From positions 248,001-312,000 of IMG/VR virus record IMGVR_UViG_3300021197_001489: DNA of 64,000 nucleotides. One strand, written 5' to 3'. Shown here piece after piece: positions 1 through 64,000 of this stretch. The notes beneath the pieces were generated by a model. That model worked only from the letters and a program-made list of their open reading frames with translations, was not told where the DNA came from and searched no databases. A program made the translations under genes and the position numbers. Numbering within the stretch: the stretch's first letter is position 1; each line of letters begins with the position of its first letter.

Positions 1-744
1 CGCAACGTGTACAGCGATCCAAGCAAAATTTTTGACACCATGATGGATATCAAAGAGATCAATGAATGTGGTGACGACATTACTGCATATTACGATGATT
101 TGATTGAATATAGCTCGTGGTATAATCTGCTAGGTGAAGGCAAGCACAAAGTAAATGGCAAGACCATTGAGATTGACTTGTACGAACTTAAGAAGAAACT
201 GTGGATGTGTATTGCAAGTGTAAACGTGCTTGAAGGTATACGCTTTTATGTCAGTTTTGCTTGCAGCTGGGCGTTTGCTGAACTTAAGAAGATGGAAGGC
301 AATGCTAAAATTATCAAGTTTATTGCCCGTGACGAAAACGTACACCTAGCTAGCACACAGCAACTTATGAAACTGTTGCCAAGCGATGATCCAGATTATG
401 CAAAAATTGCAAAAGAGACTGAAGCGGAATTGATCACAATGTTTGAAGATGCTGTTGAGCAAGAAAAACAGTGGGCAAACTATCTGTTCAAGGACGGATC
501 AATGATTGGACTTAATGCACAACTGCTCAAAGAATATGTTGAGTGGATTGCACACAAGCGCATGACAGCCGTTGGATTGCCTAGCAGTTACAAAGGTGGA
601 TCAAATCCTCTTCCGTGGACACAAAAATGGATTGCAGGCGGCGATGTACAAGTTGCTCCTCAAGAAACAGAAATTTCATCATATGTTGTTGGTGGTACCA
701 AGCAAGACGTAGACAGTGAAACATTTAAAGGATTCAGCCTATGA
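1..744 (+). CDS. nrdB: Ribonucleotide reductase class Ia beta subunit (5'-truncated by window edge)
   Basis: Diiron motifs VNVLEGIRFYVSFACS and IARDENVH; C-terminal VAPQETEISSY. The frame is open from base 1. Confidence 0.97.
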   Translation, partial: RNVYSDPSKIFDTMMDIKEINECGDDITAYYDDLIEYSSWYNLLGEGKHKVNGKTIEIDLYELKKKLWMCIASVNVLEGIRFYVSFACSWAFAELKKMEGNAKIIKFIARDENVHLASTQQLMKLLPSDDPDYAKIAKETEAELITMFEDAVEQEKQWANYLFKDGSMIGLNAQLLKEYVEWIAHKRMTAVGLPSSYKGGSNPLPWTQKWIAGGDVQVAPQETEISSYVVGGTKQDVDSETFKGFSL

Positions 745-1007
745 TGTCAGTGACAGTATACACCAAAGACTATTGTTCTTATTGTGAGGCAGCCAAACGT
801 TTGTTAAACAAATTGAATATAGCATTTGAAACAAAAAAAGTTGGTGTAGATGTCACTCGAGAGCAACTGCTAGAGGTTGCACCTAATGCAAGAACTGTAC
901 CGCAGATTGTTATTGGTGGTAAAGTGATTGGCGGATTTGATGAACTTCAAGAGTATATTGACGAAACAAATTTTAACGGAACTGGCTACGGTAACATTTC
1001 TTTTTAA
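741..1007 (+). CDS. grx: Glutaredoxin
   Basis: CSYC active site, RTVPQI and IGGFDEL motifs; overlaps the nrdB stop. Confidence 0.93.
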   Translation: MMSVTVYTKDYCSYCEAAKRLLNKLNIAFETKKVGVDVTREQLLEVAPNARTVPQIVIGGKVIGGFDELQEYIDETNFNGTGYGNISF

Positions 1008-1035
1008 CCACAGGTTGCTGTAGGTAACTACTAGC

Positions 1036-1335
1036 ATGACTTTAGAAAAACACAAAATTTACACACTTAAACTTTCTGACAGCACAGAAGTTGTTGCCAA
1101 AATTGTGAAAGCTGATGCATTCAGCGTTGATATTATCAGTCCAATGTCACTAGTTGCAACACAGCAAGGCTTGCAGATGCTCCCAAGCCTTATGAGTGGA
1201 GATCCCGACAAAAATGTCACCATAAATACAGCTAGTATTATGATGCATGTGGAAGCACACAAAGATATTGTTGCAACCTACATCCAAGCAACCACAGGTA
1301 TTGTAACACAACCGAAAACACTACTAAAGGGTTAA
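1036..1335 (+). CDS. Hypothetical protein, possible Sm-like fold
   Basis: 99-aa ORF; pattern TLKLSDSTEVVAKI followed by short beta strands. Confidence 0.5.
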   Translation: MTLEKHKIYTLKLSDSTEVVAKIVKADAFSVDIISPMSLVATQQGLQMLPSLMSGDPDKNVTINTASIMMHVEAHKDIVATYIQATTGIVTQPKTLLKG

Positions 1336-1337
1336 CA

Positions 1338-1628
1338 ATGCCGGGAGCGGTACGAATAGGTGATACAAACAGCGCAGGTGGGGCAGCATCAGGTAAAGGT
1401 GCCGCCAGTGTATTGATCAACGGCCGCGCTGCATGCATTAAAGGCACCAGTGTTACTCCACATCCTTGCTGCGGTGCTCCTGGTTGTAGTAAACATTGCA
1501 GTGCTAAAACAGTACGCGGCGCACGAAGTGTACTAGCCGAAGGTATTGAAATCAATTTTATTGGCAGCACAGATACTTGCGGACATGCACGAGCCACTGG
1601 TAGTCGTGACGTGATCATTCCAGGATAA
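1338..1628 (+). CDS. PAAR-domain tail spike tip protein
   Basis: GAVRIGD, SVLINGRAAC, PHPCC...H, SVLAEG, DTCGH: PAAR repeats with Zn ligands. Confidence 0.88.
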   Translation: MPGAVRIGDTNSAGGAASGKGAASVLINGRAACIKGTSVTPHPCCGAPGCSKHCSAKTVRGARSVLAEGIEINFIGSTDTCGHARATGSRDVIIPG

Positions 1629-1631
1629 ACT

Positions 1632-3752
1632 ATGGCAACTGGTACAATTACATCAATGATATTAACGGCTGGTGCTAGCATGATAGCCAACGGCAGTGAT
1701 GCTGATCTTGGTGGCAAACCTATTGCTTCAAACAGTGGTGCGCCATTGAGTGTAACTGACAGTGTTAACAGTGAAGTTGGAGCACCAACATTAAAAGTCA
1801 TGAATGACTCCACACTAGAGATACAAGCACTACAAAGTGTTCTGTACACAGTCACAGCCAAGATTACATCAAATCTCAGCACAGCACAAATCAATGAATT
1901 TAGCAGCATGGCAAGCGGATTAGGCGAAAATGTGTTCACTGCGCCATTTGATCTGTATTCAGGAAATGCCTATGCAATACTACACACTGCTGATACTATC
2001 GACAGTGTAATGACATTTGGTCGTACAGAAAGTGCTACTGTGTTAGGCGGTTCATCCACTGCAACAGAAATTGAAGGAGATGCCAAAAAGCTAGGCACAA
2101 TCTTTGGCAGCGCAGTGGCATTTGTTGAAACAAGCAATCAATTCATCAATGCTGCAAATAACAGCGCCAATCTATTTACGGGCGGTACGTTTCCTGGAAT
2201 GGACAGTGTTGTATCTGGATCACTCACAGGAGTTAGTTTAGCCAGCCAGCCACTGGGTGCAGATCTAACTGCACTAGGTGACATTATCAGTTGGCCAAAC
2301 ATTACCAATCTTGGATCCCCAGGGCAACTATTAAGCAACATGCTTGTCAATGGAACACTTGGGCCAATGTATGCTAAATTAAAAACACTGACAGTAAATT
2401 CTCGTATTGCTGCTGTGCTAGGTGCCGACACCAGCACTATTGCCAATTTAACCAATCCAACCCCGACACTTAACGAGCTGGGCATTGACCTAAATCGCGT
2501 AGCAGAAATTGGCGCAAACTTGCCGCGTAGTGTACAACAACAAATTTACAATCTCTTTGTCAGTCTCGATACCACTGAGCTTGCACAAGTAAAAAGCATA
2601 CTGAAATGTACACAAACATACATTGTTACTGGTGCCGACCTGTTTGATCTAACAAAACAATTTCCTACCAGTTACATGACACTTACTGCACCGTCAAGTG
2701 CAAGCGGTATTAGCAACCGTGCTATCTATATAAACACATCTGGCAGTGTAAATGGATTATTTGACAGTCTAGGTTCAAGGTTAGCAAATATACTGCCCAG
2801 TGACTTTGCTGTTGCAAATGGCGCATTGGCTAGGAGTTTTGGGCAAATCAAAAATGTTGAAAACACCAATCTTAATACTTTCTCGACTGCAACAAACGCA
2901 TCTGAAACCATGAAAGACTTGCCACTTATACAAAATTTAACAACCTACATGCCTACAGGTGTTGTAAAATATTGGACCGACTACTACGGATTAACCAGCA
3001 ACATTGACCTTGCCACAGGGCCAAAAGGCAACTTTACACTTGCTGATTGCATCGGATATGCAGCAGGATTTAACAGTGCATTACCACTGAAACAAAACGC
3101 TAGATTACTAGCACAAATGAACACTGCTGGAGAACTGGATGTATTCTACAATGATGCCGGCAGTAGCAGTGCCACCACTGGTGTATTAAAGGTAATAGAG
3201 TACTTGCTGGATGGTGCATACGATCCATCGCCACCAGCAGTGTCGCCTTATGTAATACCAGGCGGTGTATACGGGGCTGGCTCGTATGCAACATTAGCCC
3301 TTGCTTACACAGCCCTTATTACAGCAGCCAAAAATCTGATGCAAAGTCAGTGGACAGCAAACACAACCGCGCAGAGTGTGCAAGCAAACTTCCAACGTAT
3401 CCAAGATCAACAAGCACGAGAGAAATTGAATCGTGTGAAAATGGATTTAGTGCTTGCTGATGTTCAAAGCCAAGACAGCAATGCAACCAGTTTAGCTTCA
3501 AGCCTTGCCAGTTATGCTCTTGAAGCAACTGACGGCGGCCCTAGTGAGTTTCTCGAACGCATTGCAAATTTTGATACGCTTGGTGGACAAGCAATGATTG
3601 CAGCAATGCGTGAAGCTAGAAACATCAGTGTGCTCGGTGCCGCCAATATTGAACAAGATGGTATACTTGACACTGCTCCTCCTGCTAATCCAGGCAGTTT
3701 TTTAAGTTCACAGTACACAGCCGCAGGTGCAGAAGCAATTATTGTAAAGTAA
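1632..3752 (+). CDS. Large hypothetical protein, probably virion/baseplate
   Basis: 706-aa Ala/Ser/Thr/Gly-rich ORF directly after the PAAR gene. Confidence 0.5.
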   Translation: MATGTITSMILTAGASMIANGSDADLGGKPIASNSGAPLSVTDSVNSEVGAPTLKVMNDSTLEIQALQSVLYTVTAKITSNLSTAQINEFSSMASGLGENVFTAPFDLYSGNAYAILHTADTIDSVMTFGRTESATVLGGSSTATEIEGDAKKLGTIFGSAVAFVETSNQFINAANNSANLFTGGTFPGMDSVVSGSLTGVSLASQPLGADLTALGDIISWPNITNLGSPGQLLSNMLVNGTLGPMYAKLKTLTVNSRIAAVLGADTSTIANLTNPTPTLNELGIDLNRVAEIGANLPRSVQQQIYNLFVSLDTTELAQVKSILKCTQTYIVTGADLFDLTKQFPTSYMTLTAPSSASGISNRAIYINTSGSVNGLFDSLGSRLANILPSDFAVANGALARSFGQIKNVENTNLNTFSTATNASETMKDLPLIQNLTTYMPTGVVKYWTDYYGLTSNIDLATGPKGNFTLADCIGYAAGFNSALPLKQNARLLAQMNTAGELDVFYNDAGSSSATTGVLKVIEYLLDGAYDPSPPAVSPYVIPGGVYGAGSYATLALAYTALITAAKNLMQSQWTANTTAQSVQANFQRIQDQQAREKLNRVKMDLVLADVQSQDSNATSLASSLASYALEATDGGPSEFLERIANFDTLGGQAMIAAMREARNISVLGAANIEQDGILDTAPPANPGSFLSSQYTAAGAEAIIVK

Positions 3753-3753
3753 A

Positions 3754-4302
3754 ATGTTTTTCTATGACAATGGTGAAATTTGTGTAACAGCTTTTAGTAG
3801 ATGTGGCCATACCAGTATGTATGAACACTTTGGGCTTCCTGTTTATTCTATTAATGGCAAAATTTCTGACTTTGCAAATTCTAAAACCAAAAAAAAAGTT
3901 TTGGTTGTAAGAAATCCCTACGATAGATTATTGTCGGCTGTCAATAATTCTAAAACACTTAAAGAAAATAATGTGTCATCTGATGATTACACACAATGGA
4001 CTATAGATCATTCAATCCCGCTTTTACAGGATCAAAGACTGCTTAACCTAGACTTTAAAATTATTGACTTTTACAAATTAAACAAGTACATTGGCTTTTC
4101 TAAAGTAACAGTAGTTACTAACTCAGTTAAGCCAGGGGCCTGGCTATGTAGTAAATCCATCTACGACGACTACATGATGCTTTATCATAGTCAAGAAGAA
4201 ATGGAAAGAGAATATCAGGCCTATCGAAGTATCATGATATCACACGACGAGATATCAGTTCCAGAATGGAAATTAATGGTTGACTTTTTGGATAAAAAGT
4301 AG
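3754..4302 (+). CDS. Sulfotransferase-family-like protein
   Basis: RCGHTSM (5'-PSB-like) and VRNPYDRLLSA (3'-PB-like) motifs. Confidence 0.6.
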   Translation: MFFYDNGEICVTAFSRCGHTSMYEHFGLPVYSINGKISDFANSKTKKKVLVVRNPYDRLLSAVNNSKTLKENNVSSDDYTQWTIDHSIPLLQDQRLLNLDFKIIDFYKLNKYIGFSKVTVVTNSVKPGAWLCSKSIYDDYMMLYHSQEEMEREYQAYRSIMISHDEISVPEWKLMVDFLDKK

Positions 4303-4348
4303 TATTATAGTAGTATGATTTGTTTTTATAACAACCCTCAGGTGGACC

Positions 4349-5740
4349 ATGATCAAATTCAACAAAGATGCGTTCAAAGCCGACGGCAGCGTAGTTGCAG
4401 CAGCAAAGTACAATGGATTACAGGTGGCCAGTGATTGGATCCGCGATCTTGAAGATGACAACAGTAGATTACACAAAGAAGGTGTAATTGAAAAAGCTCT
4501 CATAGCGGCCAGACTAGGTAGTTCTAGTGCTGAATGTTTTCTCTACAATTGTTATCTTGCATACAATCCCTATTTTACCTATAATGTAAAGCAGGTTCCG
4601 GAAACGGAAGGCCTAGAGCATAGAGAAAATCCTTGGGTACAGTTTTGGGGATTGTGTGAAAGTTTGCGCACACGCACACTGACAGGACATAAAGCCCGCG
4701 ACACTATTAAAATTATCAGCGAACGCTTTGACAGTGAGCAGTGGAACATGCTGGCACGTCGTGTGCTTATTAAAGATTTACGCTGTGGCATCACTGCAAA
4801 AACACTTAACAAAATATTGGGCAACAGCGAATGGAAGATTCCTGTATTTGAAGTACAGCTAGCGACAGACAGCAAAGGTCATCCTAAGAAGATGACTGGC
4901 TTGTGCAGGCTTGAGCCCAAGTTGGATGGCGTACGAACTATTGCTGTTGGATATCGCAATGGCACTGTGATGCTGTACAGTCGCAACGGTAAAGAGTTCT
5001 CTAACTTCCCTCATATTGCGGAGCAAGTGAGAGCATTGGTGCAAAAACACAACTTACGCTATGACTTGGTGCTGGATGGCGAAATTGTTGGCGACAGTTT
5101 CCAACAGTTGATGAAACATGCACACAGAAAAGATCATGTAGAAAACACTGCGGATTATCATGTTTTTGACATTATGCGCCTTCAAGAGTTAAAAGAAGGA
5201 CATTGCAATCGCAATCAACACAATCGTTTGCAAGCACTTGAAGCACTAGTTTCAATGAGCGGCTTACCAAACATACATCTAACAGATGGCTTTACTGTTG
5301 ATCTTTCTGATGATAATGGCCATAAAACAATGACAGAGTATGCTGAAAAATGTGTCGCTGAAGGTTATGAAGGCATTATGATTAAACGCCTGGACGCTCC
5401 GTATGAATGTAAACGTAGCACATTCTGGATGAAATGGAAACCAGTTATAACAGTAGACTTGGAGGTAATAGATATTGAAGAAGGCACAGGAAGAAACGAA
5501 GGGCGTCTTGGTGCGTTGGTATGCGAAGGTATTGATGATGGTCGTACTATACGGGTTAATGTTGGAAGCGGTTTGTCTGACAGTGATCGTGATAGTTATT
5601 GGGCTCGGCGCAATGATCTAAAAGGCTACATTGTAGAAATCAAAGCAGATGCTGTTACACAAAATCAAGACGGCACATACAGTTTGCGTTTCCCACGATT
5701 TGAAAGATTCAGAGGCTTTGAACCTGGCGAGAAACTGTAA
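4349..5740 (+). CDS. lig: ATP-dependent DNA ligase
   Basis: Motifs EPKLDG (adenylated Lys), LDGEI, HVFD, EGIMIK, KWK; C-terminal OB fold with VGSG and LRFPRF. Confidence 0.96.
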   Translation: MIKFNKDAFKADGSVVAAAKYNGLQVASDWIRDLEDDNSRLHKEGVIEKALIAARLGSSSAECFLYNCYLAYNPYFTYNVKQVPETEGLEHRENPWVQFWGLCESLRTRTLTGHKARDTIKIISERFDSEQWNMLARRVLIKDLRCGITAKTLNKILGNSEWKIPVFEVQLATDSKGHPKKMTGLCRLEPKLDGVRTIAVGYRNGTVMLYSRNGKEFSNFPHIAEQVRALVQKHNLRYDLVLDGEIVGDSFQQLMKHAHRKDHVENTADYHVFDIMRLQELKEGHCNRNQHNRLQALEALVSMSGLPNIHLTDGFTVDLSDDNGHKTMTEYAEKCVAEGYEGIMIKRLDAPYECKRSTFWMKWKPVITVDLEVIDIEEGTGRNEGRLGALVCEGIDDGRTIRVNVGSGLSDSDRDSYWARRNDLKGYIVEIKADAVTQNQDGTYSLRFPRFERFRGFEPGEKL

Positions 5741-5973
5741 TGCATAAAATTTGGTTCGACGTATACGATCGAAATCAATGGTACAACATTATTCGTGAAT
5801 GCAAAAAATGGTTTGGCAAAGAATGGCGCGGGCAACGCGGCGTTCGGCGTAAATTGGATATGTTTCATACATTTCATCGTCCTGTTCGCATCTGGTTTTT
5901 AGTACCAGATCCGGCGTTTAAAACCTGGGTAGACTTAAAATATACGCAGTCGGACCAGAAGCAAAATAAGTAA
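5740..5973 (+). CDS. Hypothetical protein
   Basis: 77-aa ORF coupled to the ligase stop (TAATG). Confidence 0.55.
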   Translation: MHKIWFDVYDRNQWYNIIRECKKWFGKEWRGQRGVRRKLDMFHTFHRPVRIWFLVPDPAFKTWVDLKYTQSDQKQNK

Positions 5974-5980
5974 ATACATT

Positions 5981-8227
5981 ATGTTCTTAGCTTTATTAAT
6001 ATTAATTGTAGCACTTAGCCTTTCAGGCATTGCTGCCTATTATAGTATAATTGGTTTGGCTGCAATCTTTGCGGCAGCAGTCATTCCAATTATAATTATG
6101 GGCGGCATACTGGAGATTGCTAAACTAACAGTGACAGTGTGGTTGCATCAACATTGGAACCGTGCAAAGTTTTTAATGAAAGCATACTTGGTGTCTGCTG
6201 TGGCTGTGCTGATGTTTATCACATCAATGGGAATCTTTGGGTTTCTCAGTAAAAGTCATATCGAACAAACTAGTGCAGGTACAGAACAAATTGTACAAGC
6301 AGAAGTAATTGAAAATAAGATTTTAAGAGCGCAAGCAAAGCAACAGCGTTGGACTGATGAAATCGCAAGACTGCAAGCCGGTGAGACTAGTGGCAGAGTT
6401 GATGCTTTAATTGCACGTGAGCGCGAGCGTATCAAGGATGCAAGAGCAAGTCTGGCACCGCAGATTGATGCAGAAAATGCAAAGGTTCCTGGACTTAGAA
6501 CACAAGCAGAAAAAGAAGTAGCGCAGCAGAACAAACGTTTGTCAGATGCACAGAGTCGCAGTGCTGAGGCTATAAAAGTTGCACAAGCAGAACTTGATAG
6601 ACTGGACGCAGATGTAAAAGCATACACCAGACAAGGGCAAGCAAAAACAGGCGCATTTGGCGGCACAACAGACATGGTTGCCAAAGGCAATGAATTACGC
6701 AAACAACAGCGACGCCAACGTGGTAAGCTACAAGGTGATATTGACAAAGCAAAAAGTGCAGAAGTTAGTGTTGCTAGTGCAGTACAACGTGAAATAACAA
6801 AGATTAACAATCGGCTTGCAGATCAAATAAAAGAAGTAGAAGCTCGTATTGCAGATATACGCAAAACTGTAGAGCCTACCATTGCAAGTGCAAATGAAAA
6901 TATTGCAAAGTATACTACACAAGCAGGCAGTTCAAACAAGGACATTGATGTACGCATTGATGAACTAGAGAATCAAATAGATGCATTACAGCCAACTATA
7001 GATACACTGCGTGAAGATAAGTTTGTGTATGAAAAACAATATAGACAGTTTGAAGCTGAAGTAGGACCGATTAAATACATTGCTGAACTTGTGTACGGTG
7101 CCGACCCTGATCAAAACTTGCTAGAAGAAGCAGTACGTTGGGTTATTATTTTAATTGTTGCAGTTTTTGATCCACTAGCAATCATGATGCTACTTGCTGC
7201 TACTGAAACGTTTGGCTGGCGCCGCAAAGACAAGGAGAGTATTGTTGATAACACGAAAACTGAGAGCGTATTGCCGCCTGCGCCGGTTGAGGAAGCACCG
7301 TCAGGCGACCAGCAAACAGAAGAATCACCAGATGCAGCAACTGACCAATCTGGACCAGAGATTGAAGAAACTGGAGAAGCAGATAGCGCAGATAATCAGA
7401 ACTCTGCGAGGGTAAAAGTACATGTCGAGCATATTGTATTACCTGCTGCAGAAGATACACCCTCTGAATCAATTATAAAAGTTCCAGACGAGCCACTCTT
7501 TCCAGAACACGGAACGCCTGAAGCAAAAGCCTTTAGCGATGATATTGTTGCAGCCGCAATGGCCAAACAGTTTGGTACCAAGGCTGACGAAACAAAGAAG
7601 ATTGAAGAAGAAGTTCAGGATCAAATAATCCTTGAATTTATGCAGCCAGCAGAGGAGCTAGACAATGCCAGCGCGGATTCAGAAGTCACTACAGCAGAGC
7701 AAGAAGAGATCACAGACCTGGGAGAACCCGGACAAACAGAACCCACAGTTGAGGAAGAAACAATTACAGATACTGAGCTTTTTGCTTGGAAAGACGAAGA
7801 TGAAGGCGATCCAGAAAAAAGAGCAAAGCGAATTTGGAAACGACTGAATCCTCAAAGCACACTTAAAGAAGAAGAATACAAATTTTCTCACAAAGTAATT
7901 CCTGAAGTTCCGTGGACTCAGTATATGCGAGCAGACGATTCCGACCTAGACCAGTACACCCGTGCTGACTTTGGAACAAGGTTCCCTACACGTCCGATCA
8001 AAGGTGATACGTTTGTCAGGGTTGATTTTTTGCCAAGTAAACTTTACAAATGGAACGGCAAAAAATGGATTGAAATTGACAAAGAAAACACTGATGCATT
8101 TACCTATAACGAAGAATATATAGCACACCTCATTGAGAAACTTGGTTCTGGTGAATATGACCCTGATCTTTTAAATGATGCAGAACGAGCCCAAATCGAA
8201 CAACAACTTAAAAACCAGGAGCTGTAA
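5981..8227 (+). CDS. Membrane-anchored long coiled-coil protein with acidic C-terminal region
   Basis: Three N-terminal hydrophobic helices, ~270-aa coiled coil, another TM segment ([23 protein letters not shown]), E/D-rich linker, KWNGKKW domain. Confidence 0.7.
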
Positions 8228-9435
8228 TGAGTGATGATCTCAGCAATCAATACGAAAATTGCAATTTTTGTAATAAAAGCAAGAACGACGTCAAAAAGCT
8301 CATTGTTGGGGACAATGTAGCTATTTGTAACGAATGTGTGGATTTATGCGGAGAACTGCTTATTCAGCTAACCAACTCTACAATAAATCCTAAAGAAGAC
8401 AACGACATAAACCCTAGCGAACTCAAGGATTTTCTAGACAAATACGTGGTAGGCCAAGAAAATGCAAAAATTACACTTTCAGTGGCCGTAGCAAATCATT
8501 ACAAAAGAATCAACAACACCAATCCAGACATTGAACTTGACAAAGCTAACGTGTTATTGTTAGGACCAACTGGCTGTGGTAAAACACTGTTGGCAAAAAC
8601 TGTAGCACGTTATCTTGATGTGCCATTCACTGTTGCTGATGCGACATCAATCACGGAAGCAGGATATGTTGGTGACGATGTTGAAACATTGATTTCACGA
8701 TTGTTAGGCAGCGCCAATGGTGATGTTGAACGCTGTGAAAAAGGAATTATCTTTCTCGATGAGGTAGATAAAATTGCTCGCAAAAGTGAAAATACTTCAA
8801 TTACTCGTGATGTAAGTGGAGAAGGTGTACAACAAGCATTGCTTAAAATGGTTGAAGGTACTGTGTGTCGTGTACCGGTTGCTGGTGCAAATCGCAAGAA
8901 TCCACAATCAGAAATGATTGAAGTTGATACCAAAAATATATTGTTTATTGCAGGCGGTGCATTTGTCGGTATCAATGATGTTATCAAACGCAGAGCAGAA
9001 GGATCAGGCATTGGATTTGGTGTTGATGTAAAAACAAATAAAGCTGCTGATCTCAAAGATCTTGAACCTGATGATCTAGTCAAGTATGGCATGATTCCTG
9101 AATTTGTAGGACGCTTCCCAACATGGGTAGGCTTAACTGAATTAACAGTAGACCAGTTGATTTTTGTGTTAACTGAGATTCGCAATAGTTTAGTAGCACA
9201 GTACACCTATTTGTTTAAGACAGACGGTGTTGCACTGACGTTTAGTGATGCGGCACTGCAAGAAATTGCAAGTACTGCAAGCAAACGGAAAACTGGTGCA
9301 AGAAGTTTACAAGCAGAGCTTGAGCGTATACTGATGCCGCATATGTTTAGCCTAAAAGAATATGCAAAAAGCAAGATAACTGAAGTCAAAATCACCCCCG
9401 AACTAGTAAAAACTCCACAAAAATTAGCTGCCTAA
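8227..9435 (+). CDS. clpX: ATP-dependent Clp protease ATP-binding subunit ClpX
   Basis: C4 zinc domain (CNFC...CNEC), Walker [13 protein letters not shown] pore loop, [18 protein letters not shown] loop. Confidence 0.97.
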
Positions 9436-9446
9436 ATAAAGAAAAA

Positions 9447-9492
9447 GGTTGACCTTTCTGTTTAATCTGTTATAATGTATATAACAGTTAGG
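9447..9492 (+). promoter_or_regulatory. sigma70-type early promoter (member of a repeated family)
   Basis: ggTTGACC-17 bp-TATAAT followed by gtatataacagttag. Confidence 0.75.
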
Positions 9493-9493
9493 A

Positions 9494-9706
9494 ATGAGTC
9501 ATATGATGCCAGTACATTTTATAGGTGTAGCACAAGATCAGTTTGTTAGCGCAGTTCGCGTATTTGGCGAGCCTGATTTTGTACACAAATGGCATGATTA
9601 TCGCAGTCATGGAGACATAGACTGGGACAGTGATACAGTTGTTCTAGGCGACAAAGGTCGCACAACCCCTTGCAAATGGAGCTGGCAAGATCATGAACTA
9701 TACTAA
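9494..9706 (+). CDS. Hypothetical protein
   Basis: 70-aa ORF directly behind the early promoter. Confidence 0.55.
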   Translation: MSHMMPVHFIGVAQDQFVSAVRVFGEPDFVHKWHDYRSHGDIDWDSDTVVLGDKGRTTPCKWSWQDHELY

Positions 9707-12020
9707 AATTACACTTGGACTAATGGCATGTACAGCACTGAGTGCTTGTGGCGGCGGCTCAGGTGGCGGTGGGCCAGTAGTTGGTGGCCCACCTAGTAGT
9801 CAATATTATACAACACCTGTAGCGCAAGGCACAGTTGATCCGTTGGCAGGTGCTGCTGAAAATGCAGCATTTGTTGGCGACACATTTATCACTGATTTAG
9901 ATGGTGATGGAGCTACTGACGACATTGTAATGGCAGGCAGACAAACACAGCCTGTATCAGCAGCAAATATTCGTGATAGCAGACTGAGCGTACACTCGTT
10001 TGAGAATGGACAATTGGTTGATAAAACTGCACAGTGGTTTTCAGGAACTGACAATGTAATAATGGGCACAGAGCCTGACGTGCAATTTAGAGATTTCTTT
10101 AAGACAGGCAAACAGGATATGTTTGTATCGCACAGCACTGATATGCAACACTACGGTCCAGCTACATTTTTCCGCAACAATGGCAGCAACTTTACAAAAG
10201 TATCAATCCCTACAGTAGGTATTTGGTCACATGGCAGTGATGTTGGCGATCTCAACAACGACAGCTATGATGACATTATCATGCTGGACTATGGACCAAA
10301 CTCAACTATTGCACTGAACAATACTGTAGATGGATTTACAACATATGTTGATCCACGTGGTCGTAACGGCCATTTTAAAAGTGGAGGATCAGGTGTTGCC
10401 ATTGGTAATTTTATGAATGATGGCGGCAACAATGAAATTATTGTAAGTGACGGTGCGTGTCCATTGCAGTATCTCAATGTTGTTGGATGCGACAATGCAA
10501 ATAGAACCAAAATGTTCAGTGTGGATTTTACTGGCGGTACGTTAACATACACATTTATTAAAGATCTACCATCAGGCGCAAATGCAGCAAACGTCGATCA
10601 CCATGTGAGAGTTGTTAATCATGATTACAACGAAGATGGCAATGCTGATGTGATTGTGTTCTCTCGGACAAGTAGCTCTTGGAGTACAGAACTTAGCGAG
10701 ATACAGTTTTTGCAAAATGACGGTAGCGGTAACTTCACTGACACTACAGCAGATACACTGATTGGATATAAAACTGATACAGCTAGTACTTACAAGCCAA
10801 AATTCTTTGATATCAATGGCGATGGAAAAACTGATATACTGGTAAGTGGTACAGAGTTCGAAGGTAATGGTGGCGGATATAACAGTCATCAGTTTTTGCT
10901 AAAAACAGCCGATAACAAATATATTGCTGCTCATCAAAATATTCTAAAAAACTTTATGAACGATGTTGAAAGCATTGCAACGGGCAACGTCAGTGGCTCA
11001 AGTGTTAACATCTTTCAAGGTGATGATGGTAACCAGTATCTTGTAACATGGGCTAGCACGTCTAGTGTGAGTAGTGACACAAAACTTACACTGTTTATGA
11101 GTCGTCTTGATGATAGTGCAACCACTATCAGTGCTGGAACTGCGGTAACTATGTTGCAAAATGCTTGGCCGTACCTAAGTGATGCACAAGCAACACAGGC
11201 ACTGCTCGATACTAGCACAAGTTTTGCTGGTGGCAATATCATTGATATGAACCGTGCGTATCAGCCAATTGGTAACTTGGCAATGGGAGGCTTGGACTTA
11301 ACTGGCTCAATCACAGGCTTTGATATTGGCAACATTACAGGAATGGCAACTGACAGCCTTGGACGCGGTTACGGTATAGATCTTGCCCAGGCAAACATTG
11401 TGAACACAGGCACTGCTATGTACAACAGTATTGACACAGTGCGCAACGCCTACACTGACGGCGAAGTACACTTTGGTGCAGACAGCGACACACAGCAATG
11501 GACAGTGGGCAACAGCTATTATAAAAATGGTAACGTAGATGTTAGCATGCACATGACACAGTTGAACAGCAACCCTTGGATTGGTTTTAGCGGTGTATGG
11601 GGCGATGTTAAAAACGCCAGCATCATTGACAATGTTGTTACCTACAAGCAGGACAATGTCACACTAAAAGGCAGTGTAATGCATGTGAGTACAAACTTTA
11701 CGCCAGGACTGATCACAGATGTATCCAAGCAAACAGGTGCATGGGCTGAAGCCAGTTACAGTGACGGCGGGTTCCGTGCAGATGTTGGTGTACATCCTGT
11801 TATGTTGTCAGGGTCGGTAACGGCAAACGTTCCAACCAGCATTGACAATACAGGGACAACACACTATACAAACTACAAGTTTGCTTTGCCTAGTAACATT
11901 AATGGTTACATTCGCAGCCAATACAGCACTCCACTTAAACTAGGCAAGTTGAATGTAGCAGCCGCAGTTAGTCAAACAGGGCAGCAAACTACTAGTGTTG
12001 AATATTTCTTTAAATGGTAA
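9693..12020 (+). CDS. Lipoprotein with FG-GAP/VCBS repeats and predicted C-terminal outer-membrane beta-barrel (autotransporter-like)
   Basis: Lipobox LSA-C; repeats DLDGDG, DLNNDS, DYNEDG, DINGDG; alternating beta-strand C-terminus ending YFFKW. Confidence 0.7.
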   Translation: MNYTKITLGLMACTALSACGGGSGGGGPVVGGPPSSQYYTTPVAQGTVDPLAGAAENAAFVGDTFITDLDGDGATDDIVMAGRQTQPVSAANIRDSRLSVHSFENGQLVDKTAQWFSGTDNVIMGTEPDVQFRDFFKTGKQDMFVSHSTDMQHYGPATFFRNNGSNFTKVSIPTVGIWSHGSDVGDLNNDSYDDIIMLDYGPNSTIALNNTVDGFTTYVDPRGRNGHFKSGGSGVAIGNFMNDGGNNEIIVSDGACPLQYLNVVGCDNANRTKMFSVDFTGGTLTYTFIKDLPSGANAANVDHHVRVVNHDYNEDGNADVIVFSRTSSSWSTELSEIQFLQNDGSGNFTDTTADTLIGYKTDTASTYKPKFFDINGDGKTDILVSGTEFEGNGGGYNSHQFLLKTADNKYIAAHQNILKNFMNDVESIATGNVSGSSVNIFQGDDGNQYLVTWASTSSVSSDTKLTLFMSRLDDSATTISAGTAVTMLQNAWPYLSDAQATQALLDTSTSFAGGNIIDMNRAYQPIGNLAMGGLDLTGSITGFDIGNITGMATDSLGRGYGIDLAQANIVNTGTAMYNSIDTVRNAYTDGEVHFGADSDTQQWTVGNSYYKNGNVDVSMHMTQLNSNPWIGFSGVWGDVKNASIIDNVVTYKQDNVTLKGSVMHVSTNFTPGLITDVSKQTGAWAEASYSDGGFRADVGVHPVMLSGSVTANVPTSIDNTGTTHYTNYKFALPSNINGYIRSQYSTPLKLGKLNVAAAVSQTGQQTTSVEYFFKW

Positions 12021-12028
12021 AAAGAAAG

Positions 12029-12059
12029 TTGACAAAGGGGTAGTTTTCCTGTATAAATA
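12029..12059 (+). promoter_or_regulatory. Overlapping sigma70 promoter and T4-type late promoter for hsp20
   Basis: TTGACA (12029)-17 bp-TATAAA; the same bases form TATAAATA (12052-12059). Confidence 0.75.
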
Positions 12060-12061
12060 AT

Positions 12062-12122
12062 ATTGTAAGTTGCTTAACAGGACTTACAATTTAAATCTTG
12101 CTTTTAAAGGAGAAACAAAATG
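12062..12122 (+). promoter_or_regulatory. ROSE-like RNA thermometer in the hsp20 5'UTR
   Basis: 9-bp hairpin ATTGTAAGT/ACTTACAAT, then TCTTGCT-TTTAA-AGGAGA pairing the SD with a bulged G. Confidence 0.7.
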
Positions 12123-12593
12123 ACAAGACTAACCTCACTAGACCTCACACCATTTTATCGTAACGCAGTTGGATTTGATTCACTGTTTGATCGTATGACT
12201 GCCAACATTGATATGGCTGCATCAAGTGGTGGGCAAAACTATCCACCCTATGATATCATTCGTACCGGTGACGAAACCTACAGAATTCAAATTGCTGTTG
12301 CAGGTTTCCAACTAGCTGATATCAAGATCGAACTAGAAAATGGCACATTGAATATTACAGGGCACCAATACAAGCCAGACGTTTCAAAAGAAGACGGCGG
12401 GCAGCTTGCTAACAATGAAGAGTATCTGCACAGAGGAATTTCAAACAGAAACTTCCATCGATCATTTAATTTAGCAGACTACGTCGAAGTTAAAGGTGCG
12501 ACCATTAAGGATGGGATACTCAAAATTGAACTTGAAAGAGTTATTCCTGAGGTAATGAAACCTAAAACCATTGAAATTAAGCACGAATCCTAA
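12120..12593 (+). CDS. ibpA: Small heat shock protein Hsp20 (IbpA-like)
   Basis: GFD.LF, NYPPYDII, AVAGF, YLHRGIS.R.F.RSF.LA, DGILKIEL. Confidence 0.96.
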   Translation: MTRLTSLDLTPFYRNAVGFDSLFDRMTANIDMAASSGGQNYPPYDIIRTGDETYRIQIAVAGFQLADIKIELENGTLNITGHQYKPDVSKEDGGQLANNEEYLHRGISNRNFHRSFNLADYVEVKGATIKDGILKIELERVIPEVMKPKTIEIKHES

Positions 12594-12655
12594 AACTTCA
12601 GATAAGTACAAGTATGCAGAGGGTAATCCTCTGCGTACAGTACAGAGAGAAAACA

Positions 12656-12961
12656 ATGAGCGAAGCAGAAACAAAAACTAAAGTTAGCATCAATGAGCAA
12701 CTCAAAGAGCCTAGTTTGTTTAAACTTATCTACGTCAACGACAACGAAACTGCTATGGAGTTTGTGGTTGAATCATTGGTAGAGATATTTGATTATGCAC
12801 CTACAACCGCTGAAAATTTGACTATTCGTGTACACGAAGAAGGTTCAGCTACAGTAGCAGTGTTGCCATTTGAGATGGCCGAACAAAAAGGTATTGAAGT
12901 TACAGTAAGTGCTAGAGGCGCAGGCTACCCACTTCAGGTCAAACTAGAACCAGAAGTTTAG
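12656..12961 (+). CDS. clpS: ATP-dependent Clp protease adaptor ClpS
   Basis: EP..FKLIYVND..T.MEFVV..L, VHEEG.A.VA, E.AEQK, YPLQVKLEP. Start moved to ATG 12656. Confidence 0.9.
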   Translation: MSEAETKTKVSINEQLKEPSLFKLIYVNDNETAMEFVVESLVEIFDYAPTTAENLTIRVHEEGSATVAVLPFEMAEQKGIEVTVSARGAGYPLQVKLEPEV

Positions 12962-13773
12962 TCGATTACAATACGTTTTGGATAATAAACATGCTTGCAC
13001 CAATCGGTGCCAGCTCTTCCCCTGGCATTGTTTGTATATCGTATGCCATTTATAATTGTATCAACATCACTGTGATAATGTCCAAACACCCAAGTATGTA
13101 CTTTGTGTTCGTGATCTTCTTCTAAACACCTGGTAAGAAAACTATTACCAGTACAATTTAAACTGTGCGAACCTTCCAATGCTACATCATGTCTAACTAA
13201 ATTTACATCAGGAACAAAATGAGATACCAGAACGATATGCTTAATATCAACATGAGTCTGTAACTTTTCGACTGTTTTACACAGAAATCCAGCATCACTC
13301 ATGGCCATTGCTTCGATGTTTTGTCCAGCAAACATATCAATGCCATAGCGTTCTTCAAACCAACGTTTGCTATCAGCATAAGAAAGGTCATTATCAAAGT
13401 CGAAGTTGGTCCAACCGTTGGTACCAACAAATGCCACACCATCGATTATCAGTGTGTTATCTTGCAACCAAATAACATCCGGAATGTTTTCTATTTCTTT
13501 GTGTAGTGTTTTATAACTGTCAGCAAGGTCATGCATTGTCCAACGGTGTTCGTCATTGCCGTCAACATACATTACAACTTTGTAATGATTGGTAAGCTCT
13601 TCCAGCACTGGGCATAAGTCTGCACGTTCTCTGCTGATATCACCAGCAACAACAGCATACAAACTGGTGGCTTTGCCTTCCCAGCTAAACGGTTCATCCC
13701 ATGTATCAACATGTAGATCAGAAATTAAATCGAAGGTTATGTTCATATCATAACTACTTACACAAGGAGACAA
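12958..13773 (-). CDS. Calcineurin-like metallophosphoesterase
   Basis: Motifs SDLH, AGD, GNDEH, VSH, FGHYH. Confidence 0.9.
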   Translation of the reverse strand: MSPCVSSYDMNITFDLISDLHVDTWDEPFSWEGKATSLYAVVAGDISRERADLCPVLEELTNHYKVVMYVDGNDEHRWTMHDLADSYKTLHKEIENIPDVIWLQDNTLIIDGVAFVGTNGWTNFDFDNDLSYADSKRWFEERYGIDMFAGQNIEAMAMSDAGFLCKTVEKLQTHVDIKHIVLVSHFVPDVNLVRHDVALEGSHSLNCTGNSFLTRCLEEDHEHKVHTWVFGHYHSDVDTIINGIRYTNNARGRAGTDWCKHVYYPKRIVID

Positions 13774-13775
13774 GC

Positions 13776-14123
13776 ATGCATATTATTCTTGGCGAAGAAG
13801 CCGCTGCACCAATGAGAAGCAAGTATACAGTGTTACCACTTGATGATATGAAGGTGGGCGATGCACCTGTATTAACTGCTTATTGCATAGTAGAAAATCT
13901 TCCAGTAACTGAACTAGAACAACTAGAGCACACAGTAAATTTACACAACAAGTTGGTTGAAAATTACAAAAAACCAGACTTTGGTTTTTGTGAGCAAGCA
14001 CTGGATCATCTTAAAGGCAAATGGGGCAAGCAACTTGACAGTTTCTATGATGTTCTAAGCGATCGCATTGGCAAATACAAAGACACAGATTTGTCAAATT
14101 GGGATCCAGTACTTTACAAATAG
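13776..14123 (+). CDS. Hypothetical protein
   Basis: RBS AAGGAG before ATG 13776; divergent from the phosphoesterase. Confidence 0.55.
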   Translation: MHIILGEEAAAPMRSKYTVLPLDDMKVGDAPVLTAYCIVENLPVTELEQLEHTVNLHNKLVENYKKPDFGFCEQALDHLKGKWGKQLDSFYDVLSDRIGKYKDTDLSNWDPVLYK

Positions 14124-14132
14124 GAGAATAAC

Positions 14133-14408
14133 ATGTGGGAAATGATTGAACGTATGGCCAGTGATAGACTGTGGATATACACAGCATTAGCGGGCTCAGT
14201 ATTTGGTGCTGCATTTGTAGCATATCTCAGTACCACACGAGTTGGGCTTTGGGCGTATGCAAAGTTTGACCTTGTAATAGATTATCTTGTACAACGTTGG
14301 GGATGGACCTGGTTGCAACAACCAGATGATGCCTGGCGTAAGCGTTATCCTCGTATAACTGCTAAAATCGACGAACTCGAACAGCGTATCAAACAGTTAG
14401 AAAAATAA
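14133..14408 (+). CDS. Hypothetical membrane protein
   Basis: TAGGAG RBS; one TM helix and a C-terminal coiled coil. Confidence 0.6.
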   Translation: MWEMIERMASDRLWIYTALAGSVFGAAFVAYLSTTRVGLWAYAKFDLVIDYLVQRWGWTWLQQPDDAWRKRYPRITAKIDELEQRIKQLEK

Positions 14409-14491
14409 TTGTTTTGGGGCTATAGAGATAAGTAAAGCGAGAATAAAAACTGCTCTTTACTTCTCAATTGTTAACAATAAGGAAAAAATTA

Positions 14492-15331
14492 ATGAAGAAA
14501 ATTTTAATGGCTGCCACTGTGGCGGCTCTAATGTCTACCTCTGCACTTGCAGAAATTACTATTGGGGGTGACATGGAATGGTCATTCCAAGACTCAAACG
14601 GTACATCAAGTAGTGCAGTTGATGGCGATATCAACATCAAGCCAAGTATCACTACTGAAGCAGGATTAACAATTGGTGCTGATTTCAATATCAATCAAGA
14701 CGGCAACGATGATGGAGGCAACAGCCTAACTATCTCGGGCGGCTTTGGTAAAGTTGATCTTGGTGACGTTAACTCTGCCACTGATGCAATTGACGACGTA
14801 ACAGATTGGGGCAAGGTGCTTACTAACGGTTCGCCAAGTACAGACCATGCAGCAATTCTTTCACTGTCACCATTTGCCGGTGCAAAGATCCACGTTTCGG
14901 GTGCTGCTGACAGCAACTATGGCACAACAGCAGGCGCAGGTTATGCCTATGCCGGTACATATGATATTGGTTCAATTGCAACAGTCGGTTATGGCAAGTT
15001 GGAAAACAACAACGACTCAAGTGAAACAGTCATGAACGTCAAAGGTTCAATGGGTCCAATTGGCCTTGGCTACGAGAAGCACACTGCTACAACAGCAGCT
15101 AAAGTAGACACTGATACAACATCAATGTCAGCTGCGTTCACAATGGGTGCAACAACAGTTGCACTTGAGTTGATGAATACAGAAAGTGCTGGTACAAAAT
15201 CAAGTGACGAAACTACATATGGTGTTCACCACACAGTTGCACCTGGTTTAGTTGCTTTTGCTGAGTACACTGACGATGATAAAACAGCGTCCGAAGAAAC
15301 AACAGCAATTGGTATTGCAATGACATTCTAA
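14492..15331 (+). CDS. Outer-membrane porin (alphaproteobacterial general-porin-like)
   Basis: Signal peptide MKKILMAATVAALMSTSALA; N-terminus EITIGG; amphipathic beta strands; terminal Phe (GIAMTF). Confidence 0.88.
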   Translation: MKKILMAATVAALMSTSALAEITIGGDMEWSFQDSNGTSSSAVDGDINIKPSITTEAGLTIGADFNINQDGNDDGGNSLTISGGFGKVDLGDVNSATDAIDDVTDWGKVLTNGSPSTDHAAILSLSPFAGAKIHVSGAADSNYGTTAGAGYAYAGTYDIGSIATVGYGKLENNNDSSETVMNVKGSMGPIGLGYEKHTATTAAKVDTDTTSMSAAFTMGATTVALELMNTESAGTKSSDETTYGVHHTVAPGLVAFAEYTDDDKTASEETTAIGIAMTF

Positions 15332-15354
15332 TTTAGAATAAACTAAACTTTAAA

Positions 15355-15380
15355 TGGGCAGTTACGACTGCCTATTTTTT
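15355..15380 (+). terminator. Rho-independent terminator after the porin
   Basis: GGCAGT-TACG-ACTGCC stem followed by a T run. Confidence 0.85.
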
Positions 15381-15452
15381 ATGGCCATTATATATACACA
15401 GTTATCGCAACACAGCAAGTTAAATATTTGATTGAATTAGGAGATTAAGTAT

Positions 15453-15683
15453 TTGGTATGGGTTTTAGTTGTGGTTAATTTGTTATCCACAGGTCCAAGT
15501 TGGGAGCTCAAAGGCGTTTTTGAAACCAGCGAGGCATGTCAAGTTTTGCTTGAAAAAATTAAAAAAGATAACGCAGGCGTTAATGGCGAAGACTACCACA
15601 ACGGTGAGTTTGCAGTGAACACCACTGCGTTCTGTATACAAACAGACAAAGTGGACAAGGAAGACGTTCCGGACGCAAAATAA
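15453..15683 (+). CDS. Small two-Cys hydrophobic protein (paralog family)
   Basis: Hydrophobic N-terminus, FETSEAC...C pattern. Confidence 0.55.
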   Translation: MVWVLVVVNLLSTGPSWELKGVFETSEACQVLLEKIKKDNAGVNGEDYHNGEFAVNTTAFCIQTDKVDKEDVPDAK

Positions 15684-15800
15684 ATTTTACAAAAAAACCA
15701 TAATACTTACACTATGCAGTTAACTTATTAAACAATACTGATTAAATAATTTTGTCCAGGAGCTAGATGATGCCTGTACCTGGCACGGGCGGAGAAAAAA

Positions 15801-16277
15801 ATGATTGCCGAAGGTTTGGCCGCTATATCACTTGTAAAAGCAAGTGTGGATTTTATCAAGAGCAACATTGATACTGCTAAGGATATCGGTGAGATTGCCG
15901 GAGCCGTTGACGGACTATTCAAGGGACGCGACGAAGTTCAACATGCCCGAAATAAAGCAGGTAAACCGGGCATTGGCGATCAATTTGGTATTAAAAGTGT
16001 TGCTCAGGAAGTCATTGATGCCAAAGTTGCTGAAGAACAACTAGCAGAAATGGCCAGGCTGATTGACATTAGATTTGGTCACGGAACATGGCATGGCATC
16101 CTTGCGGAACGTGCGAAGCGTATACAAGAAGCAAAAGAAGCACGACTTGCAGCCAGACGCAAAGCACAGCGTGAATACAAGGAAATGATGGAACTAGTAC
16201 AATCAATAATAATTTGTATTGTCATTGGTATTGCAGTAATGGCGATTGGCTATGCTGCTTGGCAAGTGTATTCATGA
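15801..16277 (+). CDS. Hypothetical protein with C-terminal TM anchor
   Basis: GGAG RBS; helical body; C-terminal hydrophobic segment. Confidence 0.65.
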   Translation: MIAEGLAAISLVKASVDFIKSNIDTAKDIGEIAGAVDGLFKGRDEVQHARNKAGKPGIGDQFGIKSVAQEVIDAKVAEEQLAEMARLIDIRFGHGTWHGILAERAKRIQEAKEARLAARRKAQREYKEMMELVQSIIICIVIGIAVMAIGYAAWQVYS

Positions 16278-16453
16278 TACACGCATTCATGCTGGTGGTG
16301 TTACTTAATGGTGCCCAGCTACGTTCTGAACCAATGTACTTTATAGACATCGACAGATGCTTGTACTTTGCTGAACGTCTACAAAAGCAAAAAAACTTCT
16401 CTGCATATTGCAAACCAGCTTACGTCCAGCAAGGGCCTACAGTATACCGCTAA
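16274..16453 (+). CDS. Small two-Cys hydrophobic protein (YdfD/DUF1482-like pattern)
   Basis: MIHAFMLVVLL...YFIDIDRC...AYCKP. Confidence 0.55.
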   Translation: MIHAFMLVVLLNGAQLRSEPMYFIDIDRCLYFAERLQKQKNFSAYCKPAYVQQGPTVYR

Positions 16454-16485
16454 TAAATACAGTAGGATACTAATAGGAGTACATC

Positions 16486-16965
16486 ATGGCGGAAATAGAG
16501 TATGGCGGAATCAAAGTAGGCGGCAGTAAGCTACTACTGGTATTACCACTTATTGGCACACTTGGCGGCGGCTTGTGGGCAGGCTTTGAATTCTACAAAG
16601 ACTACACCAACATGAAAGAGATCATTGCAAACATTGACACTGATCAAATTGCTAGCCAGCAAAAACTAATTGATCAACAGCTCAGTGATGCGATAGACTA
16701 TTCACGTGATATCAAGAATGGCCTACGTGAAGACATTGTAAGACTTGAACGTATTGTTGACAAAGTAGAAGATGATATGAACAAGTTGGAAGACAAGACA
16801 CGCACCTATGTTGACGATGCCGAAAAACGCTTTGATACCAAACGTGATGCACTGTTGAATCAATATGTTGCACAAAAGGACATCTTGATTGACAAGGTCG
16901 AGCAACTTAAAAAGTACATGGATAACAAACTTCAGAGAGCTCTTGACAACCCACTTGCAAAATAA
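16486..16965 (+). CDS. Single-TM coiled-coil protein (cassette gene 1)
   Basis: N-terminal TM helix, long heptad repeat; TAAATAC promoter and TAGGAG RBS upstream. Confidence 0.7.
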   Translation: MAEIEYGGIKVGGSKLLLVLPLIGTLGGGLWAGFEFYKDYTNMKEIIANIDTDQIASQQKLIDQQLSDAIDYSRDIKNGLREDIVRLERIVDKVEDDMNKLEDKTRTYVDDAEKRFDTKRDALLNQYVAQKDILIDKVEQLKKYMDNKLQRALDNPLAK

Positions 16966-17005
16966 AAAAATGTGTAAATACAATTACAAACTGGAGAAGA
17001 ATGTT

Positions 17006-17563
17006 GTGTTAAGAATACTATTTGCACTATTATTAACGATGACTGCTGGAACTGCCGTTGCACAAACCACAAGCACGGTTAATACAGACAGTAAAAGTAA
17101 CAGCACAGTAAACACTGAGGCTGATACAAAAACTATTGTGATTTCACCTCCGGGTAGTGCTATATCGCCTAACGTGAGTGCATCAAGCAGTGACTTGTGT
17201 ACAGTAGGAGTTGCTGGTGCAGTACAAACACAGATATTGGGTATAAGTTCAGGCGAAACTGTACGAGATCCAAACTGTGAAAGATTAAAGTTATCTAAAA
17301 CACTTTATGATATGGGTATGAAAGTTGCCGCAGTGAGTGTACTTTGTCAAGATGCTAGAGTGCATGATGCTATGAAGATGGCAGGTACACCATGTCCGTA
17401 TTTAGGTGCAATTGGACAGGCCGCACAAGACGAGTGGGACGCCAATCCTCATAACATCCCAGAACCTGTAGTATTGGAGACCAAACAAGATGTTCAAAAA
17501 AGAAACGGTGCTATCGCTGCTGGCGGCATTAGTATTGGTTTGTTGCTTCTCCTCTTACTCTAA
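17006..17563 (+). CDS. Secreted Cys-containing protein with C-terminal TM anchor (cassette gene 2)
   Basis: Signal peptide, Ser/Thr linker, four Cys (DLC, NCERLK, LCQD, TPCP), C-terminal poly-Leu. GTG start inferred from the RBS. Confidence 0.7.
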   Translation: MLRILFALLLTMTAGTAVAQTTSTVNTDSKSNSTVNTEADTKTIVISPPGSAISPNVSASSSDLCTVGVAGAVQTQILGISSGETVRDPNCERLKLSKTLYDMGMKVAAVSVLCQDARVHDAMKMAGTPCPYLGAIGQAAQDEWDANPHNIPEPVVLETKQDVQKRNGAIAAGGISIGLLLLLLL

Positions 17564-19202
17564 CGCCCAGCAATATACCAGTAATAACCTATTACAAAAT
17601 AATGGCATGGGTTACAATCACAACTATTTGAGGGCCGAAAACTGGTCAGGTACTTACGGTATAGGCTATTGGGGCGGAAGCACTGCTTCAGGTGGTAACA
17701 ATCCAAGTATTCCAAACAGGATGCCAAACAATTCAGGTTTTAATTGGGGAGGTGCAGACAGTACTATTAGTGCAACCATTGCACTTAACACTGCATTACA
17801 ATTAAGTGGTATACAAGTAGAAGGATTTGAATATGAATGGCGTGTTAAAAACTATAACACAACGTCAAGAACACAAACACAAGTCGATCCCTTTGAAATA
17901 ACAGTAGATGTTAAAAAAGCAGATGGATCAATCTTTACATCCTATAATTATCAATATGGTCGAACTGGCTGGCAAGTTTTTTCTGGATCAGAATCATTTG
18001 GTGTGCCTCACTTGCCTGTGTCTTTCTTTGGCGATGTTGTAATATCAGCACAAGCCCAAGATATTGAAAACTATGCAGGACATTACGGTCCTGAATTCAA
18101 CGTTAGCGCAAGTTCATTTAAAATGACCTATAGTCTTGATCCTTGTTACAGTAATCCTCTACATTCGGCTACATGCCCTGGTTATGCAACTGCATTTTAC
18201 AATCAACAATGCACTGCTAATCCATTGTACGATTCAGGTTGTACGGGCTATGCTGCCGCTTATTTGACGCAACAATGTACCAGTAATCCGTTGTACAGCA
18301 CCAGTTGTACAGGATACACAACAGCATATTACAATCAACAGTGTGCTTTAGATGCACTCTATGATAAAGGTTGCAAAGGATATCAGGCCGCATACACAAC
18401 ACAACAATGTTCGTTAGATCCATCATACGATCCAAGCTGTACAGGATACGCAACTGCAATTGGAAATCAACAGTGTATTGCAGATCCTACATCAGATCCA
18501 AGTTGTCCGGACTACTATGTAGAAATGTGTAAAGCAGATGCACTATATGACCAAGGTTGTTCAGGATATTCTACTGCTTACTTTGATCAACAGTGCAGTT
18601 TAGATGGACAATATGATCAGAGCTGTCCAGGATATATAGATCTTTCCGGTAATGATGGCGATGTTGCAGTGCTTGATCCTGTTGTTGATGATGTAGTAAA
18701 TGTAGAAGTGCCAGTGTTTGTTGTTCCGGAACCAGTTGTTGTGGTTGAGGACACAGCGGTAGAAGAAGAAACAGTAGTAGAAGTTGAGATTGTGGAAGTT
18801 GTGATTGACGATACACCACAGGAAATAGTCAGTGACCAAGCCGACTTGATCGAAGAAGAAGTTGTAATGATTGAAAGCGTAAAGAAAATTGATAAAGTTG
18901 AAGCAAAAGCAAAAAAGATAAAAGAAATACGTCAGGAGATTATCGAATCACTTGCAGATAAGATGAGTACTGCGGCCTCGTTTGGAATACAAACTAAAAT
19001 ACAAAGTAGAATAATAAAGGTACTAAATTTTGTACAGGATTTTGATGGGTACGGAAACAATGTTATACCTGATGGTCAATTTGAAGAAGAAGTAAATCTC
19101 AAGGGCGGCAGGAATGTGGATCATCAGTTTGCAAGATGGTTTTTAAACGATCCGAACTATGAACGTTTAGAAGCAATGCAATATGAGTTAAAAGGTTACT
19201 AA
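17490..19202 (+). CDS. Secreted protein with eight Cys/Tyr-rich repeats (cassette gene 3)
   Basis: Signal peptide; repeats C..(N/D)PLY...C.GY..AY..QQ; acidic Val/Glu linker. Confidence 0.75.
   Translation: MFKKETVLSLLAALVLVCCFSSYSNAQQYTSNNLLQNNGMGYNHNYLRAENWSGTYGIGYWGGSTASGGNNPSIPNRMPNNSGFNWGGADSTISATIALNTALQLSGIQVEGFEYEWRVKNYNTTSRTQTQVDPFEITVDVKKADGSIFTSYNYQYGRTGWQVFSGSESFGVPHLPVSFFGDVVISAQAQDIENYAGHYGPEFNVSASSFKMTYSLDPCYSNPLHSATCPGYATAFYNQQCTANPLYDSGCTGYAAAYLTQQCTSNPLYSTSCTGYTTAYYNQQCALDALYDKGCKGYQAAYTTQQCSLDPSYDPSCTGYATAIGNQQCIADPTSDPSCPDYYVEMCKADALYDQGCSGYSTAYFDQQCSLDGQYDQSCPGYIDLSGNDGDVAVLDPVVDDVVNVEVPVFVVPEPVVVVEDTAVEEETVVEVEIVEVVIDDTPQEIVSDQADLIEEEVVMIESVKKIDKVEAKAKKIKEIRQEIIESLADKMSTAASFGIQTKIQSRIIKVLNFVQDFDGYGNNVIPDGQFEEEVNLKGGRNVDHQFARWFLNDPNYERLEAMQYELKGY
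18138..18640 (+). repeat. Eight tandem ~22-aa Cys-Tyr repeats (coding)
   Basis: DPCYSNPLHSATCPGY, QCTANPLYDSGCTGY, QCTSNPLYSTSCTGY, QCALDALYDKGCKGY, QCSLDPSYDPSCTGY, QCIADPTSDPSCPDY, MCKADALYDQGCSGY, QCSLDGQYDQSCPGY. Confidence 0.9.
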
Positions 19203-19203
19203 A

Positions 19204-19362
19204 ATGTTCTATGTTATAATAATTACAGTTGGAATTCTTTCATACAACTTTGACAATCTATATTTCAAAGACATAGAAACTTGTCGTTATCATAAGGCAA
19301 AGTTGGAACAGTCATTGCTGTTTTATAAGAGAGATACCAAAGTCGAATGTAAACTCAAATGA
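19204..19362 (+). CDS. Small two-Cys hydrophobic protein (not in ORF track)
   Basis: Hand translation: MFYVIIITVGILSYNFDNLYFKDIETCRYHKAKLEQSLLFYKRDTKVECKLK. Confidence 0.55.
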   Translation: MFYVIIITVGILSYNFDNLYFKDIETCRYHKAKLEQSLLFYKRDTKVECKLK

Positions 19363-19553
19363 TTGTGTTGGTGATCATATGCTTGTTGGTAGTTTTGCTT
19401 GCAACTCTGATAGGAGGTGTTTATATCTATGAGGATATAGACTGGTACACAGAACCACCGAGAACAGAGATAGAAATTAAAGCACAAGATATTAAAGCAA
19501 GAATAGCATGGATAAAATTGGATATGGCGGCATTTTTACAAAATACTAGCTAA
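19359..19553 (+). CDS. Small membrane protein
   Basis: N-terminal TM helix; ATGA overlap with the upstream gene. Confidence 0.5.
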   Translation: MIVLVIICLLVVLLATLIGGVYIYEDIDWYTEPPRTEIEIKAQDIKARIAWIKLDMAAFLQNTS

Positions 19554-19560
19554 TAAATAG

Positions 19561-20154
19561 ATGATGGAACCATCACAAGAATACTACGACGCAGTTGCCA
19601 AAGGCACACACTTTCAAGAAACTGAAAGTGCTTGGGCAGGTGCTGACAGTAAAAACTATATTGAACAAGTTAAATGCCTTGCAAAGCATCATAAAGCAAA
19701 AACACTGCTCGACTACGGTTGCGGCAAAGGTGAACAGTACACACTTAAAGCTCCGCCTTTTGACGAGCGTACTGGTTTTAAAAGCTACTACCTATTTGAT
19801 CCATGTGTGCAACGCTACAGCAAACCGCCTCGCAGTAACAGAAAATTTGACGCAATTATCTGTTTACAAGTTATAAGACACATACCCAATAAAGATATTC
19901 AATGGCTTAAAGAGTACTTTGAACGTGCTGCCAAGAAGTTTGTGCTTATTGGCGAGTATGATCCTACCTTTAAACAAAAGCCAAAAAAAGTAACCAATGC
20001 TGATTCAGAAAGTAGAACAATTGACTTTTACCAAGAAGCGTTTGCAGACTGGAACAGTTCAGCAGAACTGTACTTTCATTGGCGAAAACACCAATGTGAA
20101 GTGACCAGAAGAGACAACAATAAGATTATAAATATCACTAACATGGAGAGCTAG
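19561..20154 (+). CDS. Class I SAM-dependent methyltransferase
   Basis: LLDYGCGKG, FDP, FDAIICLQVIRHIP. Confidence 0.85.
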   Translation: MMEPSQEYYDAVAKGTHFQETESAWAGADSKNYIEQVKCLAKHHKAKTLLDYGCGKGEQYTLKAPPFDERTGFKSYYLFDPCVQRYSKPPRSNRKFDAIICLQVIRHIPNKDIQWLKEYFERAAKKFVLIGEYDPTFKQKPKKVTNADSESRTIDFYQEAFADWNSSAELYFHWRKHQCEVTRRDNNKIINITNMES

Positions 20155-20155
20155 A

Positions 20156-20488
20156 ATGGGCGAAGAAGAAATTAAACAAGCAGGGTTTCACCCAGCAGAC
20201 ACCAACGGTGATGGAAACGTTACCAATGATGAACATGAAATGTACATGGAATTCAAACGTAAAGAACTTGAAGATCAAGATGCAATGCGCGATGCACAGC
20301 GTAAGATGGCATGGTTTAGTTTAGCAGGTATGCTCCTATATCCAGCTATTGTGCTAATTGCGGTGCTAGCCGGCATTGACCAAGCAGCAAAAATACTAGG
20401 CGATATGGCAGCCGTTTACTTTGTTTCAGTAGCAGCTATTGTTGCAGCATTCTTTGGTGCGCAAGCATATAACAAACCTAAGAAATAG
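20156..20488 (+). CDS. Putative holin-like membrane protein with EF-hand-like loop
   Basis: DTNGDGNVTNDE loop, two TM helices, basic C-terminus. Confidence 0.55.
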   Translation: MGEEEIKQAGFHPADTNGDGNVTNDEHEMYMEFKRKELEDQDAMRDAQRKMAWFSLAGMLLYPAIVLIAVLAGIDQAAKILGDMAAVYFVSVAAIVAAFFGAQAYNKPKK

Positions 20489-21042
20489 TGTACCCCCATC
20501 CATACTACTGCTGGCCAGACTATCCTGGCGTTGAAAACTTTTACTTTGTAAACATTCCAAAAAATTGCAGTACCACAGTGCGCAACTGGGCAGCATGGAT
20601 TGGAACACGTAATGGCAAACTAACCAAGCCTTTTCGTTTTACCATTCTGCGTGATCCGTATGGTAGACTCAAGAGTACATTTGCATATGGACTGAGTCAG
20701 CGATACAGTTACTTGGAAACGGTTGAAAGCATTGGCAACAAACTGTTAGGAGCCAGCGAGCTTTCTGGAGACTTGCTGACACATTTTATACCGCAGCATG
20801 TGTTTCTTGAACATGCGCCAGTTAAACCAGAACATTATTATCACAGTGGGCAGATGCGTGAATTGCGTCAAGAACTAAGCAACCGCAGCGGAATCGATCT
20901 TATATGGATACATGAGAATCGCAGCAGGTACAGTGCTGAGTTCACTGAGCAGTACAACAACTGGTTTGTAAAAAATCAAACCTGGATCGATGATTACCTT
21001 GGCCGAGATGTCGAATTATATGCTCAACACATTGTCTCTTAG
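20488..21042 (+). CDS. Sulfotransferase-family protein
   Basis: FVNIPKNCSTTVR and ILRDPYGRLKSTF; HFIPQ. Confidence 0.75.
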   Translation: MYPHPYYCWPDYPGVENFYFVNIPKNCSTTVRNWAAWIGTRNGKLTKPFRFTILRDPYGRLKSTFAYGLSQRYSYLETVESIGNKLLGASELSGDLLTHFIPQHVFLEHAPVKPEHYYHSGQMRELRQELSNRSGIDLIWIHENRSRYSAEFTEQYNNWFVKNQTWIDDYLGRDVELYAQHIVS

Positions 21043-22074
21043 CTCTTGGGTTATTGAATCAAAAAATTCATCACTAAAAAACAGCGTTTTGTTTTTGCTG
21101 GCTATAGTTTTACAGCTATTCCAAATTGATTCCTGTTGATTATCAGGTAAGTTATTGATACGATCCATCTCTTTTATGACCATGAGCATGCGCTTGTCGC
21201 AGTCTGATTCTGTATCATAACTTTCGTCAATAAAGGGTGAGAATGTTTCGAATCCGTAACTGCGCAAATATTTCAGTGTTCCAGCACCATTCAGTATCAT
21301 AAAAGGATGCCCGCATGCAATTGGGCGTAGTGTTTTTTCTGTAAGGTGGATGCGACCATCGTATACAGTTTCTAACACAATGCTGCAATTTGTTTTTGCA
21401 AAGTCTTCGCAGTTATATTCAGCACTGCTATTGCTGTTAACAACGGCGTCAGGATCAATACTGCCCAGTTGCTTTCTGTCAACAAACCTAAGCAGTTTTA
21501 AAAAATGTTGTCGGTATTGTCTTGTGCCAGTTGTGCCTCTGGCATACACTAACCAATTAGCCTCTTTGTCTTCTTGCGGTAGTTCAAGACGTTGGTCATA
21601 CTGAGCATATCTATACCAGTCTCGAGCAATTGCTGCATGACTCCACCAATAAGCACATGCAAATAGTCCACTGTCTTCATAGCGTTCTACTTGAGGGCTA
21701 GCCAGTTCACTGTGTAATAATATCCATTTTTCTGTGAAGTTTTGTGGGTGCTGCCATCTTAGATTTAGGTTCTCATAGTTAGATTTTTTAATATCATCGA
21801 TTTGTGTTGGAATAAAGTTACCACTAGCTACAAGTGCGTTGAGGATCTTTTGATCATCACTGTACATGTCAAAATCCAATGGCTCTTGATCGTGACAAAT
21901 TAGCACAGGAAAAGCAGCGTATTTTTTACGATATATATCTTCGTTCATTCGATCTACATTGCTTACTAGATTGGCAATATCTTTTTGTCCCCAGGGATAG
22001 AAGTATTTGATTAAAAATTTATTTTCTACCACCTGGGCGACAAAATTGTATAAATTACTAGTAGGAACAGACAT
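21016..22074 (-). CDS. Hypothetical protein, glycosyltransferase-like C-terminus
   Basis: SIVLET...LTEKTLRPI..GHPF..L...GTLKYLRSYGF resembles the GT10/fucosyltransferase-like donor-binding region. Start moved to ATG 22074. Confidence 0.5.
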   Translation of the reverse strand: MSVPTSNLYNFVAQVVENKFLIKYFYPWGQKDIANLVSNVDRMNEDIYRKKYAAFPVLICHDQEPLDFDMYSDDQKILNALVASGNFIPTQIDDIKKSNYENLNLRWQHPQNFTEKWILLHSELASPQVERYEDSGLFACAYWWSHAAIARDWYRYAQYDQRLELPQEDKEANWLVYARGTTGTRQYRQHFLKLLRFVDRKQLGSIDPDAVVNSNSSAEYNCEDFAKTNCSIVLETVYDGRIHLTEKTLRPIACGHPFMILNGAGTLKYLRSYGFETFSPFIDESYDTESDCDKRMLMVIKEMDRINNLPDNQQESIWNSCKTIASKNKTLFFSDEFFDSITQELRDNVLSI

Positions 22075-22090
22075 CTTAGAAAGGTACCTT

Positions 22091-23326
22091 ATGAGAATTG
22101 GATTTATTGGGCTTGGCAAGCTCGGACTTGATTGCGCCGAAGTAATGGCAGAAAAGTATACAGTACATGGCTACGATATTTACCCGCGTACTTCGGACAG
22201 TGTAAAAGTTTGTAGCACTCCCAAAAAGATGATTGACAACAGTGATTGGATTTTTATTGCTGTTCAAACGCCACACACAGAAGGTTATGATGGTAGTGTT
22301 CCTAGCTCGCACATGGAACCCAAAGACTTTGGACATGATGCTGTTAAAGATGCTATTAACATGGTAAACGAACTGGCTATCGAACCAAAAAAGATTGTGC
22401 TTATTTCAACAGTGCTTCCTGGAACTACACGACGTGAGTTTTATCCCTTGCTAAACAGTGAGCATCAATTTTTATACAATCCATACTTGATTGCAATGGG
22501 CAGTGTAAAGTGGGACTTTGCTAACCCTGAAATGGTTATGATAGGTACCGAAACAGGTGATCCTACAGAGATGGAAGATCTAATCAATCTGTATCGCCCA
22601 CTGATGAAAAACAATCCACGTTATGTTACAGGTACCTGGGACGAATGCGAAAGTATAAAGATATTTTACAACACATTTATCAGTGCTAAAGTAGGGCTTG
22701 TAAACATGATACAAGACTTTGCACTAAAGATAGGCAACATAAACGTTGACGTTGTTACAGACGCTCTAGCACAGAGTACAATGCGTATTATGGGTCCGAA
22801 GTACATGACAGCAGGCATGGGAGACTCAGGCGCATGCCATCCACGAGATAACATTGCACTGCGTTGGCTTGCAAAAGAATACGATATCGGTTACGATATG
22901 TTTGATACTATTATGGGTGCTAGAGAAGTACAAGCAAAGAATCTAGCAGACTTTTTGGTAGAACACGCCGACGGCAAGCCTATTGTGATACACGGGAAAG
23001 CATACAAACCTGATGTGCCTTTTTGTATCGGAAGTTATAGCACACTGATTGGTTTCTACATTGAAGAGCAAGGATTGCCGGTAAAGTATGTAGATCCAAT
23101 TGCAGACAATCCAAAAGACGTAGTTGATAGCATTGACGAAGCATCAATGATATTGTATGCACACAATAGATATATCACATACGGTTATACTGGACAGTAT
23201 ACCAAGGATGATACTTTCTACTGTGACATTCCACCAGGTTCTGTTGTTGTTGATCCATGGAGAAACCTGCCTAAACACAGTAACAGTTACGAAGTAATAC
23301 ATTATGGCAACACCAGACCACAATAA
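22091..23326 (+). CDS. ugd: UDP-glucose/GDP-mannose dehydrogenase family
   Basis: GFIGLGKLG, IAVQTP, STVLPGT, YNP, E..KIFYN, GDSGACHPRD, GKAYKP. Confidence 0.92.
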   Translation: MRIGFIGLGKLGLDCAEVMAEKYTVHGYDIYPRTSDSVKVCSTPKKMIDNSDWIFIAVQTPHTEGYDGSVPSSHMEPKDFGHDAVKDAINMVNELAIEPKKIVLISTVLPGTTRREFYPLLNSEHQFLYNPYLIAMGSVKWDFANPEMVMIGTETGDPTEMEDLINLYRPLMKNNPRYVTGTWDECESIKIFYNTFISAKVGLVNMIQDFALKIGNINVDVVTDALAQSTMRIMGPKYMTAGMGDSGACHPRDNIALRWLAKEYDIGYDMFDTIMGAREVQAKNLADFLVEHADGKPIVIHGKAYKPDVPFCIGSYSTLIGFYIEEQGLPVKYVDPIADNPKDVVDSIDEASMILYAHNRYITYGYTGQYTKDDTFYCDIPPGSVVVDPWRNLPKHSNSYEVIHYGNTRPQ

Positions 23327-23828
23327 AACATGGTGGCAAGGACACAGTGCTCCAGTATGGCAAGGAGCATTTGAAGACCTGCCATACAAAAACGAACCGT
23401 TCAATGATCCTGTAAGTTTAGCAGAATGGCGCAAGCTAGGGTACACACAAACAAAGTTCACCGGCGATATGTATGACATGCGCAATTCTGCACCCGGATG
23501 GATGAATGCAATTCGCAAAGTATTGCCTTGGAAACATTTTTCATGGAGTGTTTACAGAATGGATCCAGGGTGTTGCTTGCCAACACACGGCGATACATAT
23601 GCACGTTTCTGTAAGTTATACAACATCACAGACATGTACACAGTTCACAGAGCAATATTTTTTATGAAAGATTGGGAAAGCGGACACGTCTTTGAAATAG
23701 ATGGTGTACCGCAAACACAATGGCGTGCCGGAGACTACTATGTGTGGCGAAATGATACTGAGCATCTAGCAGCCAACGTTGGCAAAACACCTAGATACAG
23801 TCTACAGATTACTGGAGTTATCGAGTGA
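23304..23828 (+). CDS. 2OG-Fe(II)/cupin-fold oxygenase-like protein
   Basis: Facial triad H-G-D ... H (PTHGD, TEHLAAN); YSLQITG. Confidence 0.75.
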   Translation: MATPDHNKTWWQGHSAPVWQGAFEDLPYKNEPFNDPVSLAEWRKLGYTQTKFTGDMYDMRNSAPGWMNAIRKVLPWKHFSWSVYRMDPGCCLPTHGDTYARFCKLYNITDMYTVHRAIFFMKDWESGHVFEIDGVPQTQWRAGDYYVWRNDTEHLAANVGKTPRYSLQITGVIE

Positions 23829-24745
23829 AAATCCACAGTTACAATGAATGGGATCAACTTAGGGAAACCTATGTTGGCATAGCCAACCATGCCAATTGGC
23901 CAAGTGATGATCCAGTGTTCGCCAACGAAAGTGAAAAAACACTGTGGAAAGAAACGCCAGTACCAAGTGGTGCTGTGCCGCAGTGGATCATTGACGAAGC
24001 CAATGAAGACCTAGACAGTTTAGCAGCAATATTAGTTAAGCAAGGTGTTAAAGTCAATCGCCCAACTGATATAAACTTCCAAATGATGGGCGGCATGTAC
24101 AACTACTGCCCACGTGATAGACTATTAATTGCCGGTGACAGAATACTTGATCCGCCAATGATGTATCCGTGTAGAAACATGGAAGTGCTTTGTTACAAAG
24201 AAATGACTGAAGGCAATACAGTTATTGAAATGCCGCGTGATCAAGGCTTAACGCTGGATGCAGCAAACATCTGCAGACTTGGAGATACTTGGTTATATCT
24301 TGAAAGCGAAAGTGGCAATAGAGCAGCATACGAATGGCTGTGCGAAAAGTTTCCAAGTATTAACATCGAACTGGTAAACTTTTATGCAGGAGTACACATT
24401 GACAGTACCATTGTGCCACTGCGTGAAGGATTGCTGCTTGCAAACAGGCCTCGTGTAAAATCAAAACGTTACTTGCCAAAAGTTCTCAAAGATTGGAAAA
24501 TCATCTATGTTGATGACATGGTGCCGCAAAGTTTTCATGAATATCCATATGCCAGTAAATGGATTGGATTGAACATGTTGGCTGTGAATAGCAACACCGT
24601 AATAATGGACCCGGCCCAGACTGACCTTATAAATACTCTGGAGAAGCATAAGTTTAACATTATAACGCACACACTGCGACACAGCAGAACACTGGGCGGC
24701 GGACATCACTGTGTAACACTAGATACCTGGAGAGAAAATGCTTGA
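23825..24745 (+). CDS. Amidinotransferase (glycine/inosamine-phosphate amidinotransferase family)
   Basis: SYNEWD, YCPRD, DAAN, HIDST, GGGHHCVTLD; catalytic Asp/His/Cys present. Confidence 0.92.
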   Translation: MKIHSYNEWDQLRETYVGIANHANWPSDDPVFANESEKTLWKETPVPSGAVPQWIIDEANEDLDSLAAILVKQGVKVNRPTDINFQMMGGMYNYCPRDRLLIAGDRILDPPMMYPCRNMEVLCYKEMTEGNTVIEMPRDQGLTLDAANICRLGDTWLYLESESGNRAAYEWLCEKFPSINIELVNFYAGVHIDSTIVPLREGLLLANRPRVKSKRYLPKVLKDWKIIYVDDMVPQSFHEYPYASKWIGLNMLAVNSNTVIMDPAQTDLINTLEKHKFNIITHTLRHSRTLGGGHHCVTLDTWRENA

Positions 24746-25988
24746 CGCTAATATATTAAATCAACTTGTCCAAGATGAAATTAAGAAAAATGTCAATGAA
24801 CAAATAAACACTGCACTTAGCTCTTCAGAATGGTTACAAGATCTTGAGTCACGAATCGTTGCGCATGTACAGGATCGAATCACTGCTCGTTTTGCCAACA
24901 TCAGTACTATTCCAGACCTTGTAAGCACAGTAAGTTCAAGTGTTGAAAAAATGTTCAAAGATGGGCTTGTGCCTAGCCTTGATAACTTGGTGGATAACAC
25001 ACTGCTTGAACAGGCAGTTGATCAAGCAGTTGAAAATCTAGTAAGAGACACTGTTGAAAATTTAATGTTCAATGAATCATGGATGGTAAAGATTCAAACG
25101 CAAATCTCTCGCGAAATGAGTGATCGTATTTCAAAGACACTCAAACAAGTGAATATCAAAGATGTACTACGTGAAGTAGTAATTGAAAATGCAGGAACAC
25201 TCACAGCAGATCTCAACAGAGAACTCACTGTTGAAGATGGATTAGTTATTGTCAAGCGTCATCTTAATGCTGAAAGTGCTAGCTTTGAAGAAGGTATTGT
25301 GGTTAAAGGTCCTGCAAGTTTTACAAAAAGTGTAACAGTAGATGGTGATCTTGCTATCAAAGGACGTATCAATACCAACAACAGAAGTTTTATCGAACTT
25401 GCTGAAGTTATTGAAACAAATGCTTACAACAAACTCAAAGAAGAGTTTCTTGAACTTGCAAGCGATTCAATTATTGATCGAGTTCAAAAAGGTATCGATG
25501 TCAAGGCAATAAACATTCTTGGTAAACCATTGGTTGACGATGGAGAACTTAGCAGTGGTATTGTTAACAGTAATCTTACCACTGTTGGTACATTAAGTAG
25601 TTTACAGGTTGGTACTTATTTAAGTGCTAATAATCATAGAGTAGGTATCAATACCACCACACCAACCAGTGCGCTAAGTGTTTGGGACAACGAAGTCAGC
25701 ATTGAAATAGGCAAACACAGTCAAAATTCAGCACAAATTGGCACAGCAAAAGCACACAGTCTTAGTTTACTAACTAATAATCAACAACAATTAACCATTA
25801 ACGCAGATGGGCTAACTTGGGTAAAAGAACTACAGGTTGGGCGTAACAAGATTGCAACAGCTGGTTTAACCCCAGGGCATTCTGGAGCAAAAGGTGATAT
25901 TGTATTCAATAGCAACTACAAACAAGGCGAGCCATTTGCCTGGGCATGCTTGGGTGCATATCGCTGGGCGGAGCTAAAGTCAGCCTAA
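24738..25988 (+). CDS. Hypothetical protein, probably structural (fibre-like C-terminus)
   Basis: Helical N-terminus; NLTTVGTLSSL, VGINTTTP and terminal GDIVFN...WAC...W. Confidence 0.5.
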   Translation: MLDANILNQLVQDEIKKNVNEQINTALSSSEWLQDLESRIVAHVQDRITARFANISTIPDLVSTVSSSVEKMFKDGLVPSLDNLVDNTLLEQAVDQAVENLVRDTVENLMFNESWMVKIQTQISREMSDRISKTLKQVNIKDVLREVVIENAGTLTADLNRELTVEDGLVIVKRHLNAESASFEEGIVVKGPASFTKSVTVDGDLAIKGRINTNNRSFIELAEVIETNAYNKLKEEFLELASDSIIDRVQKGIDVKAINILGKPLVDDGELSSGIVNSNLTTVGTLSSLQVGTYLSANNHRVGINTTTPTSALSVWDNEVSIEIGKHSQNSAQIGTAKAHSLSLLTNNQQQLTINADGLTWVKELQVGRNKIATAGLTPGHSGAKGDIVFNSNYKQGEPFAWACLGAYRWAELKSA

Positions 25989-26536
25989 TGGAAGTTTCTT
26001 GGGTACTAAGTGCTGATTACAGTGATCCAATTGTAAAGCCAGAAACACTCAAAGAGATTGGGTCAACTTGGGGTAGCTGGAAAACCTGGCGCGGGTACAG
26101 CACCGACAATGTGTTGTGTTTCGATGACACAAAGGCACAGGATCTAATTAAACGTGCGTTTCACAGTGTGTGTAACTTTTACATTCCTGAAAAAAGCTAC
26201 ATAACACTTAACCGTCCAAGTGGTGTCAAAGTGTTTGATGGTGATTTTCCGGCTGAATTTGAAAATCAAGAAGACGTTATTGCTATGCATCTAGTAAGCC
26301 AAAGCGAGTTGGTACTGCTGTTGGGCTTTGATCTACAAGAAATCACCGATACCGATACTGTTTCAAAACATCTAAAGAAAAACTACGAAGCCGCAGTTCG
26401 TGCTGTGATCAAAAACCACCCTAATACACAGTGGGTATTTGTTGATCATCCTGGCGAAATGGATAAAAGTTTTGAAGAAATAGAAAATATCACTTGCGAT
26501 ACCTATGAAAATGTGTTACAATTACTAGGTAACTAA
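25988..26536 (+). CDS. Hypothetical protein
   Basis: TAATG coupling with the upstream gene. Confidence 0.55.
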   Translation: MEVSWVLSADYSDPIVKPETLKEIGSTWGSWKTWRGYSTDNVLCFDDTKAQDLIKRAFHSVCNFYIPEKSYITLNRPSGVKVFDGDFPAEFENQEDVIAMHLVSQSELVLLLGFDLQEITDTDTVSKHLKKNYEAAVRAVIKNHPNTQWVFVDHPGEMDKSFEEIENITCDTYENVLQLLGN

Positions 26537-26554
26537 GACACCTAGGAGAATTAC

Positions 26555-27577
26555 ATGGCTGCTCGCGTAGGCTTTTGCTGCAAGTATCTGCATCCAGATC
26601 AGACACAAAAGAAAAAAGTCCTAATGGAGATCCAGCAACAGCGTACAGAAAAATGTACCACTGTTGCGTGGCTTAAACGGCAGACTCGTGAAGTTGCTGA
26701 ACAGCGTTTGTATGACATCATGCAACACAACATGCAAAGCGCGGCCAACTTGGTTGAGTATGTAGGACGCCTTGAGCCAGGATTGCGAATGGTGCGACTG
26801 GGCAGCAATCAATTGCCCATGTACACACAGCCAGACTTCAGTTACTTTTGGCAACAACCTGATATCAAAGTTGAATTGGCAAAAGGTTACGCACAAGTAG
26901 GCAAACTTGCACGACAGTGGGATGTGCGCCTAAGTTTTCACCCTGGACAGTTTTGCGTATTAGCCAGTGACAGTGAAGATATCGTAAATAGAAGCATAGA
27001 GGAGTTTGAATATCATGTTGACATGGTCAGATGGATGGGCTTCGGCCGTAAATTCCAAGACTTCAAGTGTAATGTCCACATCAGCGGTCGCCAGGGTCCA
27101 GCCGGTATCCAACGAGTCCTCCCAAGACTATCTCCAGAAGCGCGAAACTGCATTACTATTGAGAATGACGAGATGTCGCACGGTCTCGACGCATCGCTTG
27201 AGCTCAGCAAAGACGTCGCCCTCGTTCTTGATATACACCACCACTGGGTCCGTACCGGTGAATACATCGAGGCCACCGACGATAGAGTTCTTCGCGTAAT
27301 TGATAGCTGGCGCGGTATACGCCCAGCATTGCATTACTCAGTATCACGTGAAGACATACTGGTTGATCACGATCCTAATGTGCGTCCAGATATGGAAAGT
27401 TTACTCGCAGCAGGCTTCAAGAAACAAAAACTTAGAGCGCACAGTGACTTCTACTGGAATCATGCAGTCAACGAATGGGCTGCAACATTTGCCAAAGATT
27501 TTGACATACAATGTGAGAGCAAGTGCAAGAATCTTGCCAGTCATGCATTCCACAATAACTATATTAAAGGAGACTAA
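26555..27577 (+). CDS. uvsE: UV damage endonuclease UvsE/UvdE
   Basis: GFCCK, VRLGS, RLSFHPGQF, NVHISG, IEND, VLDIHHHW, HYS, HSD, E.KCK. Confidence 0.95.
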   Translation: MAARVGFCCKYLHPDQTQKKKVLMEIQQQRTEKCTTVAWLKRQTREVAEQRLYDIMQHNMQSAANLVEYVGRLEPGLRMVRLGSNQLPMYTQPDFSYFWQQPDIKVELAKGYAQVGKLARQWDVRLSFHPGQFCVLASDSEDIVNRSIEEFEYHVDMVRWMGFGRKFQDFKCNVHISGRQGPAGIQRVLPRLSPEARNCITIENDEMSHGLDASLELSKDVALVLDIHHHWVRTGEYIEATDDRVLRVIDSWRGIRPALHYSVSREDILVDHDPNVRPDMESLLAAGFKKQKLRAHSDFYWNHAVNEWAATFAKDFDIQCESKCKNLASHAFHNNYIKGD

Positions 27578-27578
27578 A

Positions 27579-27770
27579 ATGCGTCAATCAACTGAACATG
27601 TGTTTCACAACAAGTTTACCAGAATTTCAGACCTCATGCATCGCTATCGTGCAGAAGGTGTAAAAGACGGAGGCAGACCAGCAGCAGAGTACCGTGGTGC
27701 TCGCAGGAATACAGCACGGTTAAGTTATAGAATTGCCAAAAAAGCTGTTAAAGCTGAATATCAAGAATAA
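27579..27770 (+). CDS. Small basic hypothetical protein
   Basis: AAGGAG RBS; 63 aa. Confidence 0.5.
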   Translation: MRQSTEHVFHNKFTRISDLMHRYRAEGVKDGGRPAAEYRGARRNTARLSYRIAKKAVKAEYQE

Positions 27771-27972
27771 ACTGATCACTGGGTTTTGTGTTATCATATT
27801 CGATGCACTTCACCCGCATTAGGCCGTTGCTTAAACCTTTCCACGAACCATCTGTGGTTAGATTAGCGGCGGCTTTTTCACATTTTTGCAACGTATTAAA
27901 TGTCAAAAACTCTGGATGCGGTATCCAAACTCCTGGTGCTGCCAATACAAACACCACTAGTGCGTACATCAC
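27748..27972 (-). CDS. Small two-Cys hydrophobic protein (paralog family)
   Basis: MYALVVFVL...FNTLQKC...VKC. Confidence 0.55.
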   Translation of the reverse strand: MMYALVVFVLAAPGVWIPHPEFLTFNTLQKCEKAAANLTTDGSWKGLSNGLMRVKCIEYDNTKPSDQFILDIQL

Positions 27973-27975
27973 GTG

Positions 27976-28461
27976 TTAGATATTATCTTTGTTTGCAACA
28001 ATACTTCCGTTGCCAAACAAATCAACTGCTTTCCAGCTTAGATAAATCTTGTATCCAGGAACCTTTGGATCAGCATCTCGCATTCCTTCTAAGAAAACTT
28101 TGTCTGACGCAACTTTTGCAGTCTTTACTAGATCGCTATCTTGGGCATCGCCTTTATTCCAACGGTACTGCCTTATAGTTTTGTATAGTAGGTCGTGTAT
28201 TATAGCTGCTCTAGCAACGTCAAATGGTGCAATTAACCACCACATCATCCTTGGCACACTTGCTAAGTCAGTAACGAATCCTGATGGCACTGTAATAGTT
28301 TCAGTTTTGTTGTTTTCTCTTTTAACTTTGACACCTACACCCTTGAGTGCATCAATTTCATCTACTGTAAGTGCAGATGTTGTATAAGATAGATCTCTGC
28401 CAAGTGTCCACTTTCTAGGTGGATTAAACTCAGCCATAATTTTATTATTAAATTGTCCCAT
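27976..28461 (-). CDS. DUF1353-like protein
   Basis: ITVPSGFVTDLASVPR and AAIIHDLLY; TATAAATA on the minus strand just upstream. Confidence 0.8.
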   Translation of the reverse strand: MGQFNNKIMAEFNPPRKWTLGRDLSYTTSALTVDEIDALKGVGVKVKRENNKTETITVPSGFVTDLASVPRMMWWLIAPFDVARAAIIHDLLYKTIRQYRWNKGDAQDSDLVKTAKVASDKVFLEGMRDADPKVPGYKIYLSWKAVDLFGNGSIVANKDNI

Positions 28462-28586
28462 GTATAGCTCCTTGTGGTGTATTTATAAACCAAAATAGCT
28501 ATTTCGGTAAAGCCATTTATAGACTTTTGGTAAAACGATGCTATACTTAAATAGTAAGTAAAACACTTTACCAATTGGAGGCAAAT

Positions 28587-28871
28587 ATGGTAGGGACTTT
28601 TATGTTGCTGTTTAATCTAACAGTAAGCGGACCAAGCGGTGCCGCAGGCGATGAGATCATAAATGTGTACAGCAAAAGATTTGATACACAGATCAAATGC
28701 GAACAGTTTTTAGATGATTATGAATGGCTGATTCGCAGCAAAGGCGTTAGTGCATTTCAAGACATGCTGAAAAAAGGTTACAGTGTAAAACTAAACAGTG
28801 TAACCTGTGATACACCAGCGGAAGCAGCAAGTGTGTCTAAAGCAATTACTCAAAACATGGGTCGTGGATAA
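28587..28871 (+). CDS. Small two-Cys protein (paralog family)
   Basis: FMLLFNL...FDTQIKC...VTC. Confidence 0.5.
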   Translation: MVGTFMLLFNLTVSGPSGAAGDEIINVYSKRFDTQIKCEQFLDDYEWLIRSKGVSAFQDMLKKGYSVKLNSVTCDTPAEAASVSKAITQNMGRG

Positions 28872-29671
28872 TGAAACGTTTACTACAAACTGTTGCAATG
28901 ATGTCTTGTTTAAGCTCGCCAGTTGCAGCTGAGCAGTGGGACGGAACTTGGCCGCCCCCAGAAGTGATTCGCACTGAAGATCTGATTCTTGGCGGACTGC
29001 TTATGAACTTTCTTGATCAGTTCAACGAAGAGAAAAAGTTTGAAAAACAGCGCAGGCAACCAATATACACTGCACCTGATGCAAACAATCTCAATACCAG
29101 TGGTATGAACACAGCATACAACAGCTACAAACAGCAAGCAAATGCTGGCGATGAACAGATAAAAGGATTGCTTTCTGGTTATCCGCACCGTGCATACAGA
29201 GTAAGCATGCGAAATGCTACCTACAACATGCAGAACCGTGACATGATTGTGAATGTAAACTTTGTTGTAAGTTGGAACCCTAGCTTTTTAGCCGAACTAA
29301 ACCACACACTGTTGCAAACTGGCACCAATACTGCTAGTCCAACACACTGGGCATTTGTTAACACTTCGCACAGTCAAGACAGAACGGGCAAGAAATATCG
29401 GTTCGATCAAACACGCGGTGACTTGTTGATTAATACACTGTATCGGGCAGGCCCTCAAATACAGGTGCTAGCAGGCGGAAGAAGTCTGGGTTGCTGGGAT
29501 ATTCCTGAGCTTAGTGGACGTTCAAACAGTGCCACAGGTATGGTACAAACGACCCGTAACGGAGTAACATTTAAGACTTGGATGGAGTTACAGAGCAGTA
29601 TCAGTTTTGCAGTGCAAACGCCACCTGATAATGTTCAATTGAGAGTTGTGAACCAGAACTTATGCCTCTAG
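28871..29671 (+). CDS. Secreted hypothetical protein
   Basis: Signal peptide MKRLLQTVAMMSCLSSPVAA. Confidence 0.6.
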   Translation: MKRLLQTVAMMSCLSSPVAAEQWDGTWPPPEVIRTEDLILGGLLMNFLDQFNEEKKFEKQRRQPIYTAPDANNLNTSGMNTAYNSYKQQANAGDEQIKGLLSGYPHRAYRVSMRNATYNMQNRDMIVNVNFVVSWNPSFLAELNHTLLQTGTNTASPTHWAFVNTSHSQDRTGKKYRFDQTRGDLLINTLYRAGPQIQVLAGGRSLGCWDIPELSGRSNSATGMVQTTRNGVTFKTWMELQSSISFAVQTPPDNVQLRVVNQNLCL

Positions 29672-31203
29672 GTTCTGCGTTCACGGCCTAAGGCCTTGCT
29701 ATCAAGGTCTCCACCACGAGGCTGAGCTTTGACATCACTTGTTTGTGTGCCGGGCTCAGCCTTTTTCACTGGCTGATTATCAGGAATGTCTGTACTAATA
29801 TCGGCAATCTCTGTTTCTTCATCAGTTGCGCCATTTTTAAGAACTTTGAATACCAAGTTGCCTTTGCCTTGCGTACTCATATAACTCTTAGCAGCACTCA
29901 TTAACACACCACTGACAGTTTTGCTTGGATACACACACTGGAATGGTTTTACATTAATAGTATCTTCGGTGTTTGTGCTAAGTGTGTACATCTGTACCAA
30001 TGCACTGTGATTCAGTATATCACTGGCTGCTTCACTGAAGTTGGTATCGTCATTTACTATATCGCATATAGGATATGCAATTGCACTTAGCATATGTTCA
30101 ATTGGAATAATTCTAGTCATGTCACGTGCTTTGCGTCCATTGTATAGTTCTTGAAGTTTGTCACTTTTAAGCACACTCATTACGTCATCATCTGGACCTA
30201 GGCCTTTTAGTTCTTTGACTTGCGTTTTTTCATCAGGGGTAATAAATCCAAATGCAATACCAAGATTCAATGGTCCATCAGTGTGACCACCATTTTTGAT
30301 TATTTCCATTATGCTAATCGCTTCTTGATATTTTTCTACTAGACGTTTGCCTTCTGGAGCCTCGCGTAAATCTTGCACACTTTTAAGCAAGTTGATAACA
30401 CTGGCCATTGCTCCTGCTTGAGCTTTTGAAGATATTTTTATTTGCTTCCCATCTGGATTGATTAGCAAACTGTCAAACAATCCATCTGTGGTACCGGCAT
30501 TGAAACTGATAACACAACTACTATAGCCTGATCCACTGAAGAAAATATCTTCAGCTTCAGCAGCATTGCCGTCTGTGTTCTTGCCCAGGATCAATGCCAT
30601 TGGCTGAAGCATTTCACAAAAGTAATTTGAAAATGCTTCTGGATTCATATTGCCTCTTGGGATCTCCATTGGAAAGTCATTGGCCATAAAGTAATCTGTA
30701 GCAGCAACTTCGTCTGAATCTTCGCCAAACTTGGCAACAATCTGTTTGCGTATACTGTCTGGTGTTTGACTTTGTAAATCTGTGAGTATTTCAGTTGGCT
30801 TGTAACCCGAGTTTTCTTTGACAGCAGCTTTGCTTTGGTACTTGAAGCCACCAGGTAAATCGTTAGGGAATCTGTTTAGTGATCTGTTTGGATTAATCTT
30901 TTGAAACCATCTACCAACTACAAAGTCCTTGCCTGCTGCGTCTACAAAACGTGCCAGTCCAAATGCTTTGTTTGAACCTTGACTGTTTGCCCATTGTATC
31001 TCTGTGTCAGAAATCCCCAACTGTGCAGTCAAATCCAGCAGTGCAGCGTTCATTGCGTCTGCGTCCTCATAACCGTCTTTTTCTGGAAAAAAGTCTAAAC
31101 TTTGAAAGGTTAATACGTCACCTTCAGGATTAGCAAATTTTTCGCCCGGTTTACGGTTCGCTAGACCCACTCCTTCAGCAATGATTTCTACATATTCTCT
31201 CAT
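29668..31203 (-). CDS. Hypothetical protein
   Basis: 511-aa ORF; GAGG RBS; GATAAGTA late-type promoter upstream on the minus strand. Confidence 0.65.
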   Translation of the reverse strand: MREYVEIIAEGVGLANRKPGEKFANPEGDVLTFQSLDFFPEKDGYEDADAMNAALLDLTAQLGISDTEIQWANSQGSNKAFGLARFVDAAGKDFVVGRWFQKINPNRSLNRFPNDLPGGFKYQSKAAVKENSGYKPTEILTDLQSQTPDSIRKQIVAKFGEDSDEVAATDYFMANDFPMEIPRGNMNPEAFSNYFCEMLQPMALILGKNTDGNAAEAEDIFFSGSGYSSCVISFNAGTTDGLFDSLLINPDGKQIKISSKAQAGAMASVINLLKSVQDLREAPEGKRLVEKYQEAISIMEIIKNGGHTDGPLNLGIAFGFITPDEKTQVKELKGLGPDDDVMSVLKSDKLQELYNGRKARDMTRIIPIEHMLSAIAYPICDIVNDDTNFSEAASDILNHSALVQMYTLSTNTEDTINVKPFQCVYPSKTVSGVLMSAAKSYMSTQGKGNLVFKVLKNGATDEETEIADISTDIPDNQPVKKAEPGTQTSDVKAQPRGGDLDSKALGRERRT

Positions 31204-31329
31204 GGATACCTCAATTTTCTTAGTGTCGTATTACTTATCAAAAAACTCGTTATAATGCATAGATCTCCGACTCTAAATAATATACTGGCCGAGCAGTTAT
31301 AGGTCAGTTTAACAAAAGGAGGTTTCCAA

Positions 31330-31563
31330 ATGGATATCTTAAAATCAATCCAAGGATGGGCAAGTGCTCTAACAGAAGTGGCAGTATCGTTACTTGCTTT
31401 AGGCATTACACTTGAAGTCTTAGTAGGCGGAAAGAATGTACCATTCTGGCCAGACATTACAATTATAGGTAATGTAACTGACATCATCACAGCATTGTCA
31501 GCCCAGGGACTAGTAGGTCTAGTTGCTGTTTGGGTACTATATTCAATTTACAACAAAAAGTAA
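31330..31563 (+). CDS. Small two-TM membrane protein
   Basis: AAGGAGG RBS; two hydrophobic helices. Confidence 0.7.
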   Translation: MDILKSIQGWASALTEVAVSLLALGITLEVLVGGKNVPFWPDITIIGNVTDIITALSAQGLVGLVAVWVLYSIYNKK

Positions 31564-31586
31564 TCTATTATAGCTACTCTCTTAAG

Positions 31587-31635
31587 GAGTAGTGAGACCT
31601 ATTCTTGCGGATCCGGTTTCACTACTCTTTTTTTT
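31587..31635. terminator. Terminator between convergent genes
   Basis: GAGTAGTGAGACC...GGTTTCACTACTC followed by a T run. Confidence 0.8.
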
Positions 31636-31636
31636 A

Positions 31637-31807
31637 TTAACGGCAACTGAATCCGTTTACTTCTGCAGTTAAACGCTTCTCAAGTTCTGCTACTGTGTAA
31701 CTTGCTTCACGGTACTTTAGTGGCTGTCCCATCGGGACGCCGGCCCACGAGCCAGTTTTTGCATTTGTAAAGTTCATTTTAAAAATATTCTTAAGCAGTT
31801 TAGTCAT
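31637..31807 (-). CDS. Small hypothetical protein (56 aa, not in ORF track)
   Basis: GGAG RBS; MTKLLKNIFKMNF...NGFSCR. Confidence 0.5.
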   Translation of the reverse strand: MTKLLKNIFKMNFTNAKTGSWAGVPMGQPLKYREASYTVAELEKRLTAEVNGFSCR

Positions 31808-31855
31808 TGTTTTTCTCCATGATAATTTTTTGCAATCTGCTGATTGTTTTCGGAT

Positions 31856-32029
31856 TCATTTTGTATCTCCCATCATTAAATTTCTTGCTTCTTGGTAATA
31901 ACCCATTTGTGCTAGTGCGCTTGCAGCTCTTGCTCTGCCTATACTTTCAGTTATTTCCATACATTTTTCCAGTGTGTTTTCTACTGCATCACAAAATGTG
32001 CAGTATGTTTGTGTTAATACATGTGCCAT
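31856..32029 (-). CDS. Small hypothetical protein (57 aa, not in ORF track)
   Basis: MAHVLTQTYCTFC...GRARAASALAQMGYYQEARNLM; TAATG coupling. Confidence 0.6.
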   Translation of the reverse strand: MAHVLTQTYCTFCDAVENTLEKCMEITESIGRARAASALAQMGYYQEARNLMMGDTK

Positions 32030-32205
32030 TAATAATTAATTCCTTTAATTGGTGTTTTGCCTGTTGACATTAGGTGTTGGTATGCCCATTCCCAGTCAGC
32101 GCCATATTCTGTTTTTGCCCAGCATAACATTTGCTGGTCATATTGTTGTCTATTGCGTGATCCAAAAACCACACGTAGACTTGCAAATAACTTTTCAGTC
32201 ATCAT
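32029..32205 (-). CDS. Small hypothetical protein (58 aa, not in ORF track)
   Basis: AAGGAG RBS; ...MLCWAKTEYGADWEWAYQHLM... Confidence 0.6.
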   Translation of the reverse strand: MMTEKLFASLRVVFGSRNRQQYDQQMLCWAKTEYGADWEWAYQHLMSTGKTPIKGINY

Positions 32206-32225
32206 CTTTCTCCTTGATGTAATTT

Positions 32226-32358
32226 TTGCTTGAGGAAAGCAATACCGCGGTCTTTTCCGCCGTCAGTAGTCTTTGCTACCGTCATCTGCTTTTAAGGCGC
32301 GAGCCGCCCTAGTCTTTCCCAGTGCCACTCATTTTTTCGGAGCTGAGGTCGCTCTTTT
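32226..32358 (-). ncRNA. Candidate structured ncRNA or leader with three NAAAGA-loop hairpins
   Basis: GC-rich non-coding tract behind GATAAATA; hairpins CTGG-GAAAGA-CTAG, CGGTAG-CAAAGA-CTACTG, GCGG-AAAAGA-CCGC, TTGCTT-TCCTC-AAGCAA. Confidence 0.6.
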
Positions 32359-32454
32359 AATAAACTTATTTATCGAATAGTACAGCGATGCTTACGTTTT
32401 TTCGCGGTTCTGCGTTAAAATAACGCAGGTTTTTGCAACCAAAAGGCATTTTCT

Positions 32455-32508
32455 GGTTGACCTTTGATCTATATGTGTTATACTGTATGTACAGTTAGAA
32501 ACAAGGAG
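32455..32508 (+). promoter_or_regulatory. Early promoter with conserved leader (copy 1)
   Basis: ggTTGACC-17-TATACT then gtatgtacagttagaaacaaggag. Confidence 0.85.
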
Positions 32509-32514
32509 AAGCAA

Positions 32515-32763
32515 ATGATTAATTATATTGGTGCAAAAAACGGCGGTATTGAAATGTCAGACAGCAACAGTGTTGTTGGATTTTCTGATACTGCACAAGG
32601 CATTGCAAATATCATTTGCAAATACGGCTTGGATCGCAATGTGTATGGTAGTTCAACCATGGACTTTGCTGACGAAGAAGGCTTTGATCACTATGATGGC
32701 GCAAAGAATCTATGGGATCAAGCAGTTGATATCTATAACTGGAACGTAAACAAAGTAGCATAA
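32515..32763 (+). CDS. Early hypothetical protein
   Basis: ATG after the leader RBS AAGGAG. Confidence 0.6.
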   Translation: MINYIGAKNGGIEMSDSNSVVGFSDTAQGIANIICKYGLDRNVYGSSTMDFADEEGFDHYDGAKNLWDQAVDIYNWNVNKVA

Positions 32764-33235
32764 GGAGTCGATATGTTTGTTGAATATATGGTTACCATGA
32801 TTGGCGGTTCAGCATTGATTTGTTCGCTTGATTATTTCACCGGAGCATTTGGAGTGATAGTATGAATGAAATTCTAAAAGATATCGAAACACTTTCTGTA
32901 ATCAAAGAAGCAGTCCAACTAGGTGCTGACAAGGAACAGATTATCAAAGTGTTGGAAAGCAGTATCCGCTGTAAAGAATTTGAAATTGCAAATTTTGAAC
33001 ATCAGCTAGAGATGGAGTTTGAAAATGGGTCGCACTAGACAGGAATGCATTGAGCAGTTGGAAGAACTGGAAACCTGGATGGATGAAATGTTTTCGCAGG
33101 TTGAGCGCAAAGTTGAATGGTCAATGAGTGACTACATGAACAGTGAAGATGCAAAGTCACTGTGTTCTCCGTTTTACTCAGGATTGAATCACTTGGGCAT
33201 GAAGATTACTGAACTACGCCAGCAAGTGCAAGTAA

Positions 33236-33463
33236 ATGGATAGTGTGCTAAAATGGGTTGCCACTAGTATACTGTGTGTAGGCAGTTACATTGTGAGTGC
33301 GCATCCCGAAGCATACCCACTGGGTCCACTTGTGTTGTTCACTGGTGGACTTGTGTGGCTTGTGGTTAGTGTAATGTGGCGTGAACGTGCGCTTATTATC
33401 ACCAATGGTGTTATGTGCAGCATTACTGTATTTGGATTGGCCAAATACTACGGTTACATTTAA
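33236..33463 (+). CDS. Small multi-TM membrane protein
   Basis: Three hydrophobic helices. Confidence 0.6.
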   Translation: MDSVLKWVATSILCVGSYIVSAHPEAYPLGPLVLFTGGLVWLVVSVMWRERALIITNGVMCSITVFGLAKYYGYI

Positions 33464-33473
33464 CCAAAAACAA

Positions 33474-33502
33474 TTGACGAGCTCTTCGATGTACTGTAAA
33501 CT
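33474..33502 (+). promoter_or_regulatory. sigma70-type promoter in front of a non-coding hairpin region
   Basis: TTGACG-17 bp-TAAACT. Confidence 0.6.
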
Positions 33503-33508
33503 GTATAC

Positions 33509-33616
33509 ATTGTTCGAAATAGGCTTTCTAGTAGATCGGACATTGAGTCGCTGTCAATTCCCAAAGACACCTCAAGGAGGGCATGCTGCGGGAGTGTGCC
33601 TTCCTTCTTTGGGAAT
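33509..33616 (+). ncRNA. Candidate ~110-nt small RNA with a long bulged hairpin
   Basis: ATTCCCAAAG/CTTTGGGAAT (10 bp) and AAGGAGGGCAT/GTGCCTTCCTT (11 bp) helices separated by a one-sided ACACCTC bulge. Confidence 0.55.
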
Positions 33617-33642
33617 AAGTATTTAAAATAAAGGAATAGTAA

Positions 33643-33981
33643 ATGGAATATACATTGTTTGAAACCATAGCAATCACTGGATTGGTGTTTACTTTGTACC
33701 TTCTGTACAAATGGTATCGCCATGCAGTACAACGTAACAAACATGCCGAAGCAGCCTTCAAAGAATTTGTTGAGCGCATTGTGCTTTGTAAAGTTGAGCA
33801 TGAAGACGGTGTATTTTATCTTTACAATGGCTTGAACAACGAATTTGTTACACAAGGTAAAACCAGTGCAGAAATTGAAAAGTTTATTAACAGCCACGAC
33901 AACAAGTTTTTTATGAACTGGGGTTTTGATGAAGAAATTGTTGAACAAGTTAAACGCATGGAAGCAGAATTTATTAAATGA
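33643..33981 (+). CDS. Hypothetical protein with N-terminal TM
   Basis: AAGGA RBS; N-terminal TM helix. Confidence 0.6.
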   Translation: MEYTLFETIAITGLVFTLYLLYKWYRHAVQRNKHAEAAFKEFVERIVLCKVEHEDGVFYLYNGLNNEFVTQGKTSAEIEKFINSHDNKFFMNWGFDEEIVEQVKRMEAEFIK

Positions 33982-34661
33982 TATTGTGTGTTGGTGATAG
34001 TTTTACCTATGGAAATGAGCTAGACGATCGCAATGACGCTTGGCCAAGTGTGCTTGATTCTATAACAGATTGTGCAGTTGTTCGTGTTGCCCGTCCAGGT
34101 GCAACCAATAGCTGGATTGCCAATAAAGTTGTGCAAAAAAGCATAGCATTAAAACCAGAAACAGTTATTGTTGCCTGGTCTAGCTCTGACCGATACGAGT
34201 TTTTTCTCAAAGAAGGTCATGAAAGTGAATGCTTCAACATAAATGACGGTAACAATATACCTTTTATTAAACAGTTATACTCAGAATATCACAATAGGAC
34301 TGGCAAGTTTATTGAATGGATTTTCCAAGCAATACTTGTACAAAACTTTTTAGAAAATTGTGGGATAAAATACCTGTTTGTAAATGCATTTGCAATTGAT
34401 GATATAATCGAGCAGAACAAAGGTAATCCTTATTTCAAAGAAATATTTTCCTATTTAAACACAGAACATTTTGTTGGCTGGCCCAATGAAAATTTTATCA
34501 CCTGGACCGCTGGTTTGCCATTGGGTCCAAAAGGTCATTTTCTAGAACAAGGACACCGAGTGGTTGCAGAAAAACTGCATTACCATCTTGGAGATATGCT
34601 AAAAGGAGAACAATATGCAAAGAGAAAGTCACTGGCAATACATGAAGCGTCGGATGCGTGA
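33978..34661 (+). CDS. SGNH/GDSL-hydrolase-like protein
   Basis: CVGDSFTYG, ARPGATN, C-terminal KGHFLEQGH. Confidence 0.7.
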   Translation: MILCVGDSFTYGNELDDRNDAWPSVLDSITDCAVVRVARPGATNSWIANKVVQKSIALKPETVIVAWSSSDRYEFFLKEGHESECFNINDGNNIPFIKQLYSEYHNRTGKFIEWIFQAILVQNFLENCGIKYLFVNAFAIDDIIEQNKGNPYFKEIFSYLNTEHFVGWPNENFITWTAGLPLGPKGHFLEQGHRVVAEKLHYHLGDMLKGEQYAKRKSLAIHEASDA

Positions 34662-35111
34662 AGACACTGATAAACAGGGAATCTGTCCTGTAATGTCTCC
34701 GTGGGAAGCAGCAAGACGTATTCGCGCAATGGACCAACGTATTATAGAATTGGAGAATGCAGTTGCAGAGCTATGCGGAAGACAGCCTGAAAACAACAAT
34801 AAAGACTGATTTAGCATTTCAGTTAACTATGATATTGGCAAGTTGTATGATTGTGTTTACAACCACTAGTCTGGGTATGATTATTGGCGGCGGCAGCTGT
34901 CTTTATGCATTCCTTGCTTTTATTTTTGCGCCAAGATGATGAACGATTTAAAACCCTATGATTATGTAGTTGTTTCAGTGACTGCGTGGATGATAATGAA
35001 CCATGTAAAAGTCATACTGATGTACGGACAAAATGGCTTGTTGACTGGCGCAGTAGGTATTTGGTTGTTTTGGACTATATTTAATTTGTATTCTAATTGG
35101 AGGGCGCGATA

Positions 35112-35549
35112 GTGTTTGATTTATTTAAAAAAAGCAAACCAGCAGGCTTGTACTTTGCCTACGGTGCTAACATGTGCAAACGCAGTATGAGGCACCGTTG
35201 CCCAAATGCTAAACCAGTAAAAGCATTTTATTTGATTGGTTGGCGCTTGATGTTTAGCAACCATGCTACCATTGTTCCTGCAGCTCATAGCGCAGTGCCT
35301 GGATGTTTGTGGAGCATTACAGAAGACTGTGAAAAATCACTGGATGGTTTTGAGGGCTTTCCAGGGTATTATAGCAAAATTTGGTTGACACAACACGGTG
35401 AATCATTTATGGTATATGAAATGAACCCGCCACTGAATCCCAAGTATACACCAGATAACAGTTATGTTAATCTATTACAAGAAGGCTACAACGACTGGGA
35501 TCTTGATCCACAGTACCTGGATGACGCATTATACTATGAGCTCGGATAA
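35112..35549 (+). CDS. Gamma-glutamylcyclotransferase (AIG2-like)
   Basis: YFAYGANM, VPGCLW, LDGFEG..YY. Confidence 0.85.
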   Translation: MFDLFKKSKPAGLYFAYGANMCKRSMRHRCPNAKPVKAFYLIGWRLMFSNHATIVPAAHSAVPGCLWSITEDCEKSLDGFEGFPGYYSKIWLTQHGESFMVYEMNPPLNPKYTPDNSYVNLLQEGYNDWDLDPQYLDDALYYELG

Positions 35550-35787
35550 CACACTGTACAGTGAGTACATGAATCTTATTAAAACTGGAGAAGGTTTTTC
35601 GCATGCTATTGCCATTGAACGCAACAGCGGCGAAGTTGATTCGGTGATTTTGTGGTGCAAAACAAACTTTGAAGACACTTGGCGTTGGCAAATTTGTCGC
35701 AGTAGTTCGCCAAGGCAACCTGGGCACTACACATTTTTCTTTAATAATAATTCAGATTACATGGCTTTTGTGTTAAAATATGGTTGA
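35536..35787 (+). CDS. Hypothetical protein
   Basis: Overlaps the GGCT stop; W-rich. Confidence 0.5.
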   Translation: MSSDNTLYSEYMNLIKTGEGFSHAIAIERNSGEVDSVILWCKTNFEDTWRWQICRSSSPRQPGHYTFFFNNNSDYMAFVLKYG

Positions 35788-35837
35788 CCTTTTTGTAAAT
35801 ATCGGTTATACTATATATAACAGTTAGAAAAAAGGAG
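35782..35837 (+). promoter_or_regulatory. Early promoter with variant leader
   Basis: ggTTGACC...TATACT atatataacagttagaaaaaaggag. Confidence 0.8.
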
Positions 35838-35843
35838 AATGAT

Positions 35844-36050
35844 ATGGGAATGAGCTCATATGTTATGGATTGCGAAGAACAATTTATTGAAGCAGTAAGT
35901 GTTCGAATTGGGGACTGCGAACAGATTGAAGAACTTTATGAAGCACTAGTTAAAGATCGCTGCTTTCTTTATCTTAAGCATATGTGCGGTGCCGAACGCC
36001 AAGAATTAATTAGTGAACTTTGGGAAGAGTTTTGGTCTCGCTATGTCTAA
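35844..36050 (+). CDS. Early hypothetical protein
   Basis: Directly follows the promoter and RBS. Confidence 0.6.
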   Translation: MGMSSYVMDCEEQFIEAVSVRIGDCEQIEELYEALVKDRCFLYLKHMCGAERQELISELWEEFWSRYV

Positions 36051-36207
36051 GCACACCAAATATAAACATCCAGGAGGAGATAGTCCAGTGCAGTATGAAG
36101 CAAATTCACCATTGATGCAGGAAATGAAAAAACCGCCATTAAAATTTGTCAAAAATCAAAGTTATGGACTGAAAGCAATTAAGCGTAACACGCAGATTAG
36201 AAATCAA

Positions 36208-36951
36208 TCACGCTAAGTTAAACACTGTGTCTGGGTTGCTGTTTGCTAGTATTTCTCTAGTACGTTCTGTTTTAAGTCCAGTCATCTGTAGCACTGCTCT
36301 TGGATGACTGCTTGCATTTGCTGTACAGTGTGGCACATTACTCCAATCAAACACATGCACTTCGCCCGCACGCCATTTATCATATATGCAATTGCCATAC
36401 ATATAAAAATGTCCTGGCTTCCAATCATCTAGCATAATAGTGATACGCACTATACGCTCTGGGTCTTCTGGACAACGATCCCACAGTTTGTCAATGTGCA
36501 TGTTAAACATCTGACCAGTCATCTGTATGTGTGCTTGCCACTTGACTAAACTAACACCATCACTGGTTAGCTGAAAGTAGTCCATCATTTTGTAAAGAGT
36601 TGGATAGTCTGACCAGTCTGCAAAACTATTTTTATTGGTAAGCATTATGCCTTTTGGATCACCGCCTGCTTGTGCAATGTCGTACTCTTCTTGGGACAGC
36701 ATGTCAGGATCTTTTTGCTTTTGAGCAAAATGTTTGCGAGTTGCCCAGTTTACAGGATGTGTTGCTTGTACAAGTCTATCACGTTCCTCACGCCAGTCTC
36801 CTTCAAATCTGCCAATTACGTTAAACCAATCGCCTGGACGATCCTCTACAGTGTCATCAAAATGATATTCACTGTGCCTAACAGTCCAATCCCAGCTGCT
36901 AGGATATAAATCTGGATTGTCTAGTTTTGTATTTTTATTCCAGTCTCTCAT
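36208..36951 (-). CDS. 2OG-Fe(II)/aspartyl-beta-hydroxylase-like oxygenase
   Basis: NMHID...PHCTAN; VLQMTG; same architecture as 23304-23828. Confidence 0.75.
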   Translation of the reverse strand: MRDWNKNTKLDNPDLYPSSWDWTVRHSEYHFDDTVEDRPGDWFNVIGRFEGDWREERDRLVQATHPVNWATRKHFAQKQKDPDMLSQEEYDIAQAGGDPKGIMLTNKNSFADWSDYPTLYKMMDYFQLTSDGVSLVKWQAHIQMTGQMFNMHIDKLWDRCPEDPERIVRITIMLDDWKPGHFYMYGNCIYDKWRAGEVHVFDWSNVPHCTANASSHPRAVLQMTGLKTERTREILANSNPDTVFNLA

Positions 36952-37325
36952 TATATGTCTCCTGCTGCTCGCAATACGTCTCGCATGTCTGTTGCACTGA
37001 TATTGTGTACTGTTTCTCCTAAGTTGTGTTTGGTAAAACTATAGCCAACATCACGTCCGTAACTGATATCAACGATGTTAGGTGCTTTCCATACAATATA
37101 ATGTTCAGTGTAATTGTATCCTGCTGCTTGCAAACCGTCTCTTATGCCGTGCCATACCTGCTCGTAATCAAATGGATTATCATTATCAATAGGCATTTCT
37201 CGGACCATTATTAGTACCTGTCCAGTTTTTTCTAATGCCTTAGCAAACAGTGCGGTGTGTCCATCATGCCATGGTTGAAACCTGCCAAGCATCTGTGTTG
37301 TGGGTTTGTTCCAATCAAACATCAC
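36951..37325 (-). CDS. HxGH nucleotidyltransferase (cytidylyltransferase-like)
   Basis: MLGRFQPWHDGH; ISAT.MR. Confidence 0.85.
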   Translation of the reverse strand: MMFDWNKPTTQMLGRFQPWHDGHTALFAKALEKTGQVLIMVREMPIDNDNPFDYEQVWHGIRDGLQAAGYNYTEHYIVWKAPNIVDISYGRDVGYSFTKHNLGETVHNISATDMRDVLRAAGDI

Positions 37326-37510
37326 ATTGACTCAATGTGCTTGATTGTATCGATGCGTATAGTAACTTGCCTGTGCAAATCATCTACAATTGCGTGAACG
37401 TCTTTATCTTTACCGGGGCCTGCTTTAATTAATGCAGACTTTTGCTCAGTAATAAGTGCTAGTATTTCTTTTCTAAGTGCTTCAATTGCAACCTCTTGCC
37501 ACATTTCCAT
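37322..37510 (-). CDS. Small hypothetical protein
   Basis: 62-aa ORF coupled within the operon. Confidence 0.5.
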   Translation of the reverse strand: MEMWQEVAIEALRKEILALITEQKSALIKAGPGKDKDVHAIVDDLHRQVTIRIDTIKHIESM

Positions 37511-37953
37511 TATAGTCTCTCCGTAGGTTTGTTTTGTTGTTTAAGCATGTAATTGGTGACAACCTTTGAAAGTTCTGTGTGCGTATCTTTAAACCAGGAT
37601 GATACGTGATAGTCGTAATAGTCTGGTTTTACAAATATGACATTTGTATCTTCGTATTGACTTTTTTTGATAGTATCCATCCACACTGTATAGTCAGCGT
37701 TAAACCAATCCCTAGCGAGCTGTGTGGGACAAACAAAATCTGCAACTGCAATTTTTCCTGCCATTACTACGCCATCTGCTAGATGACACATTCGCAAAGT
37801 TTGACGTAATCTTCCTTTTATACTGAAGTCCCAGTCATCGTATTGTGTTCGAACAGTATCTGCATTAAGCCATACGCCGCCTATCAGCTCGGCAAAAGGC
37901 TTAGCCAGTGTGCTTTTGCCGCTGCCCGGTAATCCACATATCAATATTTTCAT
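37510..37953 (-). CDS. cysC: Adenylylsulfate (APS) kinase-like P-loop kinase
   Basis: ILICGLPGSGKSTLA, LNAD.VR, D.DFS..GR.RQ, DFVCPT. Confidence 0.8.
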   Translation of the reverse strand: MKILICGLPGSGKSTLAKPFAELIGGVWLNADTVRTQYDDWDFSIKGRLRQTLRMCHLADGVVMAGKIAVADFVCPTQLARDWFNADYTVWMDTIKKSQYEDTNVIFVKPDYYDYHVSSWFKDTHTELSKVVTNYMLKQQNKPTERL

Positions 37954-37971
37954 ATTCAGGCATATCCTTTG

Positions 37972-38649
37972 TTAGAATTTAGTATCTTTTTCAACATGCG
38001 GCTTACTTCCATCAATCATTGTACCTATGTCGTTTCTACGTCTGTCAAGCCAACTGTTTTCTACATAGTGTACATACTTTGCATTTGGATCTTTGTTTAG
38101 TATGTAATGCAGTTTTTCATTGCTGTAGTCAACTGGAATATCAAGTACACTATCTAAACTTTTTACATATTGATGTCTAAACATGTAAAGCAATTCAACA
38201 CTTAGAAAAGTGTGCTTGTATTCCATTAAGTCATCAATCTTATTTAAGTAGTTGTGTAAACTTTCTACACCTCTTTTACGCAGTTGATTTTGTGCAGTAA
38301 TGTTTTGGTCTCTGCCAATAATACCAACTTGTAAGTTGCCTTTTTCATTTAACCTGCGCAATACTTCTGCATAGTCAGGATACTTTGTTTGCCTTACGCC
38401 ATTACTATGATCTTTATCAACATAAGGACCACTAACACTTAGCACATAGTTTTCATGCTCTGTCCAGTCATAGGCGTCAATGTGTTCAGGCGTGTTCCAA
38501 ATATCTTTGTATGGAGCATTATCATGGTTTACCCAGTACTCACGCAACAGTTGATCCCAGCCATGCACATTGCTGTGCATGGATAAGACTTTGCTGAACA
38601 CATGGTTACCAGTGCCTTGTGGGCCACTTATAACTAGTATGTTTGCCAT
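37972..38649 (-). CDS. Sulfotransferase/P-loop-like protein
   Basis: VISGPQGTGNHVFSKVL and IIGRDQN. Confidence 0.5.
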   Translation of the reverse strand: MANILVISGPQGTGNHVFSKVLSMHSNVHGWDQLLREYWVNHDNAPYKDIWNTPEHIDAYDWTEHENYVLSVSGPYVDKDHSNGVRQTKYPDYAEVLRRLNEKGNLQVGIIGRDQNITAQNQLRKRGVESLHNYLNKIDDLMEYKHTFLSVELLYMFRHQYVKSLDSVLDIPVDYSNEKLHYILNKDPNAKYVHYVENSWLDRRRNDIGTMIDGSKPHVEKDTKF

Positions 38650-39707
38650 TATTTTACCAACTCTGGCTTGAAGATTGATTTAAGACCAAATGCTTCTGTG
38701 TTGAACTTTACCAGTGTTTGCAGTGCATCAGCAGTTACAAACTTCATCAGTGTGTTTACTTGTGCATTGCCTGCATCACCTAGCATCCACTCATAGTTGC
38801 CAACTTTCTTTTGAATCTTCTTGATTGACTCAGGATTGGTTGACACCTTTTCAAGTGCTGCCACAAGTTTTGCTCTATTAGGATTGCCTTTGTTTACCCA
38901 CAATGCTTTTTGTAATCCATCTCGGAAACTTTTTACCAGCTTGTATGCATCTGCTAGATCGCCTTTTGGGTCTGCTTTGTACAGGGCAGAAAATTGTGTT
39001 TCCATTTGAATGCCTGGATAGTTTGGATCATCTGCGTGGGTACCGTCTGGCTGTAGAATGCCATGATGGAACCATAAACGTGCTTCACCTTTGTCAATTA
39101 CTGGCTGTACATGCTTTTTGAATGAAGCAGGATTTTCACGAGTGCCATTGAGTTCGCCACGCTTGAATGCAAGACGTCTTTCGTTGCCCTTCATTCCTTT
39201 AATCCAGTTTACCTTTTCGTTGAAGCAACCAACGTATGCTTCTGTGCTAGGTAAATTACCACACTTTAGCAGTGTCATTGCGATACCTTCAGGAACTTTA
39301 CCGCCGCCTCCTGAGAAACTTGTTCTGTCAGCATTGGGATTATGATCGCCATGTACTGCTGTAATAATGTTAAGGTTCATTAGTCCAACTGAATCATAGT
39401 CAGCATAGTTGTAATCCACTGCTTCTTGTAAGAAACTTACACCGTTGCCGCCGTTGGATACCATAATAGTTTTGTCATCAAAACGCAGTTCATTGTGGAA
39501 CTTGTTAAAGCCTGGAATATCCCTTGCACCACGGATGTGCTTGAGAATAATTTTTTCATCCAAGTATTTTTCCATCTCAGTGGCCACAATCTGTGCCCAC
39601 TGACTTGTACCGCCGCCTGGCTTCTGTGGTACAATCATTGTGTAATCAGCAACTGCTGATGTTGTAAAACCTAGCATCAGTGCTAGTGATAATAAAAGTT
39701 TACGCAT
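38649..39707 (-). CDS. tctC: Tripartite tricarboxylate transporter substrate-binding protein (TctC/Bug-like)
   Basis: Signal peptide; MIVPQKPGGGTS; next to tctA. Confidence 0.8.
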   Translation of the reverse strand: MRKLLLSLALMLGFTTSAVADYTMIVPQKPGGGTSQWAQIVATEMEKYLDEKIILKHIRGARDIPGFNKFHNELRFDDKTIMVSNGGNGVSFLQEAVDYNYADYDSVGLMNLNIITAVHGDHNPNADRTSFSGGGGKVPEGIAMTLLKCGNLPSTEAYVGCFNEKVNWIKGMKGNERRLAFKRGELNGTRENPASFKKHVQPVIDKGEARLWFHHGILQPDGTHADDPNYPGIQMETQFSALYKADPKGDLADAYKLVKSFRDGLQKALWVNKGNPNRAKLVAALEKVSTNPESIKKIQKKVGNYEWMLGDAGNAQVNTLMKFVTADALQTLVKFNTEAFGLKSIFKPELVK

Positions 39708-41139
39708 AATCTATTCTTCCTTTTCTCATAATGCTGTATACAAATATTCCAATAATACACACAATTAGTGACATGAATATTGGACGTGTGATTAATGTTT
39801 CCACAGTGTAAAGTCCTGTGATCTGAAATGTTAATCCTTCAACTTTTTCTGCCAGTATGTAACCGATTAACATAGCAGGTCTGCTAAACTTGTAGTGTCG
39901 CATTGTAAATCCTATTACAGAAAATACTGCTAACATTGCAAGGTCTTCCCAACCGCCTGTGTACTGCATTGAAGTAAAAATAATCAATCCTAGTAGCACA
40001 GGAAAATAATATTTGTATGGAACTGCGGCCAGTTTACTAATTGGCTTGATTAAAACCATACAAATCAGTGCAACTACAACTGTGGCACCTAAAAAGCCAA
40101 ATGTCATACTTGCAAATAATTCTGTGTCTTCTGCAATATCTGGCGTGCCCAGTTCGATGCCCAAGTACATAAACAGGCTCATCAATATAGCTGCAAACTT
40201 TGCACCTGGTATGCCAAATATAACTGTGGTAATCATTGATGTTGCCTTTTGTGCATTGTTAGCACCCTCAGGTCCTATCACACCCTTGATGTTGCCATTG
40301 CCAAACTTTTCTTTGGGATTACTGGCAACTGCTTGTCCATACGCCATCCAGTCTGCCATTTGCCCACCTAGTCCAGGCAACAAGCCAATGAACGCACCTA
40401 TAAAGCCACCGCGCAAAGCAAGCCATCTGTTCTCCCAACTTGCTTTCATGCCTGCCCATAGCTCACCATCGCGTATTTCACTGTCAGCAGTGCTGTGCTT
40501 TAAAAACAGCCCTCGTGTTAGTTCAGGAACAGCAAACAGTCCTGCGGCAACTGCCATTATCTGTATACCATCTTCTAAGTAGAACCAATATTGTGCGCCG
40601 AATCTGGCTGCATTATTATCTGGGTTGACACCTACCATGCCTACAAAGATTCCAAAAGCAATAGCAAGGATGGTGCGGAACCAAAACTGGTTGGTTAAAA
40701 ATCCCACAGTGACAAATGCCATTAAAACAAAAGCCCACAGTTCAGGCACACCCAGTATATAGATTAAATTGGTATACCATGGCAACAATAAAAATACCAA
40801 ACACCCCCAAAGCAAACCGTTTACAGTTGATGTTGTTACTGCGGCACTGATAGCATAGCCTGCTCTGCCACGTTGGGCTAGTGGAAAGCCATCAACCATG
40901 GTAGCGGCTGCACTGTTAGCACCGGGTATGCCTAGCAGTATTGCAGTGAAACTGTCACCTGTTGTGCTTGCAGCAACTACTGCCATAAGGAATATTACTC
41001 CCATATATGGCTCGTGTGCAAAGTAGCTAATAAATCCAAACAGTGCAACCAAACCTGTTGTTGCCCCTGCACTGGGAATAATGCCTATAATTAGGCCATA
41101 AAATACTCCGCCGAGCAGATATGTAATCATCTCGATCAT
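39700..41139 (-). CDS. tctA: Tripartite tricarboxylate transporter permease TctA
   Basis: ILLGIPG...AATMVDGFPLA..G, IGLLPGLG, GPEGANNA, FGIPG; about 12 TM helices. Confidence 0.92.
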   Translation of the reverse strand: MIEMITYLLGGVFYGLIIGIIPSAGATTGLVALFGFISYFAHEPYMGVIFLMAVVAASTTGDSFTAILLGIPGANSAAATMVDGFPLAQRGRAGYAISAAVTTSTVNGLLWGCLVFLLLPWYTNLIYILGVPELWAFVLMAFVTVGFLTNQFWFRTILAIAFGIFVGMVGVNPDNNAARFGAQYWFYLEDGIQIMAVAAGLFAVPELTRGLFLKHSTADSEIRDGELWAGMKASWENRWLALRGGFIGAFIGLLPGLGGQMADWMAYGQAVASNPKEKFGNGNIKGVIGPEGANNAQKATSMITTVIFGIPGAKFAAILMSLFMYLGIELGTPDIAEDTELFASMTFGFLGATVVVALICMVLIKPISKLAAVPYKYYFPVLLGLIIFTSMQYTGGWEDLAMLAVFSVIGFTMRHYKFSRPAMLIGYILAEKVEGLTFQITGLYTVETLITRPIFMSLIVCIIGIFVYSIMRKGRIDYA

Positions 41140-41186
41140 ACCGAATCCACCGCCAAAAAGCAGTGCCTTTAAAAAGTTAGGGGGTA

Positions 41187-41225
41187 TTACAAGCGAACTC
41201 TTTTACATTCAGGCGTTGCTTGTAA
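41187..41225 (-). promoter_or_regulatory. 5' stem-loop in the tctA leader
   Basis: TTACAAGC...GCTTGTAA inverted repeat just after CTAAGTA (41237-41243, minus). Confidence 0.45.
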
Positions 41226-41235
41226 GTGTATGCTT

Positions 41236-41916
41236 TTACTTAGTACGCCAAACAAAGTACAGTCGATTTTTATGACTGTCAGTTCTAATATCCAGTATGT
41301 CGACGCCAAGTTGATCGGCACAGTTTACAATAAAGTTAGCGTCCCAAGGATAAAAACTAATCCATGTTGACTCATCTCTATCATGTGGCAAACCTGGATT
41401 AGCACGGAAAAATATTACTGCGCCTGGATTGCATAAACTTACTGCATGTTCAAGTTCAGCAAATATTTTTGAAGTTGATCCAAAGTTGATTGAACCCAAT
41501 GCCATCATTGCGTCATACTTTTCACCTGGATGGTAGTCTAACAACTTAACACAAATATCAGCTGAATCGTTATATGGATCAATGCCAATGAGATTGTGTA
41601 TTTTTCCTTTAAACTCGTGATATCCGCAACCAATGTCTAGCACCTTACGTGGCCTTAGTTGGTTTACTTCGTCAATCAATGCAGGTCCTGAATATTTAAA
41701 TCTTTTAATATGTCCTTGCCATACATTGCGAAAGTAATTGTCCAAGACTAGATCATCAATCTTGTCTACTAATTCACCAATGTTGGTATAACTTACGTCT
41801 TCAACGTCTACATTGAATGTACCACGAATTGCTTGCCGTAGCGTTTCTGGCTTGCGCAGTAGCTTGGGTGAAACATGTATCATGTTTTCCAGTTTATTGA
41901 GTATTTTGTGATTCAT
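41236..41916 (-). CDS. Class I SAM-dependent methyltransferase
   Basis: VLDIGCG, GIDP, YD...ALGSINF, FRANPG. Confidence 0.8.
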   Translation of the reverse strand: MNHKILNKLENMIHVSPKLLRKPETLRQAIRGTFNVDVEDVSYTNIGELVDKIDDLVLDNYFRNVWQGHIKRFKYSGPALIDEVNQLRPRKVLDIGCGYHEFKGKIHNLIGIDPYNDSADICVKLLDYHPGEKYDAMMALGSINFGSTSKIFAELEHAVSLCNPGAVIFFRANPGLPHDRDESTWISFYPWDANFIVNCADQLGVDILDIRTDSHKNRLYFVWRTK

Positions 41917-42781
41917 TTTTTAGTTTCCATTGTTTGTAAAAATAGTCTGCATATATTTTGTTTGCTGCTTGGTTATGATGATAACCGTCACGATTGCAGT
42001 AGAGATCTTTGTAAAGCTCGTATTCGTGTAAAAAATTACCTGGCATATCTGGATGAGGCTCCACGCCTTTGATAAATTCTGCATATGTTGGACAACCTTC
42101 GAATCGCAGATTATTGTAAGAACTTTCTACGGTGTACTTCAATCTATTCTGATCAACAACGGCTACGTGGTCTGCATAATACTGTGGAGGATATGGCAGT
42201 TTATATATTCCCAATTTATTCAAGTCTTTTCTCCAGTTTGTCAACGCTTCGCCTGATTGTGCTTCATATGCATCTGTTAAACGGTGTGTTGCAAAATATA
42301 GAATCTTTTGATTATCTTCTACAGGGTATTGAATAAAATCTTCGCCGTGCAATTTACGATGAAGAAAAACTGACATACGTTCTGCGGTAAACACAGTATA
42401 CATAACAAAAGTATTTTTTACATCAAATAAAGTACAAGCTCTTTCTGCTACCAGCTTTATGGTATCATTGGCGGCGCTATTCATACCCAGATTAATTGTG
42501 GGAATATCAAAATGTTCTGCCAATTGGCTACACCAACTGTGTTCTATCGGCCCGCCAACGTTGACAACAACACTATCTCCTATGCAGATGTTTACAGGCT
42601 TGCCAAGAAATTGTGTATATTCTGGTCCTCTAAAACCCCAACTGTTAAACTGATATTCAAAGTCAGGATACGCATGCCACTCTTCTCTTGTGCGGTTGCA
42701 CCCATCTGGGTTATCCATACTAAATGTTTTAGCTGTAAGGTTGGCCTTACCAACAAAATATTGAAAATCATCAATCAACAT
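41894..42781 (-). CDS. SGNH-like hypothetical protein
   Basis: FNSWGFRG, CIGDS, NLGMNSA, C-terminal RDGYH. Confidence 0.55.
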   Translation of the reverse strand: MLIDDFQYFVGKANLTAKTFSMDNPDGCNRTREEWHAYPDFEYQFNSWGFRGPEYTQFLGKPVNICIGDSVVVNVGGPIEHSWCSQLAEHFDIPTINLGMNSAANDTIKLVAERACTLFDVKNTFVMYTVFTAERMSVFLHRKLHGEDFIQYPVEDNQKILYFATHRLTDAYEAQSGEALTNWRKDLNKLGIYKLPYPPQYYADHVAVVDQNRLKYTVESSYNNLRFEGCPTYAEFIKGVEPHPDMPGNFLHEYELYKDLYCNRDGYHHNQAANKIYADYFYKQWKLKNESQNTQ

Positions 42782-43349
42782 CAGGTCTGTGTGTTCCTAC
42801 AAAAATATCATTATGCTTGTGATGTTGTTTCCATTGTACACTATTCTTCTGTGCAAAGTCAAGTATCAATTTGTTCTGTTCTTGAATACGGTAAGACATT
42901 AAATAATCACTTTCGTACCAGTCATAGTTTGGATATGTAATATCAAAACCGCCTGCTTGCTTCCACCAAAGGAAACTTGGCCAGTCTGGTCTGTAAATCA
43001 ATTGTATCCAAGCAAGTGGATAGGCATCTTGTATTTGTTCAAAGTAGTAGGGCCACTCATGACTCATTAACAGTTTGCATCCACTATTTTCAGTGTAGGG
43101 AGCATCTAAGTTGCTGCGATTTAGACTGCAATCAAACTCCATGCCGGTGCCATAATATGCTTCAGTGTGTCCTATTTTGGAATGGTGTTGGTATGCGCGA
43201 TGTGCTGCACGGTCAGTGCAGTTGTAGTTGTTAGAGCTTTTGATTTCTTTAGCAATACCACTCCAGCGACTGCCCGGCACGCCTGTAAAAAAGATGTACT
43301 CCGGTAATGTCATTTTGGTATAAGTATCCTGTCTATATTTCGAGGACAA
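42771..43349 (-). CDS. Sulfotransferase/P-loop-like protein
   Basis: FFTGVPGSRWSG, LMSHE, LIYRP. Confidence 0.45.
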   Translation of the reverse strand: MSSKYRQDTYTKMTLPEYIFFTGVPGSRWSGIAKEIKSSNNYNCTDRAAHRAYQHHSKIGHTEAYYGTGMEFDCSLNRSNLDAPYTENSGCKLLMSHEWPYYFEQIQDAYPLAWIQLIYRPDWPSFLWWKQAGGFDITYPNYDWYESDYLMSYRIQEQNKLILDFAQKNSVQWKQHHKHNDIFVGTHRPDVD

Positions 43350-43942
43350 ACTGCAACCACTTTGTAATTGTATTCAGTTTCTAATAGTGTAATCGCAATG
43401 TCTTGATTGCGAAAACCAGGTTGTGCTTCGCATACTATTAATGGTTTATACGTTCGAATAGTTTTATCTGCACCTTTGATTATGTCGTATTCGAATCCAT
43501 CAGTATCTATTTTAATATAATCTACATCATTGATATTAAAATCATCCAATGGGTATGTTTTTTCATTATAATCTGGATTACCGAAGAAGCTGTCGGTTCG
43601 TGGGTATTCACATATGGTATTGCCCACACAACATCTAAAGTAAGTTACCTTGTCTTTTCTGATATTACGTGGAAATAGTTTACGAACCCTAGGATCAAAT
43701 CCATACACATGCCCAAAGTGTTCTTGCAAATACCGTGTGTATTCTCCGTCTCTACAACCAATATCTACTGCATTTCTAAAATGTTTTATATAAGGTTGAC
43801 TCAATAACCATGTTAGTTTGCAGTGGTGATTGGGAAACTCCTGTATACCATCTGGGCTATGAAAGAAGTCTCTTGCATACCATTCGCTTTCAAAAATGTA
43901 AGACTCTGGCATAAATGTAGTAGGCTCAATTGGATAGTGCAT
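43310..43942 (-). CDS. FkbM-family methyltransferase
   Basis: AVDIGCRDG, GFDP, LDDF...DYIKIDTDGFE.DIIKGA..TI...KPLI.CE. Confidence 0.85.
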   Translation of the reverse strand: MHYPIEPTTFMPESYIFESEWYARDFFHSPDGIQEFPNHHCKLTWLLSQPYIKHFRNAVDIGCRDGEYTRYLQEHFGHVYGFDPRVRKLFPRNIRKDKVTYFRCCVGNTICEYPRTDSFFGNPDYNEKTYPLDDFNINDVDYIKIDTDGFEYDIIKGADKTIRTYKPLIVCEAQPGFRNQDIAITLLETEYNYKVVAVCPRNIDRILIPK

Positions 43943-44001
43943 GATATTATTAATTATCTATGCATTTTTCAGCGGAAAAATAAAGCCAAATGGCATTATT
44001 C

Positions 44002-44055
44002 GGTTGACCATTAGGATATATGTGTTATACTGTATGTACAGTTAGAAACAAGGAG
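44002..44055 (+). promoter_or_regulatory. Early promoter with conserved leader (copy 2)
   Basis: ggTTGACC-17-TATACT gtatgtacagttagaaacaaggag. Confidence 0.85.
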
Positions 44056-44061
44056 TAGAAC

Positions 44062-44286
44062 ATGTCAAAGATGGCTTCAAATGCAAAGTTCAAGCAGTTT
44101 GTTACAAACCTTAGTGTTGAAGATCAGCACACTGTGATCGAGCGTCAGAGTCGTTTGCTTCCTGCATTTATCATGCAAGAAGTTGCCAGTACTAACAATC
44201 CAAAAGTTATTCGCAAGTTGGAGAGCCGCCTGAAGCAGGTTCGCTTGATGATGAGTTCATTGATTGCAAATGGGAGTGTAGTATAA
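44062..44286 (+). CDS. Early hypothetical protein
   Basis: Follows the leader RBS. Confidence 0.6.
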   Translation: MSKMASNAKFKQFVTNLSVEDQHTVIERQSRLLPAFIMQEVASTNNPKVIRKLESRLKQVRLMMSSLIANGSVV

Positions 44287-44452
44287 TGGTTAAGTTTAGA
44301 ATCGTTACTAAGTTTAAAAATGGTCAGTTGGCTGAAACTGTTCGCGGCACTGAAGAGGGCATGCAAAACGCAGTTGAGGCAATTAGAGCAGACGATCAAG
44401 TTGAGGGCGTTAATGTGTTTGAAGAAGTTTGTATTATACGAGATTTTGTATA

Positions 44453-44749
44453 ATGGAAAAAGGCAACATAGTTTGGCTTGAAGGCAAAAGCCGCCACGGC
44501 AAGAACCGTATTGACCAGCATGGCAATCCTTGGACTGTTAATGCAAAAGGCAAGTTTAGTGGCAATGACGCAGTGCGTATGCGCAGTGAACGTGAAACAT
44601 TCAACATCGGGCAAGGTCGTAAAATACACGACGAACGCTGGGTGTTCTTGAAAGACGATCCTAACTTTTGGGTCAAATGTGATGCAGACGCCATGGAGCG
44701 TTTGTGCGATGCTAACATTCCTACAGATTGGTTGACAAAAGATGTTTAG
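44453..44749 (+). CDS. Hypothetical protein
   Basis: MEKGNIVWLEGKSRHGKNRI..HG..W. Confidence 0.55.
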   Translation: MEKGNIVWLEGKSRHGKNRIDQHGNPWTVNAKGKFSGNDAVRMRSERETFNIGQGRKIHDERWVFLKDDPNFWVKCDADAMERLCDANIPTDWLTKDV

Positions 44750-44872
44750 AAAAATATTGGATTGGTATGAAAGACACGATGGTTTGGAAATACTGGTAAT
44801 GGCATTTTGTATGAGTGTATTTGCATTGGTTATATATACATTCCTTGCAGAAGTAGTTTCGAGGATAGTAGG

Positions 44873-45361
44873 ATGATAAAAGAAGCGTTATTGGGAATCA
44901 CTGTTGCGTTTACTTCACCAGCAGAACATACCTGCCTTGCTAAAAATATCTATTTTGAAGCTCGCAATCAAAGTATTTCTGGCATGATTGCTGTTAGCCA
45001 TGTTGTGCTCAACAGGGTAAAGCATGAGCGTTTTCCTAACACAATCTGCGAAGTTGTAAAGCAAGGTGTTATGAGTCGTTGGTGGAAGAAAACAATGAAT
45101 CGAGATGTGCCTGTGAAAAACATGTGCCAGTTTAGTTGGTTCTGCGATGGACTCAGTGATGCACCAAAAGAACGTGCTGCATGGGAACGTGCGTGGGAAG
45201 TTGCACAAGATGCACATAGTTTGCACTTTATGGATGTTGACCTCAGTGACAACAGCATGTGGTATCATGCTAAAAGTGTTAAGCCACAATGGCGCAGTGA
45301 TTTTGATTATGTGGGGCAAATCGACGACCACTTGTTCTATCGGCAGAAAACGGTCAAATAA
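44873..45361 (+). CDS. Cell wall hydrolase, SleB (Hydrolase_2) family
   Basis: CLAKNIYFEAR, V.LNRV...FPNTIC.VV.Q, CQFSW.CDG, HLFY. Confidence 0.92.
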   Translation: MIKEALLGITVAFTSPAEHTCLAKNIYFEARNQSISGMIAVSHVVLNRVKHERFPNTICEVVKQGVMSRWWKKTMNRDVPVKNMCQFSWFCDGLSDAPKERAAWERAWEVAQDAHSLHFMDVDLSDNSMWYHAKSVKPQWRSDFDYVGQIDDHLFYRQKTVK

Positions 45362-45362
45362 A

Positions 45363-45393
45363 GGTTGACATTGTGTGCGCTTCTGCTACAATG
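45363..45393 (+). promoter_or_regulatory. sigma70-type promoter
   Basis: ggTTGACA-17-TACAAT. Confidence 0.7.
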
Positions 45394-45440
45394 TGTGCAT
45401 GTTGTTGGAAAGAGTTCAGCAACAAAACAAAAAACGGAGA

Positions 45441-45725
45441 ATGTTTAATATGACTACAAGTAACGTAACTACCAAGCAGGACAAGGTCCTCACTGCACTT
45501 ATGGCTGGCGAGCAGCTTACTGGCAAGCAAATTTCAGCACGTTTTGGTGTTGGCAATGCCCGTGCAACTGTATCAGCTCTACGCATGAAAGGCTTTGCCA
45601 TTTATGCTAACGAGTCAACAGATACAAAAGGTCGCGTAAAGATCAAGTATCGTATTGGTCGCCCAAGCCGCGCTGTTGTTGCTGCTGGTTATAAGGCACT
45701 TGCTGCTGCTTCACGTGCAGCCTAA
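45441..45725 (+). CDS. Winged-helix/HTH DNA-binding protein
   Basis: VLTALMAGEQLTGKQISARFGVGNARATVSALRMKG; basic. Confidence 0.7.
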   Translation: MFNMTTSNVTTKQDKVLTALMAGEQLTGKQISARFGVGNARATVSALRMKGFAIYANESTDTKGRVKIKYRIGRPSRAVVAAGYKALAAASRAA

Positions 45726-45746
45726 TCTACTTTAGACTGCATTTGG

Positions 45747-45775
45747 GAAAGCCACCTTCGGGTGGCTTTCTTTTT
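45747..45775 (+). terminator. Rho-independent terminator with UUCG tetraloop
   Basis: GAAAGCCACC-TTCG-GGTGGCTTTC-TTTTT. Confidence 0.92.
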
Positions 45776-45787
45776 ATAAGTAGTAGT

Positions 45788-47674
45788 ATGAAGAACGTAT
45801 ATCTGGCACAAATGAGCTTGGAATTGCCAGGATCGAACTATTATTATTTTCCATACAGTATTGGAGTGGTTTGGGCATACGCAACTACACAACCTGATAT
45901 AAATGAAAACTATCAATTGTGTAATATTTTTAGCGTAAAAGAGCCAATCGACCGTTTAATGGAAAAAATTGTTGATCCAGGAATACTTGGACTTTCAAGT
46001 TATACATGGAACACCATGTACAACGAGGAACTTGCACGACGTGTCAAAGAAAAGTATCCTGAATGCACAGTGATAATTGGTGGGCCAAATACGCCTAACA
46101 ACAGCGAAGGGTATTTTGAAACCCGCCCTTATGTAGATTTTATAACACATCAAGAAGGCGAGGGGTCATTTACTGGATTACTTCGGCATCTTGTGGGCAA
46201 GCAGGAACTGATGGAAATTGCTGGGATCAGCATCAATAACAACGGCAAAACTGTAATGACCGGGCCAAGTCAACGTGTGGCTCTCGACGATGTACCATCC
46301 CCATATCTCATGGGCCTGTTTGACAACATCAAAACTGAACACCCGAACTTGATATTTAATGGTGTGCTCGAGACCAATAGAGGATGTCCGTTTATGTGTA
46401 CATTCTGTGACTGGGGCGGCACAACATTTTCAAAACTAAAACGTTTTGGCATGCAACGCATAGCTGACGAAATTGACTGGATGGGTCGCAACAAGATTGA
46501 AATGGTTGTAAACAGTGATGCCAACTTTGGTATACTCAAAGAACGCGATGTACTCATTGCAGATATGTTGATTGAGACCAAACAAAAGTACGGCTTTCCT
46601 GTACTGTTTGATACAAACTGGAGCAAGAACGCAACAACACAACTAGTCGACATTGCTGTCAAACTTATGGAAGCGCAGATGATGAGACGCTTTACCATGG
46701 CATTGCAAAGCACTAACCAAGACGTCTTAAAGAATATTAAACGTGTAAATCTCAAAGAAGAAGCAATGACTCGTGTTGCAGAAACTGCCTTTAGCAATGG
46801 CATGAGCGTTAACACCGAATTAATTATTGGCCTGCCTGGTGAAACATGGGAGTCATGGACTTCTGGTTTGTGTCATCTATTAAGTAGGGATATTATTGTT
46901 GAAGCGTATCCTGTGACTATATTGATGAACAGTGAAATGGGCCAGGATGACTATATTGACAAACATGGTATCACATCAACAACACTAAAAAGTTTTTTCT
47001 CTAAGTATGTTGATGAATGGCAAATCATGCTTACTGGAACAAACACATTGCCCGAAGCACAGATGAAAAAATTATGGTTATGGACTTGGCTTACATCAAT
47101 GATGGATGCAAATGGATATACACAGGTTGTATCGCGCTATCTCAACAAACGTCACGGCGTGCCATTTGAAAAGTTCTACGAGCGGCTGCTGGACTATGGA
47201 CTTGAAACACCCGATAGTGCGTTTCATCCTTGGTTGCACAAGTGGCAAGACTATGCTGAACAACTGGAGTTCAACATGTTTCTAGCCGGACTAACTTATT
47301 CACCTGTGATGCAAGACCTTGGACTGCACAAACGACAGCAAACCTATCAGGACATTTACGCTGTAGCACAGGAATTTGCTCCGCAAGATACACTGTTGCA
47401 GGATGTTATGATAGCGCAAGAGAGGCAACAAACCATATTCAATCACGAAGAAACAACCAAAATTACACTGAACGCCAATGTGTTTGAATACTCGTTGGGC
47501 AAAGAAGAATTAGATATTGCGCCAACAAGCTATGTATTCCACAGGGCATATCCGCCAAAAGGCACAAATCCTAGCTGGGTTGAGTGGTATAACAGTACTA
47601 GAAAAAACAAAAAGTGGCAGGCTAGGGTAGAAAAAATCACAAAAAAAGCAACTCTTTTTCACGAAAACGGTTGA
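45788..47674 (+). CDS. B12-binding radical SAM protein
   Basis: N-terminal cobalamin-binding-like domain (GLSSYTWN, IIGGP, EGE); TNRGCPFMCTFC (CxxxCxxC); D.NFG; ELIIGLPGET. TATAAGTA promoter at 45775. Confidence 0.92.
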   Translation: MKNVYLAQMSLELPGSNYYYFPYSIGVVWAYATTQPDINENYQLCNIFSVKEPIDRLMEKIVDPGILGLSSYTWNTMYNEELARRVKEKYPECTVIIGGPNTPNNSEGYFETRPYVDFITHQEGEGSFTGLLRHLVGKQELMEIAGISINNNGKTVMTGPSQRVALDDVPSPYLMGLFDNIKTEHPNLIFNGVLETNRGCPFMCTFCDWGGTTFSKLKRFGMQRIADEIDWMGRNKIEMVVNSDANFGILKERDVLIADMLIETKQKYGFPVLFDTNWSKNATTQLVDIAVKLMEAQMMRRFTMALQSTNQDVLKNIKRVNLKEEAMTRVAETAFSNGMSVNTELIIGLPGETWESWTSGLCHLLSRDIIVEAYPVTILMNSEMGQDDYIDKHGITSTTLKSFFSKYVDEWQIMLTGTNTLPEAQMKKLWLWTWLTSMMDANGYTQVVSRYLNKRHGVPFEKFYERLLDYGLETPDSAFHPWLHKWQDYAEQLEFNMFLAGLTYSPVMQDLGLHKRQQTYQDIYAVAQEFAPQDTLLQDVMIAQERQQTIFNHEETTKITLNANVFEYSLGKEELDIAPTSYVFHRAYPPKGTNPSWVEWYNSTRKNKKWQARVEKITKKATLFHENG

Positions 47675-47722
47675 CATAAGCTATAAACCTGTTATACTGT
47701 ATGTACAGTTAGAAACAAGGAG
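47669..47722 (+). promoter_or_regulatory. Early promoter with conserved leader (copy 3)
   Basis: ggTTGACA-17-TATACT gtatgtacagttagaaacaaggag. Confidence 0.85.
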
Positions 47723-48103
47723 ATGCTTATGCCACAGATTTTTACAGTTTATCAGATCGTTATTGACAAAGACCTTAGTGATCTTATCAACAAAGAAGGT
47801 CACGGTTGTCATGTAAAGAGCCTGGCTCGCATGCAAGCAATGCTGGAAGGCGATGTGCGTCTTGGTGTAATGCATGATTGTTACACAAAGGTAGCAGAAG
47901 TTGTTGCTGATGATTTGGAGCATGTGTTTGAAGTTGGTAACATTGGTCCTGAGGACCGTATTACACGCCTTGAAAAGATGACCAGCATCAGCGTTGGAGA
48001 CATTATTGCAGATGCAGATGGCGTCTGTAGTGTAGTTAACAATGTTGGATTTACTCCACTTGCACCGTCATTCCACAAAATGGTATTGAAGGAGGCAGCA
48101 TAA
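47723..48103 (+). CDS. Early hypothetical protein
   Basis: Follows the leader; SISVGDII motif. Confidence 0.6.
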   Translation: MLMPQIFTVYQIVIDKDLSDLINKEGHGCHVKSLARMQAMLEGDVRLGVMHDCYTKVAEVVADDLEHVFEVGNIGPEDRITRLEKMTSISVGDIIADADGVCSVVNNVGFTPLAPSFHKMVLKEAA

Positions 48104-48242
48104 TGTATGAAGTATTTCTATGTGGAGTAGGCACTATTCCTAATCGCAAGTTTCGCACTGTAGAAGATGCAGTTAAGCATGCGAAAAAACTTAACAGAGA
48201 CGCGCAAATCTTTAAAGTGCGCGAGGCTTTTACTCCTGTCAA

Positions 48243-48455
48243 ATGGGTTTTCGCGAGGCGCTAATGGGACATCCAGCAGAAAGCATCAACACCAAGGACC
48301 ACTGGGCAGTTGGCTTTGAGTGGCCAGTTGTTGGGAGCAAGGGCGATTTATACACAGTTGAAATGACACATTATGGTTTTGAGTGTGATTGTCCTGCATA
48401 CAGAAAGTGCAAGCATATCAAAAGCATTGAGGAGAGGTTTAATGACCAAGACTGA
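48243..48455 (+). CDS. SWIM zinc-finger protein
   Basis: YTV...ECDCPAYRKCKHI. Confidence 0.75.
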   Translation: MGFREALMGHPAESINTKDHWAVGFEWPVVGSKGDLYTVEMTHYGFECDCPAYRKCKHIKSIEERFNDQD

Positions 48456-49086
48456 TCCGGTGGCGTTTAGCGCAGAAGATATTTGGGGTGCGGCTGCACA
48501 TGCAACTCGCGTCAACGAGGGCTATTTGAAAGAAGATGAATACAACTGGAACACTGCTCGGTTAACCAAACATGCAAACAGAGATGTTGCCAAGAAAGCA
48601 CTGGCTGAAAGCACTATCACAGAGGCTGATCGCAAGGAGGGCATGGAGGCACGGCACTTCTTGCACAGCCGACTAACAATGAAGGCGCTGTCCAAGCGAC
48701 TCACAGATTTTGAAGCAGGACTTGCCAAAGCAGTGGCATTAGACGAGTTTATTGTGCCGCAAGACAGAATGATGATTGGCATTGTTAACAGTCAAATAGT
48801 CAGCTATCATCGCCAGCTTCAAGAAGAATCAATGACCAAGGATGCAGTGTGGGGATATGTAGCAGAAGTTGGCCTGCGTGTTGACTTAAAAGTGACACCG
48901 ACTGCACGTTTTTGGATTGACAGATACGACACTTTCCGTTATAATAGTATTACAAAAGACGGATATAAAGCCAGCTTCTACTACAGAGAAAGACTTGAAG
49001 TAGGCAATACAGTGGAAGTTCGCGGCACTGTTAAGAAACATGCGGACAATACAACATATCTTAATCGCGTAAAGATTGAAGGGTAG
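48442..49086 (+). CDS. Hypothetical protein with possible C-terminal OB-like domain
   Basis: GGAG RBS; C-terminal VEVRGTVKKH...TYLNRVK. Confidence 0.55.
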   Translation: MTKTDPVAFSAEDIWGAAAHATRVNEGYLKEDEYNWNTARLTKHANRDVAKKALAESTITEADRKEGMEARHFLHSRLTMKALSKRLTDFEAGLAKAVALDEFIVPQDRMMIGIVNSQIVSYHRQLQEESMTKDAVWGYVAEVGLRVDLKVTPTARFWIDRYDTFRYNSITKDGYKASFYYRERLEVGNTVEVRGTVKKHADNTTYLNRVKIEG

Positions 49087-49092
49087 AATAAA

Positions 49093-49473
49093 ATGGAAAA
49101 GAAGTTTACAGTTGCAGGTACTGCTACACAGCATGGTATTACCAAAGTGCGTTTTGCAAACGACTATGTAAGTCGTTACAAGATCCTAATCAAGAATGGC
49201 TGTGACCCAATTAACCTTGTTGAGTTGCCGGAGCCAATGACCAAAATGGAGGCTCTCAAGTATATGGACAGCCTCAAGTGGGACGGTGACGATGGCTATG
49301 CAGTTAGTGCAAAGCTCTATGAGAAGATGAAGGAAATCAAAAAAGGCGAGTACAAGAAAGAAATTTCTATTGCTGAGATCCGTTCACGCAAGGTGGATGT
49401 GACTCCTGCGGATATTCTTGAGCAGACTGGCTTTGTTGATGTTGATTGCAGTGAGCTTGAGTTAGAGGACTAA
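49093..49473 (+). CDS. Hypothetical protein
   Basis: FTVAGTA...KVRFAND...LVELPEPMTK.EA. Confidence 0.6.
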   Translation: MEKKFTVAGTATQHGITKVRFANDYVSRYKILIKNGCDPINLVELPEPMTKMEALKYMDSLKWDGDDGYAVSAKLYEKMKEIKKGEYKKEISIAEIRSRKVDVTPADILEQTGFVDVDCSELELED

Positions 49474-49475
49474 GC

Positions 49476-49805
49476 ATGGCACAGGCACTGAGTTTTTGTA
49501 AAGGTTGCATGACTGATGCTGCGTGGGCACCAGGCGGACTTTGTCCAACCTGTATGTTGCGCGAGCAAATAGAAAAAAGTCAGCAGCCGCAAACTGCAGG
49601 ATACACTTATAACCCAGACGTTGAACCTCCAATGAATTTACTTGGGCAGTTTCTTGGTATGATTGCTGGTTGGGGACTAACAGTTGGGTTATTTATATGG
49701 GTATTTAAAGATGACACATACTGGAACTGTGTACTGGACGCTTTGATGCTGCCATTTTGGGCTCTGTTCTATTTGGCTTCTTTTATACTTCATATATTCA
49801 CGTAA
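49476..49805 (+). CDS. Zn-ribbon-like membrane protein
   Basis: CKGC...CPTC plus two TM helices. Confidence 0.5.
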   Translation: MAQALSFCKGCMTDAAWAPGGLCPTCMLREQIEKSQQPQTAGYTYNPDVEPPMNLLGQFLGMIAGWGLTVGLFIWVFKDDTYWNCVLDALMLPFWALFYLASFILHIFT

Positions 49806-49811
49806 ACTACA

Positions 49812-50126
49812 GTGTCATATGACGTGCAACTAAATATTCTTGATATGTTCAATAGCAAAGAAGAACTTGACGATCTCTTTGGAAATGACGAAGGCGTAGC
49901 GGCAATGGTAATTGCCCTGTGTGCTACAATGTATGACAATGGGATTAGAGTAATACACATTGGAGGACTCATGCGTATGCTGGGTGTGCCCAATAAGGAT
50001 GCTCAAAAACATGATCACGAATGTTTTGAGTTAGGTGATAACTTCTATGAACAAATTGAAGAAATGGGCTTTGAACGAATCGATGAACATGCACTGCATC
50101 TCAATGTCAATCAAACTGTGCATTAA
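49812..50126 (+). CDS. Hypothetical protein
   Basis: 104-aa ORF in the operon. Confidence 0.5.
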   Translation: MSYDVQLNILDMFNSKEELDDLFGNDEGVAAMVIALCATMYDNGIRVIHIGGLMRMLGVPNKDAQKHDHECFELGDNFYEQIEEMGFERIDEHALHLNVNQTVH

Positions 50127-50148
50127 TTTTAAAACTTAGGAGAATACA

Positions 50149-50325
50149 ATGTCATCTCATGATACACTCGTAGAACAAATGGAAGCATACTTGGCTGAAA
50201 ATGCCAAGTTCACTGATAAAAAAGTTAAAGCAGCGGCTACTCGTGCCAGAGGTGCTTTGCAGGCAATTGGCAAAGCTGTCAAAGAGCGCCGCAAAGAAAT
50301 TATCGAAGAGAAGAATGCTCTCTAA
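50149..50325 (+). CDS. Histone H1-like (Hc1-type) small basic protein (not in ORF track)
   Basis: TAGGAG RBS; MSSHDTLVEQMEAYLAENAKFTDKKVKAAATRARGALQAIGKAVKERRKEIIEEKNAL. Confidence 0.7.
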   Translation: MSSHDTLVEQMEAYLAENAKFTDKKVKAAATRARGALQAIGKAVKERRKEIIEEKNAL

Positions 50326-50355
50326 AACCTAACTATCAATTTACAAGGAACAGTC

Positions 50356-50712
50356 ATGGATAACGATTATATTACGTTAATTGATCATACTGCGTTAGGT
50401 GAGGACGATTTAACACCCTATAGTATAAATGTTCCTTGTAACTTGATCGATGAGGACAATATTTTTTCAATGAATCACGAAGTAAGTGGAAAAATGGTCA
50501 TAAATGGCAAAGATGCCGACATTGAAATTAATGGTGTTAGCATCACTGAAACACTGAGTGGTATCCAAGAAAGACTGGCTATCCTGCAACCCAACCCAGA
50601 ACTAGAAAAAGAATTTTTAGAGCTGGCCAAAATTAGAAAACAATATACCAAACTTGAAAAAACATTGCTTGAAAAGAAAGCAGTGTGGGACGCTCTCGGA
50701 AGGGATGATTAA
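50356..50712 (+). CDS. Hypothetical protein
   Basis: AAGGA RBS; 118 aa. Confidence 0.55.
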
Positions 50713-51032
50713 TGACATATGTAGTCACTGAGGCCTGCATTAAGTGCAAGCATCAAGACTGTGTCGAAGTATGCCCTGTAGATTGTTTCTATGAAGGCCC
50801 AAACTTTCTCACAATTGACCCTGATGAGTGTATTGACTGTGCAGTTTGTGTGCCAGAATGTCCTGTTGATGCAATTGTACCTGATTCAGAATCTGACCAA
50901 TTTTGGCTTGATCTTAATGCTGAACTGGCTATACTGTGGAAAGACAACAACATCACTGAAGTTGGCGAAGTTCCTGCAGATGCAGCCGAATGGAAAGACG
51001 TCAAGCTAAAATTGCACCTGCTAGAACGATAA
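50712..51032 (+). CDS. fdxA: Ferredoxin (FdxA-type, two Fe-S clusters)
   Basis: [29 protein letters not shown]...[17 protein letters not shown]. Confidence 0.96.
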
Positions 51033-51035
51033 TTT

Positions 51036-51075
51036 GGTTGACTTTGTCGCACACTATGTTATACTGTATACAGTG
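51036..51075 (+). promoter_or_regulatory. Early promoter with variant palindromic leader
   Basis: ggTTGACT-17-TATACT gtatacagt. Confidence 0.75.
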
Positions 51076-51098
51076 AAATTAGACGGAGCAGCTATCAA

Positions 51099-51482
51099 AT
51101 GACTATGCATTTAGTGAGAGGCATGTCCAGCCTCAAAACACAAGGTCATAAACACACAGGTTTGACACAGCGAGACAGAGACGCCAAAGTCGCACATGAT
51201 AAATGGTTGCGCGAGCGTGGATTGCATCCTACACAACTCAAAGCAAAACTTCCGCATAATGCAAAAGGCAAACGCTTAGGTGTAGGTACGATGCCTGACT
51301 ATAGCTCAAGGCAAGAAACTGTGCCCACTAGTGATCGTATTATGGCTACTGCAACCAAGAAGCATGAGAATACATATACAGGTAACGAGATTGCAGGCAT
51401 TGGATTGTTACACAAAAGTAATCTTGTTCCTGTGCGCAAGGACAGTAACGACGCAAAAGAAATTGCTAGAATGAGGAGATAA
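51099..51482 (+). CDS. Basic hypothetical protein
   Basis: MHLVRG...YTG.EI.GIGLLHKSNLVPV. Confidence 0.6.
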   Translation: MTMHLVRGMSSLKTQGHKHTGLTQRDRDAKVAHDKWLRERGLHPTQLKAKLPHNAKGKRLGVGTMPDYSSRQETVPTSDRIMATATKKHENTYTGNEIAGIGLLHKSNLVPVRKDSNDAKEIARMRR

Positions 51483-52107
51483 CAGTGGCACTTGGCAGCG
51501 TTGGACAGAATCTATTACACGCTCTGCAATGGGAAATATATGACTTTAGGGTAGCAGACGCTAAGGAGCAATGGGATCTAGACCAAGATGAAGCAGCGGC
51601 TGTTGAAAAGTGGATGGTTAATCGTATCGAACAACTTAGGAAACAGAGGGACGAATGAAACATTTGGTGGTTGATACTGTAAACAAAGTAACACAAACAA
51701 CTCGTTTATATACCTATGACATTGACGAGCCGCAACAGGTCACACAGTTGCTGGAAAAACACAACAACAATAATGAATTTGTTGCTGCTTACAAGGTGAT
51801 TGAGCATGAAGCGAGTGTATAGTGTAACCATTAATGGTGCTAACGATTGTGTGTGTATGACTGAGTCAGAAGCATCATTTGTTACTTTGAAGTTTGCTGA
51901 AAAATTAAAAATGTATGACATGACTGCACGTCACGGAATGAAGCCTGAACACTTGCACAAATTACAACGCTATGAAGATGCATTGTTGCCTCATAACTGT
52001 GTGCGAGTTGGCGCAAAGCCTATCTACACCAAGGGCATTGGTCCAGGACAATTTGGCGGCTCTGCACAAGTGATGTGGGAATTTCAAGACCTAATGGAGA
52101 TGAAAAT

Positions 52108-52386
52108 ATGACTAAGTATACACAACAAATTGAGCAAGACGGCGTAAAGGCTGCATTGATCAATGGAATTATTGAAGTTGCATTTACCAAAGCAGATGGT
52201 AGTTTGCGCAAAATGAATGCTACACTGTTAGAAAGTGTAGTTCCTAAAGCAAACAAGGAGGACCCTCTAAGCACCAAAGCAGTGCGCAAAGTCTCACCAG
52301 AAGTTTGCGTAATTTGGGATGTTGATGCCAACTGTTGGAAAAGTTTCCGCTGGGATCGACTGAAAACTGTAGAGGAGAAAACTTGA
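52108..52386 (+). CDS. WYL_2/SH3-like beta-barrel phage protein
   Basis: VAFTKADGSLRKMNATL...WDV....WKSFRWD. Confidence 0.7.
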   Translation: MTKYTQQIEQDGVKAALINGIIEVAFTKADGSLRKMNATLLESVVPKANKEDPLSTKAVRKVSPEVCVIWDVDANCWKSFRWDRLKTVEEKT

Positions 52387-52601
52387 GTAAAGAAGGACTT
52401 GTTACTTTTGAAGGTAAGGTAACTGAATTGCTACGTGGTGGTATGTTTCGCGTAATTATCGAAGGTAATGGCCACGAACTTATAGCACAATTAAACGGTC
52501 GAATGCGCATGCACAAAATCAAAGTGCTGTCTGGCGATACTGTGGAATTAGAAGTATCGCCATATGATCTTTCTAAAGGCCGTATTACCCGGCGTCGGTA
52601 A
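52383..52601 (+). CDS. infA: Translation initiation factor IF-1
   Basis: TTG start after GAGGAG; FEGKVTELL...FRV...G.MRMHKIKVL.GD.V.LEVSPYDLSKGRIT.R. Confidence 0.95.
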   Translation: MSKEGLVTFEGKVTELLRGGMFRVIIEGNGHELIAQLNGRMRMHKIKVLSGDTVELEVSPYDLSKGRITRRR

Positions 52602-52631
52602 ATATTCCTGTAACAACAACAAGGAACTCCT

Positions 52632-53090
52632 GTGCTATCAAAATTAGATTTCAAACAAATAGTAAACATTCTTGGCGACGATCCAGTTCGACCACACCTC
52701 AATGGCAAATTTCGCTGCACCAAGGGTCGCGAAGTGTACGCACTCTATGAAGATCAATTTGCTGAACAAGCACCAGTTCTTCACAAAGGGCCACTGGCAG
52801 TAATTTGTGTAGCCTACACCAACGAAGTTCCAATCACTGAACAGGAACTTGAACAGTACAGTGATCCTAACGGAAACATTGCAGTGTTTTACACAGTGTG
52901 GAGTTACAACCGCGGCGCAGGACGACAGATTGTTCTGGATGTTGCAAGTTATTTGAAACGTGAGCGCAGCGTAACACGCTGGGTGACTCTTAGCCCACTT
53001 ACAGAAATGGCAGAACGTTTCCATTTACGCAACGGCGCCACACTGCTCGCACGTGGAGCGGAGTGCCAAAACTTTGAATACATGGTATGA
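52632..53090 (+). CDS. Hypothetical protein (acyltransferase-like fold possible)
   Basis: AVFYTVWSY..GAGR...VTLSP..EMAERFH..NGA. Confidence 0.5.
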   Translation: MLSKLDFKQIVNILGDDPVRPHLNGKFRCTKGREVYALYEDQFAEQAPVLHKGPLAVICVAYTNEVPITEQELEQYSDPNGNIAVFYTVWSYNRGAGRQIVLDVASYLKRERSVTRWVTLSPLTEMAERFHLRNGATLLARGAECQNFEYMV

Positions 53091-53797
53091 TTCTTCCAAT
53101 TACAGAAGTTGAACACTACACTGATCAACTGTTTCGTATCAAGCTAGAAAGACCGCAATCGTATAGATTTAATGCAGGTGAGTTTACCATGATTGGGCTG
53201 TCTAAAGGCGATATTAGTCGCGCATACAGCTTCACTAGCGGCCCTGGCGATGATTACCTAGAGTTTTACAGCATCAAAGTACTTAATGGCCCGCTTACAG
53301 GACGTTTACAGCATGTGAAACCTGGCGATACGTTAGAAGTTGGAGACAAACCCACAGGAAGTCTTACACTTGCAAATATTGAACTTGGCGGCAATTTATG
53401 GTTGTTAGCAACAGGCACAGGCATTGCGCCTTTTATCAGCATCCTGCGTGACCCTGCAACATATGATTGTTTTGACAGCGTAACAGTAGTTTGGAGTGTG
53501 CGCACAGAACCAGAGCTGGATGCGTATCAAGACTTTATTAACGAAATGCCTGTGCGTTTTATACCTGTGATTACACAGGCAGGCAATACGTGGAGAGGTC
53601 TAGACACCCGCATAACAAACTTGCTAGATTGGAAATGCATATTAGTAGACCGTGATCCTGCTCTAAACAAAGTGATGATTTGTGGCAGTCTTGACTTCAA
53701 CAATGATGTAAAAACACGTCTGACTGATTGGGGTTGGAGCGAAGGGAATCGCAAAAGTGCAGGCACATTTGTGGTTGAACGTGCATTTGTTGGATAA
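53087..53797 (+). CDS. fpr: Ferredoxin--NADP+ reductase (bacterial Fpr type)
   Basis: RAYS (FAD), G.LT, LATGTGIAPF, VMICGS, terminal ERAF. Confidence 0.94.
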   Translation: MILPITEVEHYTDQLFRIKLERPQSYRFNAGEFTMIGLSKGDISRAYSFTSGPGDDYLEFYSIKVLNGPLTGRLQHVKPGDTLEVGDKPTGSLTLANIELGGNLWLLATGTGIAPFISILRDPATYDCFDSVTVVWSVRTEPELDAYQDFINEMPVRFIPVITQAGNTWRGLDTRITNLLDWKCILVDRDPALNKVMICGSLDFNNDVKTRLTDWGWSEGNRKSAGTFVVERAFVG

Positions 53798-53804
53798 GTA
53801 CAAT

Positions 53805-54359
53805 ATGCAAGAAGATATCAGAAACCTTATACAATTAACCGAAGCCAAAGAAGAAAAACTTGCGGCTGATCCGTTACCATATAGCAGTGGTGATCTAGAA
53901 CCTGTACTGTCAAAAGACAACGTCGATTATCACTACAATGTGCTAACCAAAGGCTATGTAAATCGCTACAACAAAGGCGAAGGTGATCCGAAGTTTAATT
54001 ATGGTGGAGCAAAACTGCACAATCTTTTCTGGACACAACTACAACCACCTAAAGGATCAAACCGTCCTAAAGGGACGATTAAAGAGTTCATCGACAAGCA
54101 TCATGAAGACTATGACAATTTCAAAAAAGAAATGCTTGCTGCGGCTATGAGCATACAAGGTTCGGGTTGGGTATATCTTGCCAAAAACGGCAGTATAAAA
54201 ACTACACCCAATCAGTCATACAAAACTGATATACTGTTGCCAATTGATATGTGGGAACACAGTTTTATGGATTATATTCCAGCAAAAGATGCTAAGAAAA
54301 AATACATTGAAAACATGATGAAGATTGTTAACTGGGATGTTATTAACGGGAGACTATGA
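53805..54359 (+). CDS. sod: Fe/Mn superoxide dismutase
   Basis: LPY...LEP, ligand His (DYH), LHNLFW, GSGW..L, DMWEH. Confidence 0.9.
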   Translation: MQEDIRNLIQLTEAKEEKLAADPLPYSSGDLEPVLSKDNVDYHYNVLTKGYVNRYNKGEGDPKFNYGGAKLHNLFWTQLQPPKGSNRPKGTIKEFIDKHHEDYDNFKKEMLAAAMSIQGSGWVYLAKNGSIKTTPNQSYKTDILLPIDMWEHSFMDYIPAKDAKKKYIENMMKIVNWDVINGRL

Positions 54360-54526
54360 TGATTAAAAAATTTATTACAAGCAGACTTGACGAGCGCACT
54401 AGTTGGGACGGCGCGGCACTTATTGCAATTGGTGTAATTATACTGATTGCAGGACCGTTTGCCAAACTTGCAGCTTATGCAGCTATAGCTTATGGAGCAT
54501 GGACAATATGGAAAAAAGAACAGTAA
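54356..54526 (+). CDS. Small two-TM membrane protein (not in ORF track)
   Basis: MMIKKFITSRLDERTSWDGAALIAIG...GAWTIWKKEQ. Confidence 0.55.
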   Translation: MMIKKFITSRLDERTSWDGAALIAIGVIILIAGPFAKLAAYAAIAYGAWTIWKKEQ

Positions 54527-55011
54527 AACTTGCACTGGTTGCAATCTTATGTTTTGGTCTTGGAATACTGGCAACCTGGATTGGTTGCTCAATTTGGGAC
54601 AAACACAGCCACAGGATAACTTGGGAGTACCCAATTACCAAAATTAATGGAGAAACTCCTCCGGGCAAAATGCAGCCATTGGTAAACACTGAAACCATGC
54701 TTGATACAACACAAAGCGACGGTATGCGTTTGGTAGTGATGAAAGGCACACGACTTGCAGGAACTAGAGTTGCAATACATGTGCATCAATACGGTGGTCA
54801 CACCTGTGTACTCGAAGGAACCATAACTGATTTTGTTGAAGGTAAACCAAACGGCGTTTATCCAGCAGGCACCTGTTATTATATGCCAGCAAATACTCCA
54901 ATGAGTGCTGCCAATCTTGGAACAGAAGATGCATTATTAATTGATACATTTGTTCTTCCGTTTGATGTTCCAACGATTACAATAATGGAGCCAGGGTATG
55001 ACACAGAATAA
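54508..55011 (+). CDS. Cupin-domain protein with N-terminal TM/signal
   Basis: IHVHQYGGHTCVLEG...GTCYYMPANTPMSAAN. Confidence 0.75.
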   Translation: MEKRTVKLALVAILCFGLGILATWIGCSIWDKHSHRITWEYPITKINGETPPGKMQPLVNTETMLDTTQSDGMRLVVMKGTRLAGTRVAIHVHQYGGHTCVLEGTITDFVEGKPNGVYPAGTCYYMPANTPMSAANLGTEDALLIDTFVLPFDVPTITIMEPGYDTE

Positions 55012-55139
55012 ACCGGCAATGGCTCCTAAAGAGCCAGGGCAAAAACCCAAGAATAAATGGGACTACAGTAAAGAATACAGCGAGCGTGACTGGATGCGAA
55101 CTGTAGGCTACGGAACGCCAGATGGAAAGTATTTCAAAG

Positions 55140-55445
55140 ATGATAACGATCACTGAAGAAGCAAAACAGTATTTGGATAAAGTACGCAACGACGACTACG
55201 TTACACTTGGTGTAAAGGGTGGTGGCTGTTCAGGCTTTACCTATGTGTGGGACTTTAAAAACAACTGGCCAGATGTAAACTGGAGTGAGCCATACGCAGA
55301 TGCACTGGTGTTAGACCCAATGGCAGAAATGTTTGTAGCAGGTTGTACCATAGACTACAAAAATGAACTAGGTGGTAGTTATCTTACAGTAATCAACCCA
55401 AATGCAACTGCAACCTGTGGCTGCGGGGAGAGCTTTGCTGCTTAA
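55140..55445 (+). CDS. iscA: HesB/IscA-family Fe-S cluster assembly protein
   Basis: LGVKGGGCSGF.Y, IDY, NPNA..TCGCGESF. Confidence 0.94.
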   Translation: MITITEEAKQYLDKVRNDDYVTLGVKGGGCSGFTYVWDFKNNWPDVNWSEPYADALVLDPMAEMFVAGCTIDYKNELGGSYLTVINPNATATCGCGESFAA

Positions 55446-55447
55446 TC

Positions 55448-55455
55448 CATAAATA
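55448..55455 (+). promoter_or_regulatory. T4-type late promoter for structural genes
   Basis: CATAAATA upstream of 55479; the same sequence recurs at 56401-56408. Confidence 0.7.
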
Positions 55456-55478
55456 CACAAGTATTAAAGGATTGATAG

Positions 55479-55940
55479 ATGGCACAACAAATAATCGACT
55501 TAGGAACTTCGGCAAACGCAGGCGACGGTGATAATCTTCGCAGTGCAATGGATAAAACCAACGATAACTTCACTGAAGTTTACACTGCTGGTCCAGTTGG
55601 TTCAAACATTTCAATCACAAACAACTCAATTTCAAGCACCAACACAAATGGCAACATTACACTAGCCACAGATGGCACTGGTGTTATTCAAGTTGCTAAC
55701 GATATTGTACCTGATGTTAACAACACACGCTGGATTGGTAGTGCTAATGTACGTCCATTAGGAGCATACATCGGAACTGCTGGAGTAATAAGTTCAGGAC
55801 CATTGACTCTTCCTACATTTGCAGACAATACCGCAAGAGATGCTGCAATTACGCAACCAGCCGCGGGTATGATAATCTTTAATACAACAGGCACAAAGTT
55901 CCAAGGATACACAGGCAGTGCTTGGGTTGACTTAAACTAG
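55479..55940 (+). CDS. Baseplate wedge/tail-fibre connector-like protein
   Basis: T4 gp9/gp10-like N-terminus QIIDLGTSANAGDGDNLRSAMDKTNDNFTEVY. Confidence 0.75.
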   Translation: MAQQIIDLGTSANAGDGDNLRSAMDKTNDNFTEVYTAGPVGSNISITNNSISSTNTNGNITLATDGTGVIQVANDIVPDVNNTRWIGSANVRPLGAYIGTAGVISSGPLTLPTFADNTARDAAITQPAAGMIIFNTTGTKFQGYTGSAWVDLN

Positions 55941-55953
55941 TAAAGGATAAGCA

Positions 55954-56382
55954 ATGGGATTCATAAAAGATACAGACGGTATTGCCAGATCACGTAAAGC
56001 AGATAAAGACATTACCTATAGATATGCCGATGCAGATGTAAACACATTTTTAGGTGGCGGTACTGCAGGTAGTATTGTTACAGCTGGAGGAATCACTGGT
56101 GGCATACAAACCATAAGTGGTCCAGGTGCAATCAACCTCACAACATTATACACTGAACTTACAACAACTGGTGCAGATGCATTCTCACTTGCAAATGGTG
56201 CCGCAGGGCAGATTAAAATAATCACCTTGCTTGTAGACGGCGGTAACGCAACAATCACTCCAACTACATTTTCAAACGGCACATCAATCACAATGGACGC
56301 CGCAAATGATTCAGTTACAATGATCTATGGTACCAACGGTTGGCAGATAATTGCCGCACAAGCAATAACTGTTAATGCATAA
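55954..56382 (+). CDS. Structural/fibre-associated protein
   Basis: Beta-rich; shares a module with the C-terminus of 62466-63374. Confidence 0.6.
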   Translation: MGFIKDTDGIARSRKADKDITYRYADADVNTFLGGGTAGSIVTAGGITGGIQTISGPGAINLTTLYTELTTTGADAFSLANGAAGQIKIITLLVDGGNATITPTTFSNGTSITMDAANDSVTMIYGTNGWQIIAAQAITVNA

Positions 56383-56435
56383 ACTTTAGTTTACAATTGC
56401 CATAAATACTCATAACAGCAAGTTAGAGGTTCAGT

Positions 56436-58586
56436 ATGGCAAGACAAGTAATTAATGTAGGCGCAACCGCAAATGACGGCACCGGAGACGGTCTCCGTAC
56501 TGCCTATATCAAGTGTAACGATAACTTTCAAGAACTGTATCAAACCTCAACAACTCCTATACAGATTGTCAACGGCACTTCAAACGTAGCAGTTACTGAA
56601 AATGCCAATGTCACGGTATCAATTGCTGGCAGTGCCAATGTTGTAAACTTTGCTGGCAGCATAACAGAATTTACCGGTAATGCTTCTATCAGTGGCGACC
56701 TGTCTATTGGTAACAGTGTAACTGTTACACAGGACGTTACAATAAGTGATCAACTTATTATTGTAGGCACCCTGGGCAGCAATATGATTCCTGACGGTAA
56801 CGGCACTAGAGACTTAGGGTCAAATGCAGCAAAATGGAAGGACCTATATCTAAGCGGTACCAGTACCGTCCTTGGAAATATAACGTCATCAGCAAACATA
56901 GCTGGTGCTAATATTATTGCATCACAAGATGTTATAATTGCCGGGCAACATGTCACAACTGGAAATGTAACAGCTGGGAACATAATCACTGCTGGTGTTG
57001 TCACTGCAACAGGTAATGTCACCGGTGGAAACTTGGTTACAGGCGGTTCTGTAGCAGCAACTGGAGATATTAGCGGCGCAGCTATTACAGCAACAGGCAA
57101 CTTTAGTGCATTAAATATTACTGCAACAGGCAGTGCAAACATAACTGCTGGCGGCTTTTTTGTAGGTGATGGTGGATTTTTATCCAACGTCACTGCCGCG
57201 TCAAACGTTGCAGTAACTCAAATTGCCAACGGAACATCAGTTGTAGGCATAAGTTCATCAGGTGGTAACGTTGAACTTACATCAGGTGGTGTATTAACAT
57301 TCCAATCAAACGGCACAAACTTAGACGTACTTCGACCACTCACAGTAACTGGTAACGTAACTGCTACTGGAAACACAAGCGGCGGTAACTTAATTACAGC
57401 TGGTAGAGTTGTTAGTACAGGAAACATAGTATCAAGTGGTAATATCAGTGCTGTAAACTTCTTAGGTAACGGTAGTTTCTTAACGGGCGTTGCATCAACT
57501 GCTATAACAAACGGCACATCAAATGTCACAGTTGCAAGTGGCGCTGCTACAACAGTTGGAGTTGCTGGCACTACTAGGCTTACTGTAAGTGCAACTGGCG
57601 CCGCTGTAGCAGGACTAATAACTGCAACTGGCAATATTACTGCTACAGGTAATGTAGCAGGCGGAAACGTAGTAACTGGTGGTTTAATAACTGCAACAGG
57701 CAATATCACTGCTACAGGTAATGTAGCAGGTGGAAACCTAGTAACTGGTGGTGCAGTAATTGCTACCGGGGCAGTAACTGGTGCAACACTTGCCGGTGAC
57801 GGATCAGCATTAACTGCACTAAATGGAACCAATATAGCAAGTGGTACAGTTGCAGCCGCTAGAGTGGCAACACTCAACCAAAATACAACTGGTAGTGCAG
57901 CCACACTCACAACCGCAAGAGCAATTGCACTAACAGGTGACGTAACTGGTACTGCCGACTTTGATGGTAGTGCAGGCATTAGTATTGCGGCTACTATTGC
58001 AGCTAACTCAGTTGCACTTGGCACAGACACAACAGGTAATTATGTTGCTACAGGTGCAGTTAGCGGTGTTGGTCTTAGTGGTAGTTCAAGTAGTGAAGGT
58101 GGTACATTTACTGTAACATCAAATGCTACAAATCTTAACACAGCCTCAACTATTGTTGCAAGAGATGCCTCAGGTAACTTTGTTGCTGGCACAATAACTG
58201 CACTTGCAACTTCAGCACAATATGCTGACATTGCAGAGATGTATAGCAGTGATCACCCACACGAACCCGGCACAGTGCTAGAGTTTGGCGGTGCAGCAGA
58301 AGTAACCCGTAGCAGTCAAGACGCTTCGCCAAGAGTAGCAGGAGTAGTGAGTACCAAGCCAGCACACTTGATGAACAACGAACAAGATGGTGTTGCAGTT
58401 GCATTGGTAGGGCGCGTACCAACACATGTTGTTGGTCCTGTGCGCAAAGGTGACATGATGGTTGCCACAGCAAATGGCAGAGCAAGAGCCGAGGCTAATC
58501 CAGCAATGGGAACTGTGATTGGCAAAGCACTGGAAAATTTTGATGATGCTCAAGGGACAATTGAAGTAGTAGTAGGAAGGTTCTAA
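56436..58586 (+). CDS. Tail fibre protein with C-terminal chaperone-like (Peptidase_G2/S74-type) domain
   Basis: gp9-like N-terminus, G-N-(V/I)-T-A repeats, YADIAEMY...GVVST.PA..M...VALVGRVP...IGKALE. Confidence 0.8.
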   Translation: MARQVINVGATANDGTGDGLRTAYIKCNDNFQELYQTSTTPIQIVNGTSNVAVTENANVTVSIAGSANVVNFAGSITEFTGNASISGDLSIGNSVTVTQDVTISDQLIIVGTLGSNMIPDGNGTRDLGSNAAKWKDLYLSGTSTVLGNITSSANIAGANIIASQDVIIAGQHVTTGNVTAGNIITAGVVTATGNVTGGNLVTGGSVAATGDISGAAITATGNFSALNITATGSANITAGGFFVGDGGFLSNVTAASNVAVTQIANGTSVVGISSSGGNVELTSGGVLTFQSNGTNLDVLRPLTVTGNVTATGNTSGGNLITAGRVVSTGNIVSSGNISAVNFLGNGSFLTGVASTAITNGTSNVTVASGAATTVGVAGTTRLTVSATGAAVAGLITATGNITATGNVAGGNVVTGGLITATGNITATGNVAGGNLVTGGAVIATGAVTGATLAGDGSALTALNGTNIASGTVAAARVATLNQNTTGSAATLTTARAIALTGDVTGTADFDGSAGISIAATIAANSVALGTDTTGNYVATGAVSGVGLSGSSSSEGGTFTVTSNATNLNTASTIVARDASGNFVAGTITALATSAQYADIAEMYSSDHPHEPGTVLEFGGAAEVTRSSQDASPRVAGVVSTKPAHLMNNEQDGVAVALVGRVPTHVVGPVRKGDMMVATANGRARAEANPAMGTVIGKALENFDDAQGTIEVVVGRF
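57612..57749 (+). repeat. 69-bp tandem duplication within the fibre gene
   Basis: GLITATGNITATGNVAGGN(V/L)VTG occurs twice. Confidence 0.85.
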
Positions 58587-61500
58587 ATGGCACAACCAGT
58601 TTGGGTAACACCTGCAGGAGACCTCGGAACTATTGCCGAAAGTTTGTTCTTCCAAGTACCAATTGAAGCAACTGACTCAGATGGCTCAACAGTAAAGTAC
58701 AGTTTGATAGCTGGCAAACTTCCTGAAGGTATTCAAGTAACAGAAAACGGTAGCATTGAAGGTGTACCGCTGGCATATGCTAGAGTCAAGGGTGTACCAA
58801 CTGAAGTTTCTGAAAACGTAACATCAACATTTGCAGTCCGAGCTACTAGTACAGTTGATAGTCAAATTAACGACAGAACATTTGAGTTAACTGTTACTGG
58901 TCAAGATATTCCAACATTTACTACACCAGCTGGGTCGCTAGGCACATTTTTTGACAGTGATATAATTAATATTACAATTGGGTTTACTGATCAAGATCCT
59001 AACGATACTGTGGTAATCACAGTTGACAACGGAGAATTACCACCCGGATTAACTATCAATCCTACAACTGGTGTGATATCAGGATATATAGTGCCAGTAA
59101 GCAATTTGCCTGATGATGCTACTTCAGGATTTGATGCTAGTGAATGGGATTTGTATCCGTTTGATTTTTCTACTCGCAGTATAAACAAAACCTATGAATT
59201 TACACTGAGCATTACAGATGGTAAAGATCAAAATTTAAGAACGTTTTCAATGTATGTGGGCAGTCGCGACAGTTTAACCGCAGACACCACAGACTTTACA
59301 GCAGACAGTGAAGTGTTGACAGCAGATCTGTCGCCACAGCGTACTCCACTTATTACAAATTTCCCAGCAGCGGATCCACCATATGCAGCAGGATTTATTG
59401 GCCTGTTTAGACATGACAATTTCTTTGCATACCAAATTCTAGGATTGGATCTTGATGGAGACGCATTTGAATTTGAAATTGCATTAGGAGATTCAAGTGA
59501 CATTCCCCCTGGATTGGTATTTGATAGATTCACAGGTTGGCTAACTGGCTTCTTCCCAGATCAAGGTGCAACAGAAAAAGACTACAGTTTTGCTATCACC
59601 ATTTACAAAAAAGACAACAACGCAGTTGTAAGCGAACCTTATAACTATACGATGTCGGTTATAGGCAGTATTGAAAGTTCAGTTACTTGGCTGACCGGCA
59701 CATTGATTCCAGACAGAGATGTGAATGATCCAATATACAGTCTTGGCACAATAGACAACGGCGAAACCAGCATGCTGGCTGTTAAAGCAACCAATCCAAG
59801 TGGGCGTTTTTTACAATTTAAACTAAAAGCTGGCAGCTATCCAAGCACACCAGGGCAGTACAACTTGCTACCACAAGGGTTGCAACTTTTGGCTAGCGGT
59901 GAAATTGCCGGACGTGTAAGTTTTAATACCTTTGCAATTGATGGAGGAACAACCACATTTGACAAAAATACCACAACAAGGCTTGAGAACGCTGAAACCA
60001 CATTTGATAAAGCCTTTGACTTCACTGTGGTTGCATATAGCAGTGATGGCCTGGTCAGTGTAAGCAGAAAGTTCCGTATCACAGTTGACAGAGCATACAA
60101 CTCACCATATAATGGATTATATATCAAAGCCATGCCGGATCAAGCAGATAGAAATTTTGTAAACAGCCTTTTACAAGACACAGATATCATTCCTCCTAGT
60201 CGTGTATATCGTCCTGATGATCCCTATTTTGGTGTGGCTAAAGATGTGGTATACAATCATGCATACAGTTTAGACACTGCTACACTTGACGAATACTTAC
60301 TTGCATTAAGCAAAAACCATTTTCGCAAAAAGATTATTCTTGGACCTATTAAAACAGCACAAGCACTCAATCCCGACGGGTCTGTTGAATACGAAGTTGT
60401 TTACAGCGACATTGTTGACACAGGAGTGAATAGTTTAGGACAAAGTCCAGCACAAAGTATCACACTTCCTTATCCTGCAACAGTGTACAGCGAAACAGCC
60501 ACTGAAGCACGACAATTGTTTGAAGACAACTTCACCAACGGCAACGTTGCAGATGCAAATGTAACTGCACTGGATCAAATGAGTGTTGCTTACTTGGAAG
60601 AGTCAAGAGACCTAAACATGTTGGCAAACATTGCAAGTCAGATGGCAAAAGATTGGATAGCTGATGGACAACCTGGAGACCCTGCTCCAATATGGACTGG
60701 CGATAAGTATATTCCAAATCCCAAAGTAAACGATGTGTTCAACTGGACTCCCAGTAACCAATGTCCTGTAAACATGGAAGAGCCGCTTAGATATGACAAA
60801 TTTAAAACACAGTTAGCAGCTCTAACAGCCAATGACATAATATGGTGTGATTACACAGTTGAAGTGGATGATAAAGCTGATCCTGAAGGTAAGAAGAAGA
60901 AAACTGTTCGCAGTATTGCTCCTTTTGGATGGCTAATCGAATACGGTGATACTGCGTACATTGTGATGCGTGGTACACAAAATGAATATGATGGCAAGAT
61001 CGACACCATGGCAGCCAAAGTTATCAATCCAATTGCTGGATTTGGCAAAGGCAAAACACACAACGGATTTACTATTGCTTACAAAGGGCTTGGTCCAAAA
61101 GGCGAAGAGCGTCCTGCAGATGTCCCAGGTATCAGTTTGTTTGATGCACTAAACAACACCACTAAAACAAAAATCAAAATTGGCGGACACAGCCTTGGCA
61201 GTGCAATCAGCACACTTATAACCAATTATGCACAAACTTTTAACAAGTTTGACCGCATTGAAGGATATGTAAGCGCATCACCAACAGTGGGCAATCAAAA
61301 ATACGCCGACTATTTCAATGCTCTTCAAGACAAAGACGGCAACATGCTGGGCAACACTTTCTACAGACTCACAAACAAAAATGATATTGTGCCAATGATA
61401 CCTGGATCATGGTTACAATATATAGCAGTAGCACAAGAAGTGTTATTTGATGCTCCTTACACTGATCCTGATAACCTTGTAAAAACTGCAAAAAATCATC

Positions 61501-62453
61501 AGATTTGTTGTTGCTATGCGTATGCACTTAAACATCCACTGGATGTATTCAATCCTAGCAATGAAGATTCATCATGCAAGTTCCCTGTTGGACCGGCAAG
61601 TCCGGATTATTTCTCACTGGAACAACATCTTGACAGTTTGATATTGTATTACGGTTCGTGGGTAGATAACCCTGATGGCACAGTTTCCACCACTTTCACT
61701 ACTGTATACCCAAACAGTTTGATCAATATGAGAGATCAAGTGATTGATGTAGTAGGACAACAAAGTACAGTACTTCCGCTGTGGATGACCACAAAGCAAA
61801 CAGACGGCAGAGTGTTAGGATTTACCAAGGCATGGGTAATTTGCTATGCACAACCTGGTGAAAGTGACCGAATCAGTTACAACATACGCACACAGTTTGG
61901 CGAAATATTAAACAGAGTAGACTTCATCAGTGATAGATATATCCTGGACAATCAACTAACTGCCGCTTGGGTACCAAACGAAGACTCAACAGACGGCGGC
62001 AACTGGAATCCAAGTCCACCACTTAGCACAACGTTTGATGTCGACTTTTACGTTGACTGGACTGCAATATCAACTGCTATACTTGGAATTGCTGTTGGCC
62101 TCACCAATAATTTAAGTCCAGTTGCAAATGCTGTTACGAGTGGATTTGCCAACGGCGACTTCAACGAAAGTGGTGTTATTACTGCCGCAGATGCACTTGA
62201 TGCGGCCAAATTCGGAGCTGATACGTTAGAAGATGGTACTGCAAAAACACGCATCCAAACTATTTTTGAGCCAGCACTAAGACTTGCACGGACTAACGAC
62301 CCAACAACGTATAATGAATATTTTGTTGGTGCAGGAAACACAACCACATTTGATGGCAACAGTTTGAGGTTTACTAGCCCTGTGGATGTTTACGGCAAGA
62401 CGGACAAGTATGATAAATACCTCGTATTCCCCAAGACGAATATTTTAGGATAA
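58587..62453 (+). CDS. Large virion/baseplate protein with Ig-like repeats and an internal class-3 lipase domain
   Basis: YSLIAG.LP.G, GELPPGL.IN..TG.ISG and IPPGL.FD..TG.LTG repeats; internal VMRGT, HNGF, GHSLG, SPTVGN, NKNDIVP, H. Confidence 0.8.
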   Translation: MAQPVWVTPAGDLGTIAESLFFQVPIEATDSDGSTVKYSLIAGKLPEGIQVTENGSIEGVPLAYARVKGVPTEVSENVTSTFAVRATSTVDSQINDRTFELTVTGQDIPTFTTPAGSLGTFFDSDIINITIGFTDQDPNDTVVITVDNGELPPGLTINPTTGVISGYIVPVSNLPDDATSGFDASEWDLYPFDFSTRSINKTYEFTLSITDGKDQNLRTFSMYVGSRDSLTADTTDFTADSEVLTADLSPQRTPLITNFPAADPPYAAGFIGLFRHDNFFAYQILGLDLDGDAFEFEIALGDSSDIPPGLVFDRFTGWLTGFFPDQGATEKDYSFAITIYKKDNNAVVSEPYNYTMSVIGSIESSVTWLTGTLIPDRDVNDPIYSLGTIDNGETSMLAVKATNPSGRFLQFKLKAGSYPSTPGQYNLLPQGLQLLASGEIAGRVSFNTFAIDGGTTTFDKNTTTRLENAETTFDKAFDFTVVAYSSDGLVSVSRKFRITVDRAYNSPYNGLYIKAMPDQADRNFVNSLLQDTDIIPPSRVYRPDDPYFGVAKDVVYNHAYSLDTATLDEYLLALSKNHFRKKIILGPIKTAQALNPDGSVEYEVVYSDIVDTGVNSLGQSPAQSITLPYPATVYSETATEARQLFEDNFTNGNVADANVTALDQMSVAYLEESRDLNMLANIASQMAKDWIADGQPGDPAPIWTGDKYIPNPKVNDVFNWTPSNQCPVNMEEPLRYDKFKTQLAALTANDIIWCDYTVEVDDKADPEGKKKKTVRSIAPFGWLIEYGDTAYIVMRGTQNEYDGKIDTMAAKVINPIAGFGKGKTHNGFTIAYKGLGPKGEERPADVPGISLFDALNNTTKTKIKIGGHSLGSAISTLITNYAQTFNKFDRIEGYVSASPTVGNQKYADYFNALQDKDGNMLGNTFYRLTNKNDIVPMIPGSWLQYIAVAQEVLFDAPYTDPDNLVKTAKNHQICCCYAYALKHPLDVFNPSNEDSSCKFPVGPASPDYFSLEQHLDSLILYYGSWVDNPDGTVSTTFTTVYPNSLINMRDQVIDVVGQQSTVLPLWMTTKQTDGRVLGFTKAWVICYAQPGESDRISYNIRTQFGEILNRVDFISDRYILDNQLTAAWVPNEDSTDGGNWNPSPPLSTTFDVDFYVDWTAISTAILGIAVGLTNNLSPVANAVTSGFANGDFNESGVITAADALDAAKFGADTLEDGTAKTRIQTIFEPALRLARTNDPTTYNEYFVGAGNTTTFDGNSLRFTSPVDVYGKTDKYDKYLVFPKTNILG

Positions 62454-62465
62454 AAAGAGAGAAAC

Positions 62466-63374
62466 ATGGCAAGCAACATCAACCCCAACAATATCGATAC
62501 CACCTACCCTATTGCTGGGCAGGATAACGACAGCCAGGGCTTTCGTGATAACTTTACAAACGTCAAAACAAACTTTGAATATGCAGAGACTGAAATTGAT
62601 GATTTGCAAGCAAAAGGTATCTTCAAAAGTGCGCTGACCGGCACAACATTAGACAACGACATGGCAGGCGGACTAATCAAAAACGCAAAAACACAAGGTT
62701 TTCGCGGGACACGCATTGCACTTGGTGCAGTAACTGGTTCAACAGCAATTGATTATAGTGCAGGACAGTGGTATACTGTTACTACATCTGGATCAATTAC
62801 ACTGGCATTTAGTAATATTCCAGCAAGCGGCAACGCAAGTTGGTTTAATGTTCGAATCAATGTTGCCAACATTGCACACACTGTTACACTTCCAGCCACA
62901 GTTGGAGCAAGTGGTTCTGCACAGAGTGTAGCCGGCATCCAAGGCATCAGTTCAAATGTAATTACATTTAACGAAACTGGCACCTATGAGTTTGAATTCC
63001 ACACAGATGACGGTGGAACAACAATTTACCTAAGTGAACTAACACGCCCACGCAACAGACTGATGAATCCAATACAGCTTGCAGGCAGTGAAGATTTAGC
63101 CGCATCTGGTGCAGCCAGTTTAGCAAAGACTACCAGTTACTTTACAACAGGCGGTGCAGAAACAAGCACACTAGCCGCAGGTGTTGAAGGACAAGTTAAA
63201 GTCCTTGCTATGCTAGGCGATGGCGGTGATATGGTAACCACAGTGACTAATGCAGGATGGAAAGCATCAGGCACAGGTATTATTACATTCAGCGACATTG
63301 GCGAAGCAGTAACACTTATGTATATCAATAGCAAATGGTTTTGCATTGGTAACAACGGCGCTGCGTTTGGATAA
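62466..63374 (+). CDS. Structural protein (fibre/baseplate-like)
   Basis: MASNINPNNIDTTYPIAGQDNDSQGFRDNF...I.DLQ N-terminus; beta-rich body. Confidence 0.65.
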   Translation: MASNINPNNIDTTYPIAGQDNDSQGFRDNFTNVKTNFEYAETEIDDLQAKGIFKSALTGTTLDNDMAGGLIKNAKTQGFRGTRIALGAVTGSTAIDYSAGQWYTVTTSGSITLAFSNIPASGNASWFNVRINVANIAHTVTLPATVGASGSAQSVAGIQGISSNVITFNETGTYEFEFHTDDGGTTIYLSELTRPRNRLMNPIQLAGSEDLAASGAASLAKTTSYFTTGGAETSTLAAGVEGQVKVLAMLGDGGDMVTTVTNAGWKASGTGIITFSDIGEAVTLMYINSKWFCIGNNGAAFG

Positions 63375-63390
63375 CGGTAAATTAAATTAT

Positions 63391-63419
63391 TGACATACTG
63401 ACTCCTCTACGCTATAATT
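63391..63419 (+). promoter_or_regulatory. sigma70-type promoter for mazG
   Basis: TTGACA-17-TATAAT. Confidence 0.75.
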
Positions 63420-63441
63420 AGTAAAGTGTAGAGGAGTTTTT

Positions 63442-63852
63442 ATGACACAAGTAGATTTAAATCGTTACAAAGAATTTGTTCAAACAGTAACAAGCGAACA
63501 AAGCAATGATACAATAGCAATGCATCTGGCAATGACTGAACTAGAAGCAGTTAGTGGTGTTAACATGGCACTGTTGTTGACTGGTGCAGTTGGACTTAGT
63601 GCTGAAGGTGGCGAGTTTATGGAAATTGTAAAGAAGTGCATCTTTCAAGGCAAACCCATGGATGAAGATACGCAGTTCCATGCAAAACGTGAATTGGGAG
63701 ACATCATGTGGTACTGGATTAACAGTTGCCGCGCACTCAACATTGATCCCAATGATGTTATTGAAGAAAATGTACGCAAATTAGAAAAACGCTATCCCGG
63801 CGGAAGTTTTGATGTGCATTACTCAGAGAACAGACAAGCAGGCGATCTCTAG
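63442..63852 (+). CDS. mazG: MazG-like nucleotide pyrophosphohydrolase
   Basis: GL.AEGGEFMEIVKK, ELGDIMWY, N..KL..RYP. Confidence 0.92.
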   Translation: MTQVDLNRYKEFVQTVTSEQSNDTIAMHLAMTELEAVSGVNMALLLTGAVGLSAEGGEFMEIVKKCIFQGKPMDEDTQFHAKRELGDIMWYWINSCRALNIDPNDVIEENVRKLEKRYPGGSFDVHYSENRQAGDL

Positions 63853-64000
63853 TGGAACATCCGTTAATTGGTAACATTGACGAGCTGTCCGAAAGTGACA
63901 TCATTGACAAAATTACTGAACTTAACAAAAAGTATTACGCAAGTATGAGACTGGGCAACTCCCACTTAACCAATCAAGTAGGAATGGCACTTGAAACATA
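63852..64000 (+). CDS. Hypothetical protein (3'-truncated by window edge)
   Basis: GTG overlapping the mazG stop; open to the window end (VEHPLIGNIDELSE...). Confidence 0.5.
   Translation, partial: MEHPLIGNIDELSESDIIDKITELNKKYYASMRLGNSHLTNQVGMALET

What the first reader, a model, noticed from the sequence alone, without database searches (positions are those of the whole stretch)
33474..33621. Candidate early small RNA with a 21-bp bulged hairpin exposing an anti-SD-like CACCUC
Seen: a sigma70-like promoter (TTGACG-17-TAAACT) faces ~110 nt with no plausible ORF. The 3' half folds into 10-bp and 11-bp helices (33557-33616) with a one-sided ACACCTC bulge, and buries a perfect AAGGAGG. A small GACA/TGTC hairpin precedes it, and the next gene has its own ATAAGTA box right after. 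Known: the 16S rRNA 3' end is CACCUCCUUA. Inference: a trans-acting sRNA able to pair with GAGGUG-type SDs, an RNase III substrate, or a decoy for host RNA-binding or defence proteins.
Basis: partly seen in the sequence, partly recalled or inferred. Interest (0 to 1): 0.65.

Follow-up and report, generated by a model that had tools for sequence, protein, structure and literature searches.

The report
Conserved early small RNA in jumbo phage
An uncultured 316-kb aquatic phage carries a promoter-driven, roughly 105-base structured non-coding RNA that is conserved far better than its neighbouring genes; it matches no known RNA family and its function and target are unknown.

Summary
The hairpin at 33557-33616 is the most stable 70-nt local fold of 25,572 windows tested across both strands. 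The strong fold is specific to the + strand. It has 11 + 13 bp around a 7-nt bulge, CACCUCA.

The promoter (33474-33502) is a diverged member of the phage's repeated early-promoter cassette. In relatives its hexamers are kept while the 17-nt spacer drifts.

The ~111 nt from the predicted start to the hairpin end are 90-95% identical between three deep lineages. Adjacent genes are 73-86% identical, with third codon positions at 60-68%. The unit keeps its sequence while the genes on both sides are swapped. It is not protein-coding and matches no Rfam family.

In the window lineage the hairpin is followed by UUCUUU and then an ATAAGTA late-type promoter box. That terminator-then-box layout recurs at 45751-45782. 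I therefore read the element as a self-contained early small-RNA gene that can also act as a 5' leader on read-through.

The anti-SD idea is untested and unsupported: similarity to the 16S 3' end is at chance level, AAGGAGG is not conserved as a 7-mer, and no target was found. There is no compensatory covariation because divergence is too low. Host, transcript ends and function remain unknown.

The parts
33474..33479 (+). -35 hexamer TTGACG of the early (sigma70-type) promoter
   Evidence: It is TTGACA in all relatives, while the 17-nt spacer is only about 53-88% identical. It resembles the repeated cassette ggTTGACm-N16/17-TATACT.
33497..33502 (+). -10 hexamer TAAACT (TACACT in relatives)
   Evidence: It is followed by GTATACA, which resembles the GTATGTACA or GTATACA that follows the -10 of the phage's other early cassettes.
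33507..33509 (+). Predicted transcription start (inferred, not mapped)
   Evidence: It lies 5-7 nt after the -10. Near-invariant conservation begins here, at TACATTG.
33508..33545 (+). P1: 5'-terminal hairpin, 9 bp plus an internal loop plus a 3-bp tip
   Evidence: The same fold is predicted independently in four variants from the three lineages. U9-G34 becomes U-A in the L003 lineage. The internal-loop positions 33519-33521 are the most variable.
33546..33556 (+). Linker AGUCGCUGUCA, predicted single-stranded
   Evidence: Two of its 11 positions vary.
33557..33567 (+). 5' strand of the lower helix, AUUCCCAAAGA
   Evidence: invariant in all 7 variants. It would be single-stranded if the RNA ends at the U-run.
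33568..33574 (+). One-sided bulge CACCUCA; CACCUC is invariant
   Evidence: The opposite strand contributes 0, 1 or 2 nt in the three lineages, so the loop stays asymmetric.
33575..33605 (+). Upper 13-bp GC-rich helix with GCGGG loop (33588-33592)
   Evidence: The changes G-U to A-U, U-G to U-A and A-U to G-U keep pairing. Four G-U pairs make the fold specific to the + strand.
33605..33610 (+). U-rich run UUCUUU after the upper helix; candidate intrinsic-termination tract
   Evidence: A terminator-like site was flagged by the scan. The run reads UUUUUU in the L003 lineage and UAAUUU in the L037 group.
33606..33616 (+). 3' strand of the lower helix, UCUUUGGGAAU
   Evidence: UUUGGGAA is invariant.
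33615..33621 (+). ATAAGTA late-type promoter box for the next gene
   Evidence: The same hairpin, U-run, ATAAGTA layout occurs at 45751-45782. The box is kept in the L003 lineage and absent in the L037 group.
33630..33645 (+). SD AAAGGA and ATG of the 112-aa gene (33643-33981)
   Evidence: This stretch is predicted unpaired.
33236..33463 (+). Upstream DUF6552 gene; a neighbour, not part of the unit
   Evidence: Pfam PF20189. In other genomes it is replaced by unrelated 375-386-aa genes. More distant phages carrying DUF6552 lack the element.

Best explanation
This is a self-contained early gene for a small structured non-coding RNA of about 100-110 nt.

Proposed mechanism. Host sigma70-type RNA polymerase starts at about 33507-33509 from a diverged copy of the phage's repeated early-promoter cassette. 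The transcript folds into a 5'-terminal hairpin (P1, 33508-33545), an 11-nt linker and a 24-bp hairpin interrupted by the bulge CACCUCA (33557-33616). The GC-rich upper helix plus UUCUUU stops a fraction of polymerases at about 33608-33612. That would release a discrete RNA in which the linker, AAUUCCCAAAGA and CACCUC (about 28 nt) are single-stranded between a protective 5' hairpin and a terminator hairpin. This is the classical layout of a trans-acting small RNA. Polymerases that read through carry the whole element, with the lower helix closed, as the 5' leader of the next gene. In the window lineage that gene also has its own late-type ATAAGTA promoter.

Shown: the fold, its strand specificity, the promoter footprint, purifying selection at the RNA/DNA level, the non-coding status and the modular inheritance.

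Inferred: the transcript ends, termination, and action in trans through the invariant unpaired segments. The target or binding partner is unknown.
For: 1. Stability. The hairpin is the most stable 70-nt fold in the 64-kb window (rank 1 of 25,572, z -5.5). The + strand folds at -44.8 kcal/mol (z -4.15) and the - strand at -28.5 (z -1.5).

2. Promoter. TTGAC-N18-TANACT occurs 2 times against 0.17 expected. The site shares the -35, the -10 and the first transcribed bases with cassettes at 9449, 32457, 35784, 44004, 47671 and 51038. Across lineages the hexamers are kept and the spacer drifts.

3. Selection. The element is 90-95% identical between the three deep lineages. The downstream gene is 73-77% identical (third positions 60-62%) and DUF6552 is 79-86% (third positions 68% in the one pair measured, window vs L003). 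Conservation begins at the predicted start and ends at the hairpin.

4. Module behaviour. The upstream gene is DUF6552 or one of three 375-386-aa genes that are only 31-39% identical to each other. The downstream gene is the 112/107-aa gene or a 138-aa cupin-like gene. The element itself stays 99% identical within that group.

5. Not coding.

6. Substitutions at paired positions are nearly all wobble-compatible (U-G to U-A, G-U to A-U, A-U to G-U, G-C to G-U). The other changes fall in loops.

7. A hairpin, U-run, ATAAGTA layout recurs at a canonical terminator at 45751-45782. The other early cassettes reach their ATG 26-33 nt after the -10, whereas here the distance is 140 nt.

8. If the RNA ends at 33610 it folds as P1, then a stretch of about 28 nt that is mostly open, then a 14-bp terminator hairpin.

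9. Small RNAs made by premature termination in 5' UTRs are documented in giant phages (PMC11512511).
Against: There is no transcript evidence of any kind.

There is no compensatory (two-sided) covariation: 0 of 33 pairs, because only 7 variants in 3 lineages exist.

The U-run is short, is followed by GGG, and is broken (UAAUUU) in the L037 group. There the hairpin abuts the SD of the next gene with no other promoter, so in that group the element must function at least partly as a leader.

The invariant GGGAA on the 3' side suggests that the full lower helix, and so an RNA longer than the U-run, is what selection sees.

No target was found in the window. The host is unknown. There is only one copy per 64 kb, and the element is absent from more distant relatives.
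Confidence: 0.5

Rival explanations
1. The element is a purely cis-acting 5' leader of the early operon. The long bulged hairpin would be a processing or stability signal just upstream of the SD: for example an RNase III site like those of T7 early mRNAs or the lambda N leader, or a binding site for a phage or host regulator. P1 would protect the 5' end. No free small RNA with a function of its own would be made.
For: In every genome a same-strand gene starts 13-27 nt after the hairpin. In the L037 group the SD abuts the helix, there is no ATAAGTA box and the U-run is broken. The full 24-bp helix, including GGGAA on the 3' side, is invariant. The architecture of two helices of about one turn each around an asymmetric internal loop is that of phage RNase III signals (own knowledge). 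The downstream SD and AUG are predicted free.
Against: The gene that directly follows differs between lineages (112/107-aa gene or 138-aa gene), and the window gene has its own late-type promoter. A processing or stability hairpin does not explain near-invariance of loops, bulge, linker and P1. No alternative (antiterminator) fold exists: the 87-nt intermediate folds no better than shuffles (z +0.37). No known riboswitch or leader family matches. No other intergenic hairpin of this kind occurs in the window, unlike the multi-site T7 system.
Confidence: 0.3
2. The element is a DNA-level module boundary: a PeSL-like recombination cassette. Its conservation would reflect frequent homologous exchange between co-infecting phages rather than a function of the RNA.
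For: The promoter belongs to a repeated PeSL-like cassette family (PMC4122927). Sharp mosaic junctions lie at the -35 and at the 3' end of the hairpin.
Against: The 110-nt RNA part is single-copy: the covariance model finds no second copy in 64 kb. PeSLs act through repeats and carry their stem-loop upstream of the promoter. The promoter spacer inside the unit has diverged to 53-88% while the transcribed part has not, so conservation tracks the transcript. The fold is strand-specific and has G-U pairs. Between the three deep lineages the flanks on both sides have diverged, so recent transfer of exactly the transcribed segment would be needed three times.
Confidence: 0.08
3. The element encodes a small protein. 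One candidate is the frame open from 33381 to 33626, which was called as an 83-aa gene on contig L007. The other is the 11-codon ORF inside the hairpin.
For: Two reading frames stay open across the element in all lineages. A gene caller annotated one of them.
Against: Substitutions run about 2 synonymous to 7 non-synonymous. Synonymous positions are as conserved as the rest, whereas neighbouring genes differ at 32-40% of third positions. The N-terminal part would overlap DUF6552 and is missing where the upstream gene differs. There is no SD or ATG inside the conserved part. The hairpin ATG becomes ATA in the L037 group.
Confidence: 0.02

Closest known systems
5'UTR-derived small RNAs of giant phages made by premature termination (Pseudomonas phage 201phi2-1 sRNA005 and its phiKZ, EL and PA3 counterparts; PMC11512511)
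   Same: Both have a promoter followed within about 100 nt by a terminator-like hairpin directly upstream of a gene. Both are conserved in sequence and predicted fold across related large phages, and in both the function is unknown.
   Different: There is no sequence or Rfam relation. Those RNAs were seen as transcripts by ONT-cappable-seq, while here nothing is mapped. Those phages use their own RNA polymerases; here the promoter is sigma70-type. Here the following gene is not fixed.
PeSL (promoter-early stem-loop) cassettes of T4-like phages (PMC2839356, PMC4122927)
   Same: Both have a sigma70-like early promoter in a region of small variable ORFs. Both lie at junctions of insertions, deletions and replacements between close relatives. 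The window itself holds a repeated PeSL-like cassette family to which this promoter is related.
   Different: In PeSLs the stem-loop lies upstream of the promoter and the SD and ATG follow the promoter directly. PeSLs are repeated many times per genome. Here a single-copy 110-nt structured RNA lies between the promoter and the SD.
RNase III processing signals of T7 early mRNA and of the lambda N leader (own knowledge)
   Same: All are irregular hairpins of more than 20 bp, made of two helices around an asymmetric internal loop, lying between cistrons just 5' of the next SD in early transcripts of a virulent or lambdoid phage.
   Different: Cleavage is untested. T7 has about ten such sites, whereas here there is one per 64 kb. 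The loop is almost purely one-sided. The extra P1 domain and the invariant sequence have no counterpart.
Bacterial trans-acting sRNAs with C-rich unpaired seeds that pair with SD regions, ending in a Rho-independent terminator (e.g. RsaE/RoxS; own knowledge)
   Same: Both have a 5' hairpin, an unpaired C-rich stretch (CCCAAAGACACCUC) and a GC-rich terminator-like hairpin with a U-run, in about 100 nt with their own promoter.
   Different: There is no homology: the best Rfam matches are E 1.6-6 and far below gathering scores. No target is known, and the seed is sequestered in the lower helix in the full-length fold.

Membership tests
Any Rfam 15 family (6S, SRP, tmRNA, riboswitches, ribozymes, known phage RNAs) | Covariance-model score at or above the family's gathering threshold | tested here: not met
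   There were 0 hits in the whole window at gathering thresholds. In 33400-33700 with permissive filters the best hit is ncr1241 at 17.3 bits against a gathering score of 60 (E 1.6).
Stand-alone bacterial-type small RNA gene | Own promoter | tested here: met
   This is a sequence-level test only. The hexamers are conserved with a drifting 17-nt spacer, and the site is related to the phage's repeated early cassettes.
Stand-alone bacterial-type small RNA gene | Rho-independent terminator (GC-rich stem followed by a U-run) | tested here: inconclusive
   The 13-bp GC-rich helix is followed by UUCUUU in the window, UUUUUU in L003 and UAAUUU in the L037 group. The layout resembles the terminator at 45751-45775.
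Stand-alone bacterial-type small RNA gene | Non-coding, with conservation exceeding that of neutral sites | tested here: met
Stand-alone bacterial-type small RNA gene | Discrete transcript of defined ends | not testable with these tools
   No RNA data are available.
Stand-alone bacterial-type small RNA gene | Base-pairing target or protein partner | tested here: inconclusive
   The best duplex in the window is -29.1 kcal/mol, inside the range of 8 shuffled seeds (-26 to -34). The host genome is unknown.
PeSL cassette (T4-like phages) | Stem-loop immediately upstream of a sigma70-like early promoter, with SD and ATG directly downstream | tested here: not met
   Here the stem-loops are downstream of the promoter and the ATG is 140 nt from the -10. 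In the phage's own cassettes that distance is 26-33 nt.
PeSL cassette (T4-like phages) | Many similar copies per genome | tested here: not met
   Model R1 finds one copy in 64 kb. Only the promoter part resembles the repeats.
PeSL cassette (T4-like phages) | Located at indel or replacement junctions between related genomes | tested here: met
Phage RNase III processing signal | Hairpin of about 20 bp or more with an internal loop, intercistronic | tested here: met
   The hairpin has 11 + 13 bp around a 7/0-nt to 9/2-nt loop and ends 13-27 nt before the next ATG.
Phage RNase III processing signal | Cleavage by RNase III | not testable with these tools
   This needs an in vitro cleavage assay or a comparison of rnc mutant and wild type.
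Riboswitch / transcription attenuator | Mutually exclusive terminator and antiterminator folds | tested here: not met
   The MFE fold and the centroid coincide for the 115-nt RNA. The 87-nt nascent intermediate shows no stable alternative (-18.5 kcal/mol, z +0.37).
16S rRNA 3'-end (anti-SD) mimic | Sequence similarity to the 16S 3' terminus beyond a hexamer | tested here: not met
   The local alignment score against the last 60 nt of E. coli rrsH is 13.0. The shuffle mean is 13.0 +/- 2.1, and 516 of 1000 shuffles score as high.

The most novel reading that the evidence does not exclude
The RNA would be a trans-acting early phage riboregulator or decoy of a new family. After termination or processing, its invariant, exposed C-rich segment (CCCAAAGACACCUC) would pair with GAGGUG-type ribosome-binding sites of host mRNAs. 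Alternatively, the SD:anti-SD-like helix with its bulge would titrate a host RNA-binding or defence protein. Either way it would contribute to host takeover.
Probability: 0.1. Interest if true: 0.8.

Novelty: new member of a known kind. Interest (0 to 1): 0.5.

Why it matters
Few phage-encoded regulatory RNAs are understood, and almost none come from uncultured jumbo phages. This is a compact candidate defined from sequence alone. It has a recognisable promoter and a very stable fold, and purifying selection on it is stronger than on any neighbouring gene. It is inherited as a module while the genes around it are exchanged.

It can be tested directly in a heterologous host, by asking whether it initiates, terminates, or is cleaved by RNase III. 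It could also seed a new RNA family.

The analysis also exposes the phage's regulatory grammar: PeSL-like early cassettes and ATAA[G/A]TA late boxes. That grammar helps annotate this lineage of about 320-kb aquatic phages.

Tried and rejected
- Rfam: no family matched at gathering or permissive thresholds.
- INPHARED phages: no DNA or protein match for the neighbourhood.
- IMG/VR: only the source contig was found, using two flanking proteins, two DNA patterns and a protein alignment.
- GTDB representative genomes: no copy of the upper hairpin.
- Host: the phage's TctA gene has no close bacterial relative, so the host was not identified.
- Covariation: 0 of 33 pairs show two-sided changes, because there are only 7 variants.
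- Targets in the window: RNAduplex scans of four RNA segments against both strands gave a best non-self hit of -29.1 kcal/mol (32291-32340, - strand). A second hit at 50241-50290 lies inside a small coding region. Eight shuffled seeds reached -26 to -34, so neither is significant.
- 16S 3'-end mimicry: similarity is at chance level.
- GAGGTG depletion: 8 against 20 expected by dinucleotide shuffles. With a second-order Markov model on sense strands the expectation is below 8 and 6 are observed, so the depletion disappears.
- Mini-ORF in the hairpin and the long open frames: rejected as coding.
- Small GACA/UGUC hairpin: rejected in favour of P1.
- Riboswitch-type alternative fold: none found.
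- lambda-nut-like boxA resemblance of CGCUGUCAA, Cas12a-repeat-like UUUCUA/GUAGAU, and CsrA-type GGA motifs: these were recalled from memory only, are weak, and were not pursued.
- Contigs L049 and L050: they did not reach the element.
- The moraphage paper (PMC12619734) does not appear to describe this lineage: those phages have predicted Bacteroidota hosts and genomes up to 307 kb.

Full report
**Source and setting**

The window is part of IMGVR_UViG_3300021197_001489, a 316-kb viral contig. The same region, with an identical element and identical flanking genes, lies on the 316-kb record UEXM01000006.1. Neither the neighbourhood DNA nor the nearby 511-aa protein matches INPHARED phages. The window has no tRNA genes and no Rfam hit.

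The finding lies in a + strand cluster of small ORFs between about 32.4 and 36 kb. The upstream gene (33236-33463) is a DUF6552 protein. The downstream genes are a 112-aa protein (33643-33981) and a GDSL/DUF6071-like protein.

Yes. RNAfold of 33506-33620 gives two domains:
- A 5' hairpin, P1 (33508-33545).
- A long hairpin: an 11-bp lower helix (33557-33567 with 33606-33616), a 7-nt bulge CACCUCA (33568-33574), a 13-bp upper helix with four G-U pairs, and a GCGGG loop.

The energy is -44.8 kcal/mol, z -4.15, and 0 of 200 shuffles fold as well. The reverse strand folds at only -28.5 (z -1.5), so the structure is specific to the + strand as RNA. I folded every 70-nt window of both strands at a step of 5. 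The hairpin is the single most stable of 25,572 windows (-35.1 kcal/mol, z -5.5). No family of similar intergenic hairpins exists in the window.

**The promoter**

On consensus alone, TTGACG-17-TAAACT is unremarkable (9/12; 20 sites found against 16.7 expected). Three further observations support it.

- The pattern TTGAC-N18-TANACT occurs twice against 0.17 expected.
- The phage has a repeated early cassette, ggTTGACm-N16/17-TATACT-GTATGTACAGTTAGAAAcAAGGAG-N6-ATG. Copies lie at 32457, 44004 and 47671, with looser copies at 9449, 35784 and 51038. The finding's promoter shares the -35, the -10 and the first transcribed bases (GTATACA).
- In relatives the hexamers are kept (TTGACA, TACACT) and the spacer length is fixed at 17, while the spacer sequence drifts to 53-88% identity.

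In the other cassettes the ATG lies 26-33 nt after the -10. Here it lies 140 nt away. The element therefore looks like an early cassette with a 110-nt structured RNA placed between the start site and the SD.

**Relatives**

Homologues of the two flanking proteins led to contigs from ENA, JGI and Logan aquatic metagenomes. One metagenome DNA-pattern scan added 16 more loci. A covariance model (R1) finds the element once per locus, in 7 sequence variants that fall into three deep lineages:
- The window type.
- The L003 type, which includes a 323-kb contig.
- The L037 group.

More distant phages that carry DUF6552 at 54-81% identity lack the element within the flanks fetched. IMG/VR holds only the source contig. 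GTDB representative genomes hold no copy of the upper hairpin.

**Selection**

| Comparison between the three lineages | Identity |
|---|---|
| 111-nt element | 90-95% |
| Downstream 107/112-aa gene, nucleotides | 73-77% |
| Downstream gene, third codon positions | 60-62% |
| DUF6552, nucleotides | 79-86% |
| DUF6552, third codon positions (window vs L003 only) | 68% |

Conservation starts at the predicted start site and stops at the hairpin's 3' end.

The constraint is not protein-coding. Two frames are open, but the substitutions are about 2 synonymous to 7 non-synonymous and synonymous positions are conserved too. The ATG inside the hairpin is ATA in the L037 group.

Changes at paired positions are almost all wobble-compatible: U-G to U-A, G-U to A-U, U-G to U-A, A-U to G-U, and G-C to G-U. 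The rest lie in the P1 internal loop, the linker and the helix junction. The sequences are too similar for two-sided covariation (0 of 33 pairs). The fold therefore rests on thermodynamics, strand asymmetry and this substitution pattern. It is also predicted independently in four variants covering all three lineages.

**Modular inheritance**

The unit occurs in three contexts:
- DUF6552, then the element, then the 112/107-aa gene.
- DUF6552, then the element, then a 138-aa cupin-like gene, then the 107-aa gene.
- A 375-386-aa gene, then the element, then the 138-aa gene.

The three 375-386-aa alleles are only 31-39% identical to one another. Next to them, the element is 99% identical and the 138-aa gene is 97% identical. 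The break falls at the -35. Both edges of the unit are therefore recombination junctions, as described for PeSL cassettes of T4-like phages (PMC4122927, PMC2839356). The RNA part, however, is single-copy and lies downstream of the promoter. It does not meet the PeSL definition.

**How it most likely works**

ATAA[G/A]TA behaves as a late-type promoter box in this phage. TAAGTA is enriched 8.8-fold upstream of starts. Of 22 boxes, 12 precede an ORF start, against an 18.5% background, and these include tail and virion genes.

In the window and in L003 the hairpin's upper helix is followed by UUCUUU or UUUUUU, and then by ATAAGTA. The same hairpin, U-run, ATAAGTA layout occurs at the canonical terminator at 45751-45782.

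I infer that early transcription from 33474-33502 largely ends at the hairpin. This would give an RNA of about 100 nt. Cut at 33610, that RNA folds as P1, then about 28 mostly unpaired nucleotides (linker, AAUUCCCAAAGA, CACCUC), then a 14-bp terminator hairpin.

In the L037 group the U-run is UAAUUU and the helix abuts AGGAG-N5-AUG of the 138-aa gene. There, read-through must occur and the element is a leader. This context dependence, and the invariant 3' GGGAA, are why a purely cis-acting reading remains a strong rival. Under that reading the hairpin would serve RNase III processing, stability or regulator binding. No antiterminator alternative fold exists, so a classical riboswitch is unlikely.

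**The anti-SD idea**

CACCUC is invariant and exposed, but so is almost everything else in the element.
- Similarity to the 16S 3' end is at chance level.
- AAGGAGG varies in its first two bases, and only GGAGGG is invariant.
- GAGGTG is not depleted once codon-level composition is modelled.
- No in-window target beats shuffled controls.

The idea is not excluded, but nothing here supports it.

**Comparison and novelty**

The closest known kind is the 5'UTR-derived small RNAs made by premature termination in giant phages, one of which is conserved across genera (PMC11512511). In architecture the element also resembles T7 and lambda RNase III signals, and C-rich-seed bacterial sRNAs (own knowledge). 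It belongs to no described family.

I rate it a new member of a known kind: a well-delimited, strongly conserved candidate RNA family in an uncultured lineage of about 320-kb aquatic phages, with function unknown.

Noticed in passing
window 32439-32517, 43986-44064, 47653-47731; also 9449-9507, 35784-35843, 51038-51100: A repeated early-promoter cassette, ggTTGACm-N16/17-TATACT-GTATGTACAGTTAGAAAcAAGGAG-N6-ATG, recurs at these sites. The three best copies are 67-85% identical over 79 nt. At 32409-32429 a terminator-like stem-loop sits just upstream. This resembles the PeSL cassettes of T4-like phages.
   Followed up: partly
window 5966, 12602, 45776, 53794 (ATAAGTA); 19553 (ATAAATA): Late-type ATAA[G/A]TA boxes lie only 1-8 nt before the ATG of long ORFs with no SD in between. 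The pattern ATAAGTA-N4-8-ATG occurs 4 times against 1.2 expected. This suggests leaderless or near-leaderless late mRNAs, or that the box also serves in translation initiation. The ORF listing starts at 45743 (TTG) and 53757 (GTG) are probably really the ATGs at 45788 and 53805.
   Followed up: partly
whole window, sense strands of 95 predicted genes: The palindromic hexamers GTGCAC, AAGCTT and TACGTA are absent (0 against 20, 20 and 10 expected under a second-order Markov model). CTGCAG is depleted (8 against 29). This looks like restriction-site avoidance and could hint at the host's restriction-modification systems.
   Followed up: no
L044 2760-3905 (-), L045 4337-5497 (+), L031 upstream of the element: Three alleles of a 375-386-aa gene with an SGG(L/M)DS PP-loop-like motif are only 31-39% identical to one another. 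They sit directly next to a promoter, RNA and 138-aa-gene block that is 97-99% identical. The mosaic junction at the -35 is very sharp. Pfam finds no family for the L044 allele, the only one scanned.
   Followed up: partly
window 48633-48645: The 13-mer CAAGGAGGGCATG, which forms the bulge end and 5' arm of the upper helix, recurs exactly inside the 237-aa gene at 48373-49086. The RNA's 3' arm could pair there (-26.9 kcal/mol). By my own estimate, one such shared 13-mer is not improbable by chance (about 0.2).
   Followed up: no
window 39700-41139 (-): A full-length TctA-family tricarboxylate transporter subunit is encoded by the phage (Pfam E 2.7e-91). It has no close relative in 185,579 GTDB representative genomes.
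   Followed up: partly
window 18172-18635: Five copies of a roughly 66-nt (22-codon) repeat lie inside the 570-aa ORF at 17490-19202. The repeat unit carries several TGY (Cys) codons, which suggests a repeated Cys-rich module. The protein has no Pfam or PHROG match.
   Followed up: no
window 45788-47674; 26555-27577; 35097-35549; 58587-62453; 22007-23326: Auxiliary genes: a B12-binding radical SAM protein, a UvdE UV endonuclease, a GGACT-like gamma-glutamyl cyclotransferase, a 1288-aa protein with He_PIG and class-3 lipase domains next to tail genes, and a UDP-glucose dehydrogenase.
   Followed up: no
window 29641-29710: A pair of strong adjacent hairpins (-33.7 kcal/mol) lies where the + strand gene 28871-29671 and the - strand gene 29668-31203 converge. 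It is probably a bidirectional terminator.
   Followed up: no

Follow-up and report, generated by a model that had tools for sequence, protein, structure and literature searches.

An inverted block of eleven genes in a marine jumbo phage raises the question of whether a virus can make its own sulfate donor, PAPS, and for which enzymes. The first-pass annotation had proposed that a 124-aa HxGH protein in the block may be a minimal sulfate adenylyltransferase, or an activator of a sulfonate or phosphonate, and that with an APS-kinase-like protein and the neighboring genes it would form a self-contained import-activate-transfer-methylate-hydroxylate system for a novel modification of the virion, DNA or cell surface. 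We found the gene block to be exactly as described. The interpretation was supported in part: comparative evidence favors the supply of PAPS by the two enzymes, but not a single self-contained eleven-gene system.

The inverted gene block

The window analyzed here, G000:C1:248001-312000, is a stretch of 64,000 nucleotides from a 316,012-bp IMG/VR virus record (IMGVR_UViG_3300021197_001489; G000:C1 denotes this record). The eleven contiguous minus-strand ORFs, at 36208-43942, are in the order g11 to g1, as previously listed (Table 1). Neighboring ORFs overlap or abut, apart from one 96-nt gap between g8 and g7. The flanking genes are on the plus strand, and the GC skew flips sign across 36-43 kb.

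Table 1. Positions in the window of the genes in the inverted block and of two further proteins outside it.
Gene	Position	Strand	Length (aa)	Assignment
g11	43310-43942	-		FkbM-family methyltransferase
g10 (ST192)	42771-43349 (42771-43313 from the likely true start, residue 13)	-		Sulfotransferase-like P-loop protein
g9	41894-42781	-	295	Possible SGNH/GDSL-like protein
g8 (MT226)	41236-41916	-		SAM methyltransferase-like protein
g7	39700-41139	-		TctA, large membrane subunit of a tripartite tricarboxylate-type transporter
g6	38649-39707	-	352	Divergent TctC-like periplasmic binding protein with a signal-peptide-like N-terminus
g5 (ST225)	37972-38649	-		P-loop protein with a predicted sulfotransferase fold
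g4	37510-37953	-	147	APS-kinase-like P-loop kinase with a shortened lid
g3	37322-37510	-	62	Function unknown
g2	36951-37325	-	124	HxGH nucleotidyltransferase (NT)
g1	36208-36951	-		2OG/Fe(II) oxygenase of Asp/Asn-beta-hydroxylase (AspH) type
Outside the block	20488-21042	+	184	Protein with classical sulfotransferase motifs
Outside the block	3754-4302	+	182	Protein with a sulfotransferase 3'-phosphate motif

The family assignments were of uneven strength. TctA (306.8 bits over its full length) and FkbM (Methyltransf_21, 47.6 bits, cut-off 22.7) were clear, while APS_kinase (30.4 bits, cut-off 21.1) and CTP_transf_like (22.4 bits) were above the Pfam cut-off but weak. Both sulfotransferase-like proteins in the block, the TctC-like protein and the 2OG oxygenase had no Pfam hit, and these four assignments rest on fold, language-model neighbors, motifs and context. 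The absence of canonical Sat, CysD and CysN, noted previously for the window, could be extended to the whole record for two families: no ATP-sulfurylase domain (PF01747) was found, and only an 11.5-bit, sub-threshold match to PAPS_reduct (CysD-type, PF01507). CysN itself was not searched for. The genome carries one copy each of the NT and the kinase.

The kinase and the nucleotidyltransferase

The kinase and the NT form a conserved, tightly coupled pair, translationally coupled or fused. In 66-69 of 80 kinase-anchored viral loci, the NT lies directly downstream on the same strand, mostly with a spacing of -11 to +2 nt, and the two are fused in phrog_10255, Xylella phage Sano gp35, phiRSL1 ORF238 and DLP_6, and in 66 of 80 further loci. 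The intervening g3 had no family hit. Homologues of g3 were detected in 4 of the 80 related loci, and a comparable gap of about 160-270 nt separates kinase and NT in 17; since the two genes overlap or are fused in most relatives, g3 is dispensable.

The family profile of the kinase hit APS kinases first (2yvu at 2e-9, 2gks, 3uie and PAPSS1). In an alignment to a canonical CysC domain, the P-loop, D32, R35, F43-S44, R48, F73..P76 and R81 were shared, and these map to the catalytic Asp480, Phe492 and Arg497 of M. tuberculosis CysC, that is, the catalytic base, one (the first) adenine-stacking Phe and the Arg (PMC4373884). The kinase is an APS-kinase derivative that keeps most APS-site residues, including the catalytic Asp, both Arg residues and the first adenine-stacking Phe, although it has LNAD in place of LDGD, with Asn for the first Asp, and a lid shortened by roughly 25 residues.

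The NT carries the motifs GRFQPWHDGH, NPF, PNI, YGRDVGY and ISATDMR. Its family profile hit the archaeal NMN adenylyltransferase (NMNAT) 1f9a at E 2e-5, and the AF2 model (pLDDT 82.8) was closest in fold to NadM (Z 9.6) and NMNAT (9.0), followed by PPAT (8.4) and ATP sulfurylase (7.1). The NT lacks the QXRN sulfate-binding motif of Sat, having GRxQPxHxGH instead. However, it has an invariant G-R-(D/G)-V-G-Y loop after strand 4, in the same topological position as the GRD loop that holds the sulfate of APS in ATP sulfurylase.

That the protein might be a plain NMN adenylyltransferase had been put forward at the outset as a result that would undo the proposal, and the comparison bore this out only halfway. 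Archaeal/NadM-type NMNAT (1f9a, 1ej2, 2qjt) is the nearest solved family by sequence and fold and shares GRxQPxHxGH, NPF and ISxTxxR. On the other hand, the NT scored about 25 bits against NMNAT family cut-offs of 127-181, and it is about 20 residues shorter in the acceptor-binding segment between strand 4 and ISxT, where it carries the GR(D/G)VGY loop instead. We considered the possibility that the pair carries out NadR-like NAD+ salvage, in which the kinase would phosphorylate nicotinamide riboside and the NT would adenylylate NMN, restoring NAD+ during infection, for example against NAD-depleting defenses. NadR also appeared among the relatives of the NT, a P-loop kinase joined to an HxGH NT is the NadR architecture, and phage NadR and NadM are known (PMC9503650). 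However, a NadR-type entry was matched by the kinase profile only through its P-loop (E 0.17), the genome has no NadV, and the genomic partners of the NT are an APS kinase and sulfotransferases rather than NadV or Nudix. NAD+ salvage also does not explain the adjacency to sulfotransferases or the fusion of the NT family to canonical CysC, and we regard it as very unlikely.

This fusion was seen in P0223, a marine protein in which the NT is joined to a canonical, full-length APS kinase (211.9 bits). P0223 and its relatives form at least 177 clusters at 90% identity, occur on independent contigs, and are annotated only as “adenylyl-sulfate kinase” or “CysN/CysC”. The NT domain of P0223 is 38% identical to g2, with 33 shared invariant residues. 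Another protein, P0232, shows an intermediate form of the kinase (61 bits). The fusions bear on a second alternative, in which the same two-step chemistry acts on a different acceptor: the NT would adenylylate a phosphate-, sulfonate- or carboxylate-bearing compound, as PPAT does, and the kinase would add the 3'-phosphate, as dephospho-CoA kinase does, yielding a CoA-like or PAPS-like cofactor other than PAPS. The fold match to PPAT, the departures of the kinase from canonical CysC, the lack of the Sat sulfate motif and the divergent importer beside the pair in this block are consistent with such a reading. It appears unlikely, however, because an apparently ordinary CysC should be specific for APS, and because the recurrent neighbors are sulfotransferases from three Pfam families that use PAPS.

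The pair resembles the bifunctional PAPS synthases (animal PAPSS1/2; bacterial Sat-CysC and CysN-CysC fusions) in combining a nucleotidyltransferase-superfamily enzyme with an APS kinase homologous to CysC, often fused, with the kinase N-terminal as in PAPSS. It would differ in that the sulfurylase part is a domain of about 120 aa from the NMNAT/PPAT-like branch, with no PUA-like or extra domains and no PF01747 match.

The transporter core and the tailoring genes

The conserved core of the block in relatives is ST192-TctA-TctC-ST225, usually with a methyltransferase and an oxygenase. These four genes are adjacent and usually overlapping across TctA identity classes of 78-100% and 41-58%. The TctC-like gene follows TctA, overlapping it or separated by <100 nt, in every related locus with enough flank, and ST225, which is always translationally coupled to it, directly follows it in most TctA-anchored loci that retain the downstream flank. 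ST192 abuts TctA, on its upstream side, in many loci.

Compared to the tripartite tricarboxylate transporters (TctABC/Bug family), TctA is a full-length member, but there is no TctB, as no small membrane ORF lies beside it, and the TctC-like protein is too divergent for Pfam, with only a weak BugD match (E 0.17) over the xVPxxxGGxT loop near its N-terminus. The pair is flanked by two sulfotransferase-like genes in most related loci. It is encoded by a virus, although there was no credible match to TctA in isolated phages; the closest relatives found (all six genome-collection hits, 53-66% identical) carry the same TctA-TctC pair, three of them with ST192- or MT226-like genes. Viral tctA has been noted as an unexplained AMG (PMC4164917).

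An exhaustive structure search with the AF2 model of g5 (pLDDT 72.8) placed sulfotransferases on top (TPST2, Z 9.5; OLS-ST, 9.4; TPST1, NDST, 3-OST and Stf1), with 160-173 aligned residues, and its Atlas neighbors carry Sulfotransfer_3/1. Those of g10 carry the same domains at scores of 0.90-0.93. Both have P-loop-like and RD-type segments at the expected places, with invariant GPQGxGNH and GRDQN replacing the classical PAPS motifs in g5, and invariant GxPGSxWS and YRP segments in g10. However, both lack the catalytic Lys/Arg and the Ser/Thr of the 5'-phosphosulfate loop and match no sulfotransferase HMM, and profile-profile comparison with true viral sulfotransferases matched only the P-loop. 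For g1, Pfam found almost nothing, but 28 of its top 100 Atlas neighbors carry PF05118 (score 0.96), and the family invariants H152-x-D154...H208...R218 align in register with a PF05118 protein.

MT226 had a weak Methyltransf_23 hit (E 6e-4) with a VLDIGCG motif, recurs beside the Tct core, and is fused to a g10-like domain in two related loci (L122:3278-4387 and L103:4343-5452). g9 gave only weak hits (DUF6473, E 1.4e-3; GDSL_LA_2490, E 2.7e-3) and is a variable accessory gene, present in only some relatives at 39-56% identity; a paralogue lies at G000:C1:175568-175837. For g11, only distant relatives (23-32% identity) occur in related loci.

Sulfotransferase neighborhoods and the proposed route to PAPS

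Independent assortment of the genes in relatives had been named beforehand as evidence against a common system. The genes sort into modules. The core, with MT226 and the AspH-like gene, recurs without the kinase-NT pair, and the pair recurs mostly without TctA (3 of 80 loci). In close relatives ST225 abuts AspH directly, so that the pair is an insert here, between g5 and g1. In one lineage the kinase has decayed and the NT is gone while the Tct core persists, and in another genome, G004, the NT lies about 20 kb from the Tct module. These observations, together with the variability of g9 and g11 and the common listing of cysC-type genes as viral sulfur AMGs, are consistent with a hypervariable accessory region where unrelated auxiliary genes pile up, with the pair serving host sulfur assimilation or something unrelated to its neighbors. 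We consider this doubtful, since the pair lies next to Tct-module genes in at least four different arrangements (the window and the related loci L018, L080/L082 and the L105 type), the core is conserved, g10-like and g8-like domains are fused, and a trio of AspH, kinase-NT and sulfotransferase recurs in unrelated contigs.

In 43 of 79 further viral loci, the kinase-NT fusion has a Pfam-positive Sulfotransfer_3/1 or Sulfotransfer_2 gene within 6 kb, and 17 of these are adjacent. These sulfotransferases sit closer than a random gene slot (2.5 vs. 5.4 genes; 0 of 10,000 permutations), although the counts are not phylogenetically independent, comprising 6 lineages at 70% single linkage. In 10 loci, a Pfam-positive AspH gene directly upstream is followed by the fusion and then by Sulfotransfer_2. 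By contrast, four complete cultured phage genomes with the fusion have no detectable sulfotransferase, and most marine kinase-NT loci show replication or sugar-nucleotide neighbors. On cellular contigs, the NT-CysC fusion lies 3-8 kb from TPR-sulfotransferases.

Taken together, we favor, with moderate confidence, a composite sulfation and tailoring island built from two recurrent modules. The first (g4, g3 and g2) most likely acts as a minimal two-enzyme PAPS synthase, in which the NT would adenylylate sulfate (ATP + sulfate -> APS + PPi) and the kinase would phosphorylate the 3'-OH of APS to give PAPS. The second (the translationally coupled operon g10, g7, g6 and g5, usually with g8 and g1 beside it) would import an unidentified anionic compound, and then hydroxylate, O-sulfate and methylate an acceptor that is likewise unidentified, whether on the virion, DNA or cell surface. 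In this view, PAPS would come from the first module, because the phage has no Sat or CysD-type domain. The gene order, the pairing and fusion of kinase and NT, the ancestry of the kinase, the fusion of the NT family to canonical CysC, and the statistical association of the pair with bona fide sulfotransferases and AspH-type oxygenases are shown here, whereas sulfate as the substrate of the NT, the sulfotransferase activity of g5 and g10, the cargo of the transporter and the acceptor are inferences, for which there is no biochemical evidence. If correct, the NT would be a previously unrecognized kind of sulfate-activating enzyme, one that is also common in other phages and in marine bacteria.

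Two further proteins in the window, outside the block, matched an HMM built from Pfam-positive viral Sulfotransfer_2 proteins. The 184-aa protein (E 2e-5), a further likely PAPS consumer, carries IPKNCSTT (5'-phosphosulfate loop) and LRDPYGRLKS (3'-phosphate motif), and the 182-aa protein (E 2e-4) carries the 3'-phosphate motif VRNPYDRLLS.

Gene content of the inverted island

The observation made in the first-pass annotation held: eleven minus-strand ORFs lie between plus-strand genes, in exactly the order that it had listed, namely an FkbM methyltransferase (g11), a sulfotransferase-like protein (g10, ST192), an SGNH-like protein (g9), a methyltransferase (g8, MT226), TctA (g7), a TctC-like protein (g6), a second sulfotransferase-like protein (g5, ST225), an APS-kinase-like protein (g4), a small ORF (g3), an HxGH nucleotidyltransferase (g2, NT) and a 2OG oxygenase (g1). 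The ORFs overlap or abut, apart from one 96-nt gap, and the GC skew inverts across the block. The window (bases 248001-312000) belongs to a 316,012-bp IMG/VR virus record with a CheckV completeness of 91%, and the large terminase of this virus is 53% identical to that of Pseudomonas jumbo phage PA5oct and relatives. Homologues of the island genes come overwhelmingly from marine metagenomes, including Tara. A megablast search of the island against 50,697 phage records gave no match, while tblastn found nothing for g5 and a single uncultured marine virus for g10. A promoter and terminator scan of the island gave no more sites than shuffled sequences did, and a tRNA scan of the window found none.

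The family assignments are of unequal strength. TctA (306.8 bits) and the FkbM methyltransferase (Methyltransf_21, 47.6 bits against a cut-off of 22.7) are firm. The g4 kinase (APS_kinase, 30.4 bits) and the g2 NT (CTP_transf_like, 22.4 bits) are above cut-off, but the matches are partial. No Pfam hit was obtained for g1, g5, g6 or g10, and sequence searches of these four proteins against the PDB returned only noise, apart from a weak BugD match for g6 (E 0.17). g6 has a signal-peptide-like N-terminus and a weak BugD-like loop, and no TctB ORF was found, so that the tripartite tricarboxylate transporter is not present with all three components.

For g5, the AlphaFold model has a pLDDT of 72.8. 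Foldseek was ambiguous between archaeal adenylate kinases and sulfotransferases, with a TM of about 0.4, but an exhaustive structure comparison matched the model best to sulfotransferases (TPST2, Z 9.5; olefin-synthase ST, Z 9.4; TPST1, NDST, 3-OST and Stf1), with TPST2, the olefin-synthase ST, TPST1, NDST and 3-OST at Z 8.2-9.5 and 160-173 residues aligned, ahead of nucleotide kinases by a modest margin. No Sulfotransfer_1/2/3/4 model, nor any other Pfam model, matched g5, g10 or 20 g5 homologues, even at E 10, and there was no PF13469 hit in the genome. No model of g10 was made, and its assignment rests only on language-model neighbours (Sulfotransfer_3/1 clusters, scores 0.90-0.93) and on motif resemblance. 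Where sulfotransferases have the 5'-phosphosulfate loop (PKxGTT) and the 3'-phosphate motif (RDxxxRxxS), g5 has GPQGxGNH and GRDQNIxxQ and g10 has GxPGSxWS and YRP, a resemblance that does not settle the matter either way. Profile-profile alignment (hhalign) of the g5 and g10 families against Pfam-positive viral sulfotransferase clusters, and against each other, gave only P-loop matches with a probability of ≤16%. Classical versions of the motifs do occur in the window, in two small proteins outside the island that match an HMM built from Pfam-positive viral Sulfotransfer_2 proteins; a PDB search with the 184-aa one found nothing.

The g1 oxygenase has an HxD...H iron triad and a 2OG-binding Arg that are invariant in 11 homologues and align in register with a protein of the Asp/Asn beta-hydroxylase family (AspH, PF05118), and its atlas neighbours carry PF05118. 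However, Pfam matched only 1 of the 11 members, at E 0.053, and hhalign of the g1 family against the Pfam-positive AspH cluster was not significant, so that membership of PF05118 was neither confirmed nor excluded. A second g1-like oxygenase follows a UDP-glucose/GDP-mannose dehydrogenase gene about 13 kb from the island, in what looks like a glycan-modification cluster.

Coordinates of the island and of other features in the window, the genome (G000) and related loci (L numbers; positions without a prefix are those of the window)
Location	Strand	Length	Feature
36208-43942	-		Island of eleven ORFs
3754-4302	+	182 aa	Protein with classical sulfotransferase motif VRNPYDRLLS
9693-12020		775 aa	FG-GAP repeat protein
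20488-21042	+	184 aa	Protein with classical sulfotransferase motifs IPKNCSTT and LRDPYGRLKS
22007-23326	+		UDP-glucose/GDP-mannose dehydrogenase
23304-23828	+		Second g1-like oxygenase (E 1.6e-11 against the g1 family)
42395-42664			Part of g9, 72% identical in DNA to G000:C1:175568-175837
45743-47674	+	643 aa	B12-binding radical SAM enzyme, just beyond the island on the other strand
58587-62453	+	1288 aa	He_PIG Ig-like domains combined with a class 3 lipase domain
G000:C1:175568-175837			Paralogue of the SGNH-like gene g9, outside the window
L103:4343-5452		369 aa	g10-like sulfotransferase-like domain fused to a g8-like methyltransferase domain
L122:3278-4387		369 aa	g10-like sulfotransferase-like domain fused to a g8-like methyltransferase domain
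L105:13909-14259		116 aa	Degenerate kinase, following AspH and preceding a carbamoyltransferase
L136:2359-3414		351 aa	Calcineurin-like phosphoesterase directly beside the kinase-NT fusion
L221:10001-10936			NT-canonical CysC fusion, marine metagenome contig
L222:4631-5566			NT-canonical CysC fusion, marine metagenome contig

Affinities of the kinase and the nucleotidyltransferase

The kinase and the NT form a conserved unit. PHROG 10255 (“kinase”, 230 aa) matches g4 with its first half and g2 with its second half, and tblastn found such fusions in Xylella phage Sano (gp35), in Stenotrophomonas, Xanthomonas and Clavibacter phages, and in Ralstonia phages phiRSL1 and RsoM2USA. Of 80 IMG/VR loci holding a 59-81% identical kinase, 66-69 have the NT directly downstream on the same strand, with a spacing of -11 to +2 nt in 45 and a gap of about 160-270 nt, like the one that holds g3 here, in 17. 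A profile of the NT family found 1,673 clusters (50% identity) at E ≤ 1e-3 among 1.84 billion representatives, many of which are kinase-NT fusions of 250-290 aa. Architectures joining the NT to chorismate synthase, DHQS_C or UCH fragments were treated as probable mis-calls and were not used. Complex prediction for the kinase and the NT gave a score of 0.01, which counts neither for nor against binding.

The kinase family profile ranks APS kinases first in the PDB (2yvu at 2e-9, then 2gks, 3uie and PAPSS1). The g4 score against PF01583 exceeds the gathering cut-off of 21.1 bits, although only profile positions 5-90 of 152 are matched and the NCBIfam scores, about 24 bits, are far below the cut-offs of 127-163. 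An alignment with a canonical CysC domain retains the P-loop (GLPGSGKST), the second Asp of LDGD (D32), which is the proposed catalytic base in M. tuberculosis CysC, R35, F43, which is one of the two Phe that sandwich the APS adenine, R48 and the FxxP strand (F73..P76) (roles from PMC4373884). The first Asp is replaced by an invariant Asn (LNAD), and the second Phe of the sandwich (Y99/F) was assigned by eye only. The full-length lid of about 30 residues, with its Lys and Arg, is not present: the lid is much shorter, and MAFFT places gaps opposite the KGLYKKARAG..FTGI segment of canonical CysC.

The NT belongs to the NMNAT-like branch, not to Sat. Its profile hits archaeal NMNAT (1f9a, 2e-5) and NadM, and its model (pLDDT 82.8) aligns best with NadM (Z 9.6), archaeal NMNAT (Z 9.0), PPAT (Z 8.4) and NadR (Z 7.9), while the ATP sulfurylase from Thermus (1v47) reaches Z 7.1 at rank 9 and PAPSS1 Z 6.0. 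There was no match to the ATP-sulfurylase domain (PF01747) anywhere in the 316-kb genome at E ≤ 1, and g2 hits only CTP_transf_like. The QXRNXXHXXH motif of Sat, in which Gln and Arg bind sulfate (PMC3779200), is absent: g2 has GRFQPWHDGH, in which the HxxH is present but Gln and Arg are not in the Sat register. An invariant G90-R91-(D/G)92-V93-G94-Y95 loop follows strand 4 of the model, in the topological place of the GRD loop that contacts the phosphosulfate in Sat, but the His-Ala that follow in Sat are absent; the position is equivalent, while the comparison does not settle whether this is the GRD loop of Sat. The motifs of archaeal/NadM NMN adenylyltransferases (GRFQPFHxGH and ISGTxxR) are represented by GRFQPWHDGH and ISATDMR.

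That g2 might be a plain NMN adenylyltransferase had been named at the outset as an outcome that would overturn the proposal. The comparisons indicate that it is not. It scores 25.4 bits against a cut-off of 127 (NF002243) and 20.1 against 181 (TIGR01527); only residues 12-84 and the ISxT motif align, so that there is no full-length match including the NMN-binding segment, and the stretch between strand 4 and the ISxT motif is about 20 residues shorter; and it carries the invariant loop there. A NadR-like NAD salvage function fits the nearest relatives of the NT, but does not fit the kinase, the CysC fusions and sulfotransferase context described below, or the absence of NadV from this genome, and we consider it very unlikely.

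Fusions, neighbours and modularity

Among the NT-profile hits, the 311-aa protein P0223 joins this NT to a canonical, full-length APS kinase (PF01583, 211.9 bits, positions 2-151 of 152). Its NT part is 38% identical to g2, with all 33 invariant positions shared. The fusion is found on independent contigs, and its NT region retrieved at least 177 clusters (90% identity) of proteins of about 310 aa; all those listed carry PF01583, and annotation pipelines name them only “adenylyl-sulfate kinase” or “CysN/CysC”. These fusions lie on cellular-looking contigs with glutamate synthase, acetyl-CoA carboxylase and an MFS transporter, with TPR-sulfotransferase genes and a giant RTX-type protein 3-8 kb away; in the L221 and L222 contigs the neighbours are an MFS/PTR2 transporter, an unknown protein of about 660 aa, a 1,684-2,048-aa HemolysinCabind protein and TPR-sulfotransferases. 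The presence or absence of Sat and CysDN in genomes with the fusion was not scored. In P0232, a 395-aa metagenome protein, a membrane DUF4118 domain is fused to an intermediate-type APS kinase (61 bits; LNGDEVR, ELGFS..DR) and the NT, linking the canonical and phage-type kinases. In all known cases, canonical CysC is fused only to sulfate-activating enzymes (Sat, CysN). The same chemistry on another, CoA-like acceptor is possible for the divergent phage kinases, but is hard to square with the canonical CysC fusions, and appears unlikely.

Co-occurrence across phage genomes had been proposed beforehand as a check on the first-pass reading, and was examined in a second set of 80 viral loci, retrieved with P0223, which are mostly kinase-NT fusions (66 of 80). 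In 43 of 79, a sulfotransferase passing Pfam cut-offs (Sulfotransfer_3/1 at 62 and 43 bits, or Sulfotransfer_2 at 40 bits) lies within 6 kb, and in 17 it is adjacent. In 10 loci the order is PF05118 AspH, then the kinase-NT fusion, then Sulfotransfer_2, and at least eight different arrangements and two sulfotransferase families are involved. These sulfotransferases sit nearer than a random gene slot (2.5 vs. 5.4 genes, 0 of 10,000 permutations). However, the loci are related to each other, and single linkage at 70% identity collapsed the 79 proteins into 6 groups, so that the statistics cannot be claimed as independent events; no phylogeny-aware co-occurrence test was run. No Sat, CysD or CysN appears among the frequent neighbours that were annotated. 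A calcineurin-like phosphoesterase lies directly beside the fusion in 9 loci (L136 and eight similar ones), and could remove the by-product PAP or pyrophosphate, although this was not tested. In the first, marine set of 80 loci, Sulfotransfer_2-like genes abut the pair in 7. Conversely, four complete cultured phage genomes with the fusion lack any detectable sulfotransferase.

The present genome has one NT, one kinase, no ATP-sulfurylase domain, no NadV and no real PAPS_reduct hit. The window contains four candidate sulfotransferases, namely g5, g10 and the two classical-motif proteins, and the local order g1 (AspH-like), NT, kinase, g5 mirrors the AspH, kinase-NT, sulfotransferase trio seen elsewhere.

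Independent assortment of the genes in relatives had also been set out in advance as evidence that would count against a single system, and here the island proved to be modular. Thirty-five viral loci anchored on TctA (78-100% identical), plus more distant ones (41-66%), share a core of ST192-TctA-TctC-ST225, with genes that are adjacent and usually overlapping; MT226 usually lies upstream and the AspH-like gene downstream. In five related loci (L092, L095, L096, L119 and L125), ST225 is followed directly by AspH, and the kinase-g3-NT segment is therefore an insert in the present genome. In the L105 type, the kinase remnant after AspH keeps the P-loop but has lost the DxxR/WDFS substrate segment, and there is no NT. 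Other arrangements place the pair beside Tct-module genes in different orders: locus L018 has TctA, AspH, an ST225-like gene, then kinase and NT, whereas L080/L082 have the kinase, MT226, TctC, then TctA. In the genome G004, the NT lies about 20 kb from the module. The fusion of g10-like and g8-like domains in two loci suggests that both act on one substrate. Only 3 of 80 kinase-anchored loci have TctA nearby; there the neighbours are mostly T4-type replication genes, carbamoyltransferase and sugar-nucleotide enzymes, and carbamoyltransferases neighbour the pair in 24 of 80 marine loci. Accretion of unrelated accessory genes would explain the modularity, but not the repeated, differently ordered adjacency or the domain fusions, and we regard it as doubtful.

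A search of genome-collection contigs with TctA returned nothing, but a second search, with an alignment, found six MAG contigs (L127-L132), labelled Legionellales, Weeksellaceae, Omnitrophota, Ignavibacteriaceae and others. These closest “bacterial” TctA relatives (53-66% identical) come from MAGs of unrelated phyla, all six sit next to the TctC-like gene, and three also have ST192- or MT226-like genes, which looks like viral contigs binned into MAGs. No donor lineage or host could be named.

Proposed route of sulfate activation

The first-pass annotation had inferred that the 124-aa HxGH protein may be a minimal sulfate adenylyltransferase within a self-contained import-activate-transfer-methylate-hydroxylate system, an interpretation that our analysis supports in part. 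In the mechanism that we propose, g2 would form APS from ATP and sulfate and g4 would convert it to PAPS, and coupling or fusion of the two would pull the unfavourable first step, as in PAPS synthases. PAPS would then feed g5, g10 and the two classical-motif enzymes, the AspH-type oxygenase may create the hydroxyl that is sulfated, the methyltransferases would tailor the same acceptor, and TctA-TctC would import either the anion to be activated or the acceptor. The gene architecture, the homologies, the fusions and the associations were demonstrated by the analysis, whereas this mechanism is inferred, and no activity, acceptor or cargo was shown; we hold the PAPS-supply reading with moderate confidence. 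In this view, the system is a PAPS synthase that differs from those already known in having a non-orthologous, minimal sulfurylase, accompanied by a viral sulfation cassette. Literature searches for phage PAPS synthesis or phage sulfotransferases returned nothing relevant, no paper in the library searched describes this NT family, and viral tctA has only been listed as an unexplained AMG.

A more far-reaching possibility, which we consider about as likely as not, is that the HxGH domain of about 120 aa typified by g2 is a third, unrecognised class of ATP sulfurylase that evolved from the NMNAT-like branch of the nucleotidyltransferase superfamily. It would work fused or coupled to APS kinase in many phages, which would use it to fuel virus-encoded sulfation, and would also occur in abundant marine bacteria. 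Sulfate activation is thought to be done by only two enzyme types, Sat and CysDN, and a third type of this size would change how sulfur-assimilation and sulfation capacity are read from genomes. At present, marine genomes in which the fusion is annotated only as an APS kinase would be scored as lacking a sulfurylase. It would also show that many phages bring their own PAPS supply together with sulfotransferases and hydroxylases. That points to virus-directed sulfation of an unknown target, which could be a virion, the cell envelope or a metabolite, a modification not described for phages in the literature searched here. The virus-encoded TctA-TctC importer wired to these enzymes poses a second open question. 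Elsewhere in the window, the 1288-aa protein with Ig-like and lipase domains and the FG-GAP repeat protein are both probably virion or host-surface proteins.
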